62,577 bases of DNA. Source: Lenisia limosa (lineage: Eukaryota > Protista > Breviatea). This document shows, in pieces, positions 1-62,577 of the stretch (position 1 is the stretch's first letter; every line of letters begins with the position of its first letter). Under the pieces are notes generated by a model. It had not been told where the DNA came from, searched no databases, and saw only the letters and a list, made by a program, of their open reading frames with translations. Made by a program: the position numbers and the translations under genes. The stretch spans positions 1-62,577 of the forward strand of contig LPNZ01006074.1 in NCBI GenBank assembly GCA_001655205.1. The letters run 5' to 3'.

Positions 1-52
1 GAGGTAAAAAATGAGCTAATCGGAGGGTACCGCTTGTGAGCCTAATAACTTA

Positions 53-3000
53 GGTTTAACGGAAAACAACCCAATGAGAGGATTCGTGAGATATGGTAAG
101 GTTTCTGACCTTTTTACGCTCTTTTTTTTTGTTGTTGTTGGATACTGTGATGAATCCTCTTTTTTTTTTTTACTATTGTTGGTGAGGAATTGACGTTGTA
201 GCCGGGGACTCGTCAAGCACTTTCCCTCACTCAATGGAGTACTCCTATTTTGCCATGAAAGGTAAGTCCCCCCGAAGTACAAAAGGTCATTTCATTTTGT
301 AGACCTTATGACGGGTGAAAACGTATTTGACAATGCACCCATTGAAGCTGCTCTTGAGGCTGTAAGTTGTCTGTCCTTCTCTTTTAGGATTCATAATGCT
401 ATTGCCACCTTCAATCTATCGTGGAATTTTTCAAGTTATATTCAGATATTTTCACCTTTCTACTTCCTTTATCAAATCAAAGGTACCACCATTCTGATAC
501 TGACCGCACCAGGCTAAAGAAAGAGGAAATCAGTTCATCTTCCGCGTCTATGTCGACTATCCGGACTGCTGTCCTGATGGGACTTATAACACTGGTCGGA
601 GGGTTACGTTATTGTTGATATTTTCAGGCAAGTGAAAATTTTGTGTTGTTGTTTTTTTCTTCTTTAGAATTTGTTCAAATTGCTTAAAGTTTTTAATATT
701 GTATTCACACTCCTAAGGTGTTCCCGATTTCCTTCAAACAGGTGATAATTCGGTGACCTTTACAGCCTATTCAAATCATGGAGGCGGCCAGTCGTAGGCT
801 TACCATACTTCTTTTTTTCATATCTGGACTACTAACATGTCACATCAATTTTGTTTTATTCCTATAAACAACTTAGGCCAGACTACTCAAATGAGAGACT
901 TATTACAGCAATGGAGGTTAGATTGCTGATAGCATAGTTTGTAACAACTTAAAAGCAAGATTTCATCAATTCAATGAGAGTTATTAGTTATAAAGTTCAT
1001 TTTGTAATACAATGTTGCTTTCTGCATTTGACCAAACAGCGCCTTGTTGCACACCTCGGATCCCACTACGACGGGGACAGGCGAATTGCCTTTATTAAAT
1101 TGGGACTTCTTGGTTTCTGGGGGGAGTGGTGAGAGGGTCTGTGAACACAGTCGGGCAAGTTCATCAATGTTTTGAATTGAACTTGTTATGAAGCATTTAA
1201 TGACTCTTTAGGCATTGCTACCCCAAAGACAACTTGATGGCATCAACCGTGAGGGGTGTAATGTTACGTGTTAATATTGAACAAAATCCACGAGATATTA
1301 TGACAACCCTGACATAATATAACATCCAACTAAACTCTCTTCTTTTAGTCTGTCATGAACCGGATTCTGGCGGCCTATGACAATGCCTTCAAAACAACCC
1401 GCTTGATGGTTTCAGCGGACCAGCTGCAGTACTGGGATGTATGCTGGGTAATAAGGTGACTAATGTTTCTTCTTTTGCTCCAGTAATATTATTATACACT
1501 TGCTTTTTTGAATATTTATTTGTGCAGTCAGACAGCGTGTCTCCTATTTTGCAAACTTCAATCGGATGGCACGATGACAATTTTGCCGAGGTAATGCAGT
1601 TTTACTTTCCTTGGCATTCAAGTTTTCTAAAAGACGTAGGCCACCTACGATCCCTCCAACCAACTTGACTGGTACTTTTACCCCCGGCTTACCGCCAGAA
1701 GTGCTGAAAATCAATGGAAGCACAACGTTATTGGTGGAGAGGTGGGGCTGTTGGGCGTATTGCGTGTTGTCATTTGTCTCATTTTTGGTTGTGCTATCTT
1801 ACAAGCACAATGTTTGACTTGAATCTATTAATTTTATTGAGGCATTTTGCTAGACGTATCGGTAATAAAATCAGGTTCAACCAGGTATCCAAGACACGGT
1901 TTTTCAGGATCCCTCCCCAAACCAAGATTTCACTGCGTGTACAGAGGTTAGCATATTGTTTAACAAGAGAGGCCTGTGTCACCTTTGTTCAACGTTGTCT
2001 GTCTTTACGATTGATCAGAATACCCATGTCTCATGGCTGCTTGATGAGAACCTCTTTACGACGGGTCCAGATGTCAAAACGCTCAGGGCGGAACAAAAAG
2101 CCCTTAAAATGGGCTATAGGTAAGGCCCTGGCTTTATCAGGTTTTGTAGCTAACTCTTAATTATTTGTTCTTTTGACAAATACCAGGTTCCACATTTACT
2201 CAGTTGTTTATGCAGAACCTTCTACGTGTCCAGAGGTTTGCGTTAGTGAACTTATTTTGATTTTTATGGTACAGCTATCCATCTTTGTTACTAGAGTTAT
2301 AAAAAANNNNNNNNNNTACGTTCCTTTCAAGTTGAATGTCTACCGTATGTTACATGAGATTAAAGGTTTCGGCTATTTACAACCTTACCTTACTTGCTCC
2401 CATTTACTTAAAAATATCAATATTTTTATATAGTATGAGATAAGATATCATAGTATTAGTACTAGTACTATTTATGCTGTTGTGTTCTCTCATAAAAATT
2501 TGCAGAGGAAGTCAAAACTGCACACAGCCCACCTTAGTAATATTCCCAACATACTTTAGACCTTGTTGTGTGAATTGGCCTCTCATTGTACCTAGATGGA
2601 GGAGTTGCCGTTGAGTTTGCTGACCTCAAAGGCTTTTTGCCTGATACTTGGTGAGCTGCCCACTTAATGCAATCAGTTGATCCTTCCCAACAAAAGAATA
2701 GCATTTCCCATCTATTTCACCATGGTAGTGAAACGTATACTAAAGTGATGAGCTTCGATGCTGCTGAAGAGGGAAAGTTGGAAATCCTAATAGAATCAGA
2801 GTACACCATTGGAAATGTAAGTGGTGTTCCCAGAGGCTGTTGGGCTGTTGTTCATCTCTGTAATATTTATATATTATATCATATAGCTATGAGAAATAAA
2901 AAAATAAGGTAGTATCTGGCCNNNNNNNNNNNNNNNNNNNNNNNNNNNNNNNNNNNNNNNNNNNNNNNNNNNNNNNNNNNNNNNNNNNNNNNNNNNNNNN

Positions 3001-3149
3001 NNNNNNNNNNNNNNNNNNNNNNNNNNNNNNNNNNNNNNGACCATCCCATTGACATTCAGATCAAATTTGGTACAAAGCAAGTGAGTTCCTCGGGAGCTCT
3101 TGTTGTCGGAATTGAAGATGTCTGCAAGGTGTCTCAGGCCGCAGGTTTG
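53..3149 (+). CDS. DUF4832-like (bacterial-type glycoside hydrolase-like) protein, multi-exon, 5'-partial; 3' end uncertain
   Basis: Manually spliced exons give FPHSMEYSYFAMKDLMTGENVFDNAPIEAALEA|AKERGNQFIFRVYVDYPD (about 200-590), LGSHYDGDRRIAFIKLGLLGFWGEW (about 1030-1127), RILAAYDNAFKTTRL, IGWHDDNFAE (1561-1590) and ALKMGYR|FHIY. From recall these match the PHSME / FRVYxDYP / YDGDPRI..G..GxWGEW / GxHDDxF / MGYRF motif series of DUF4832-associated proteins. Not database-checked. Confidence 0.7.
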
Positions 3150-3179
3150 ATGGTTGATACCTTCGTGGCTCTTTATACT

Positions 3180-5968
3180 TTATTTTCGCCTCTCTTTGTC
3201 ACATTTAATTCTATTCAGCTGGCTCAGCAGCATCATTACTTGGTAGGGTAGGAGTATAATGGTCTCCGTTTTGTTTGGTTCATTCTTTAGTTGCTTCTGC
3301 GCTCTCTCTTCTGGCCCTATTCCTTCTGGTTTAGTGTGAATTTGTATATAATTCTTCCGTTTGTTTTTTTTTTTGTTTTTGTAAGAGCCAAAACACTCAA
3401 AAAAAAAAAGAGAAATGGATTGGAATATCATTGAGTTCAAGCAGAAGCAATGAAGATTTGTCAAAGCCTTGGTGCGNNNNNNNNNNNNNNNNNNNNNNNN
3501 NNNNNNNNNNNNNNNNNNNNNNNNNNNNNNNNNNNNNNNNNNNNNNNNNNNNNNNNNNNNNNNNNNNNNNNNNNNNNNNNNNNNNNNNNTTCAACAGCCT
3601 CAGTGTCTCTTCTCATCGGGCCTGGTGCGGGTTCAAGAGTCTCGGTTGGCTACAATGTCGTTATATTGGGGTTTCGGATAATCAGCTTCAATTAATTACT
3701 TGGGGTACAGAATGACATACCTCGACAAGCTCTACTCCGTTAATTTGGACATCAGTGAGGGAAGGGAGGGATGGGAGATGTACGGCTTCGCTCTCGGCCA
3801 TTGGGGGCAAGGATTCCAGCCCGGTAATGGGTTCAGGCATGTGCGGCTCCATAAGTTGAATGCTCTGGGGGGGGGGGGGGNNNNNNNNNNNNNNNNNNNN
3901 NNNNNNNNNNNNNNNNNNNNNNNNNNNNNNNNNNNNNNNNNNNNNNNNNNNNNNNNNNNNNNNNNNNNNNNNNNNNNNNNNNNNNNNNNNNNNNNNNNNN
4001 NNNNNNNNNNNNNNNNNNNNNNNNNNCTGTTGGCTGACAACACACGAGGGTTGAGAACAACAAAACAAATAAAACCCAGGCCAAGGTAAAATGAAGGAAG
4101 TATCGATGAAGAATGCCGTACCGAAACTCCAAACAAATAAAAAAAAAACAAGCAATAACAAACATGCATGTTTGAACTAGACAAACCAGATGCAGAGAGA
4201 GTCCTGTAACTTAATCACCCAAACATGAGCCAAAGACAAACAAACAAAAACAAATATATATATATCATATAATATTTTTCACATGACATCCCATCGGGCC
4301 CTATCTCAACATAGGAGCACCACAGCAACATGTGAGCAAATAGGAAATGCAAAAACAAAAATGGTAAAGGGACCTCTCACTTGATTAACTTCTTCCATTT
4401 CAGGGTTTTGAGCGAAAGTAGTTGGGAGGGGAGGCAGGTTGATGGTGGCTGCAAAACGTGAGAATCATGAAAAGGAACAAAGGAATAGGGTATTTAATGA
4501 GGGGGGGTATTTTTATATCACAAATGTTATAGCGCCTCTTGGTAACCAATCTCACGTTCTTGGCCAGGGGGGATTGAAGGCATCACATTTGCAGGCTTCT
4601 AAAATGGTCAGAAATGTACAATGAAGTATGTGAAAAACAAACAATATATGGCGAATTATTTTAGTACTTGGATCTTATCTGGTGCTGGATTTGAAGTTTT
4701 AGACTGTCTTCTGGTAAAACATGACTTCATTCAATTACGCATTGAGATGCCCCACCACCCTCACAGTTTGGGTACAATCAGTGATATTATTCACTTCCGG
4801 TACCTGAAGATCCGCAAAAATGTCGGCAGGGAGACCTATGGGTGGAGGATTAAACCAAATTAAACAGGATATCTTTAATCTTGGATAATCAATCGGACCC
4901 AAACATAGTGGGTAACAAACCTTCAAGAGGGGGGAGGGACGATGTGATGTTAGGGTCCAGGTAGTGGTACTCCATGAAGCGCTACAATGTATGAAATAAC
5001 ATAAGCACATAGTTGAGCAAGTATCGAGTCGAAAACATATGTACTAGTTTGGGTCACCGTAGCATTTTGAACTTGCCAACACGAACCTTGCCTTGGAGTG
5101 CCTGAACTGCTTCCCTGTCACTAACGCATTGGTCAACCACTCTGCGAAATTCACACTCGGGGTGAAGAACATGGAGGAGCATTCGCTGCAAGATCAGCGA
5201 CCGATCCAAATCCTTTGGCACACTCTCATTTCACTATTAAATATTCCCTGCACTATACCCGACAAACCTTGAGACTAACTTTGCGGTATGCAGCCTAAAA
5301 GAGTAAAGCAAAGCAAGCATGCAGGTATGACATCAAAAAGGGAAACCACCTCACCTTGTCTTCACTGTGCCTTTTTGCCTGGAGGGCGTTTTTGATATCC
5401 TTCAACTCTTCATGGGTGGAGTTGAGGCCTCCACATACCTCTTCCACAAAACTCATGGTGGGATTTCCACGAGAGAGACGCCCTTAATTTGTTAATTTGT
5501 TGAAACAGAAGCTTGTGGTTTTTCTTGTCAGTTAACGTAAAGGTGTTCCCAGAAAGAGTTAGATTTATGGATGGAGTCTGTAAGGAAACCATTTCAAAGG
5601 CTACATTCTAAGACCTACCGCAGGCATAAGCTTCACGGAAGAAAGGAAACAGATAGTCGACAAAAACGTTGAACGGGTAACTAAAAGATGAGTGATTTGG
5701 TTAAAACAAGCACCTCCACCAACTCTTTAATTGCCTTGTTTGTTTTAGAAGAAAGTCTGCCATTGGTCATGACAAGATCACTTGACAACTCCATCATCTC
5801 AGCAGTAACAATGGGAACCGGAGCAGCATTAATATTCATCAAATGGTCTCTTTCCGGGGTAAGAGTAGGGAACTGAGTACGTGGAGGTGGTGGCACAATA
5901 CTGTACACTGACACATTTTCTCCTCCGGCAGAAGGAGTCATTGGGGGAGGGTTGGTCGCCGCTTGCAT
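3180..5968 (-). CDS. Hypothetical multi-exon protein, Pro-rich N-terminus
   Basis: ORF 5681-5968 (MQAATNPPPMTP...). Further GT-AG-bounded open exons at about 5355-5480, 5090-5215, 4735-4860, 3720-3864 (SIQLMEPHMPEP...ELVE), 3590-3655 and 3180-3325. No recognisable domain. Confidence 0.5.
4027..4086 (-). repeat. Intronic repeat family 1, copy E (intron of the 3180-5968 gene)
   Basis: ctgttggctgacaacacacgagggttgagaacaacaaaacaaataaaacccaggcc matches copies A, B and D. The intron's acceptor at 3865 lies beyond the N-gap and poly-G run. Confidence 0.7.
4086..4225 (-). repeat. Intronic copy of the Penelope-like element 3' flank
   Basis: Collinear blocks shared with 16794-16986: gtaaaatgaaggaagtatcgatgaagaat (25/29), gaaactccaaacaaa (15/15), aact.gacaaa..ccagatg, agagtcc and atcacccaaac. 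Confidence 0.75.
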
Positions 5969-6371
5969 TTTGAGATCCTTGAGAAAAATGATAAAAGGTC
6001 TTAGTTTGCACTTTATATTGTATCTATGATAGAGAAATAAGGTATTTTGGGGTATTTAGTACATACAACAGCTTACTTCAAAAACTATTATAGATAGTGC
6101 CGTCTTAGTGGAAACTGCCCTCTTACTATACTCACACACCAGTCACACCCTCACACTTACTTACTATTACTTTGCTTTTCTCTCTTTTCCTTTTCTGAAA
6201 AAAAAATTTCAAAAAAAAAATCATAGGGCTGCATTTGTTTGCTTTTCAGTCTGCTGCGAGGGGTAGGAGGGGCCCAGAGAAATGCCCTGATTTAGCGCTT
6301 AATGATTACAAGTGGTGTTTGGTATGTCATTGCAATCGTATAAATAAGCAGACCACACACGGTTCCAAACA

Positions 6372-7850
6372 ATGCTGCAAACTGAGAATTTTCCGACCTC
6401 TAGCTCAGTGTTAATCCGCAATCCTCCCACTGACACGTTTGATGGACCCCCTTCGATTAACATCCCGGCTGTAGCCCGACTGCCTTCAGTTACAAGTTTG
6501 TTGATTTCTACTGTATTCCCTTATCTGCTTAGCCTTCGCTGAACTTGATCAGCTTGGACCTGTTCATGCAATTCCCGTTGCCCCTGCATCAGGTAGGAAC
6601 ATTCCCGCGCCACTCACCACCAGACCCGTCTTTCCATTCAACTGGTGTTCTTCCAGTCCACGTAATTGCAACAACCCCCTTGCAAGACTCTTTCTCAAAG
6701 TAGATTTTTAACATGTATGATCTTATCCCGCAGCCAGCCCCCTGACATTGCATCACTGTCATTCCCTGCACCGCCTCCAAAGAAGTCCAAGAGTGTTGGT
6801 TCAAAGAATGGAGGCATTGGTAGGAACATGTTAGTTGCGGTTGACTTTTAAGGCTGGACGTCACTTCAAGTCAACCAAAGAGACCGCTTATGTCGAAAGC
6901 AGGCGCTGGGCTATCTTCAAGAGTACCACACTTTCCGCTACCAAATAGAGGTGGGAGTAAAACGAAGGAANNNNNNNNNNNNNNNNNNNNNNNNNNNNNN
7001 NNNNNNNNNNNNNNNNNNNNNNNNNNNNNNNNNNNNNNNNGCATTTTGAGTCTGGAAAAAGTTTTTTTTGGAAATACAAAAGTAAAGTCATGGAGGGGAA
7101 TTCAAAGCCTGACGTTTTAGGCGTATGAGAGGGCGGTCGCCGAATCAAAGGAAACTCGCGTGCAGATCACCGCTGTCAAACCTCTTCCTCCTTCAAAAGT
7201 TGGTGGTGCCATCAGACCATATTTCACGACTTCTTTCTCATTCAGTCTTTTATAAATAATTACCCCCCCCCCCCGCGTTGTTTATCCCTTCTGATTGCTC
7301 AGACAAAGTGGCGAAACTGCGGAGGCGGAATCCGAATGCCTTATAAAACATTCGAGAAGGCAATTCAACGAATACAAAATGTAGGGAGAGTTTCTTGTAC
7401 ATCTTAACGTTTTTAGGATGGAGGTGAAACCGTTGTTTGTGGGAGACGATGTGGGCGTCCGATAAAGGGACCATTTATGGATAATAGAGTATGTTTGGGT
7501 AAATTTACTCAAATGAAATAGTATCCTGAGTTTTGCTCTTCGCTTATTAACACTTCTAGTTGTCCCCGCCAATAATCAACGAGAACAAATGGTTTGCTTC
7601 CTTGTAACGAGTTTAAAATTCATGCACAACATTTATTTCGCCAAGTTTACCTTTCAGGCTGCTTGACAGTGGACATTACCATATGGAGAACGTCCTTCGA
7701 AGTAGGCAGTTGGTTTCATAAATGGTTACCTAAGTGACCACCTCCTAGTTTTGTCAAGGATAGCAGGGACTACAATCATTACACGTTTCAGGTGAAATGG
7801 GCTTGCCACACCAAGCAGACCACTTTGAGCCAATGGATCACAACTTGGTA
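6372..7850 (+). CDS. Hypothetical multi-exon protein
   Basis: ATG at 6372 (MLQTENFPTSSSVLIRNPP...). In-phase exons read TFAELDQLGPVH, SQPPDIASLSFPAPPPKKSK, AYERAVAESKETRVQ, TKWRNCGGGIRMPYKTF, DGGETVVCGRRCGRPIKGPF and LLDSGHYHMENVLRS. The 3' end is approximate and no family was recognised. Confidence 0.5.
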
Positions 7851-8411
7851 GGCTATGGTGTGAGCACGAGAGTAGAAGACGTGTTTGATTGTGGCGATGA
7901 GCACTAGAGTGGAAGATGTATTTGTTGGTCACTTTTTTGTGCCTTTGCTCAAGTCATTTGGTTTTTACTCCATTTAGATTTCGTCATATCCCATAGAGCC
8001 TCCAGAATCAGCGACAAGCTTCTAAGAGGGATAGGGGGGGAGAGGGGTTCTAATATAATAATATGTTTTGGGTGTAGTTTTTGTTTTCTTTCTTCCAAAT
8101 TTTGTTGTAGTATTTGCTTTAAAAGCATAGAATGTAGTTTTCTAGTACCAAATACTGTACATTAAATAAACCACAAAGCTATTAGCACACACAACATTTT
8201 ACTTGGGGAGTTCCTTAATCGATGTCTAAAGAAATAATAAGAGGCAATAGAGAAAACAACGTTGATGGTTAAACTTATGTAGTTTTTATTGGGGGGGGGG
8301 GGGGNNNNNNNNNNNNNNNNNNNNNNNNNNNNNNNNNNNNNNNNNNNNNNNNNNNNNNNNNNNNNNNNNNNNNNNNNNNNNNNNNNNNNNGAAAAGCAGG
8401 AGAGAAACAGA

Positions 8412-10952
8412 CTATTCTGGAGCAAGCTGTGCAATCATCTCATTTTGGGGGTACTCCAAGATTCCAAGTTCATCATACCCCCCACTCCTGTGAGACTGGT
8501 GGCGTTGAGCGCTGCCGTTGCACCCTGGTTCCCCAACATCTGGGAAGACGTGGAGGGTCGAGAAAATGAAGTCTCTCGGAACAATCTTGGGGGTTATGGC
8601 AAAGCTGATAAAATTCCTCCATAGCCATTTACAAAAAAATAAATAATTGGGCTCTAAACCTTGGAGCAGATTGACTTGAAAAAGTAGTCCCTGCAAGCGG
8701 CACGGTCGAATCGGTTACAATCATTTCGGGAAGAACTGACGTTCGGCAGGCTGATTGTTTAAGTATACGTGAGATGAGAGAAATAGGTACTACCTGGCCG
8801 AAGCTGTACACAGCATCACGCTTTTAGGAGATATTAGAGTATAGTATCATATTTGTAATTCACCCAATCATTTGCCTTACACCTCTGTACACACAGTTTC
8901 TGCGTGCCTCCCCAGTATAAAACCAGATACCTCACAAAAAGCTCACCCAAACCCACTGAAAAGGGCCTGAGAAGGACCCGAGTTGTGAAATCCCCCAAGC
9001 CACGGTCGATGCCTGAAATTGGCCGCAATTTCATGACCACTATCTGCTGCCTGTGTAGAGTGAAAATGGCTATTTACTAGCTCCTACTTTGAGAGTATAA
9101 ATATCAATATGATCTCAACCCTGACCTTGTTCATCCACACAAGCGCTTGATTTCCATCATAAGGAACTCCTCGCCCCTCTTCGCAAAGCTGTGCTGCGAC
9201 AAATTGCGCTTCCGAGTGACTAGATGGTGAAAACAATTGCTCCTAAGAGAAAAGCAATGTGCCAGCAGTTACAATTAAATCCTGGTAGTTGCCACTGAAA
9301 CATTTGTCATTACTCACCCTCGTTTAGCCGCCTTGATGATCCAATCCGCGCCTTCATCAACGTTCACTTCCGAACCAAAAGCCCCCTCTAAAAGGATACA
9401 ACCGTACGTATACTCTGCTGCTCCTGGGGTGTTAATTTCTGGTGGTAGTATTACTGTGATCTTAATTGATTCAGCATCAAGTGTTGTCACCCCACAAACT
9501 GTATCCCAAATCAGCCGATTTTGCTATGAGTGACAGGCCTTCTGAATTGGACTGATTTGTTCCTTCGCCCCTCAAAGTAACAATTGCCTGGAGCGTCAGA
9601 CAAATGGATTCTTGGCTCAGAAATCCTGTATTTCCAAAAATAAGACCGCTCTCGTAAAAATAAGGTAAAATATGTAAAATATTAGCGTTCTCTCATTAAA
9701 ACCAACCAATTCATAAAGACTCGGGGGGTAATCTTGTCTCGCAGCCTGTTTGAAGTTGTAAGCAGCACTAAAAAGATCCGGCTCATCGCCCTGTCCTCTG
9801 CGCATCATTTCAGCAAGATGGTGATGGCTTGGTGGATACTGCAATATCAGTACAGGCGAAACTACACTGGCATTCAAAATGCTAACAAAGAAAAAGATAA
9901 GCCTTTGTGTATTGTGTGTTGGTTAAAAATGTTAGTTCTAACGTGACTTCAGATCCAAGTCAACAGTTAGGACTAATGACAAGAAATCTCATAAAACAAC
10001 CCCTCACATTCATGTCAATTGCCATACACAGTAATTCGCGGGCCTTTGAATAACTACAAACGTAAAAAGAAGAATGTTAGGATGTTAAATGGCGTAACCG
10101 TGAGACTCTCCCCCTTCCCCCCTTCAAACTCTTTTGGTACTGCATATCCGTTGATGTATAACAGGGCCATATGGTCAATGGCTTCAGGTATGGGTTCTTC
10201 CCTTTGCGGGTTTGTTGCAGGCTCCAGCCACTGAAGTGCGCTGGCGTACTTCTTCCTGTCACTGTCAAAAGGAAAGGCTTTTATTTTAGAGGAGCTGTCT
10301 CACTTTTGATAAAATCTAACACCAAGCATGCACTGTGCTACGGGGTATTGTTCTTCAGCCGCTCTCTGGAGCCACTTTTGTCCTTCAGGGGGATTGCGCG
10401 GGCCTCCAATACCCTTGGTGTTCAGAAGCAAATCATATTACTTAAGGAGAAAAGGACATATCTTTGATAAATTCAACCCACCTTGAAGCACTCCTGGGCA
10501 TACGCAACCATGCCTTCCGGTACTCCACTTTCAGCTGCAATCTTGTGCCAGTGTCTGGTTGCAAGTAAAATGGAAACCTTGTTATCTTGGGATCACTGAG
10601 AGAGCCATATTCCCAATCCTAGTATAAAGCTTGGCCCACCTTCCAGTTTTTGGGTTCCTCTTTATTGAACTTTCTAAGGATGTGAAATTAGCGAGAAGAA
10701 ATTAAACATATCAGGGTTCATATTCTCCCATTCCCTAGCAAACCATCGGGGAATGTAAAACCTTCGAAGCAGTACCTAAGAAATGATTAGATTATCTCCA
10801 AAATGTCTAAATTAGCCCAAGAAGGCAACAGAAGAGCCCTCATACTTTGCCATTGACATCAAACCTGACGCTTCCCCCCTTTCCGCTGAGCGCTGAAGCT
10901 CATCCTGCCCTTTATATGGTTTCCTTGGCTCAATTGGTTGTCTTCGAGGCAT
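8412..10952 (-). CDS. Sel1-like repeat (SLR) protein with a Cys/His-rich C-terminal region
   Basis: Several Sel1-type repeats: WHKIAAESGVPEGMVAYAQECF, HHLAEMMRRGQGDEPDLFSAAYNFKQAARQDYPPSLYEL, AEYTYGCILLEGAFGSEVNVDEGADWIIKAA, EAQFVAAQLCEEGRGVPYDGNQALVWMNK|AADSGH. Putative ATG at 10952; 3' end approximate. Confidence 0.75.
8794..8915 (-). repeat. Intronic repeat family 2, copy 1 (Sel1 gene intron)
   Basis: On the minus strand: ctggggaggcacgcagaaactgtgtgtacag...aggcaaatgattgggtgaatta...aagcgtgatgctgtgtacagcttcggccag. Confidence 0.8.
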
Positions 10953-11226
10953 TGTGACTGCGTATTCTATTTCCCCTGCATCTCAATGATATGATCTATT
11001 GCTTCGAGTCCACTTCGTATAGTACTTGGTGCGGTGTGGAATCCTTAACGCTTGGGCTTGGCTGGGCAGGNNNNNNNNNNNNNNNNNNNNNNNNNNNNNN
11101 NNNNNNNNNNNNNNNNNNNNNNNNNNNNNNNNNNNNNNNNNNNNNNNNNNNNNNNNNNNNNNNNNNNNNNNNNNNNNNNNNNNNNNNNNNNNNNNNNNNA
11201 TTAGACAATGCGGATATGGACAAGGC

Positions 11227-13224
11227 TTAGAGGTGACGGGGCTTCTTGCAGGCGGGGGTGTCATCACCCTGGTCGGTGGTGTTGCGCTTGGTGTCGACAA
11301 TAACCTGAGTTGGTCACCAACAGACAACAGAGATCCGATCTTAAAATGGAGCCTCAAGGTAATAGCTTGGAGGTAAAGAACAAACCTGGGGCTTGTAGTC
11401 GAGATGGTTGTAGTTAGTGAGGAGCTCCTGGTACATGTTGTAGCGAGAAGTCATGCGGAAAGTCCAGTTGTCCTTAACCTGGTTGCAGAGGTTGAGGTCC
11501 ATCTCGGTGACAAGGACGCCGTCACGGGTGCGAGAAAGTCCCTGGGTGGTTGGAAATATGAAGAAATATCAGGAAACAGAAAATGAAATCAAACACATAC
11601 AGGAGTACGGTTGCCGGAGGGTGAAGCGGCGTAAGAGGAGCCGTAGAAGTGGCCGAAGTGGCTCTGGGCCTTGGCGCCGGATCCGTCGGTGAACTCGGTG
11701 GGGAAGTGCTCGGTGCCGACACGGTTGATGGCTGCGGGGTGAGAAACATTGGGTTGCCAAAAGCAAAGATCGAATGTTGTGCGTGCCGTACCGAAGGAGA
11801 AATAGGAGTTGGCAATAGCAGCGTTGCGGGCTTCAATAGGCCAGAGGGGCTCGGAGAGAGAACCGACAGTGGCACTGAAACAGTAAAAACAACGCCATTG
11901 AAGAGGTTTATGGAGCAAGGTGAACACACAAGACCACACAACTCTAGGAAACACTGGCTTACGAGGGGTTGAAGACCATCTCGGCGCCGTTGAGCTTGAT
12001 GGTGAAAAAGGGAGAGCGAGGGAGAGAGAGAGGGGAAAAAAAGAAAAACGAACATGAATAAAATACTACGAGAATCCCCCCTACGCCGAAGCCCATCCAG
12101 TTGAGGGGGTGATGGCGGCCGTAGCAGATGTTGATGCCGATTTTGCCGAAGTCGGTGTCGAAAACGGGGTGGCCGGTGTTGCCCTCAAGGTAGTAGTTGG
12201 ACTCGCAGAAGAGACCGACACTACTGGGTCAGAGCAATCCCCAACGAGTACAACCACATGGAGAAATCACCAACCGGGGGATGTGGTTCTTGCGGTGCTT
12301 GCCGATGTAGTTACCCTTGTTGCCAATGACGACTATATCAAGTTAATCTAACCAATAACTACTCTGACTTGATAAACCAATCAAGAACCCACCAGCAGTG
12401 TTCCAGAGGGTCTCGCCGTGCTCGGAGTCACGCTCAAGGATGGAAGAGATGATGACCATGTTGTACTTCTTGGCGAGCTACAAGGGTCATTTCCTATCGC
12501 ACACAAAGCTATGTTACTTGCACTTGGCCCAAAATGTTTTGAAATGTCATTACTTGAAGATTGAAAAACATACCTTAGCAAGGTGGAGGGTGGTGGGGCC
12601 GTTGACGGCATCCTCCGCGAACTGGGTCCAGGGGTGCTTCTCACGAGTGCAGAAAGCAAAAGGCATCGCTACGGACAATAAGAGCAAGAAAAAGAAAATA
12701 AATCTTCTCAGAATGATGACGTTGAAAGAAAAGTGGTCCCTCCCTGCTCACTCCAGGCCTCTTGGAGACAGCAGACGTTGGTACCGCACTTGGCAGCAGC
12801 AACAATCATCTCAGAAACACGATCGCGGATGGCCTCATACTGTTCCTTGAGGGGAGCGGTGGTGGGCTTGACAATAGCGTTCTGGATAACAGCAACACGA
12901 ACAATGCGAGCAGCGTTGAGCTCCTCAGCTGAAGAAAGGTAAGAGATCCAGAAAAAAAATCTACTCACGCTTGGCATCGAACTTGTGCATCTTAACCTCG
13001 AAATCCTTCTCATCAGCCATGGCCTTGACGTCGGCGGGAACTAACATCAATCAAAAACAAATTATATATTTCCCTACCCTCAAGAGTTCCGCAAGGGGGG
13101 CCGTACATCCATTGGCGGACCTTGGCAGCTTCGTCCTCGGGAAGCTTGTTGAGGTAGTTATCTGAAGATGAATTCCGTATATTAAATCCTGAAACATACC
13201 GACGTTATCAAACTCTTCGGCCAT
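11227..13224 (-). CDS. UPB1: Beta-ureidopropionase (beta-alanine synthase; nitrilase superfamily)
   Basis: MAEEFDNV..., [120 protein letters not shown] and [35 protein letters not shown]. Stop TAA at 11227-11229. Confidence 0.92.
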
Positions 13225-13424
13225 TTTGATTGAAAAGAAGGGATTTTAGAGGGAAAAAAATCAAATAAAAAGAAACAAATTCACGGATATATCCGAGTAT
13301 TATTCTCCTTTTCTTTCCCCTCGGTAGCTCTTAGCGCCCTCTTAGCCCTCTTATCATCTAATAATAACAACAAAAATTGTTATAAAGTATAGAGCCAAAA
13401 AGGGACAGAAAATCCGAAAGGGCA

Positions 13425-16340
13425 ATGGTTACCAAAAAAAAATCAGCTTGTGTTGTAGTCCTTGGTGACTATGGCAGGTCTCCACGAATGCAGTATCACA
13501 CTATGTCTCTTGTTGACCAACTCAACTATCATGTGGATATTGTTGCGTATAAAGGTGATATTTTTGGTAAAAAAAATCGAGGTCTTACTCTTCAAGGTTC
13601 AGCACCAAGACATGAAATACTGACCTCAGAATCTGTCACAATCCACTCCATCACTGTGAGAAGGAAAAGGCAGATTACACTGCCAGCATCACCTTCTTAT
13701 TCACAATTCAGCCTTTAGTGCTTCCACCCTCACTTCATCGTATAGTCTATCTCATGTCTGCACCGATTAAAGCTCTTTTTATGGTTTGTTGCCTTTTCAT
13801 TTATCGAACGTTATTTCTGATTCACATATATTTTAGTTTTTGCAACTCATGTGGGTACTCGTTTTCGTTGTTCCCAAGCCAGCCGTCTTTTTAGTGCAGG
13901 TGAGTTTAGAGAACAATGTTTCTTTTGTTCAATTTCTTGTTATTCTTTTCTGCTACTTTTTTTTTATAAGGTTAACCAGGTTCCTTTCTTTTTTTTTTTA
14001 TTATTATTATTTTTTTATCTAAATTCAATAAGAAAATGTTACTCAGTTTCACTCCTCTTAGAACCCACCATCCATCCCTGCAATTTTTTGCATTTGGATC
14101 GCCAGTCGCCTCAGAGGGTCAACTTCTGTCATTGATTGGCACAACTTTGGGTACACAATTCTGAGCCTTAGACTCCCTTCCAATTCCCTTGTTGTGAGAA
14201 TTGCGAAACTGTGAGCATCTTTTCGGGGAGTAATTTTGGGAGGGGATTGATTATTTGAGTGATTATCATTTTATATCCATATAGGTACGAACGGTTGACT
14301 GGGCAGATCTGTGATCGCCATCTTTGCGTCACACATGCAATGGCAGACTGGCTGAATGACAATTGGAACATTGAGTTTGAGGACTAATAATGGAGATTGT
14401 GCCAAAAACGGTCATTTAACTTAGTGTAGCGGTAATTAGTTTTTTTAATAATACTTGCACCAAGTTTTGAGAACGTACGATTTTTTCTCTCGCATAACTT
14501 CTAATTATTCAGATGATATCTCTAATATACAATTGTCACAATATAGAGCGTCAGTAGTTCATGATCGCCCTCCTTTATTCTTCCGAAAATTGGATCCTCA
14601 AGACAGAACACAGGTTTGAGATACCATTGTTTCACAGACAAGTTTTTAGCGAAGCTCTGTAGCCAAATCGACACCTGTCACCCCATCCTCCAAACGATGA
14701 AAGACGTTTCACCAAGTGCGCTTAAAGATTGTTAATTGGGTGGTACTTGTTTAGATGTTTTTCTGGGTAATTGCTGCTTTGATCATTATTTTCAGGGTCT
14801 GCTGAATTTCCAAAGTTGGTAATTTCGTCAACATCTTGGACACCTGATGAGGTTTGTGTTGGTGGATATGGGGATATTCCATTTGCTGAATTAGGATACT
14901 AAGTAATGTTCAACTTAAACATTCAGGACTTTGGACTTCTGTATGACGCGGTTGTATCTTATGACAAGAAAGCTTCAGAAGACCAATCGCTCAAAAAGCT
15001 TGTTGTGTTCGTGACTGGTGTGTGTGGTTTTTGAATGGAATGAGTACTGCAAGTTTGTGCACAATCATTGTATTCAATCACATACCCTTGGGAAATTGGG
15101 TGACACGTCATCGGAATGTCATATAGTATATGATGAATATGATACCACGGTGTCATACAATATGATATGCATAGGTGTGATATTTCACGTAGTATAATAA
15201 ATTAAGTACTATTTTTCTGACCATCTTCTCTATGATATTGAGAAACATTGAAAAAGAACCCAGATTTTATATATTCTAACAAGAAACAAGGTCTTCTCAT
15301 AATAATGTGACCAGGAAAGCAAAATAGACCCGGGAACCAGTCATAACCACATTATAAAGGAGGTCTTCCAGTTGAAGAAGCCATTTTCATTATTTAGGAA
15401 AAGGTCCTCTTAAAACGCATTACGAAGAGCTTTTCGCTTCAAAGCCGCTGCAAAACGTTGTCTGTGTAACTCTATGGCTTGAAATCGAAGATTACCCACT
15501 TATTTTAGGTTTGTGTGAAATATTTGAAAGAACATGGTAATTGTTTTTATCATCATAGGATCATGTGATCTTGGTGTTTCCCTCCATGCCTCTTCGAGTG
15601 GATTGGATTTACCAATGAAAGTTTGTTGGGATACTGCATCTTCACATAGCAGTTAAAGATTTTTTTATTATTTGACCCTGATAATAGTTCTTATATTATA
15701 ATAGTTCACTGTATCAGTCTGCACTTCTTTTCATTCCCTCCATCCATTTATGTTGCAGGTTGTGGATATGTTCGGTGCGGGGCTTCCTGTCTGTGCCCTT
15801 CAGTTCATGTGGTATGCTGGGTTGGCAGTTACAGGTATGGGCATTACGGGAGTTATCTTGTTCCCCTAGTTGGTAAAATCCTTCATTAACAGAAATGAGG
15901 AATTTAAAGTGTCCGTTCACGCCATTGTGTTATAAAAGATGATGATATTTTAATGCACTCGGCCATATGTTAGAGTTCAACGTGTTTAGTCTTGATGAAC
16001 TGGTGAAGCATGGTGAGAACGGACTCACATTCTCAAGTTCCGATGAACTCTCTTCTCAGCTCCAGGTATGGAACCAAGGATTAGTCAAATGTTAGGCGAA
16101 CATAGTTAGGTAAAATATGGCTCATAAATGGTTTGGCATGAAATGTCGTTACATTTCGATAGTTATGCTTCCGAGCAATATTTACAAATCAGAGCTTATT
16201 TGGAGAGAGTGATGAAACCCTTTCACGTCTGGCTGAAGGAGTCAAAGATTTTCAGGTAAGAATATCTCTCTGATTAACCTGTCTAGTCCATTCGATGGGA
16301 CGATGAGTGGAACGCCCACGCAAAGCCGTTGTTTTTTTAG
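13425..16340 (+). CDS. ALG1: Chitobiosyldiphosphodolichol beta-mannosyltransferase
   Basis: [93 protein letters not shown] and C-terminal RWDDEWNAHAKPLFF*. TAG at 16338-16340. Confidence 0.92.
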
Positions 16341-16781
16341 ATTATTTATTTCATTTTGATATCAGATTATATATCATCGATATGGGATCCCAAACTGAGG
16401 TACATACCATAAACATGCATTGAAACGGAGAAAAATAGCAGAAAATGCTGTAAGTCACTTGGGTTAAAGTAGGTCCCTTGATTTTCATGTGGAGATTCAG
16501 TGGTCACTTAAGCCTACCCACTTTGTCAAGTACACATTTTGGGGGTTTTACTCGGCAAGCTAATAAGTCAGTGGTTGATGTCAAAGTCCTTCATTTCACG
16601 ACAAAAAGAATGGTACTAGTCTGAGAGACTAAGAACATAATGGCAATCTTCGAAACCGTGTTGATATGTTATGTACTATGACACTTATACCTCTCCAATA
16701 GTCTCGAATCACTTGATGAGAGTAAACGTTATCGTCATCCTCCCAGGTATCGTCCCTGACTAATGAACTTTTCAAAAAAAA

Positions 16782-18000
16782 GGGGGGGGGGGAGTGAAAC
16801 GAAGGAAATTTCGATGAAGAATTTTGGCGTAAAAGTACAAATCACGAACCGAATAATCTGAAACTCCAAACAAACAACATGAGCAACCAACGCTAAAACT
16901 CGACAAAAGCCAGATGACAAAAACACAAAAACAAAAACAAGCCCGAGCCAGCCTTTGAAGAGTCCCAACCGCTCGATCACCCAAACGTACCTGTAGGCGT
17001 TAAGTAAGGGAATGTTAAAAAATCCGACTTATTAACAACGCTTAGAGCCGTCCCAAGCATACGACCCCGAAGGGGATCAAAGCTGGACCAGACTGGAGAA
17101 AAGTATCTCTACAGGTACGAACAATATGGTGTCAAGCAAACTGTGACTATTCTAAACCATACTGNNNNNNNNNNAATGGTACAAAAAATGGGTTGGCTGG
17201 GCAAATACAAAGCACAAAATAAAACAAAACAAACACAACAAAGGGGCACAAGTCAAAGGTTATTAAGCTGAGGGGAATAAAAGCACTAAGTTAATCTTTG
17301 AACCTAGACATTGTGACAGACTTGGCGCATAAGGCGGCCGCGTCTGGGGATAACGAATCGCAAGGACACGTTGACGCCTGTGTCCATTAGCAATTAACTT
17401 TTTTAAGAGTAATACAGCAGCCTGAAGGCGGTAATTGACAAAGCCTAGCATATCGAGTCAGTTGGCCAATAATAATTCCTTTCAAGATGTGTTTAGGTAT
17501 AGTTGAAGAGGAATGAGGATATTGGAAGACTTCCAAAGGAAAGTCCCTGCTTTTGTCAAATATTGAAAGGAACAACTTTCTCCTTTGAACAGAGATATGA
17601 ATACCTAAGTAGTTGCATACTCCAGGGGCGACAGTAGTGTTTTCCAAACGGAGCGAGTCCGGATAGATCACACGCCCATCATCCCTCAGGAGAGTTAGTA
17701 AGCAGAGTTATCAAATCGTCGTGAGGGTCTACAACGAGGAGATCATCAATGAACCGAAATGCGTTGTGAAAAGAAGAGATTAACGGCGATTCAGGCGGAA
17801 GTGATTCAATAAAGTCCCGTTCAAAAGAATAAAGGCAAATGTTAGCCAGCAGAGGAGCTGCGTTGGTTCCCATTGGAATGCCAATTTTCTGACGAAACAC
17901 AAGAGACCCGTTTTGGACCACAGTATTTAGAACCACAAACTTCAACAACCTAAAATCTGATCACGTGTGTGAGCTAATTTTGAAACCTTTGTAACGGGAG
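16782..18000 (-). mobile_element. Degenerate, 5'-truncated Penelope-like retroelement (RT C-terminal half/thumb plus 3' flank)
   Basis: Intronless RT motifs RQKIGIPMGTNAAPLLANICLYSFE, FRFIDDLLVV, IYPDSLRLE, CNYLGIHI, IFDKSRDFPLEVFQYPHSSSTIP..GIIIGQLTRYARLC and LLKKLIANGH are spread over three reading frames (ORFs 17679-17948, 17387-17671, 17263-17451), which implies frameshifts. No endonuclease seen. The element limits are approximate. Confidence 0.85.
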
Positions 18001-18178
18001 AGAACTATTTTTTCACTGAATGTCAATGAAAGAAACGATTAAAATATGATATTATTGATTGTGGACGGCTTCGGCCAGTTAAAATCTTGTTTTTTTTCTC
18101 AATTCCATGATCAGAATTTGACTTTTCTTTTGCAATTTCAGCTATTCTGATTAGGCCAGCAAAAAACAAAAAGACCCG

Positions 18179-18250
18179 CCCAGTAAAAAGACCCACATTT
18201 CAGCATAGCCGAGCCAGTAAAAAGACCCACATTTCAGCATAGCCGAGCCA
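18179..18250. repeat. 34-bp tandem duplication (2 copies)
   Basis: ccagtaaaaagacccacatttcagcatagccgag occurs twice in tandem. Confidence 0.85.
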
Positions 18251-19398
18251 GCGAACGCGGTATTGTAGCCGCCTGCCAACAATCCGATGCGAAACCAGCC
18301 GCTCTACCATAAACAAATCTTGCTCCTCCTGTACAGTAAGCGTCATTTGCAACTCTTAATACTGTTTCTCATATTTACAAGCATATGGAAAACTCCCTGT
18401 CCAGATAAAATGCACACCAAGGGAATCTCTATCATCAACTGAAGAACACAAGAAGTACCCACCAGACAAGACAGTATATTGAAGAGCATGAAAAGGATAA
18501 CAGTAAATGCTAGTAACGTTCAGTGATAGGAGCAGTAAAAAGGGAGTAGTAAAATACAAAAGTACAATAGTGGAAAGAATATCTTCAACATTAGTTCAAC
18601 AATCAGTTTTAACCATCTCACAAAAAAAAAACAGGAACAAATGGTAACTTGATAACAGTTTTTATAGTTGGCAACAGAAAATGAATGGAGTGTCACAAAT
18701 CTCCCCAAATAAATGTATTTTAGTAATATGATAACGAATTACTGTGAAATAGCTTACATAAGGCACAGCGGGGTCAAAAACTTCCTCGTTTTGTGATGCT
18801 ATGGCGACCTTCGAGCACTTTGTCGTATATAAGGTTATATTAGCAACCTTTTTTAATGGTACATTCGCCATTTGCCTTTATTTCTTTATTTCTTCTCCAA
18901 TTTTTTTTTTACATTTTAAAAAAACTATCTGGGTTATATAAATTGAACACCTTCCTCCTGTCCCTCTTTTTTTGTTTTTTGACCCCTTTACTCAATGCTA
19001 GTTACTAACTATACGCTAGTAATTGTAATCAAGTGATAAGGTCGAAAAGTAATTCTAATCATGTGGCCTCTCTGTTTTTTCCAACTATGACTCTTTGGTT
19101 CAGTGGCTGCTTGAGCAATTCGGAGCGTTAACACCTGTATAACACAACAAGCAATTACTGGGCTGAATTGAAAATGAAACAGCTGCGACTTTTCTTCTTT
19201 ACTTGGAAGCCCTCAAATTCAATCTGAATTGTTGAGCCTTGTATTTGACGAATAGTCTTAAGGTGGGGGGGGGGGGNNNNNNNNNNNNNNNNNNNNNNNN
19301 NNNNNNNNNNNNNNNNNNNNNNNNNNNNNNNNNNNNNNNNNNNNNNNNNNNNNNNNNNNNNNNNNNNNNNNNNNNNNNNNNTATTCTAAATTTGTGAG

Positions 19399-22300
19399 AT
19401 GAATATTATCTTGCTACTTTCGTTTCTCTCTGAAACCCGAATGGAATATCGGCATCGGTTTCGACTATTGGTTGGCTTTCCAACATTTCTTTCTCAAAAA
19501 TTTCTACAGCTTGTTGAAAATAAAGGAGGCACTTTGCCTGTGCCGTGGACGATGTCAGCCATCCCGCCTTATCCCAACAACACGGATGTGTCGTCGACGT
19601 CAGCCGAGTCCTTCAACTCCTTCCATGAACGATACTTCAAGGGCAGGACTGAGGAGTTTGACCCTTCATTGGAGTACTTCGAGGTTTGTGGTTGATGAAC
19701 ATTGTGACAAGGAAAAATGACCCCCCCCCCCCCCCCNNNNNNNNNNNNNNNNNNNNNNNNNNNNNNNNNNNNNNNNNNNNNNNNNNNNNNNNNNNNNNNN
19801 NNNAATTTTGGGAGGGACAGTTTCAGTCTAAGTGAACGTAATGCAATTAGTCGACTCTTACCATCGTGTACCCCGCTCTGCTCTTTCTTGTTGCCTCAAT
19901 TCTGTTTTCCATTATGTTTTGGATGATTCGGTGCTGCTGTAACGGCTGTGGCGGACGAATGGGCCGCGCTAAAGGTGAGTAAGAATTTTGATAGGATGAA
20001 TCAATTTTTACATGATAGCCATGGTTATATACATTTTTCGGTTTTTCTTTGAACATAAAAGGGACAAAGAAGAAGAATGTTGTCTCATAATTTAGGATAC
20101 AGCAGGGCTGAGCGATGGTGGCCTCGAGTTCTCATTATTCTGCTCATCCTTCCAATCATTTTCGCTTTTGGCCTAAGTCTAAACGTAGGGTTACTGGTCT
20201 TCATACTCAAATGTAACCTGGACAATTTACACCGTAGAAATCCATAAATCTCAATGACCTTGTTGGAACATTTATGACAGCTATTGCGGATGAAGTGGCC
20301 GACATGTCAGGAAAAATCGCGGCTGTGCATCGCAAAATGATCGGTCTGAGGTCTTGGTCAATATACCGTATCAGAATTAACGGTCATATATTCGTTGCAT
20401 TTCTCAATTTGGTAGTTGTGACAATTTCAACAGGAGACATCCTTATAATTCCCAAATGACATGTCTAGAATTGGACCCGCCGTTGGACTCGTTGGAAGAC
20501 TTTAACGGTAATATTGAGGACATTTTGCAAAGCCTCTCAACTCAGGTTGGTAATGTGAATGGTCATTCTTTCTAATTCGCAGATGGCCGATATTACAGAA
20601 AACGCTCGTGGTGCTCAGGACATGATTTTGGGCATTATGACTTACAGATGGACTGGCGTCTTTGTAACTTGTATGTGGAAAGTTGATGCTAATCAGATTT
20701 GTTACATGTTCATACTTCACTAATTTCGCATTTTGTGACTTATTTTCCCTCCGTAGACAACCTTGCAATCGTGGTGGTTGCAATGGCTGGTGCTGGAGTG
20801 TTCTTCACAACAAGACGGGCCGTGCTCTATGCAGGATTCTGTGGCTTTGTGGTGGCGCCATTAATCATCTTGGTCTTTACTCTGCATCTCACTGCAGCCA
20901 CTATTACGGATGACTTCTGTTTTGGGTTGGTTTTCACATTCCTGTTTCGGATGTAGCCTTTTTTTCAAACAGCAAAATTAAGTACATATTATCCATACAA
21001 ACCTTATTATAATGTCAACTTCTAATGATCAAGACTGGACTCGTTCCTCAATGAAGATCTGCCGTCCAATGCTGGAATTGACTTTCTCCTTCATTGTCTC
21101 AGCGGAAATGTGTGCTCCTGAGTTGAAATATAATGAATTTTCTCTATTTTTGCGTTTAGAAGTCAATTTAGTGACGTTTTAGGAATTGGATTTTGCCTAT
21201 ATTGTTGCCGTTTCTGGGATGAACGAGGAGGTGAGTCACATAACGATGAGTACTGAATGAATTGAGAAAAACAACCCTTCTCATTACTAGATTGACAATT
21301 TAAACAAAATCATTGTTGATGAGCTGAATGACGCACTTCCCATTACGGTGCCGCACGTAACTCACGAAGTTCAGCAGGAAGAACTGGAGTGGATCCAAAA
21401 TGGTGGGTCTTCCCGGGGCAATTAGATGACATCATGGGAATACAAATGATAAGAGGATATTAATTATATTCAATCAATGTAGTAGTGTCACATCAGCCAA
21501 TAGAATACAGTATAAATAATCCTGTTTAGAATTATTTGTTTCGACTTATCTCTCATTAATCTTCCCCAGTTGTCAACACTGCAGTTACTATCGCATCAAC
21601 TGTAGATCCGGTATGAGAACAAAATATCATCATATATCATATTATATGCCATTTTAATGGTTATCCGGCGTTTATCATTTCTCAGACCATATTCACTCCT
21701 CAGATTGCAGACCAAGAAGTTTTTCAGGAATTAGTCCGCATTCAACAAGCAATTAACGTATGCAGTATTCTTGATGTAATGTTTTGATTGTTTCAGGACT
21801 ACATGGATCTTCTTGCCAGTATATTGGAAATGATTGATTGCGGAAATGTTCGCGATCTTATGGAAACGTTGCAGGTTTGATGGCTTCACTTTTTTTCCAA
21901 ATACACTCGACATAAGCCTTGTGGAAAATATCTGAAGCAGTCTCCCATTTGATATCATTAGCAACTTCTCTGCGAAGAGACATTACCTGCAATTGTGGAC
22001 ATCGCTATAAGTCGGCTGTTTTCTAATTGAAATTCCAGTTTTATGTTATTAGTGAACTGCTTACGATTTTTTTTTTATCTTTTATCTACAAATGTGTTAT
22101 ATCAGCAAATATTATAATGTAGATATGATAAATTTCTCTATTATACCATTATACTAAGTGCATGTGATTGCTTCGTACGTGGTGATCTCATCCGACGGAA
22201 GCAAAACTCATCAAGCAGGTGAAGCAATAGCAGGTTCAATGCTCGTCTTACTTACTGCAATTTGTGTGATTGGATACAAACGAATCCATGCAGTCTATCG

Positions 22301-25300
22301 GGTTGGTTTCTATCAGTTCTTCTAACGGTGCAGCCATTTGAGTGTCACAAATGCAAACGATTCTTCAGATTTCCCGGGGCTTACGGGATTCACCTCAAGC
22401 TCCACAGAAAATTACCACCAAATTCCAAAATTCTTATTTCAAATTCTGACCCCCAATGGAACGCAAAGGTGTACAATTGCTTCGGTAAGGGGGCACCTTA
22501 GGGTTTTGATTAATTATCAACCTTTGGATGTTTTTAACCAACTTCTATTATTTTTACATTTCAGGGGTTAGGCGAATGCCATGGGTAGCGGAAGGGCCTT
22601 TGATATTCCGATTGGCCCTGGTTGACCAGTTGATTATTGTATGCTCTTGCCTATATCGAATACTAGTCATTATGAATGCCCTCAAAAAATGTTACTGTGG
22701 TTTTCTCTGTGTAACAAACCTATCTTTCGAAAAACCACATCACTCACATTTAAGGCCTTAGTGGTTCTTTTCCTCAGTAGTCGCGTGATACCGCTGGAGT
22801 TCCGAATTTTCCTCATAGTATTCACCCTCTTCGGCCTACTAAGGTATTGTTGAACAACTGACTGCGCAAGTATTTTGACAACATTGCCAAAACAATTCGC
22901 GCCCCTTTTATTTTCTTCTGTTCCCGGTGCTTATGAAGGCTTACTTTTTAGTCTCTACCGGGGCCGCACGCTGCGATCCAGTCGATGGGCCATGTTTTTC
23001 CTTTTCTTGGTCATGGAGACTCTGATACTCACACTCACTGTGGGTTTGGCATATCTCATTTGTTCCATTTCTCTGGACTGATTCGGTATTTTGAATTCAA
23101 AGTAGATTTAATTTGATGTGATGATACAAATGCTGCTTGTAGATCATCTTTCAGGATCATATCATACTGTACTGACTTTCCTTAGACTATGTCATTCTAT
23201 TCGGATATCAAATCCCATCCGTGCCGTACATCGGGAGTCGAGATCGATACCGGATCAAATAGTAGGCCCATCGTACTGATCAAATAGTAGGCCCATGCTG
23301 TCATCTAGTTTGCCTTATAACTCTTACCTGTATTCTTAGAATCCTTGAGTAGTTTCACGTTTACCCCCAATCTTTAGCACCCGAATGCTCTTTCAATGAG
23401 AAAGCGGAGTGGACCTCTGATTTAGTTATTGGAGTGCTGTTCCTCATCCTCGGGTGTAAGTGGGGCTGTTTGAATGCTGTACGACAATAGGAATGGCATT
23501 TCAGTTCCAATCTGTTCGTGTGCTATATGTTTTTGACCCTTCAGTGATAGTCTGCGTCTCTGGATGGATGTACTACACGCGAGTTGATGTTATTGGTATG
23601 CATTTGATTCGTATAGGAAAATACAGTGTTACCACCTCCATATTCCATATGATATATATTGATTATATCATATACTATATTGGATTATGATATGCTTGAA
23701 CTCTGTGCATTTGTATTTTTCGCTTTATCAGATTCTAATCCGAACACAGAGGAGTCCTTAGGGGCTCTAGACATTTTGGACACTTTTCTCTGCAGAAGAC
23801 CAAATTACTTCAACTGGCTTCCAAGTGAGACAAGGGATAAGCTGCACGGTTGTTGGAAGGAAAGTTATAATGTTTCTCTTTGCTTGTTCTGCTTTCTATA
23901 TATTTGTCTGGAATATCGTACATCATACTCTAGTTTATCAACGTTGCATAATAGGGTATGATACCATTAAACTTGCTTCCGATATGCTTAATTACTGTCA
24001 AGTTCCCTCCCCTCAGAAGCCGGCAAGTTTCTACTTCTCTGAAGGTCACACTCACCAGGAGCACTTCTACAGCTACCTTGCGTTGGCATCCAAAGCTCGA
24101 GAAAACAGAACTGCTAGGGAGTCATCTGACCCTCATCAGTAAGCAACTACACCTGACTCTTAATGAATTCTATATATTATATGATGTTGCTTTACTCGAT
24201 TTCTGGCGCATATTCAAAGTTACCTTTTAGTGTGACCTTGAAGATGCCAAATGACAGCATAATCAGTAAGAGGAGAATGCTGTTTTCAGCCGTTTCAGTA
24301 GTTTTCCTTACCTTTTAGTTGAGATGGATGAAGTTGACAGTCAAATTTCCTTGTCGCCGTCATTGAGCCCCAAATTGCCGCGCTCGCCTCTCAGCAGGCC
24401 GCCATTATACGGTGAATCCCAGCCGTCTTCAAGTGACGCGTTGGTCCGAACTGACTCAGCCAAGTTAGCGTGGTGGATACTGCTTTATGGGGCTCGTCTG
24501 GGCTTTATGGGCTCGTCTGGGGGTCTTATGAAGTGATAACATTGACACAATCGACAACTGTATATGTTACAGCATTATCACAGGATTTACTCCACCCAGC
24601 AGTTGGCACCACAGCGGTTCCTTCGGTCTCAACGAAAGCGGGCAATCTCGCGATCTGACTGTTATTGACAGCATGCCCCCTCCAGGTAAGTGTTGCAGAG
24701 CTCTCAGTTTGCTTTAAGAATGATCTTTGGGACAATCAGACAACCTAGGAATAAAACAACTAGGTAGATGTCACCCTTACTATTTTGTGTTTATTTGGTT
24801 CAGTATCGCCCCGGATACGCAAGTTGCCTCCCCTCAAGATCAATAGTAAGTACGGCTACTACATCAACCCTTTCATGTTTTAGGTGTCGAATTCTTCATT
24901 TCCACTCACCTTCTAGCTAAGTCCCCGAAGCCTCCCCTCATATCCAGTCCTCGTACACCAATTTTGTGAGCTGGTAATATTAGTCTTGATTAAATGGGAT
25001 GGGATGATGTTCTTGTCAATTTATTTCTTGAGTTATGTCCAATTTCAGAAGAGTTTTATTTGCTTATGTTCCAGTCGAGACCTCCCAGAACCGCCTTCAA
25101 TGCGAGGAAGGGTGGGCTGAAATGATTTTTTCACAATAATAAGGTTCATATAAGGAACTATTAGGGAAGCATAAGACGAGAACTGAATGTTTCGCTGCGC
25201 TCAGATGTGTCATTTATGATTTTCTGATATTGATAAAGAATGCCATTTCTGATATTGTCCAGGTTCCGTCTCTGCAGTTATCTCGAAAGCCGAACTGGGA

Positions 25301-27192
25301 CTGTTCATGTGGGTGTCCTCAGGTGAGCCACCAATTGCCTTGACTCGAGGATTCAGTGTTGATGCTTCGGATGGATAGCTCCTTTCTCGTTTCCTCAGAC
25401 ATTGACTACTTTAACCTCCGACACAGGGCTACATCTTCCTTCTCTTCCACCCACCAACATGCCACCACTCAGCCTCCTGTGGAACAGTCTGTCAGTCCCT
25501 TGCTAATTCACAGGCGGGATCCGCATGTAGGTCCATTCAAACTCAGTGAGAGAAATACCTCTCATTCTATGGAACCTCGGTTAATGCACAATTATCCATG
25601 GAGTTACACATGACCTCACCTCGTAGACCATGAACAGCTTGTGTCCGAGCAAGTCGATTTTATCATGCACCACTCCGATAACCCAGGCACTCGGCTGTCC
25701 CCGCGATCGTCTCCACGGTCTGGAGGAATGATATTGTTGAGCCATGGAGTAACATTCTTATTATCTTTTGTTTTTTTAATATCTCATAAATGTGAGGGGT
25801 GGATGGCCTCGGTCTGACACTCCCTTTATTACGTCTTGTTTCAACATCATATCGATATCTATATTCATATAGCTATGTACTATCTGATCATATAATATAT
25901 AATATTGTCATTATTCAACTCCAAACGTAATAGGCAAGTTCTATTCACGCAGTAGTTCCACAAAATCGTCGAAGCACTCGGGCATCATCATAACGGAGAG
26001 GAAGTCAATGGAGCACCAAAGAAAAATGCCCGAGTACGCTGAATGGAAGCTCCGTTCAAATACAGCAGATATCATTCAGATGATTGATTAACTGTCTTTC
26101 TCCAATGAGTCCAAGTGCCATTTTACCTTCCTCCATGAGTGCCATTTTGGTTCCTGCTACCAATTAGAAATCCTGTGTTTCCGCTTTAGAGTACGATCGA
26201 TTGCTAATCTCTGTAGGAAGCAAATGAGAAGGTCATTGGATTCCGCCCGTCCCGCTCTCCCCGCAAATGGCCAACTTGGTATGCGTCCACGTTTATGAAG
26301 ATTATTCGAGACATTCAGTCTTTTTTTGGACCGGGTGAGAAACCTAGTACTAATGCTAAAGGTACCCTGGTTCCCAAGACGCCGTTTTCACAAAATAATG
26401 ATCCAAGCGATCTCGATGTTGATGACCTCATTCTGACACCACCCCTTACGCCAACCTCCGAAATAATCAGTGGGGGTTGCGAAATTCAGTACATCTGCGG
26501 CTGTGTTAGTTGTGACAACGGATTGTGTTAGTTTTTATTTTGGAGTCTTGTAATCTAAAACAACTGTAGTTCCTGACGCTGCTCCTCGCTCGTCTCTGGA
26601 CCCTCTGAACCCTCATGTTCTTCTGGCAAACGGACTGTCAACACCTGCCGTGTCCCAGTCTTGCATCTCAACTCCTCGTGAGGATGGGGGAAATACCGTG
26701 ATATCAGTTTGTGTGTGAATGCGAACCATTATATATATTATAGCAATGAGATATAAAATGAACAGGACGGAAATTATATCTCAAAGCAACTTGGACTTTG
26801 GCAGTCCACTGACGGTTTAGGAGTGTTCCCGTCTTCTGCATCTGATGGGCTGCATCTACTACGCCAACGCTACTACTCGACCTCAATGATTGAACTCAAA
26901 GACATCGAAAGGAGGGAGCGGGATAATGAGGTCAGTTTTATTCCATCCCACGTCCAATTGTTAATTCTTGTTACCCATCCACCCTATCCTGAGGGAGGTT
27001 TTTGTTGTTGCAATTTCTCGTCGACGTTTCCTGCGTTACAGCCCGCAGCGCCAAAAGTCTGCGCGACAATCTTTGGAGGCGCTTCGGTCAGAATGGCGAA
27101 CGTTGGAACGAGTGCACATGAAGGAACGGAGGAGTATGGAGAAGAAAAAGAGCATGGAACTGGAGAGGTTGGCCTATTCAATAACATTATGA
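19399..27192 (+). CDS. Multi-pass membrane protein locus (Tweety/prominin-like N-terminal part, C2H2 finger, further hydrophobic segments, long Ser/Pro-rich tail); one or two genes
   Basis: Hydrophobic segments IVYPALLFLVASILFSIMFWMIRCCCNGCGG, RVLIILLILPIIFAFGL, AIVVVAMAGAGVFF, AGFCGFVVAPLIILVFTLHLTAATITDDFC and IAGSMLVLLTAICVIGY. PFECHKCKRFFRFPGAYGIHLKLH at about 22334-22405. Later exons WTSDLVIGVLFLILG and MDEVDSQISLSPSLSPKLPRSP. Last exon ...EALRSEWRTLERVHMKERRSMEKKKSMELERLAYSITL* ends at 27192. The family label is a pattern-based inference. Confidence 0.45.
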
Positions 27193-27651
27193 TGCGTATA
27201 GGATGCTTAAACTCAGGCATTGTAACTAGTGCTCCGTGCAATTAATTATTTGAGGATATTAATTGACAATATTAGAAATTAAAGTATCTGGAATAGGGTT
27301 CCCGTTACACTATGTCCCACGTCAAATTTTGAAAATAATTCTTAATTGCCCATTGTATCGACTAACAACTTTAGAAGTAGAAGGGCAGCAGTAAAGCCTC
27401 CCCCTACCCCAAAAAAACCCAAAAAGTATGTCCATAATCCAGAATCGATATTATGAGATAATCAAGATCCCCATTTTTTACAAACCAGGAAAAAGCCCTA
27501 CAAGAAGCAAACGACCGTGGAGTGGCCCGCACCGTCTTAGTTTTCGAAGTATATTTTGTATATTAGCATGGATTGGAAATTCAGATTCACTGAAAGAAGT
27601 GAAGCCCTAATTCCATTCCTCAGGTGTAGTTTCATATCTGCATTAGACTGT

Positions 27652-29665
27652 TTAGGGTCTGACGAGACGAATGGGGAAGTTTTCAGTGATGATGTGGTTG
27701 TCGGAGAAGAGGATGATGAGATTGACTTCGAACTCAAGCTTGAAAGCTCGTGTGCCGATTGTGGGGCATGTGAAGAGGCGGGGGAAAACCTGGGGGTCAG
27801 GACCGAAGCAGCAATCAGCGTCACACATCGCATAAATCAAAACTCCAAAAAACACACACACAACGAGTGGATAGAAGAATGTTTCAAATAGTTGAGCAAT
27901 CGTGTCTCACCATGAAAATTGGGATGACAAGCTTTCGGCAAACATCGCCCTCCGCTATCTGTACGTTTTGGATTTCCGTTGCTGGGGAGTAAAATAGGAA
28001 CATTTATGAAACAAAAAAAGCCCAAATCAACTCTGTTGAACAACACGCGAAGGTTGATAACAACANNNNNNNNNNNNNNNNNNNNNNNNNNNNNNNNNNN
28101 NNNNNNNNNNNNNNNNNNNNNNNNNNNNNNNNNNNNNNATTAAAATGATAGATGAACTGACGCAGAAATAATCAACAGATGGTTAAAAAAGCACTTGCCT
28201 TTGTTAAGCACAATGCCAAGCTCACCATCTCGAACTTCGTTTTCTCCTAAACACACTGTTTCAACTCGCACAAGCTGAAGCTCTAAATTGTCAATGGTTT
28301 ATATGACGCAGTCGACAAAATACTGTTTCTTCGCCATCCCTAGCAAACCTATTTTTTTAATCTCAGCGTCACACGACTGTACCACCAACTCCCCAGTTAG
28401 GGGTTTGTTGATTGCACACACTGCTGAAGCTAACTTGCCAAATATCTCGAAATCCGGGATGTTTGAGAGCGAGTTCTGTTGCAGTAAGAAGCCACTACTG
28501 ATAATTGTCGGGGACTGGAAAATAGGTGTTTTCTGATATTCCCATCTCATAAAATTTGAGCATGGCAATTTGATCCGGTTTAATATGAAATTTCTCAATC
28601 TAAACGTTTCCCACATCCGCAGCAAGTTCCTCAAAATATCACCAACCTTCTTGACATTCTCCAGGGATGCGGGTTTGATGCTGAAGTTCACCGGCTTGGC
28701 CTTGACAACTCTCCGTTGATCCTGCATTTCGGTAAACTGCCATCGTCGTTCGCACAAACTAACCAATCTCATGCCCCCCCCCCCACCTCATTTTCTACCA
28801 CGAATTCTATATCCTTTTCCAGGGTTTTTGATAGACCACTCCGTCTCAGGGCAGCCTTGAGGCGATACTCAATATTCACAAAGACCTGAGCTGTGAAAAT
28901 GGACATATCACTGGAGGGGACGGGGTTCAGGAATGTGTATTGATATTATATGAGGGCAATGGAAAAATGATAGCCAGTTTTGTGAGGTTGCCATTCGTTC
29001 ATTAACTTATATTTATTGTTTGTTGAAATTTTTTTGTTTATTTTTAATCATCACCTGTTAACAACAAAAGAAAGTATATTAGCCCATCTGAAGAGCAATT
29101 CCCCTCCCTCCCATACCCCATGATATGTCTCATGGATGACTTGACTGTCCAGAGCCTTGAGCGGGATCTCGAAAGGTACCTCCGTCACTCCCTCGGGGAA
29201 CTTGCCGGCCTTCACCACCTCAACCTGCGGTGTCATGGAACAAACCATATTGGGGGAAAAACTATCCTAGAAGAGTATACTTGATCCATAAAAGCGATAT
29301 TGTAGATAGACATATAAGTTGAGTATCCCCAGTCATTTAAAACTTGTCAGAGGCCCACCTGATACTGCACGAGAGGAGTTGGTTTAAGATTATTGTAGAA
29401 TGCATCAAGGAGCCCGATATTATTGGGGGAAACTTGGAGGGAGAGAGTACCTTCCTTAGAGGATAAGTAGGTTTGGACATGAAGACTGTAGCAAACCAAA
29501 AGAAGTGTTAGCCCTTGATGTGATAAGTTGCTGTTAGCCGAAACAACAATTGTTCCAGTAACAGAAGTCTGGGGGAGGGTCAGCAAAGCCTATATACCTT
29601 GGAAAACAAACATTGGGGTGATAAACTTTATCAGCGTTCTTTAATCTGATATTGATAGATGACAT
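27652..29665 (-). CDS. VPS26C: Vacuolar protein sorting 26C / DSCR3 (Retriever complex subunit)
   Basis: MSSINIRLKNADKVYHPN, GTIVVSANSNLSHQGLTL, NNIGLLDAFYNNLKP, GKFPEGVTEVPFEIPL..IHETYHGVFVNIEY, LELQLVRVET, DATEIQNVQIADGDVC and FPRLFTCPTIGTRAFKLEFEVNLIILFSDNHIITENFPIRLVRP*. Confidence 0.92.
27982..28065 (-). repeat. Intronic repeat family 1, copy A (ends at the acceptor AG of a VPS26C intron)
   Basis: + strand ctggggagtaaaataggaacatttatgaaacaaaaaaagcccaaatcaactctgttga; near-identical to 31854 and 30313. Confidence 0.8.
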
Positions 29666-30237
29666 TGTCGTCAATTAGCCAGGAGAAGGCAGCTATTCCG
29701 CCATACACTAAGCGCGGATAATATATGCCTTTTTTCTGCTGCCTTTTGTTATATATGTAGTGTAATTAAATAGTAAACAACATGTAGTTGTTTTCTTCTT
29801 TTTTTCTTTTCTTGCTCAATTTTCTGCTCTCACATTTCCCGATCCGCCGCCGGGTCCTCTCTGGTTACCGCCGGAGAACAAGGAAACTCACATTTGCATA
29901 TATTTTTCGATAAGTGGGGTAACGCACAGGGCGGTAGTTCGCCATCTTGATTGTTGCCAAAAATACCAGCATGCCAGAAATAACTTTTCCATGTGTTTGG
30001 GTGTTTGGGTGTTTGTTTCCAAAACCTGAAAGAAACAGATCGACCATCAAATAAACCAAGCAAACAAAAAGAAAAAGAAACAACTACGGCCATTGGCGTG
30101 CACACTCAGCCACCAACTGGCTGAAGCGTAAGTCAAACAAAAAAGTGGACCTGTCATTAGGTTGGTAGCAACAATAAAACCATCCAACGTGGGTCTCTCA
30201 GAAGGAGGGCAATCCAGCTACATACCTTGGGACCTTT

Positions 30238-33200
30238 TTACTTTTTAGTCATAAGTTCGTCAATCTGCTTACGAAGCCTCGCAATTTCACGGGTCTCAAT
30301 GTTCTTCGACGCCTGGGGGGAGTAAAATTGGAAATAAAACAAAAAGCCCAAATCAACTCTGTTGACAAGAGTTGAGAACAACAAAACAAACAAAGTCCAG
30401 GCCACTCGCTTCTACAGCACCGCATCCCATCTTTTCAGCGTATGGAGGGGGGGGGGGNNNNNNNNNNNNNNNNNNNNNNNNNNNNNNNNNNNNNNNNNNN
30501 NNNNNNNNNNNNNNNNNNNNNNNNNNNNNNNNNNNNNNNNNNNNNNNNNNNNNNNNNNNNNNNNNNNNNNNNNNNNNNNNNNNNACAGAACATGAGAGTC
30601 TTCGCGTTACCACTAAATCGGTTATCTTCTGCCTGAATGTAAATAGAAACACATCAGATATTAGGAGGTCAGAACTACTAATACCCAATCCATAGATACC
30701 AAAAAAAAACCAGTTATAAAGGATAGTAAGCCATAAAACCACACATATAGTACCAAACACACCCAATGGAGTCCTGCATGAGACGGGTGAGGAGGGAGTT
30801 GCGGTATGGCACATGCTTGTTGTTGTCGGAGCAGGCCACAATGACGTCGTTGAGGGCGGAGAGGGACTGAAATGTCAGAGGAATTCAGCGTGAACGATCA
30901 CACTATCCACATATAAGTCATACCTTGTTGATTGCAGTTGCTTCCTTCAACTGGTCGCCAGTAGCCCCCGACTTCTGAACACGCTCACTTCCGGCCAAAT
31001 CAATGAACGACAGTTTGCCGTGCGACACGACGCCTACACATCCTCAATATACAGTCCATTTAGCTCATCCTCAATACAAAAATGGGGTAACATAAGTTTC
31101 TTGAGACTCTGGAGTTATTCACTAGTTAATAGAATCTGGGAGAATGCAAGTTTAGGTGACACAAAGACAGTTCATGCATACCGGTACTCTTGTCCTTGCC
31201 CTTGATGATGACTGAGAAGATCTGATGTGACCGTGAGGATTGTTCGTTCATCAGGGTCGAGGAGACCTGGTTGTGAGAAATGTGAATACAAGCTCCCGGC
31301 AATTAACAAATGGTCAACTCCATCATATCCCAGTACGTTACGCCCACCTTTCTTCTTGAGATTCCCTCATTGAACACTGCATCAAGTTCGGTGTAGGAGG
31401 AAACTGGCTTTTCGATAATGTTTGAAACGTAAACCTGGGGGGGGGGGTTAATGGGCTGTTATGAAAGTGGGAGACCAGTATTGCAACCGATATACACAAG
31501 AGTTTCACAAAAGTCCAATATTTTGTCTCAACAATGGAATGGCCCGTTGTGCACCTGGTTGGTGTTTTTGTCCAGCTTGACGTCCAGCTTAGGAGGGTTG
31601 GCTGACTCTTCTCTTAAGAGATCCTTGAGATGATCCTGGTAGATTTCAACCTAGCCAGTTAGAGGGGCAAACAGGGTGTAGATTGAGGAACCACTTCAAC
31701 CATCTTATTCCTAAGCATGAAACTAGAACCAACCATGTAGCAGGAGATCTTGAACGTGGACCGTTTTGACTCGTCTTTCAGGGTGGAGAAGAGAGTCTTG
31801 AGGGCACGGGGAGTGATACCGTCATGGCCAGGCTCTCCAGTCATGGTGAAGGTCTGGGGAGTAAAATTGGAAAATTTATGAAACAAAAAAGCCCAAAGTT
31901 GCATGTTTCATAATATAACGAGGTCATTCCGGATGCCAGAGTCTCCCCCAAACCTTTCCGGAGCCGGTTTGGCCGAAGGCAAAGACAGTGACATTGTAGC
32001 CGTCAACAGCGGATTGCATGAGGTAACTGGGGGTGAAAAGGGAGATTCATTATAATAAAACAATCTGAGAATGAACTCTGCTCAAGATTTCCAAACACAC
32101 ACACACGAGAGTCAAACAACGGCTTCAACAACAAGATGAATAACATCTCAAAATATATACTATGATAAATATAATATAATATAATATATCGGTATCATTT
32201 GTATAAAACAAATTGCAGCATACCTGGTGTCCTCGAAGATGTCGTCCTGGGTGCTGTTGAACTCAAAGGTGTGGTCAAACTCAAACTGCTTCGCGGCCTT
32301 GCTACCCTTTCCTTCCTAATATGGTAAGAATCGAAATCCTTTCCCTCCTAAAAAGGTATTGAAAACACTTTCTCACAACGGAAAGAGGGTGTATTTCTTT
32401 TCCAAAACGGCAAGCACTTCCCCCACCTCATCAGCAGCAAGAACCTTGCAAGAATACTCGTCAGGGAATGTGAGCACCTAACTCAGTGAAAAAAAAGCTC
32501 TTTGAACAGCAATACTGATCCAAAACCCGACCTATTATGGTATTACATCTAATATTTCAGCTGTGTAAAAAAAATCCGAATGATTAATACCAGCAGTATT
32601 GTTCCCATAATACATATGATATGTATGATATTGTAATATATGGCATGTAAATCCGGTCCAAACCTGGCTGCACTCACGCGCCTTCTCAGATTTGGACATT
32701 GGGCGGCAACGGGTGTAGACACGGATCTGGGAAGTACGTGAAATCCATGAAGGGTATGATACCCAAAAAGGCCGAATCACATCGAACATAGACCGTCTAT
32801 GAGAAACAAAGTACATGATTTGTATTTAGTTTGACTGATCATTATAACTTAACAATGCATGTAAGATGCTTACAGAANNNNNNNNNNNNNNNNNNNNNNN
32901 NNNNNNNNNNNNNNNNNNNNNNNNNNNNNNNNNNNNNNNNNNNNNNNNNNNNNNNNNNNNNNNNNNNNNNNNNNNNNNNNNNNNTGGCCAACACACAAGG
33001 GTTAATACCAAAAAAAAAACAAACAAAGCCCAGGAGAGTCGCTTCTGAAGCACCGCATCCCATCACTCCAGCACACCGCCCTTCATGTCTTCCAACACAC
33101 ACCTTGCCCTTCATGTCTTCCAATTGGTTATAGTACTTCTTTCGCAGGCGGCATTCGTCCTTGTACTGCGTCGTCGCCTCTAAGGGGGTGAAAAAAAGAC

Positions 33201-36200
33201 CCTGGGGTAGCAGCCATGAAGGGTGAATGGTTATTTTCAATTCTTGATAATAGAATGCCCCCCCCCCCNNNNNNNNNNNNNNNNNNNNNNNNNNNNNNNN
33301 NNNNNNNNNNNNNNNNNNNNNNNNNNNNNNNNNNNNNNNNNNNNNNNNNNNNNNNNNNNNNNNNNNNNNNNNNNNNNNNNNNNNNNNNNNNNNNNNNNNN
33401 NNNNNNNNNNNNNNNNNNNNNNNNNNNNNNNNNNNNNNNNNNNNNNNNNNNNNNNNNNNNNNNNNNNNNNNNNNNNNNNNNNNNNNNNNNNNNNNNNNNN
33501 NNNNNNNNNNNNNNNNNNNNNNNNNNNNNNNNNNNNNNNNNNNNNNNNNNNNNNNNNNNNNNNNNNNNNNNNNNNNNNNNNNNNNNNNNNNNNNNNAACA
33601 GGGGAGGGGGGGCAACTCCATATCAACCAACAAAGTCTTGATGTAAAGAAGAAAGCCCACCTTCAAGTCAGACTTTGCGCTGAGAATCTCAGCACGAGCC
33701 TTGTCCCTTTCTTGCTTGGTGGTGGCCAATTGCTCCTGAAGATGGCCCACTTCCTCTGAAAAGAATTAACAATCGAAAAAGCAAAAAAACAAAAGCAGTT
33801 GCTACTGAATCAATTTAAAATAACAAGAAGATTGGAAATGATTGATAATTATCAAGATTTTGCGAGAAATTTAGTGAAATTTCCTCATACTGTTGAGACT
33901 TTCGACCTTATCTCCAAGGTCCTTGATCTCTTTGTTAGACTTGGTCCGGTCGGCCTTCTCCTTGTCCTGCTGCTCCTTTGAGGCGAGTTTCATACTCTGC
34001 ATTTCCTTCTCCATCTCGTCTAGCTGCGACTTGAGCTTGTCAACCTAGAGTGTCAGTTATGGCTCACAGCACTGATGAGTGTAATGAAAGCCGCAAAGCT
34101 CGATATAAGTAGATAATACTGAAAAAATGCTCATCACCTCCATCAAAACAAACTTGCCAAATCCACTATCACCCTAACCTTCTTATCTTGGTTTTGCTTA
34201 ACCAGCTTATCGGCGTTATCTGCCTTGAGCTTGGCAATCTGCTCGTCTGACTTGGCAATGGTCTTCTGCAGCTCAGTTCGCAGAGTCTCAACCTGGGTGG
34301 TGAAAGGACGCATGTTACACAGATAAAACAAAACTATCCACAGGTGGCTGCTTATGATATGTATGCTTACCTCCTTGTTGTGGTTGTCCTTCAAGGTCTT
34401 GAGACGACTCTCAGCTTGTTCTGCGGGTCAATAAGCACAGAGTCTTTTTTTTTTTGGGTGACAGGAAAGGGGCAACACATATCATCTTCAATACAATAAC
34501 CAATTTGGTTCCAAGCAGTTGCCTACCAAGTCCCTTTCCATCCTTAGAGGCTGCGCTTGTGAGCTCGTTTACCTGGTGGTTTAGAATGAAAGACCATAAC
34601 GACCCCGATCAAAGAGGTCGAAAGCACCATTCACATACCTTCTTGTCAAGTACACGGTTCTTCTCCTTGAACTCCTTGATTTCCTCCTTCGACTCCTTGA
34701 CCTTCTCTTCAAGTGTCGTGTTTTTCGCCTCAAGGCGTTCGACTCTGTCTGGTCAGCTTCCATTCGGACCTTCACTCGGTGTTGCCCCATCAACCCTAGT
34801 TTTTACCGGACCAATATGAGACTTCCGCCGCTCACTTTGTCTCCAATTGGGCCTTGGCCTTGGCGTCCTTAGCCAGTTCGGCTGCAGACTTGCCTCCGGA
34901 TGAGCTGGCTTGGGCTGCAGCAAGCCTGAAGTATTATATGGGGGAAACAAAACTCCCAACAAGTAAAATTTCCTAAAAAAAAAACTCGTAACATTGATAG
35001 TTTAGCAAATGAAACAAATCAAAACCCTCACAGGATGAACAGCTTACTTTTCCTTCAGTTTCTCGACCTCCTTCTCAAGCTTGGCGTTCTGCTTCTTCAG
35101 GGCTGCCAATTCACTGAAGGTATGAGATCCATTTACCGAGGAACTAAAATCGACCTAATCGACCTCTTGATAGCCAGTTGGATGTAATCTTTGTATCATC
35201 ATATGATATTTGCATAGGATGATAACTGCCGCACTCGATTCTATCCTAACTGATCTAAAGCCCACACTGGGTCGGCTCCACCGCTGGCTGGCGTAGCTGG
35301 AGTAGCTGGTGTAGCTGGGGTGACTGGGGTCGATGGAGTAGCTGTAGCAGGACCTACTGGAGTTACTGAAAAGGCGGTCTGGTAGTTCGCATAGGTAGCC
35401 CATACACAAACAAGTACACGGGGGCACATTGTCATGTGAAAGGAAGTTTGTTGACAAAGAATAACTAGAAATAGATCCTGATCCCACCATTAACAGGGGT
35501 CATTGGGGGGGAGGGGCAAGCTTCAAGAAGAATAATTCTGGAGGAGGTGAGACAGAATATCTAGTTTTACAAACCATAACGAAAAAAAAAATATGATGGA
35601 ACTGTCACCCCAAACGTGCCCACTTTTCCTTAAGCGAATCTAGTTCCGCCTTCAGCCTTGAGTTTTCCTCCAACACCTCAGAGTCTTCACTACACGTATT
35701 ATAAGGAATCAAGTATATTGATGAAAAGATCCGGGGACAATAGAGAACAATATGTATTGAGAGCCAAATAAATAAATACAAAGGGGTCCGCATCACGCCG
35801 CAGACTTTGTGGTCTTCTTCTTCTTCGGCTAAAAAGGTGAGGATACGGTTCAATATTGGGGTTACAGTTCAAAAAAAAGGAAAGTGATTAATGCTTACTT
35901 TGTCATCTGCAAGAGCAACAACTCCGCCGTCTCCGGCAATGTCGATGAACGCCTCGCCTGGAGAAGCCTTCTTCTTCTTTACAACCTTCTTAGATCCCGT
36001 AGCAGCCTGTTCCGTCATGTTGTCGAGAAATATCCGCACAAGAACAAACGAGAATCCAAGACATGAAATGCAGAAGGGTTGCTTGACCAGCCCACCTTGG
36101 TGCCGGTCTTAGCAGTGGGCTTGGCAGTTTTTGTTCCGGCAGCAGCCTTTGCAGCAGGCTTCTTGGCGGGGGCCTTGGCACCGGCGGCGGCGGGCTTCTT

Positions 36201-39200
36201 GGCGGCAGTCGTGGTCTTGGTGGTCTGGTCATGAGATCAGAAGGAATGCAGAAATAAACGTATCAACATTTTGTCACAATTAAAGGGAAGATAACAAAGC
36301 TGGCACGAACCTTAGCAGCAGCGGGTTTGAGGTTGGACTTGGAACCAGTCTTCTCTAGGGTAGCCTGCAATGTGAATAATGGTAGGAAATCGGCTGAGTA
36401 TTTATCATACTAGAATACACCGTGACAGTGGTCAGTCTTAACCGACAGTACCCCCTGCTGCCGACCTTAGAGCTGGACTTCTCAAGCTTGGGCCGGGGAG
36501 ACGCAGGAGACTTGGGCGAGGGCGTTTTGAGTGCGGAGGCGGAGGCAGCTCGTCGAAGGGCTGCAATGTGAGATGCGGCACGGGCTCATAGATGTGACGG
36601 TAATCCTTATTACCAACACCGCATTTGATCCAGCAGACCCCCAAAATACCCCCCAATATCCAAGCATACTCGGGGTGGTGGCGGCACTGGAGGTAGAAGC
36701 AGCAGTTTTCTTCTTCTTCTTCTTAGCCTCGTCCTTCTCCTCTTCCTTGGCCTTGGCTTCTTCGAATTCCTTCAGCCGAAGCTCCATATCAAACATCTGG
36801 ACGATCAACAAACATGCCCATTCCAATCTCAGAACAAGTTGAAGATTGTAAGAGACCGTTAGGCAATTCACTGATACCCACCTTCTCTCGTTCGGACTTC
36901 AATTCGGCCTGTGCCGTCTCCTTCTCCTCCTCAAGCCGGGAGTTGTCCTCCCTGAGGTCTGCCAGCTGCTCTTCAAGGTCGTCTTCACGCTCAGCCTAAC
37001 GCGTCATTTCCGTTCAATTCATTAGAACAACAGCACCTCCCCCTATTGCACGTAGCAAGGACACCCCCCACGGCTCTTCTCAGTTCGTCCTCCTTCTCCT
37101 CGAGTTTGACCTCAAGTTCACCCTTCTCGAGATACAGGTTGTCGACTTCCTTGGTCAGGTCCTCGAGGCGCTGCTCCTTCGATTTCTTCTCCTCCACGTT
37201 CTGACGCCGCCGCACCATGCTGAAGTGTGAGGGGCGGGGTAAGGCTTCTGAGAAACAAATATAGACTTGCTTTTTTAGTACTGTCAAATGTAAGGAATCA
37301 GCATAACAGGGACTTACTTGGCACGAAGTTCGTTGTACTGAGCAATGCAACGCTTCAGGAGGTTTCCTTGTCTGAATTGGTGAGTTAGGAATGTGAAAAC
37401 GAAACAAGAAGCTTTAGCACTCCTCAAGAGCCCAAACAAACCTATCCTTGAAGTTGTACATCCACTCCTCAATGTGAAGTTCCGGGGGGATGGCGAACTT
37501 CTCCTCAATGGCTGCGATCTCCGCATCCTCATCATACTCCTCATCTTCGTCTTCCTCATCTTCATCCTCATCTAAAGAAAGAGTTCATAAAGAAAAAACT
37601 TTCAAATGAAGGAAAAAAAAAGGTATGAAATAATCACTAAAAAACAAAAACAAAAAAAGGGGATCATAATATAAAGTTAACCCAACCTTCAGCGTCTTCT
37701 TCCGCATCACCTTCCTCCTGCTCTCCTTCCTCTTGTTCTCCCTCCTCAGCCTCAGCCTCATCCTCCGACTTGGCATCGGCATCATTCTCCTCCTCCTCCT
37801 TGGTCTCCTCCTCTGCTGCTTCTTCAGCCTCCTCAACGTTCTGCTCCTCCTCAGCCTCCTCTTGAGCCTCCTCGTCTTCCGCCTCATTCTCGTTCTCTTC
37901 TTTCTCATCCTCCGTCTCGGGCGCGTCGTCAGCCTCGGCCCCCTCATCAACCTGCACGTCGTCTTCCTCAACAGCCTCCTCTTCTGCCTCCTGTGCATCT
38001 TTACGCGACTTCTTCAGGGCCTTCAGAGCCTCCTTGCGGCCTTTCTTGAGCTCGGCAATCTTCTCCTCTTCAAAGATGAGACAATAAACATAGAACAAGG
38101 AAATGGTTCAGCATACCCTTGGTCTTCAGCTCTTCAATTGAGCCGGGACGGACTTGCAGAATGAAAATCTAAATCATGACGAGCAATCATAGAGGGAGGG
38201 GGGGCTTAGTTGAGACTTCTCTGTTCCTCAGAAAGGGAAAAATAATGGCATTTAAACCAACAAACCTCTCCAGATTTACTCATTCCTTGCTTCTGTACCA
38301 TGCGACCGAATTGATGCACAATCAGGAAGTTCTAAAGAGAATGAAATACCATCGTTCCACTTGGCCGAAAATGAAGGAAAAGCTGTCCCACCTTCTCCTT
38401 CTCCTCTTCTTGGATGTCTTTGGCGTTTTCTGAGCAAACAAAGAGGCCTTGGTGGTTGACGCCCATGTTGATCATTCGGGCTGGACTGTTAGCACCGAAT
38501 GTAGCATCACTGTCAATTTGTACACATATAGCGACCGTGATAAGTCTTGACCGATTTTCTTAATGATTTCCCAATGAAAATCGTCAAGACTTATCCCGGT
38601 CACTGTACATACATGTATCATATCATATGTGCATATGAAGCCGTTCCGAAATATCAAAAGGTATCATCCCGACAGACAAAATGAACCCCCCTCCTTACGG
38701 GTTCCATTGACCTTTGCGAATCCCTTGACCCAAACACTGCCGTAGTTGGGAGCGGTCCTGATCTTGTTGAGGTAGAACTGCACCAAACGGGGTACATCGT
38801 TCTCGTTGAGAGCCTGGGGGGGGGGGTCAGGTGTCACTAGCCTGAGATATTGGTAGCGGAACAATGCGTTATACATCGTCGGCAGAATCCAAGAGAGAGT
38901 CCATTTTGGAGACGGCAAGAAAGACCTCGAGAACCACCAGCAACGCACCTTGAACTGCTCCTTGAGGCGAGTGCTCCACTGTGCAATGGCGGTTTTATCA
39001 GGAATCAGTCGAGCTGGAAGGTACACGTGGATGTTCTTCCTAAATGCATCAGTGTTGCCGTCTCGAACCAAGCAAGATGGCCCGCGGAATTTCGCCAGGT
39101 TAATGCGGCTTATTTCCCATTACCCGGACAGCTACAGCCCCAAAGCATACTTAAGTTCCTTGTCCATATCCTTGTCGGACGGCGAGCCCTTGAGACGAAT

Positions 39201-40060
39201 GCCCATGTGCATTGCCGCCAGAACGCCAAGATGAGTCTACAGCATGACTTACAATGTTGTCACGGAGGGAGGAATTGTCGAGATAACCTCTGATAAGTCT
39301 GGAGAAGACCCTGTCCCCACCTCATTGCAAACAAAGGAGCCGTTGGTGATGAGTCTATGGGCGTGGCTTTCGAGCATCCTCAGCGCGACTGGGTCAGTCA
39401 CCTGCTTCTCTTGCTAAACAGATCAATGTCAGCACAGCAAGGCCAATAAAAAATATTCATGCAAATAGAATGGTTTCGTGTAGCAAACACTACAGCTTTA
39501 TCTTTACAAAGGTGGTAGCACCCATGCTACCTCTGGGAGAAGAGCCACAAGTGGGCGGAGTCTAAATAACAGCTTCTTGTCTTGCCAGTCTAAATGCAGT
39601 TATTGGGTCGCGTATCTCATTATAATATTAATATATTCTATTATCCTGTGAAAAAGGCAGCAGGGGGGAACTTACCCTTGGATGCGGTGTCAAAAACATT
39701 GAAAACGTTCATGTTGGGCAACAGCGGGTATTCGAAGGCTAAATATGATGAGTGCTTTCAAAATTAGTGCCCTTAAAAGCTCTTGCCCTCAAGCCCAGCT
39801 ACATTTATCTGATGTGACAATCCAAATATTGAAAAGCCGCTTATCCTTGACTCCAGCAATGTCACATCCTTGCTCACTGAATCAAAATGAGTGTTTACCC
39901 AGAAGAAAGAAGCCTACGCAAATTGCTGGGCAGTTGTGTTTGGAGTAATCTGAATTTTGTGCTCCTCATCGTCAAGTAGAAGGATTCTAAACTCCTTTGG
40001 CTTAGCTTTGGCTTGAGCCTGTAGAAATAAGACTTGATATCAAAACCACAACCTCACCAT
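30238..40060 (-). CDS. Kinesin-14 (KCBP-like) with N-terminal FERM domain, acidic tract, Lys/Ala- and Pro/Thr-rich linkers and long coiled coil
   Basis: C-terminal motor: [15 protein letters not shown]|[37 protein letters not shown]|[40 protein letters not shown], ending [22 protein letters not shown] (TAA 30238-30240). N-terminal FERM-like exons: [38 protein letters not shown]|[44 protein letters not shown]. In-phase junctions were found where checked, but single-gene status needs transcript evidence. Confidence 0.8.
30313..30432 (-). repeat. Intronic repeat family 1, copy B (ends at the acceptor AG of the last kinesin intron)
   Basis: + strand ctggggggagtaaaattggaaataaaacaaaaagcccaaatcaactctgttgacaagagttgagaacaacaaaacaaacaaagtccaggccactcgcttctacagcaccgcatcccatc. 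Confidence 0.8.
31854..31897 (-). repeat. Intronic repeat family 1, copy C (ends at the acceptor AG of the 100-nt kinesin intron 31854-31953)
   Basis: + strand ctggggagtaaaattggaaaatttatgaaacaaaaaagcccaaa; differs from copy A at only about 3 positions over about 44 nt. Confidence 0.8.
32985..33064 (-). repeat. Intronic repeat family 1, copy D (kinesin intron, partly in gap)
   Basis: caacacacaagggtt...aaacaaacaaagcccaggagagtcgcttctgaagcaccgcatcccatc matches the distal half of copy B. Confidence 0.7.
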
Positions 40061-40595
40061 TGTACTTCGAGAGCTTAAAACACCTCAACAAGGACTTGTA
40101 GATGTATATGTCAATTAAGTAATTGCTGGTTAACTGGAAAATCGCCCTTTAAAAATTTCCTCATAGTTATATAGTTCGCAATATACCCCCCAGTCTTTCC
40201 TTTTAATTGAACAGGGGAACATGAAGCCATGAAGCCTTTCTCTTCATTCACATTAAGGGAATAACAGTTATTTACAAGAACCATGCCACGGAAGCTCGCA
40301 AGAGTCAAAGATGGTCCTCTCTCGCAAGCAGTTGGTTCATTAGAACACTTCCCCGAAGGCTATGCTGAGCACTATATATGGGAGTTCAGCCTTTCAATGA
40401 ATTTACGTGAGCTTTAAAAGCCGTACTGGTATTCCCTGTCGTTTTTACTNNNNNNNNNNNNNNNNNNNNNNNNNNNNNNNNNNNNNNNNNNNNNNNNNNN
40501 NNNNNNNNNNNNNNNNNNNNNNNNNNCAAGGCTCTTTTCCCAAATGGTTTGGCTTTTTTAAGTTAATTTTTGTCACAAATAAATAAAGAGATATA

Positions 40596-43500
40596 ATGAA
40601 TACGAAGTTTTTCATCTCACCTACAGCAATGATTCCCAAAATCTTTCATGATTTAGACCTTACTATTCTCCCTGTGCCAACAATGCCGTGTCACCTTGGA
40701 GGCCGCCTCGGACTAACAGCTGCTACTGCTGGGCTCGACCTTTCTGTCAAACTCCTTCCGGTTGGGGGCTCAGCTACAGGAAACAAGATAGGGCAGAACC
40801 CTCTTTTGCTTCTACATCTGCCTACTTCTTCACGAGGGAAAAGTGACTCGACTTTGGCCATACACAAGAAACAAGAAACAATAAAGCCTCTCACCCCTCA
40901 GACCGGACACTGTTTAGTCGACTACACGCGGTATCGCATGGGGGATGACAATCTTAAAGCCACACCAAGGGCCTTGTTTACCGCAATCAGAGCAGCTACA
41001 CAAGATGCAGATGCAATCATGTGGGATGTTCAATTGCTCCGAATTTCTCAACTTGCTGAAAAGGAAATTGTTCCAGTTATGATAGCATGCGTATTGTTCC
41101 GAATCCTTCTGTGGCTCAGCCCAACTTTGAGAATAATCCTCTAGGATGCCTTTCCTTCGTAGAGCAACTGAGTTTCCTGCCATGCACGCAACCTCTCTTG
41201 GCGGTATTTACACCCACGATTACGACGAGTGGGATGAGGGTGGCAACTATGAGCATATTGAAGAATGATTCTAAATGTCAAAAATGATCCTTTTCGGTTG
41301 CCTTTGTTACTGTTCCAGACTTTTATACGACAGTCAGTCTCAGGTCCAGAGGATATCAGTGGTGAACTCCTTGGCGTTTGGCAGGGTTCTTCTCCTTGAT
41401 GCTAAGCCTGGTAGGTTGGCCTGTTTGTCTGCTCCATCCTTAGCAAATTATTCTCAGTTGTAGCCTTCCTGTGATATATTATTTGGTCAAAAGTTAGCTT
41501 CAAATATTCTGTCTCTGGACTTTACGTTCCCCTTGAAGTGCCCCTATTACCCCTGCATGACCATTTGCAGTGATGTGCGACTACGACCGGAGTCTCTTTA
41601 GGGAAATGATGTCGGGCCAGATCACAAACGGCGCAAACGGTTTGCTAAGAGCTTTGAACCCTTAAAATACCTATAGTCTATCATATATATAATGCTGAAT
41701 AGTTTTGTTTTTTGATACCAAGCTGATCAGTTTCCTCTCTTTCTCTATATCAGCCACAGTAGCTCTTATCCTTACCTTGTTAACTCAGTAGTTCTTATCC
41801 TGGGGGGAGGAGACGGCACATTAGTGAACCTTTGCCTCAAGTCCGGATCAAAAAATGTCACGCTTATTGAGGTATTTTCTGGGTCCTGGATTGCGGCTAT
41901 ATAGGCACTGCGTGAGCAAGTAGAGTATCAGGTATTGAACCCTCACAATTTACTCTCTCAGTGTGATCCCGAAGTTCCGGCCGTGGCTAATACGATGCTA
42001 ACACAGGCTTGTGGGAGGTCTCTTTCGGGTGAAGACCCCCTTAACCCAAAAGTATGGGAAAGAAATAATTGATTAATTAATGGAGTGTTGTGTCTGAATT
42101 TGTAACCCAATGACCACTGACCTTTTAGATTGTTATTGGTGACGCCACAACATGGCTACAACGCTACGCTAAGGTGGCTGAAACGTTTGACTTGGTCTTC
42201 TGCCTTCTGCCCATGAGCCCCCTGGTACCGCTAACAGGAGGTTGGCATTTCTTGAAAATGATGAGCTACTTCTGGAGTGGAGCCCAGAAAGCTAGCATCA
42301 AACATTACGCTGAGGGGTTTTTCCAAGAATCCCAGCTATTAGTATTTCAGATCAGAGGACTTACCATCCAGATGGAGAGGTTGAGTTTTTGGGTGATGTG
42401 GCTCTTCCGACGACTCCACCACCGCCGGAGTCCCTCGGATTCACCGGGCCAAACTGGTGGGTTGCATGGAGCAATTGTGTGTTGATGTTTTTTTTTAAAA
42501 AAAAACAACACTAATTCACCTGTTTTCACATTCCAGCAATGCTGCTCCAGAAGCCCCTCCTCCAGTTCCCACAGGTCCCAAAAGGTACGCTAAGTAGGGC
42601 AACTGTGTTGCTGGATCGATTTTGTTGCAACATTTTCCATTGGCCTTTGCTAAAGCCAATTATGACATGCTTACCAGGCATAGATTGTCTCTGAAGAGGC
42701 CTGCTCCCGGGACCAAGCACCCTATTGACCCTTGTCTTGTTTCCACTTTGCCGCTCGGTAGGTAGGGTCACCCTTCAAAACGCAGTGGATTTTGTGGATA
42801 TCCTTGATTGTGGTGGTGTATAATGATTTCGTTTTAGTATGCGTGGTGGTGCTTATGGCTTTTGTCATAACTCTTGACTTTCTAGCTCCACCAGCTTCTC
42901 TGCTCCAACAAACAGGGAAAAAGACTGCACTAACAACTGAGTCTTCTCAAAAACCCCAAGTGAGCGTTCTTTTTGTCATGACGTAGAAATTCTAATAAAT
43001 GTAACATATTAAATGAAGCAAAGTGCTCATCTGACCTCCAGCCGTTGCTGTCTTCCAGCAAAGCCATCGTTAATGAACTCAAGAAGGAGTTTGAAGAAGT
43101 CTTTGGCTCGGATGTTGTTCCCTCCTCGTCTTTATCGGGACACTCACTGGCCACTTCCCTACCTTCTAATCTTCCCATCCAATCTGAACCTTCCAAACCC
43201 CCTCCCCCCGAATCTGAGCCCATAGTCACACCATCTTCACCTTCACTGGAGTCAAGCGGAACCACTCCCGCAGCGGTTGAGATCAAGCCCCCCGAACCAG
43301 ATACTGCTGAGCCGCCGACACCCGTCATGGAGTCTAGCAAGACTGGCTGTGATGATGATGATGCTCTGGGAAGAGGTATGGAAAGGGGAATTTAGGAATA
43401 GATGATCCAACAAATAACCCCAGCTCCAACGATTTTTTTCATTGGTAATATTTGTAGATAGAGGCTCTTTGGAATATACTGCCAACTCCAAGCCAATTGA

Positions 43501-44333
43501 GCTTGTTTTTATTCATCAACCATTTACCCCTCAGATCTCACGTTTGACGACCTTGTTGTCCCCGATCCCAGAGCAGCCATAAAGACGGAACCAAAAGCAA
43601 GCTTGGTAGTTGGGCTGCTAATGTGGTACTTTTTATCTTGAAAGTGAAGAAATGGTAACCATGCAAATTGTCAATTCCACAAAGTATCTTAACTACTTTA
43701 GCCGCTGCACCAGCCAAGACAGGCCTTCAGCATGCCTGCCGAACTGGCTGAGGACCTAGACGTTGATGGCCCGGAGTCAAGGAAAAGAGCCGCTGGTAGG
43801 CTTTTTCTAGGATAAGCTTCCTTGATTATCGGATATAGCATCTTCAGCTTATCGTTTACTGTACCATTCCAGCTGCGGTCCACTACACATCATGCGTCTA
43901 CGACAGTTCAATGCGATCACAGATCCGAGCGTTTGAGATCCACATCCGCCTTGCCGTTTCTGTCCTCACCCCTAATGGCGTACTGGTCGTCCAAGGGCCT
44001 TGTGGGAGGGGGTATTTGGGGAATGAAAGAACAACATTACACATAATTCAGCGTGATAGTTGAAATAGGGAGTTGTCAAACGAAGTTTTTACGCAGCAGC
44101 GTCTCTCAACACATCCGCTGTCATAGCGTTCGAAGACATGTTGGAAGATCTTGAGCTGAAGTGGTCCGCAGCTCCAGTCCTGACTGCCTTCAAAAATGAC
44201 TCGTGAGTTATAAATCACAAATCTGAATGATTTAAACAGAGCAGATATTTTTTTTTAAGAATTCTGACAACCCACACTTGTCCGTATTTAACATCATAGT
44301 GTGATGGTCTATCGAATACGCTCAAAGCCCTGA
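40596..44333 (+). CDS. Spermine/spermidine synthase-like aminopropyltransferase with large Pro/Ser/acidic insertion
   Basis: LLYDSQSQVQRISVVNSLAFGRVLLLD, VLILGGGDGTLVNLCLKSGSKNVTLIE|CDPEV, IVIGDATTWLQRYAK and C-terminal NTSAVIAFEDMLEDL...SVMVYRIRSKP* (TGA 44331-44333). ORF 40596-41144 resembles the extra N-terminal domain of spermine synthase. Start codon uncertain. Confidence 0.7.
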
Positions 44334-44514
44334 ACGTACCAATAATCTTCAATTTCCCAGTTTGTTCGGATTTAGAGGTCTAAAAATAGTCTTCCTAATG
44401 TAAATCTGTAATGTATCTCTTCAATTACAACTTTGGAAAAAAAATTTACAAAAAGTACATCGAACACAGAACTCACACAGTTCAAATTGAAAAACACAAA
44501 CACTTTACTCATCG

Positions 44515-47500
44515 TTATTGAGGCAATAAGGGTCCATAATGGCCGCTACGGTTACCCATGCAATGTGAAGCCCCCAGAAGCCAGTCCTAAGACAGTGAAA
44601 AGCGTCTCGTGTCAAATGTTAAAAAGAAGCGTCCAAACGTGACAACTTGTTCAATCCCCACACACCTGAAAGCAGCACCAAGAGCAAACTTAACCTGAGG
44701 CGTCGAATTGTCCAGAATACCAGAGTTCACTGTGTAATGAGGGGGGGGGGTGTGTCAGGTTCAAAAATGGGGATAAAACGATCTTGCATCCCTACCAAGT
44801 TGACTGAAAATAAGCCCGGGGTCCGACATCGTGAACCTAAACAGTCAGGAGGAGCTGCTAAAATACTGTTTGTCAGTATAAAAACTAGTCCCCTATTCCC
44901 TAAGGTCAAATATTCCCTAAGGTCAAAAAAACAATCAAGTTATACACCTTCACTCCAACAGAATCGTAATAGTGTGGTTTACCCAACCTAAACAGCCTTG
45001 ATGAGAGGCAAGCGGAGGGAGGAAGGATTGTGGGCGCATCTCTCATGGCTTCGGCCTGCCAATCCATGCAGATATCACTACACAGTGTGACAAAGGTAAC
45101 GCTCAGTTGGTTGGTCTACCGCGGTGAATGTCGAAATGACGGAGTATCTGGACAAAAGCCGAAAAACATCACGTTTGTTCGAGATAATAATAAGACATTA
45201 ATATTTTCACCTAATCTTGCCTTAGCCATCTAATATGTAGCAAAACGAGAACAGTAATGAGTATATAGAGGAAGAAAAAATCATGCATACGCGGCGTTGA
45301 TGTCCCCAAAAGGAAGGTTCTGGACCGCCTGCTGGAGAAGGGCCGAGAAGGGCACCACCCACGTGACTTGATTCAGGGGGAACTTCTCTCTTCGATACTC
45401 CTTTCAGAAATTAAACAGGGGGTTGAAAAGAAAACTAAGTCATCAGGTGGCTTCAAACGGACTCAAAAAAGGAACTATACACGATGGAAAGCATGGAATG
45501 TGGCACTGGAAAAGCCAAAAACACCACCGTAAAAGACACGTACCTTGATTCGGGAGATAAGAGCTTTTGCGAGGATCCGTGATGTTTTTTGGTCGTTGAT
45601 AGAGGAAAGCGGTCGCGCGTACGTGATGGAGGTGGGCGCAGTGTACCAGCTTTCTGACTCGGCACCCTGGTGTGGTCATAAACCTGACAAGATGCTACTC
45701 AGCAAACGGTCCCTGGCATACTCCGCTTGGTCCGAGCCACTCCCAGTCGCCAAGACAAAGATGGGGCTCCGGTCGCGGTCCGGCCAGCTCGTGGCTTGAC
45801 ACGTCAGCGTCGGATGATGAGGGGCTTGAGATGTCCCGGTCTAACCGAACTAGTGGAACAGGTCCGTTTGGGTTCTAAGCAGTCAAAGCAGGATTGGACA
45901 CCACCAAATACTCTCAACACCATATGTAGAGTGCCAACTCCCCGTACCGTGGGGTCAGGCAGCAGGAATGGCACTCTTCCAAGGCGATCCTCCGCACCGG
46001 TCCAAACAAACACCCCGCGCGTGTTGGTAAGGGACGCAATACGCGAGAACGGCGGCGGACTGGATTGGCACGTGATTCCTTTAAGGTGAGTGTAGAAGAT
46101 ATTCGGACAATAAAAAAACCGGATTTAAATGATATGACTGTTCACTAGAAGCAGGCTGATGTTAATCCACCCAAAATCAACAGTGGCGTACCAAGAACCT
46201 CCACAGTTGGGCGGGTGTGGCCGGCGTTTGGAGGTGCGGCAGATACCGAGGAATGAGCGCGGTAGAAAGAGCCGACACTTGCCGAGTGATCATGATACTC
46301 TTGGTGCACCTGGGGGGTAAAGACTACTCTGATTATAAGCCAAAAACAACGAATAAATCAAGACACAATACGCTGAAATAACCCAAAGGTATAATATAAA
46401 AAAGAGGGTGAAGGGGGGACAATCAAATCAATAGAAGCAGGATAGAGCTTCGAGGACCACTTTTCTGCGCACCCTTTTATACGCTCACTCTCAGTAATAT
46501 GCCGCCACCCCAGTAATATACCGCCACCTCAGTAATATGCCCCCACCTCAGTAATATGCGGGTGCGGCGGAACTCGAACATTTGGATAGCTGTCAAAATA
46601 GGAGATTCCTAAACCATCAGAAAACAGTTGGCTGTTGAAGCTGATATTTCAAAGTCAGAACCCTGGATTCCCTAAGACATATGTAGAATGACTGAGAAAA
46701 GTCCAAACACCTTTTAAAGGAGAAGAGACACTGAAAGAAGGTCAGATCTTATCTTAGTCATGTATATATTACATATCACATATTTCAAGTTTGGGCAGTT
46801 CTGAGCCGCAATCGAAGGAGGTATGATGTCCTCACCAGTGTTAGGGTCCCAATGAATGACTGTCGGGAGAATCGTTTTGCTCTACATAGTAAAACTACTG
46901 ATAAATAGACCAGGATAAAAAAGTGAAGGATGAAAGGTGATATTTGAGGGATAGAAAACATATAACCCAAGAATAGAGGAATACCCCACCTTTTGGTCTT
47001 TGCCTTGGTCATTTCGTGGAGTGAGGTGCGTTTTCTAAAGAGTCAGCACCTCAATTGGCTGGCTAAACATGTTCCCAAACTCGAAGCAGTCGCTTCTGAA
47101 ACCATTGACATCATGCAATAAACAAAATGTTTGAGCTTCCCGTGATAAATGTGCTAATTGCAAGAATAGCGGAATGATAAGAGCCTTACATTAGCGTTGT
47201 GCGTTGTGACATCGTGCTCTTGGAACAAGGCCTAGATGATCAGAGCTTGCCGAAAGTGACAGCAATATAACAGGTTAGATGAGACATGTTCGCCTAATTT
47301 CAGAAATGATATTACATACTACACAAGACGAAAAGATATATCACATGTGTGCAAGATTCTTTCAAACGACACCAAGGTATGGAGAATTCCCACCTTTTCG
47401 TCCTCATACGTAATGGTCGTGACCCACCATGCACGCATCCCATCTGGAGGTTAGAAGGGCTATTAGTACTTCGGGCTTCACTTCTATTCGAAAAATAAGA

Positions 47501-50500
47501 ATTTCGGTAATTTGTCGAACCGAAGTGAAGCCCTATTGGTTCTAATGGCCCGCAGTAGCACCTTATGGGCAGCTTAATATGATAACCCCGCACCAGCTTC
47601 GCCGATGGCAAGGAAGGCGTTCCAGCCCCTGCCGAGCAGCAAATCGCACAGAAGAATGGCCCTCCCCTCTGGAGTGGTCCAGCCGCGGCAGAGTGACAGG
47701 TTTGGCGATGGTACCCTGGAGTACCCCGAAGCGCCCTGTACATTGACATCCCCGTCGGTCACTGCAGTGGTTATGCGATTTCTTGGCTAAATCACGCTTA
47801 TCAGCGTTTGAAAAGCAACAAAAGTGAAATTGCGATATGTGTTATGAAACTATAAAAAAATCACAAGCGAGGACTGGGGAACCACTTAAAATAGTTATGT
47901 AATGGGGAGTAACTCAGGAAGTAACAGGCCGAAGCAACGTAACATTAAGTAGACATCTCGTCACCTTTTGGAACGTATCGTTTTGTGTGGTGCAGAGCAG
48001 CCTCGTAACCAGTGGTATGTGGAGAGGGGACCGACAGTGGCGATGCAGCCAGAAGGGAAACTGCTCGTGCAAGCTGGGGAGGTGAGTTGCGCCCCATGAT
48101 GTGAATAGAACTGTTTTCCCATTTCATTCAGAATATTTTCTTTAAATGATATGATCCATCCAAACAAACCTCTTCAGTTGGGGGGTTGTCTGAGGGTATC
48201 GAGCGAAGGAACGTAGGGAGCGGGAGGAACTTATTGTCCTCAGTCTAAGAGGTCAAAGAGTATCCCCATCATCCATATCATATCAAATAAAAACAAGGTT
48301 TTATCTGGCCGAAGCCGTCCACACATCACGCTATTAGAGATATTGGATTATAGTATAATATTAATTCACCCAATCAATCTGCCTTACAACTCTCTGCACT
48401 CAGCTTTCTGTGTGCATCCCCAGCATACAAAATAATATACATGGTATTATGTCTGAGCCCCCCCCCCCACCAAGGCAATTAGTTGGTAGTGGCGTCGCGG
48501 CCACGTAGCGCGCAGACGCTCNNNNNNNNNNNNNNNNNNNNNNNNNNNNNNNNNNNNNNNNNNNNNNNNNNNNNNNNNNNNNNNNNNNNNNNNNNNNNNN
48601 NNNNTCCTGATGATGAGGGGCGTATTGACACAAACTCTTTGTAACCATTAGAACAAAGAACACACAACAGACCAGACATACCAGGTGGTGCCCTCCTTGA
48701 GCCTTCTCAAGATGCGACTGGCCTTTAGACTACTATGTCAATCCAATATCCGAAGTAAATGAAGATAATATGATGATGGACAAGGAAAAATGGTTATTGG
48801 TATCACTAGTAGGGCAAGGTCAATCAAATTTGACCTTAGCTCCTTCCGGTATGCAGGGACAAGGCCCACCTGGAACGACATTGGCATGGTGTCTTGCTTC
48901 ATTAGTTTGGGACCCGACGGTGCCGTGGACGAGATGAAGTCGATGGATTCTGAAGAGAATGAATGTTGACTTTTCCCACAAACAACTGACAATAGAATAT
49001 TGAAAGGCCAAGGCCTACCCAGAAGCCTGGACCCTCCAGAAGCTAAAAGAGCCGAATTGCGATCAGACACCTATAATGTGAAAAATGGCCAAGAATTCGT
49101 CCTCTTTGAAATGGCTGTCTACTGTAGAAGAAAGTTAAAATATGGGGGGGGGGGGNNNNNNNNNNNNNNNNNNNNNNNNNNNNNNNNNNNNNNNNNNNNN
49201 NNNNNNNNNNNNNNNNNNNACACTGATCCTCCACGCACAAGAAACGGAATTATGGGCCACCCCTACAAATGGGTTTTTGAAATTTTGCTAAATTTTGGGT
49301 CCACCCGGTCAGAGCAAGATTTGAAAAATATTATTGACGCTCAATTCCAACTCTATTCTCTTATAAAGCAGTTTAGAAAGGTGAAAGAAAGTTACAAATC
49401 CAAATAACTTTGCATCGTTTATCCTTGAAATGTAACAAAACAATAAATACAGAGTGCGGTTCTACTGCCATACCTTCAGTTGATGTCCAAATCCGGGGGT
49501 GGGTGGGGACTTTCCTAATGAGTCAACACTAAGCCTCATACCCCGCATGAATCAATAACATTTACCATTTATTTGTTTAAGGTAACTGAGTGATCCCCAC
49601 CACTGCCACCACTTATCATAAAAAAAGAAAAAACCTGCCATGCATCTAAGTAAGGCTATGTATAAATTGAAAAATCTCTTTAATGAACCTGACACTCACC
49701 TGGCTTAAAGACGGGCTCACTACTATCCAGGGAAAGGGGTGTCAGTGCGGACTTGTGATCGTGGAACATCGCTTTTTCTGGATATAATATTACGGATTCA
49801 CTGTAGTAAAAAGAAGACTAAAGCGTCAGAAGAGGTATTCAAATGTTAGTAATGCGAGATATCCCAGATTCTTCGGGTCATAATATAGCATATTGTACCA
49901 TCACATACTATCATATGATTTACGTACATTATAGTATGTATATTACTCTATACTATTATATGTAATACACCACCAATGGCTCACCAGCATCAGGAACGGT
50001 CAACTGGACTTTGCCATAGCCTGCTCTCAGGTCCCTTCGCAACTTGGAGTAGAACGTCCGGATCCACACTACATACGTTACTCATAACCATGAGGTGAGA
50101 TCCAAACTACTCACGTTACCCATTAACCATGAGGTGAGATCCAAACTACTCACGTTACCCATTAACCATGAGGTGAGAGGACTTAGTTTTGTAAGAAACT
50201 CCAGATAATCCCCCCACCATCCTCAGGCATGATGTTGTACTCCATCAGCCCGTCTCGACTCACTAAAGTGTAATCAAAGAAAGCAACACCCTAATGAACC
50301 TTTGTACTTAATCTTGCCTACCAGAAACAGCAATATTGACCACTGGGAATGGTGTGCTAGAACCATCAAATGAGGCATCGACAATTAGAGAAACAAAGAG
50401 AAAAAACAATTTAGAGCTTGTTTCAGAGGCAAATCACAACATTCGATGTATACAAACTATATGTACCTTAGAAAACAAAAAAAAAGACAAATCATTTCAT

Positions 50501-53500
50501 CAATAGTAATCAGTGAATATTAATATACGTGTATATAGCACAGAATTAATACACTTTCAAATTGTTTTTCATTCAACTGTTGAAAGCAGTCCTCACCTAT
50601 CCGGAGGAATGATGGACGGTTGACCAATTGCCGTGTTCAAGGGTCCCGAGAGATACTCCCATTGTCTGTGTAAATAAAAACATGAGTACAGCCAATTGGA
50701 TTTCATCATCTTACATATGACATTAAGTGGGACTCTCCCATAAAATATTACATCCCCCCCACTTGTATGAAGTCAGAAAGACTTTGCTGAGGGGAAACGT
50801 GGCGGTGCCAATCCATTCGCTGTAACTAAACATATGAAGGGGGAAAACAAAGCTCTTTATCTGTACCCGTCACTGGAAGGGGGAAGACAAAGCTCTTTAT
50901 CTGTACCCGTCACTGGAAGGGGGTAGACAAAGCTCTTTATCTGTACCCGTCACTGGAAGGGGGTAGACAAAGCTCTTTAACTGTACCCGTCACTGGAAGG
51001 GGGAATAAAACAATGAAACTCCTGATTAACTCTTATCTGGGGTTCCTTTGGTGGGGAAAGTACTGTTGTTAATCACAAATTAAGATTTCACAAGGAAGAG
51101 TGTTTCGCCCTTTACGGCTGATTGTCACTGACGCAGCTGTTGTACACGGTGATACAGAGCTCCTGACGGGTGAGCCACGTCATAACCTCACCTGCAGGGG
51201 TGACGTAAACGCAAATATCGGAACAGAAACAGCAACCCCACTGAGCACGTAGTTTAAACAGTTTATACAATATTAATAGATAGAGTAAAGCGAATAATAA
51301 ACCCACCAGTCTCGCCGGCTGGGATGACTATGGTGAGTTCCAACGGTTCGGGGAAGCTTGGTTGGGACTAAGTTGTTAAAAGCTCCCCTCGTGATATTCA
51401 TTCAACCAATTTTCTTGAACAGAATTATTGGAATGAGTTGAGGATTTCAGCAGATTATCCTTGAAGAGGTATTGGTCGAGTACCCCGTACCTGCGAGTGG
51501 AGAATCATGGTCTCGGCACGAGCCTCGTTACACGACACACACACGAAGGGGTTAATTGCCTGCAGTAGCCAGCCAATTCCGTCTTGCGGACGGAGACTGT
51601 GTGTGAGTTTGTCACGTGGTGGTCGGGTTAAAGGAAAATTATAACCCCAATCAAATCGGTTGACAGAGTAGGGGATATTGCTATTTCTCATCCTAAAGTG
51701 AATATTGGGAATGTCAGATACGCTGATACTCCTATAACACGCTTGTAAGCTTTTACCCCCATATGGTAGGATTTTGAGCCGAGGCTTACTGAGTGTAATT
51801 TTCAAGACCTAAGATGGAGAGGATTTTGATGGTGATGGTTCTTGACCCTTGCGAGACTCCTTTGGGGAACGGCTGATCATTCTGCCATCCGGAGCTTTGG
51901 GGTCAGAGACCTGCCACATATGTAGAAACAAGCATCAAAAAGTTGCTCGAAGCCGTTCACACCGTTATGTTTAAGATATCGACTCTCTTAGTAAAAAAAC
52001 ACAAAATAATCGCTGCCTCACTTTGAGCTCTTTTGGGTGGTTGACACGAAATCGGTTTCCCTGAGAATCATATCAGGATTCTTGGAAGACTACATCGTCA
52101 TAACTCAGAGTTGTCACAAAAGGGTGGGGAAAGGAAGGAAGAGGACCAATAACACACCTTAGACTATTGAAAACAGTAAGGCCTTTTATTTCATAACATA
52201 TACCATTTCAGTTTTCACAGTCATCAGAAAGGTCTCTTTCAACCACAAACTTCCACACCCCTCACCTGAGGAAAGTAATCGTCAATGATGCTGTGAACTT
52301 CATCTGGAGCAAAAGCCTACAGGATGAGTCCTCCCTATGATCAAAATAGACTGCTGTTCAGAGGTCAATGCAATTCAAGCCAGCACACAGAGTACGTATC
52401 AGAGGATTGCGCACCAAGAAAAAACACTAATGAAACGACAGCAGGATTGGTTACAAGCAACAATCCTGATACAGATACCCAACCACTCACATCACTTCCG
52501 GTTGTGAGAATGTGAATAAAGTCCCTTCTGGTTAGCCCTTTACGACCTGCCTGCCGGAACCGCTATTCTGTCAATACTGCGACAAACAAGGGTGAAACCC
52601 TAAAAAAATGCATAGCTATGTCATGCCACAAGTCCAATCAAAGAGTAAAACACTTATTATCAGATTTTATCTTCTCCTTTCGCATTTACTATTTGTCTTC
52701 AAAATTGACTAAATTTACTGCTTGATTCATTATTGATATACGAGGGACCAACCCTACCTCTTCAAAGTACCTGAAAGCTGCCCGGACCATTGTCTCTTGT
52801 TCGGTATGTTGCTCCCGGAATCTACACTGTTATTCAAGGGTCTTAGGATCCAATAGAACGACGGTAAACCTGGGCACTATGCCCAACTTGTATATCATAA
52901 GGAAGCGAAATAGATTCTATACCCAACTTGTATATCATAAGGAAGCGAAATAGTATCTATGCCCAACTTGTATATCATAAGGAAGCGAAATAGTATCTCT
53001 CCAGTTTACCCCCACATTAGAATGCATCTGAGAAAGTCGTCAAAGTCTAGCCTGCCGTCGCCCACACTGTCGAACTCCGCAACCAAATTCTCGACCGTCT
53101 GACGGTTATGTTGTGACACTGTGATTATACAACGACATTGCCAAAAGAAAGAGAATAGCACAAAAACTGCTATCAACGTATCCACTGTGCATTATGTGTT
53201 CAAGTAAAGCTTTATCTTTTCCCCCTCATTCCCTTAAAACGATTCAAACCTCGATGGAAACCTCTGGGCCAAATTGAGGAAGGATAGTGAATAGCTCGGA
53301 AGGTGAGAGGAAACCCTTGTCATCACAGAAACGCTCAAAGATGTGCTTGAGCTTGTTCAACTAAACAGTGAAGGAGAGTCGAACAAAAGAAATCGCATTT
53401 GAGGAGAACAACAATAGCATCCTTAACATACCTGGAAGGAGGTGATTGCAGAGGTGCCGTTGTCATTCCAGGGGCTATAAGCACTCCAAATAGCCCCTTC

Positions 53501-53808
53501 GTAAATCGGCCTTGCGCTTTTCTGAGACACCAGCGATCGTTTGGAGTGAGACCGATCAATATCGGGCGGTCCCCAACCCCCGCGATCCATACCGTGTTTT
53601 GTCCAGCCACTCTTTTTGTGTTAAGTTGCCAGGTTGCTGCGGATGATGGAGTGAGCTTGGTGAGGAGGAGGTGCTCGAGCGGGCAGGAGGATTTGACTGA
53701 TAGGCTTGTTTAAAATATTAATACAATAACCTTGCAACTTGCAAACAATTGGAAGCAAAAAGAGGCAAAGGGCAAAGGAAACCCGAAAACAATGAGGGGA
53801 GTGATCAT
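44515..53808 (-). CDS. EF-hand pair + C2 domain + CEP76/CC2D2A-like transglutaminase-like domain protein
   Basis: EF-hands LKHIFERFCDDKGFLSPSELFTIL (about 53250-53350) and VAEFDSVGDGRLDFDDFLRCI (about 53020-53100). C2-like strands ITIKILSILGL, INPFVCVSCNEARAET, PSFPEPLELTI, LCITVYNS, WIGTATFPLSKVF. CEP76/CC2D2A-like GRNSPPQLARAVSLL, EGRAILLCDLLLGRGWNAFLAIGEA, AWWVTT and LISRIKEYRREKFPLNQVTW. Both ends are approximate and the locus could be split. Confidence 0.6.
46490..46558. repeat. About 19-20-bp imperfect tandem repeat (3 copies)
   Basis: cagtaatat(g/a)ccgccacc(c/t) is repeated at about 46492, 46512 and 46530-46550. Confidence 0.7.
48305..48423 (-). repeat. Intronic repeat family 2, copy 2 (CEP76-like gene intron)
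   Basis: On the minus strand: ctggggatgcacacagaaagctgagtgcag...aggcagattgattgggtgaatta...tagcgtgatgtgtggacggcttcggccag. Confidence 0.8.
50085..50178. repeat. 39-bp intronic tandem repeat (about 2.4 copies)
   Basis: taaccatgaggtgagatccaaactactcacgttacccat starts at 50085, 50124 and 50163. Confidence 0.85.
50837..51004. repeat. 40-bp intronic minisatellite (4 copies)
   Basis: ggg(a/t)a(a/g)acaaagctcttta(t/a)ctgtacccgtcactggaagg at 50841, 50881, 50921 and 50961. Confidence 0.9.
52877..52998. repeat. 40-bp intronic minisatellite (3 copies)
   Basis: ctat(g/a)cccaacttgtatatcataaggaagcgaaatag at 52877, 52917 and 52957. Confidence 0.9.
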
Positions 53809-53915
53809 TGATCGTTAGAATTTCAACAACAACAAAAATCTTCTTGCCCTTTTGCTCTTCCTCTTCTCCGCCTGATTTTAGATAGTTACCCCTTAAAAAA
53901 TATTACATTTAGACT

Positions 53916-56900
53916 ATGGGTAACTCGGTTAGACGCCTTGTGCTGCTGTCCTCTCTCCTTCTCGCGCTCTTCTCATGTATGTGGAGCGTATTTGACTGGA
54001 TTGACAACTGGGTGGATTACTTTGCTGTTATGGACAATTTTTTATTCTTATTGAACACTCTGATTTTTGGGTGAAGAGATATTTTAACCATTTTGGCAAG
54101 AATAATAGCGTGTTCTTCCGAGTTGAATTAGTAGACTGGTTCAAATAAGGAGCTTTACTGAAAAACTAAATCAACCAATTTTGGAGTACATATGAGGAAT
54201 CCAAAGTAGATTGTGTGTGGATGAACTTTGTACTCTGTGGATGAACCACGCAGGTTCCCTTGGCCTCACAATTGAAAACTCGGTGTTCTCACCCACAACG
54301 GCGCGAATTACGATCCATGCTGACGAGGGCGAGTGGAGGGTCCCGGATGTGGTACAGGAATCCACTGAGAAGGTGGGCATCTGAACCTTGAAACAGCACT
54401 GGTTGGGGTTCAAATGGAAACACCTTCACAATTTCAGGGAGACGCACAGTTTAAGATAAGTCACGACAAGCAGAAGGTAAAAAGGCTTCATTCAATTTGT
54501 AGTGATAATGCACAAATTATAGCGGTTTAATATGTGGCAATAAGGTGACAGCTTGATTTTGATTGAAATAGGTTGAGGTGGCAGATTGAGTTTGATTGTA
54601 ATAGGTTGAGGTGACACGCCTCTCTGATGGCGAAACGGTCCTCCATTTAACCGGTGTCAAATGGGACACTCAATACCGCGAAGTAACACTGACCGTTGCT
54701 GGTAAGCATGTACATTACTGAACATGAAGGGTGGGATAAATTACATATATTTGCAAGCTGGATAAGATGAACAGTAAATTGGACTTCTTTTTTGAAACGT
54801 GACATTCCATTTGAACTTATTGTGTATTTCTCACATTGAATAAATAATCTGTATCGTGCTCAGGGGAAGCTTTTGGAGTAAACCCCTCACATCACATTTT
54901 CAGACAACCCGAACCTCTACGGGCTTGGTGAGAGGCTTCAAGACTTAAAGCTTAACACTGGCAACGTCAAATACCCGCTGTTCAACCATGATAATCGTAA
55001 GTTGTGCTATCTAAGGCTCGCATGCTGTAGTGTGAGGTATCATATGCCAAGTCCATTTTGATGGAATAGAGGACTGCTTTCCTGATATACATAGATAATA
55101 CTCAAGGATGTACCTCCTTCCAAGACTATTTTTTTATAGTTACTTTACCCTATTAATTACACAGCCAACATGCCAAACCTCCCAATGTATGGTACCCACC
55201 CCTACCTCTATGAAGTGAGGAACGGAAAGGCTCATGGGTGAGTTGGGTTATTTCCAATGGTTGTGTTATGTCAGAATACTTAAACTGCTAAGTTCCACAA
55301 TTGTGACAGAGCTAAAGCTGACTCCTTCCAGTTACTTCTTCCTCAACACCAACATTCAGGAGTTCACTCTCAACAACAACGAGGTGACCTACAGGTGAGT
55401 GAAGCCAATCTTTTTTAGTTCTGGCTAAATCCATATCTACGTCTAATGTGCTGGGGATGCTCGCAGAAAGCTGTGTACACAGATTTATGAGGCAAATGAT
55501 TGGGTGAATTAATGTTATATACTATAATCCAAAGCGTGATGGTGTGGACAGCTTCGGCCAGACACAACCTTTTTTTATTCACATTTCCACGTACAATGTG
55601 TTGACAATCCAGGACAAGCGGTGGAGTCATTGACTTGTTTGTGTTTGTCGGACCCTCAGTACAGGATATAGTGGCTCAGTACCAGACTGTCATCGGCAAG
55701 CCTGTTTTGCCACCTCCTTGGGCTCTTGGCGTTCACCAGGTGTGATCCGAGCGGGCTGAGGGATAACATCGTTTTGAATACATATGACAATATTACATAC
55801 TATGAAAATACATTGTATGATAATTCTGTGCCCTGTGAATCAACTCAATTGAAGATAATCCTTCAGTCACGCTGGGGATACAAGGACCTTGATGCGCTGA
55901 AAGCGGTCAAGAAGGGCTTCAAAGACAACGAACTTCCCCTTGAGTGGGGGGGATATGGAATCTTATTGTCTCATTTTGTTTCTTTTTGGATGAAACAGAA
56001 AATCGAAGTTGATACCATTGACCCTTTTAGTGTCATCTGGGCTGATATTGACTACATGGACGGCTTCAGAGTATTCTCTACAGACCCCATCCGCTTCCCT
56101 ATGGACCAGTACAACGCTTTCCTTGACGAGCTTCATGAGGAAGACATGAAACACGTGCGTTGTTTTTCCTTTTGACGGATGTGTATTTGATAATTGCAGT
56201 GGTATCAATATTTATATTTTTAGATCATAACTGTATTATATAATATATACTAGTTGTATTATATATTTTCTCGTTCTGCTTTTGGTTGATTCCTGATTTC
56301 ATTCCATCTTTACTCCTTCAGGTTGTTATTATGGACCCGGGTATCAAAACCGATAACTCGTACAAGTCCTACACCAGACTCTTGCAATCTGAAATGTACA
56401 TCAAAAATAATGTAGGCTGACCAATGTCTTATTTCTGTCTTGCAATATAATTTCATGGTTGCATTGTCCTTCTGTACATTTCTCCTCACGACAGCGCTTA
56501 ACATTCAAGGATGGCACTCCAGTTGTGAACTCAGTCTGGCCAGGCAAAGTCATTTTCCCTGACTTCTCACACCCCGACATTGACGACTACTGGTTGGCTG
56601 TTTCTTCATTTCCTTTCAGTATCGCATCTTTTGCCCCTTTCTCTTCCCATCTTAATGCCAAGCTTCTGTTCTACTCCGTTCTTCCAGCTCAATTATTACC
56701 TCCAAAAAGATTATACTTCAGGACAACTGAGATTATGAACTTCCCCTTGAAGATAGATGGCATTTGGATTGACATGAATGAACCAGGTCTGGCCTTGGCC
56801 TATCGAGTCGGATTCAACATTGTCTTCATCTATTTCATTCTTGAATTTTTCTTCTATTGATAGTAATCCCATTTCTAAGTTGCTATATTTCACTGTTTCT

Positions 56901-59900
56901 TATTTCAACAGCCACCTTTGAGGACAGCAACTGCGCTCACAACAACTACAATTTTCCCCCATGGAGCCCATTACCGTTCGAAGCCTCCGAACATTCTCTG
57001 TGTTTGGACGGAATCACACACCAAGGCAGCCATCTATACAACACTCATTCAATGGTAGGCCTCTGGTGAAGATTTTGTTCGCGTATCCGACATTGTATCC
57101 TTTGTTGCGTCTGATTTTTTGATATCAAAACACTTTGCAATACAATACTTCTGGTAATTACTTTCCGTTTACTGAAGCCAACCAGGTATTGTCTTGGCCA
57201 ACTCTTAGTTCGTAAACGTATTTGTCAACCTCCATAATAAGCCCTCCTCCCGCCTGTGTTTCATAAAATGCCACCCTCAAACAGTGACCCCTCAGTACGG
57301 CTTTTGGGAGATGGCAGCCACGCGCCGCGCTCTCATCACAAAACACCCCAACGAGCGGCCTTTCATTCTCACCCGCAGCTCCTTCTCAGGATCCGGTCAC
57401 TACGGCTTTCATTGGGGCGGTNNNNNNNNNNNNNNNNNNNNNNNNNNNNNNNNNNNNNNNNNNNNNNNNNNNNNNNNNNNNNNNNNNNNNNNNNNNNNNN
57501 NNNNNNNNNNNNNNNNNNNNNNNNNNNNNNNNNNNNNNNCAATATTGCCAGCAAACGTCAGCAATAATGCCAGCCATAACGCCAGGGCAGGTGACAACAA
57601 TAACAGCAATAACGCCAAAGCAGGTGACAACTGGTCGCGGTGGGATCAGCTCCAGGCTAGCATCCCTCAGGCCATCTCCATGACCACTGCCGGGTTCTCC
57701 GTATTTGGTCCAGACACTTGCGGGTGGGGGGTGTGGATGTAGTATGTAATTCACAACAAGTGCTCCTCACATTGTAGTTTCCTCAACAATTCAACCGAAG
57801 AGCTGTGTACAAGGTGTGGTTGGCTTGAATCAGTTATTTAAATTAAAATTATATACTGTACATGTAATCACATTACTATAGTATGTAGCTACATATGTAG
57901 CTCTTTCCGTGGTCTTTTATGACTTCAGATGGTCACAAGTGGCTACGTTCTACCCGTTCTACCGCAACCACAACTTCAACCAATCTTCTGTGGGGGAGGT
58001 ATCAACCAATCTTCTGTGGGGGTATTTCTTTGGTGTTATCCTGAACCAATGAGATTTCAGAAATATCCCTTCACCCCCCCCCCCCNNNNNNNNNNNNNNN
58101 NNNNNNNNNNNNNNNNNNNNNNNNNNNNNNNNNNNNNNNNNNNNNNNNNNNNNNNNNNNNNNNNNNNNNNNNNNNNNNNNNNNNNNNNNNGACTCCGCTT
58201 GATGTACTTCCCCGAGGCTTGGAACCTGCAGGTGGGCAGCTTATGTGACTGATCAGGTTTTCTGAGATCCAAACCAGAGCTACCATTGGATATATGGTTG
58301 TTCTTTGTTAGGACGGTCATTATCTTCTCTGAGTACGTAATAGGAGGAAGCGAGCCACCCAAGGCTAATTTATTGCCATAGGTAACCGTCATGTTTCCCC
58401 CTGCCACCAGCACCCAATCATCTTAACACTCAATTAGGCCAATGCTCACCTCTACGGTCACCCGGTCTTGAGAGCCATGCATTACTACTACTCTGTGTGT
58501 TGGGGGACATAAGGCTTTGTATATGATGGGTGGGGGGTACGCCTGTACTGTATGGTGACAGTCATATATCCATCATGAAAAGAGAGCCGTCTGAGACGTG
58601 TGTAGAAGCCTGTGACCTATCAGGAGGAATAGAGCCCCTGACCTAATAGGACGAATGCAGCCTCTGACCTAATAGGACGAATACAGCCTGGCGGACCAAA
58701 CACAGTTCTTCTTCGGCAGCAACTTCCTGGTGGCCCCAATCCTGGAGGAGGGTGCTGTACAGGTCCGTGGGAGATGGGCAATAGCGGCTACCAATGAGAG
58801 CAGTACTAATACTAATTCACACCGTCCAAGAATATGAGAGATTTTCGTTATTATATCTACAAATTTACGGATAGTGATATGTACCTGCTAAATACGTTAT
58901 AAAAACCTGATATGATATGTTTTGTGTGAAGGACAGCCTCTATTGTACATTTTTAGTATATGATAATAATATATGATAGGCCAATGCTGACGTTTACTCA
59001 CGAGTTAGAGGCAAGTCTACCTTCCAAAAGAAGACGTCTTCTATGACTTGAAAGGTGACCGCATGAAGAGTGGCCTGATTACTGTTGATGCTCCCATTGA
59101 TATCTTACCTGGTATGTCGGATGGGCTTGTTTTTAGTTTGTGAAATGACTCAGTTTGGACGACTTGATTGCATCGTTTTACTTCCCAGTGTATATCCGAG
59201 GCGGAGGGGCGTATTTGGCGCACTCCATCAGCGGGCTGACTGTGGCTGAAACAAGAAAAAACGTATTCGGGTCTAAATACTGACTGATCAACTTGAATGA
59301 TAGTCACAAACTTCCCCTGGTTTCCTGGTTTTGTGCATTTGCTTATTTCACAACCGCGCTTGTCAAGTTTAGTTTTCTTGAATAAATTATCTTTACCCCC
59401 ACGCAGGACATGAACCTTCACATTGCCCTTGATGCTGATCGCAAGTCCGCAGCTGAGATCTTCATCAATGCCGATTTTGAGCCTTTCGAACCCAACGTCA
59501 AGGTGGGCTGGTATAAAATGTATTACTGCATCAGTCCACTTTTCTTCGATTACGAAAACTCTCAGTGGTCTGATACAAAGCAACCTTGTGTATGCCTCTG
59601 TCAGTTACACCATATTATGAAGTTTTTGTGCTTGTTTGAAACTTTGGTATAGACAACGCGCTAACCAACGAAGGTGACAGCCTTGGCCACGGACTCGCAA
59701 CTCAGAGTCACGGTTGACACGAACAACGTAAAGGACGACAACTCATACATGGCACTATCTGTCTTTGGTGCTCCGAGTGGGCCGATTATATCATACGTCC
59801 GATAAAGAAATCCCCTCGAAGTTGCCCTTTAGTATCCATTGATTACCACATATTTGTTTGATACGATAACCCTGGCATGATCTATGAGGGTTCAGGAACC

Positions 59901-60229
59901 TGAAAGATCTTTACAGTCTCATCAGTAATCCCTTCAGAGTATACGAAGTGTCTTGCAGGCGGCCACAACACCGCTGTAATCTACACAACTGAGAGTTCTC
60001 TGGTACGGGGTGTTTGAGATGGCGTGGGGATTGTTCTGATTGTGGAGTACTACTTCCTCTCGGGATAGTTTCTCCCCCCCCCCCCTCAATCTTACCAATT
60101 GTACTTATTGCAGTTTTTACCGATCCCAGTTGATTTTTGTCGATGTTACGATATTTTACACCTCAGCTTGTTGTTCTTCCTGAGAATACCTTGAAGGTGT
60201 CTGACTCTTTCGTGCTGGTGTGCAAGTAA
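53916..60229 (+). CDS. Glycoside hydrolase family 31 alpha-glucosidase (lysosomal/secreted GAA-like), with signal peptide
   Basis: MGNSVRRLVLLSSLLLALFS, PNLYGLGER, MYGTHPYLYEVR, TYR|TSGGVIDLFVFVGP, PPPWALG.HQ, VIWADIDYMDGFRVFSTDP, VIMDPGI, VWPGKVIFPDFSHP, DGIWIDMNEP (catalytic nucleophile motif), RPFILTRSSFSGSGHYGFHWG|GDN, TFYPFYRNHN, QFFFGSNFLVAPIL. Stop TAA at 60227-60229. Confidence 0.92.
55451..55561 (+). repeat. Intronic repeat family 2, copy 3 (GH31 gene intron)
   Basis: ctggggatgctcgcagaaagctgtgtacacag...aggcaaatgattgggtgaatta...aagcgtgatggtgtggacagcttcggccag. Confidence 0.8.
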
Positions 60230-60550
60230 TGCAATGATTAAGTTCCCTGTCTACAATACAGCCAGCTCCACTGTTTATCATGGATGGGAAATCATAGACT
60301 AAGGAAGTACACAACGCTAATCTATATTACACCTAGAAACCTGGTAGTACAAAGGGAAATAGTTATTCAATAGACACACCTGACAGAGTAGGGTCGATGG
60401 ATGTGAGTGACATCTGAAGGGTCACACGGTTTAATTTCAACCGCAACAACATGAAATGTCCAATGAGCAACCTGTAATTTTCAATCCCACTCAAGATACC
60501 AAATCCCACCAAGTGCGACGAGGGCTCCACGCGGCTCTGGTCCGCTGACC

Positions 60551-62577
60551 TCATGACCGGTCTCGGTACCTGTGCGGTGAGAACCGAAGGGATGCCAGCT
60601 CAACGCACCTCTCTCTGTGGTCTGAACTGAGCAGCTGGCTGTTGTCTTGAGGTCTGCAAGGACGCCAGGAAGTCTCTTTGGGCCTGTACCACGGCGGAGG
60701 GAGCATTGCGACTGTCGTCTGGGGTGTGAAGGGGGCGATTTGATTCATAGTGGTACGGCGGGAGGAAGACCTTCCATGAACAACTCATTTCACTTTCGGA
60801 GCCTACCATTAGCTATTATAGCGTCACGGAGTAATTCGTTTTTGGCCGCCTGGAGGGCGGACAGTGTGTTTTGACTTCGACTAGGGGGGGGGGGGGNNNN
60901 NNNNNNNNNNNNNNNNNNNNNNNNNNNNNNNNNNNNNNNNNNNNNNNNNNNNNNNNNNNNNNAAGGACATTACAACAACACTCATGAAATAATTACCCAT
61001 GCCCACAGAGCGTTCTCATCACGCGGGGCAGCGCTTCGTTGGTCTTTCATTCGGCGAAGCTGAGCATTGGCGAAGGCATCCTGAATAGTAAGAAAAGGCA
61101 AATAGCAATGGGGGCAATACTGATTATCCGTACCTCTTCTCTCCTGAGTCGGTCCATCCCTTGTCGCAAGTCACTCTAGGAATCAGAACGTGGATTATAA
61201 TACCCTCAGTTTGTATCTTGGATATTACCTACTTCACCTATCCAAATATATTTGATACGGTGTCATATCAATTATTTCACATACAATAGGATATAATAAC
61301 ACTTTTTATCTACCATGCATGTGACTCTGCTGACTAACAGCCCCCAGACCTGCATTTGATGAGCCGCATTGTCTTGCTTCCTGAGTTCCTCCCTGCTCTG
61401 TATCATGGCCTGCATTTGCTCTTCAATCTCAAGTCGAGTGCTGCAACAGTCAAGACAATTAGCAGGAAACTTAGGGGCAAAAAACAGGAACCATGTTAAC
61501 ATACCGCTCCATTCGGATGCTGCGAATGTTCACTTCCTCTTCCAGGTCCTAAACGCATTGAGCTCGTACAACCACAACAATTAGGAAAGAGACACACAAT
61601 GCAGCGCAATTACGCCAACATGACACACTGAAAGAATCAACTCACCTGGGCCCTTTGAAGGGATATCTCACCAGCTCGTCGGATACGCTCGGCTTCCGAC
61701 ATCATTTGGTCCGCCTAAACACTGAGATCGGCAACACAACATTCTTCTTCAATTGGGGTACGAGAACTCCCCGCACCTTGATTCGCTCGTTGACCGCTTC
61801 ATGGTGCAGAAGCGCTGCCTCCTCGCTTTTCCTCTGAACCTCAAGACCAGTTTCCATCAGACGGGATGTTTCACGGCTATGTGAGGGGGGGGGGGTGAGA
61901 ATGAAGAGCACTAGCATGGTGGCAAGGCAAGGAGGAATGAAGAGCACTAGCATGAGGGGAAGGCAAGGAGGAATAAAGCTTGTGTCTCACTTGAACTCCT
62001 GCTTCTCCTGGTTGAAGGCCTCAACGTCCTCCTCCAACTTCCGCAGATCCTTCTCGGCAACTACACCATCAGTCTTGACAATCGAATCAATTCCATTAAC
62101 AAGGTATTGAGTCTTTTCCACGCACCACCCTGCTTTAACACAATACCATCGCGTTTAACGGAGTATCAAAAATACCGCATACCATTATACCCCCACTCCA
62201 GTACCATTTTTCAAGGCCCTCACAGCCTGCTGCTCCTGAGACTGGCGGGATTCAGCCTCGCGTACACGCAAGGTGGCGGCTGCGTGTCTGTCTAATTCCT
62301 CAGCCTGGGGGTTGGGGTGAAAAAGGAAAACAATCCACACAGTAATAGGATGATTTTGATTCTAACTATCACTAAGATCCAGTTAACCCCAGGCCACCTG
62401 TCGTTGTGCGAAACTGGCTTGGTCCGCCACCAGTCTACGCCGCTCTTCATGAAGTTCGGCGGTTAGACGCTCGCGATCCCTTGAATGTTAATGCACTTTT
62501 GTAATGTTGTGCTCAAAGGTTTGTTATGGGTAGAAGGTGAGAGATGTTTGATCTGAGTTTTAAATTGGGCGAAATAG
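60551..62577 (-). CDS. Coiled-coil protein, 5'-partial
   Basis: Successive in-phase exons rich in E/R/Q: DRERLTAELHEERRRLVADQ, AEELDRHAAATLRVREAE, EKDLRKLEEDVEAFNQEKQEFK, ETGLEVQRKSEEAALLHHE, ADQMMSEAERIRR, RLEIEEQMQAMIQSREELRKQ and DAFANAQLRRMKDQR. Probable stop at 60551. Confidence 0.6.
61899..61975. repeat. 36-bp intronic tandem duplication
   Basis: gaatgaagagcactagcatg......aaggcaaggag occurs at 61899 and 61935. Confidence 0.8.

Follow-up and report, generated by a model that had tools for sequence, protein, structure and literature searches.

Penelope-Like Retroelement Tails at Intron 3' Ends in the Breviate Lenisia limosa

The closest described relatives of the element presented here are the Naiad/Chlamys Penelope-like elements (PLEs), for which a CxC motif and a change of DKG to DKA, with a conserved cysteine eight residues further on, are diagnostic (Craig et al. 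2021, PMC8557442). The Lenisia limosa element resembles them in its reverse transcriptase (RT) sequence, in the CxC motif, and in a DKA with a cysteine eight residues later. It is also like them in its heavy 5' truncation, its partial tandems, its very high copy number, and the absence of a hammerhead ribozyme. It differs in that no endonuclease part was found, two copies (L045 and L041) beginning just upstream of the CxC motif, and in a 3' end that consists of a branch-site-like word followed by a run of cytosines. Furthermore, whereas Naiad/Chlamys elements occur in microsatellites, the copies described here are concentrated at intron 3' ends.

Other PLEs provide more limited parallels. The canonical elements (Penelope/Poseidon, Neptune, and Athena) carry a hammerhead in a terminal repeat, whereas none was found in the 62,577-nucleotide stretch of DNA analyzed here (contig LPNZ01006074.1, hereafter referred to as the window). 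Indeed, no Rfam family of any kind reached its gathering score in the window or matched the region surrounding the element tail (16600-18300) at E<=1. The Athena and Coprina elements are similar in being endonuclease-less and with respect to a short C-rich 3' end capable of base pairing with a G-rich DNA terminus. They are, however, telomeric and hammerhead-bearing, whereas the copies here lie within genes and the pairing belongs to a proposed model. The PLE-X elements likewise bear the CxC motif, are devoid of an endonuclease, and choose their target precisely, namely one site in the 28S rDNA.

With respect to introns, the closest systems are the Introners (PMC9860276, PMC12130899), which, like the repeats described here, are present in high copy number, are intronic in unrelated genes, and carry splice signals. 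The difference is that the element here generally contributes no more than the 3' portion of an intron, varies in the position of its 5' end, and lacks a donor of its own. A first-pass annotation of this DNA set a Penelope-like origin against Introners that were mostly attributed to DNA transposons. That contrast is weaker than claimed because retrotransposon-derived introners have already been described (12% LTR and 5% non-LTR; PMC12130899). The text of that report mentions neither a Penelope-like introner nor a breviate. A further parallel is provided by SINE-LINE pairs in that a short non-coding repeat, referred to as family 1 and represented by at least 2,844 ends in the genome, resembles over its 3' terminal ~25 nt the tail of the RT element (at least 1,334 ends and ~50 RT copies). 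Here, however, the similar stretch is short, and it overlaps the splice signals.

What is new is a Penelope-like partner for intron-end repeats. At least two intron-end repeat families tied to the 3' ends of PLE RT elements constitute a concrete, testable engine, which bears on intron growth and turnover in a tiny-intron organism and on whether PLE-class elements can seed introns.

The Reverse-Transcriptase Element and Its Tail

A 5'-truncated copy of an RT element extends along the minus strand of the window from 17999 to 16782, with the homology to other copies stopping at 17999. The features of this and the other copies are listed in Table 1. The RT part, which matches the RVT_1 profile at E 6e-5, is encoded by two open reading frames on the minus strand (17679-17948 and 17387-17671), and its two pieces display 47% and 37% identity to residues 827-1000 of P0013. 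The segment 16782-16990 is located 3' of both reading frames and, when read on the plus strand, begins with G11 followed by AGTGAAACGAAGGAA. The placement of this G-led stretch 3' of a Penelope-like RT, as given in the first-pass annotation, is thereby borne out, as is its connection to RT copies elsewhere. The continuity from RT to tail was observed in overlapping alignments for at least 10 copies, including RT copies on other contigs, and the boundary of the tail is sharp and common to more than 25 copies. The first-noted stretch is thus a dispersed repeat, represented by more than 1,300 ends genome-wide, that corresponds to the 3' tail of a Penelope-like retrotransposon.

Table 1 Positions of element copies and neighboring exon stretches in the window.
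Positions	Strand	Feature	Basis or remarks
3865..4085	-	Family-1 copy E, 5'-truncated, with gap 3881-4026 inside	C14, then directly AG (predicted acceptor)
4086..4225	-	Second tail copy, 5'-truncated, without C-run, stacked directly upstream of the family-1 copy	Profile, junction
6951..6970	-	Third tail copy, terminal 20 nt, rest lost in gap	Exact terminal 15-mer
8781-8919	-	Further hairpin-tail copy of the second RT family	Hairpin repeat
16632..16766	-	Downstream chromodomain exon stretch; inferred acceptor near 16756	Chromo profile positions 30-52
16782..16792	-	Terminal C-run (G11 on the plus strand)	~25 nt upstream of inferred host-intron acceptor
16793..16990	-	Terminal ~200-nt tail, branch-site-like end (here TTTCACT)	Profile, E 1.6e-58
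16991..17386	-	Element 3' untranslated part, including 10-N gap 17166-17175	Contiguous alignments from other copies
17387..17999	-	RT coding part (motifs B and C, then thumb region)	ORFs, RVT_1, P0013 identity
18203..18352	-	Upstream chromodomain exon stretch; inferred donor near 18230	Chromo profile positions 1-27
27982..28066	-	Family-1 copy, 5' part entering gap	C-run + AG end
30313..30447	-	Family-1 copy, near full-length, at acceptor end of last kinesin intron	Another C-run upstream
31854..31953	-	Family-1 3' fragment in kinesin intron	Last ~45 nt, C-run + AG
32998..33072	-	Family-1 5' part in first kinesin intron seen here, 3' end lost in gap	
48302-48428	-	Further hairpin-tail copy of the second RT family	Hairpin repeat
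55449..55593	+	Hairpin repeat, the 3' tail belonging to the second RT family	Sense in intron of plus-strand gene, 19 nt before acceptor

The abundance of the element falls steeply in the 5' direction. There are at least 1,334 tail ends of the exact type in the genome, 62 first-look candidates genome-wide for the 175 nt beyond the tail, 51 for the region encoding the RT thumb, and 10 for motif A. PLEs typically show 5' truncation with a steep gradient of this kind. The predicted folding stability of the tail RNA is unremarkable (z = +1.0), and a search of the ESM Atlas returned unnamed clusters, a weak HTH_animal hint, and nothing more. A discrete unit of ~210 nt, bounded by GT and AG, was also considered. 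It proved to be an artefact of the query end, with matches stopping at query position 207-209, and was rejected because the copies extend upstream across a constant junction.

Judged from sequence similarity and motifs, the RT is a member of the Naiad/Chlamys branch of the PLEs, that is, the branch with an N-terminal endonuclease. The RT core of a sister family in the same genome (L065) retrieves 1,617 relatives. The best of these that are full-length contain 950-1065 amino acid residues and share 32-38% identity with it (E 1e-27 to 1e-31); in them a GIY-YIG domain spans residues ~100-230, and the RT spans residues ~580-950. The window copy is truncated such that the CxC region is absent, and the motif is known from the sister family, where it lies upstream of the RT in both L045 and L041 and aligns to P0013 471-510. 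The DKA with its cysteine eight residues downstream was observed in one copy only (L045 ORF 414-800 versus P0013 593-632). The Naiad/Chlamys clade is also characterized by an insertion in the fingers domain, which places RT motif A far from motif B; the value for this distance in the L065 reading frame alone is ~85 residues. When the element's own genome was searched for an endonuclease part with P0013, only residues 589 and beyond were matched, in an assembly that is gapped and from which full-length copies may be missing. Five GIY-YIG matches are present in the genome, none of them on the RT contigs listed, and a full-length element was not recovered from this gapped assembly.

A profile built from the last 212 nt of 20 genomic tail copies matches the window at 16988-16794 with E 1.6e-58 and at 4192-4086 with E 6.6e-10 (profile positions 73-212). 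By virtue of the latter match the copy at 4086 is a real member of the family, and the relationship between the two tails noted in the earlier annotation, together with the junction to family 1 at 4085/4086, holds. The third copy consists of the family's exact terminal 15-mer, contained in 6951-6970 and followed by a gap (6971-7040). It ends inside that gap because the DNA beyond it (7041-7262) is unique. This copy is antisense to a possible plus-strand gene (6372-7404) with a predicted donor at 6950|6951. The reading frames are consistent across the predicted model, and a Pfam search with its four exons returned no family. Thus, of the earlier proposal that a terminal motif abuts a donor at this position, the motif stands whereas the donor is that of a predicted gene model. 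The shared 10-nt end had been described as short. With one mismatch allowed, the terminal 10-mer gives 20 matches versus 9.9 expected, an excess of ~2-fold. The significance of the repeat derives from the longer alignments and not from the 10-mer by itself.

Assembly gaps in this DNA often adjoin long C or G runs. Those at 8305-8390 and 11071-11199 have unique DNA on either side and are clear of the features described here.

Family 1 and the Shared Terminus

On the alignment evidence family 1 is a separate family of ~140 nt and not a sub-segment of the tail, a possibility raised upon the first inspection of the window. Indeed, family-1 copies are not among the matches of the tail profile, even with a cutoff of E<=10, and the likeness between the two is confined to the C-run and the ~25 nt at the end. 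The copies at 27985, 30318, and 31857 finish in GGGAGTAAAA on the plus strand, in agreement with the initial description.

Whether this common end signifies a partnership can be considered from both sides. Family 1 and the PLE tail may simply be unrelated, with TTTTACT and the C-run reflecting the composition of host acceptors and branch sites. In keeping with such a reading are the failure of the profile to retrieve family 1 and an alignment of the tail to the full-length family-1 consensus that is not significant relative to shuffles (z = 1.9) in this T/G-rich DNA. In addition, TTCAC/TTAC-type motifs are found 8-12 nt before AG in ordinary introns, and other C-run families display different terminal words. 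When the last 28 nt are compared in an end-anchored manner, however, the observed score of 11 is reached in just 3 of 5000 shuffles (p about 6e-4), a value that changes to 214 of 5000 (0.04) upon removal of the last 7 nt. Moreover, the tail is fused directly to a family-1 copy downstream of it, at variable entry points, in 5 of ~35 ends. We regard the absence of any partnership as rather unlikely, and note that the ~25-nt link, as a matter of sequence, could be a convergence on splice signals.

Intron Ends and Models for Their Origin

The tail terminates in the branch-site-like TTTTACT, after which the C-run begins. Among genomic sites with TTTACT, six cytosines, and an A, the next nucleotide is G in 73 of 126 (58%), and in a local sample an AG immediately follows the pyrimidine tract in 21 of 47 ends. 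The sample of loci employed for the end and junction analyses comprised 68 loci. Exons lying directly after such ends, as checked with Pfam, belong to kinesin, chromodomain, AAA, and VWA genes, and similar copies are located within introns of these unrelated genes and of a GH31-like gene. All splice sites were assigned solely from protein profiles, with Pfam applied to single exons. Because the copies are in the sense orientation relative to the host gene, with TTTTAC and the C-run preceding AG, the tails and family 1 are predicted to supply intron acceptors, not donors. The length of the open frame after AG, employed as a proxy for an exon, did not differ significantly from that at random AG sites (p = 0.18).

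The kinesin intron at 31854..31953 is 100 nt in length, and its adjoining exons match positions 66-88 and 89-129 of the kinesin profile. Its 5' 61 nt match only themselves genome-wide. In this, the one intron tested, the whole intron is not a single insertion, ~45 of the 100 nt being element-derived, and the unique 5' half favors insertion into the ends of existing introns over intron creation. The suggestion in the first-pass annotation that retroelement ends supply or seed intron ends is thus retained for acceptors and not for the creation of introns.

The 5' junctions of truncated copies adjoin either unique DNA that is branch-site- or pyrimidine-like or the TTTTACT and C-run of another copy. 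In appearance, these flanks are former intron ends or previously inserted copies. Barring single suggestive cases, the copy junctions showed no clear target-site duplications.

Taken as a whole, the data are probably best explained by truncated tails of a Naiad/Chlamys-branch PLE that remodel existing introns at their 3' ends and do not create introns. The elements would be copied by target-primed reverse transcription that often stops early, leading to 5' truncation. Priming may occur within an existing intron, on the purine-rich strand antisense to its branch site and pyrimidine tract, or at the end of an earlier copy, by base pairing with the TTTTACT and C-run of the tail. The pairing of endonuclease-less PLEs with telomeric overhangs provides a resemblance for this step. 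The new copy would be inserted between the old branch site and AG, and splicing would survive since the copy carries a branch site and a pyrimidine tract that replace the old ones. Stacks might arise from jumps between template RNAs or from repeated insertion at one site, and family 1 is probably mobilized in trans via the common end. In this manner the elements would lengthen existing introns while rebuilding their 3' ends.

An Introner-like role, in which PLE tails, singly or as inverted pairs, create introns, with the sense end providing the acceptor and the antisense end a GT donor, seems to us quite improbable. It would account for the ready splice signals at the ends and for the thousands of copies across unrelated genes. 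PLEs are known for inverted 5'-truncated partner copies, and a possible intron at 6951-7302 extends from an antisense tail end to the sense C12 end of another family; in addition, G-run/GT variants in some copies would serve as good potential donors. The donor at 6950, however, is that of a predicted gene model only, and the 5' half of the best-resolved intron, that of the kinesin gene, is unique. Because the 5' end of the truncated copies is not fixed, neither is a donor. Furthermore, GT follows AG in just 2 of 19 flanks, such that no AGGT-type duplication is seen. A regular-expression scan for antisense ends at donors yielded no useful cases.

The distribution of the copies might instead reflect random integration followed by selection, with sense copies surviving only where the next AG is a true acceptor. 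The elements carry a strong 3' splice module, which would be expected to activate cryptic acceptors elsewhere. No AG follows 42% of the C6 sites, and the long copy in the window lies ~25 nt ahead of an acceptor, not on it. Yet approximately half of the ends are within 2 nt of AG, and such sites make up very little of the genome. Under this scheme neutral sites, whether intergenic or antisense intronic, should dominate, whereas six to seven of the eight window copies are sense at or near acceptors, and the stacks at single intron ends suggest repeated hits on one target. This explanation is accordingly considered unlikely, although a separation of targeting from purifying selection as the source of the sense copies at intron 3' ends calls for genome-wide annotation.

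A bolder extension of the rebuilding model, which we put forward tentatively and with some doubt, is that an endonuclease-less PLE lineage homes to intron 3' ends, drives dependent repeats, and sometimes gives rise to new introns via inverted double insertions. The tail would mimic the branch site of the host together with its pyrimidine tract and pair with the antisense strand there, and the dependent short repeats, numbering in the thousands, would comprise family 1 and others. Such a retroelement would have the 3' splice module as both target and cargo. If the targeting proposed in the rebuilding model itself holds, no other retroelement is known to have intron 3' ends as its target, and the element would represent a new endonuclease-independent integration route for PLEs.

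A Second Reverse-Transcriptase Family

A further, similar RT family possesses its own tail, a hairpin repeat, which is likewise found in introns. In at least eight copies this tail is contiguous with the RT. As a separate observation, the exon-intron junction of the upstream chromodomain stretch is tandemly duplicated, with a 34-nt unit repeated 2.1 times at 100% identity (18180-18251).

The reverse transcriptase element and its classification

The window is eukaryotic DNA rich in introns, with numerous assembly gaps. Its coordinates of interest are provided in the table. The reverse transcriptase (RT) encoded on the minus strand matches RVT_1 with an E value of 6e-5, and the boundaries of the element copy were set by alignment with other genomic copies. 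The non-coding stretch downstream of the RT constitutes the last ~210 nt of the element, hereafter the tail, and on the plus strand reads G11, then AGTGAAACGAAGGAA. That it belongs to the RT element is borne out by overlapping RT-to-tail alignments on other contigs, which tile 17999-17086, 17566-16987, 17330-16782, and 17242-16782. Copy number drops steeply toward the 5' end of the element: the genome holds 1,334 tail ends (15-mer with up to one mismatch; control, 20), 62 candidates for the next 175 nt upstream, 51 for the RT thumb, and 10 for RT motif A. Such a gradient is the 5'-truncation pattern expected of target-primed retroelements. The alternative of a dispersed repeat independent of RT copies was checked, and both the tiling alignments and the gradient argue against it. 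Consensus sequences and a profile were prepared for the short non-coding ends only; the coding part was analyzed with its frames as they stand.

Features of the window
Feature	Position	Strand	Remark
RT open reading frames	17679-17948 and 17387-17671	-	RT motifs B and C, thumb region
RT element copy	17999-16782	-	5'-truncated at 17999
Tail profile match	16988-16794	-	E 1.6e-58
Tail profile match	4192-4086	-	E 6.6e-10
Sister RT family tail fragment	18040-18080		
Solo hairpin repeat	55449-55593	+	inside intron, sense
Solo hairpin repeat	48302-48428	-	inside intron, sense
Solo hairpin repeat	8781-8919	-	inside intron, sense
C-runs, 10-12 nt	7263-7274, 31437-31447, 38816-38826, 44741-44750, 58074-58085, 60074-60085, 61885-61895	both	
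C or G runs where gaps begin	3867-3880, 8291-8304, 19265-19276, 19721-19736, 30447-30457, 33258-33268, 49144-49155, 58074-58085, 60884-60896		
34-nt tandem duplication	18180-18251		2.1 copies, 100% identical
28-nt tandem duplication	33067-33123		2.2 copies, 80% matches
40-nt tandem array	50796-51035		5 copies
40-nt tandem array	52877-52998		3 copies
C/T-rich triplet-like repeat region	37500-38012		

A 262-residue RT reading frame from a sister RT family of the same genome (locus L065) has 1,617 relatives among 1.84 billion representative proteins. The best full-length relatives (950-1065 residues, 32-38% identity, E 1e-27 to 1e-31) carry GIY-YIG near the N-terminus and RT at the C-terminus, a permuted layout that is characteristic of the Naiad/Chlamys Penelope-like elements (PMC8557442). 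The RT pieces of the window are 47% and 37% identical to one such relative, P0013. Two genomic copies of the sister family, L045 and L041, have a common 5' boundary shortly before a CxC motif, and this motif aligns with the corresponding part of P0013. L045 alone also shows a DKA motif with a cysteine eight residues later, which aligns with P0013 as well. A search of the window with Rfam revealed no hammerhead ribozyme, which is likewise lacking in Naiad/Chlamys. The endonuclease part was not found, in that matches of the genome to P0013 are confined to residues 589 and beyond and none of the five genomic GIY-YIG matches lies on the RT contigs listed. Sequence comparison thus supports a Penelope-like RT, with the endonuclease missing from the copies seen. 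A distant RT relative, P0027, displays an N-terminal chromodomain in place of a detectable GIY-YIG; the long copy of the window sits inside a chromodomain gene, coincidentally as far as can be seen. Within the same intron, a tail fragment of the sister family immediately precedes, in minus-strand direction, the point at which that long copy is truncated.

Tail copies, family 1, and the hairpin repeat

When the last 212 nt of 20 genomic copies were combined into a profile, it matched the window at two positions and no others. This makes the collinear blocks that the first-pass annotation reported at 4086-4225 a genuine second tail copy, and it does adjoin a segment of family 1, a separate ~140-nt non-coding repeat, at 4085/4086. 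Likewise confirmed were the terminal motif at 6951-6970, which is the exact terminal 15-mer of the tail family followed by a gap (6971-7040), and the closing of family-1 copies at 27985, 30318, and 31857 by the same terminal 10-mer. Given that the DNA beyond the gap is unique, the copy at 6951-6970 must end within the gap.

Family 1, whose ends number at least 2,844 genome-wide, had been proposed to be a sub-segment of the tail. It is not, as the tail profile detects no family-1 copy even at E<=10, the alignment of the two consensus sequences is not significant (z = 1.9), and the likeness is confined to the last ~25 nt. The end-anchored score was reached in 3 of 5000 shuffles, and in 214 of 5000 without the final TTTTACT. 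At most, the two may have in common a terminal recognition or splice module. Pure coincidence is countered by five of ~35 cases, 4085/4086 among them, in which a tail end runs directly into a 5'-truncated segment of family 1, the point of entry varying from case to case; the reverse order, family 1 then tail, is present too.

The 3' end of the sister RT family is a ~160-nt repeat containing a hairpin; at least eight copies show it joined to the RT without a break. Solo copies of the repeat lie in introns of the window, which provides a second, independent tie to Penelope-like elements. As judged from sequence, the genome thus has two families of intron-associated repeats that are tails of such elements.

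Element ends at intron acceptors

The tail terminates in TTTTACT and a C-run of variable length, at times interrupted by T or A. The sample read comprised 68 loci (about 190 kb) and the window. Where flanks were readable in this local sample, AG directly follows the pyrimidine tract in 21 of 47 ends and lies no more than 2 nt away in 25 of 47. Genome-wide, TTTACT+C6+A occurs 126 times, and the next base is G in 73 (58%), about a fifth being expected from base composition. Further C-runs of 10-12 nt in the window are preceded by differing ...AC-type words and often followed by AG, and probably belong to additional repeat families whose ends are of this type.

Splice sites were predicted from protein profiles, and spliced models were searched one exon at a time. 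The exons flanking the kinesin intron 31953->31854 match adjoining positions of the kinesin profile (66-88 and 89-129), and thus the intron is exact. A family-1 fragment that closes with the C-run and AG makes up its final ~45 nt. In the chromodomain gene, the domain halves (profile positions 1-27 and 30-52) lie on either side of a ~1.5-kb intron that harbors the long element copy of the window in the sense orientation; the C-run of this copy stops ~25 nt short of the inferred acceptor. Two exons on other contigs, one AAA (CDC48-like) and one VWA, start right after such element ends. By exon protein profiles, the element is at the acceptor end in all four cases and has the same orientation as the gene. 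The suggestion that the tail supplies intron ends is accordingly supported for acceptors. The donor proposed at 6950/6951 is a candidate: the reading frames of the putative gene model there agree with one another, 7302/7303 may be the acceptor, and a Pfam search of the model matched no family.

The further proposal that element ends create introns was not sustained. In the kinesin intron, the 61 nt at the 5' end have no second occurrence in the genome. The 5' ends of truncated copies are variable, and hence these copies bring no donor with them; what precedes them is either unique DNA resembling a former branch site with its pyrimidine tract, or the TTTTACT and C-run of another copy. A recurrent GT after the AG, a sign of a duplicated AGGT target, was not found in the flanks inspected. 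The pattern is consistent with insertions that recur in existing introns, in the interval from branch site to AG, where the element would bring replacement splice signals. A pile-up at intron ends could also arise by random insertion followed by selection. We favor targeting because such sites form a tiny share of the genome, yet about half of all ends lie there. By analogy with endonuclease-less Penelope-like elements at telomeres, the element RNA might prime by pairing its C-run and TTTTACT to the antisense strand, either at an intron end or in an older copy.

The contrast drawn earlier with introners derived from DNA transposons stands insofar as most are of that type; however, LTR (12%) and non-LTR (5%) retrotransposon introners are already on record (PMC12130899). 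The text of that report mentions neither Penelope-like elements nor breviates.

Tandem duplications and gaps

The perfect 34-nt duplication spans the chromodomain exon-intron junction and donor, at the 5' end of the intron containing the Penelope-like copy. In size it falls among the "tail" extensions of 30-40 bp reported for insertions of such elements. The 28-nt duplication has the same pattern: it repeats the end of a kinesin exon together with the donor region, and the 5' end of a family-1 copy follows directly. Very often, an assembly gap begins exactly where a long run of C or G lies; the gaps are probably breaks at homopolymers and repeats, and thus their estimated lengths are unreliable. 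The 40-nt arrays show 93-98% identity, and the triplet-like repeat region, which is long, probably encodes an acidic stretch of low complexity in minus-strand direction.
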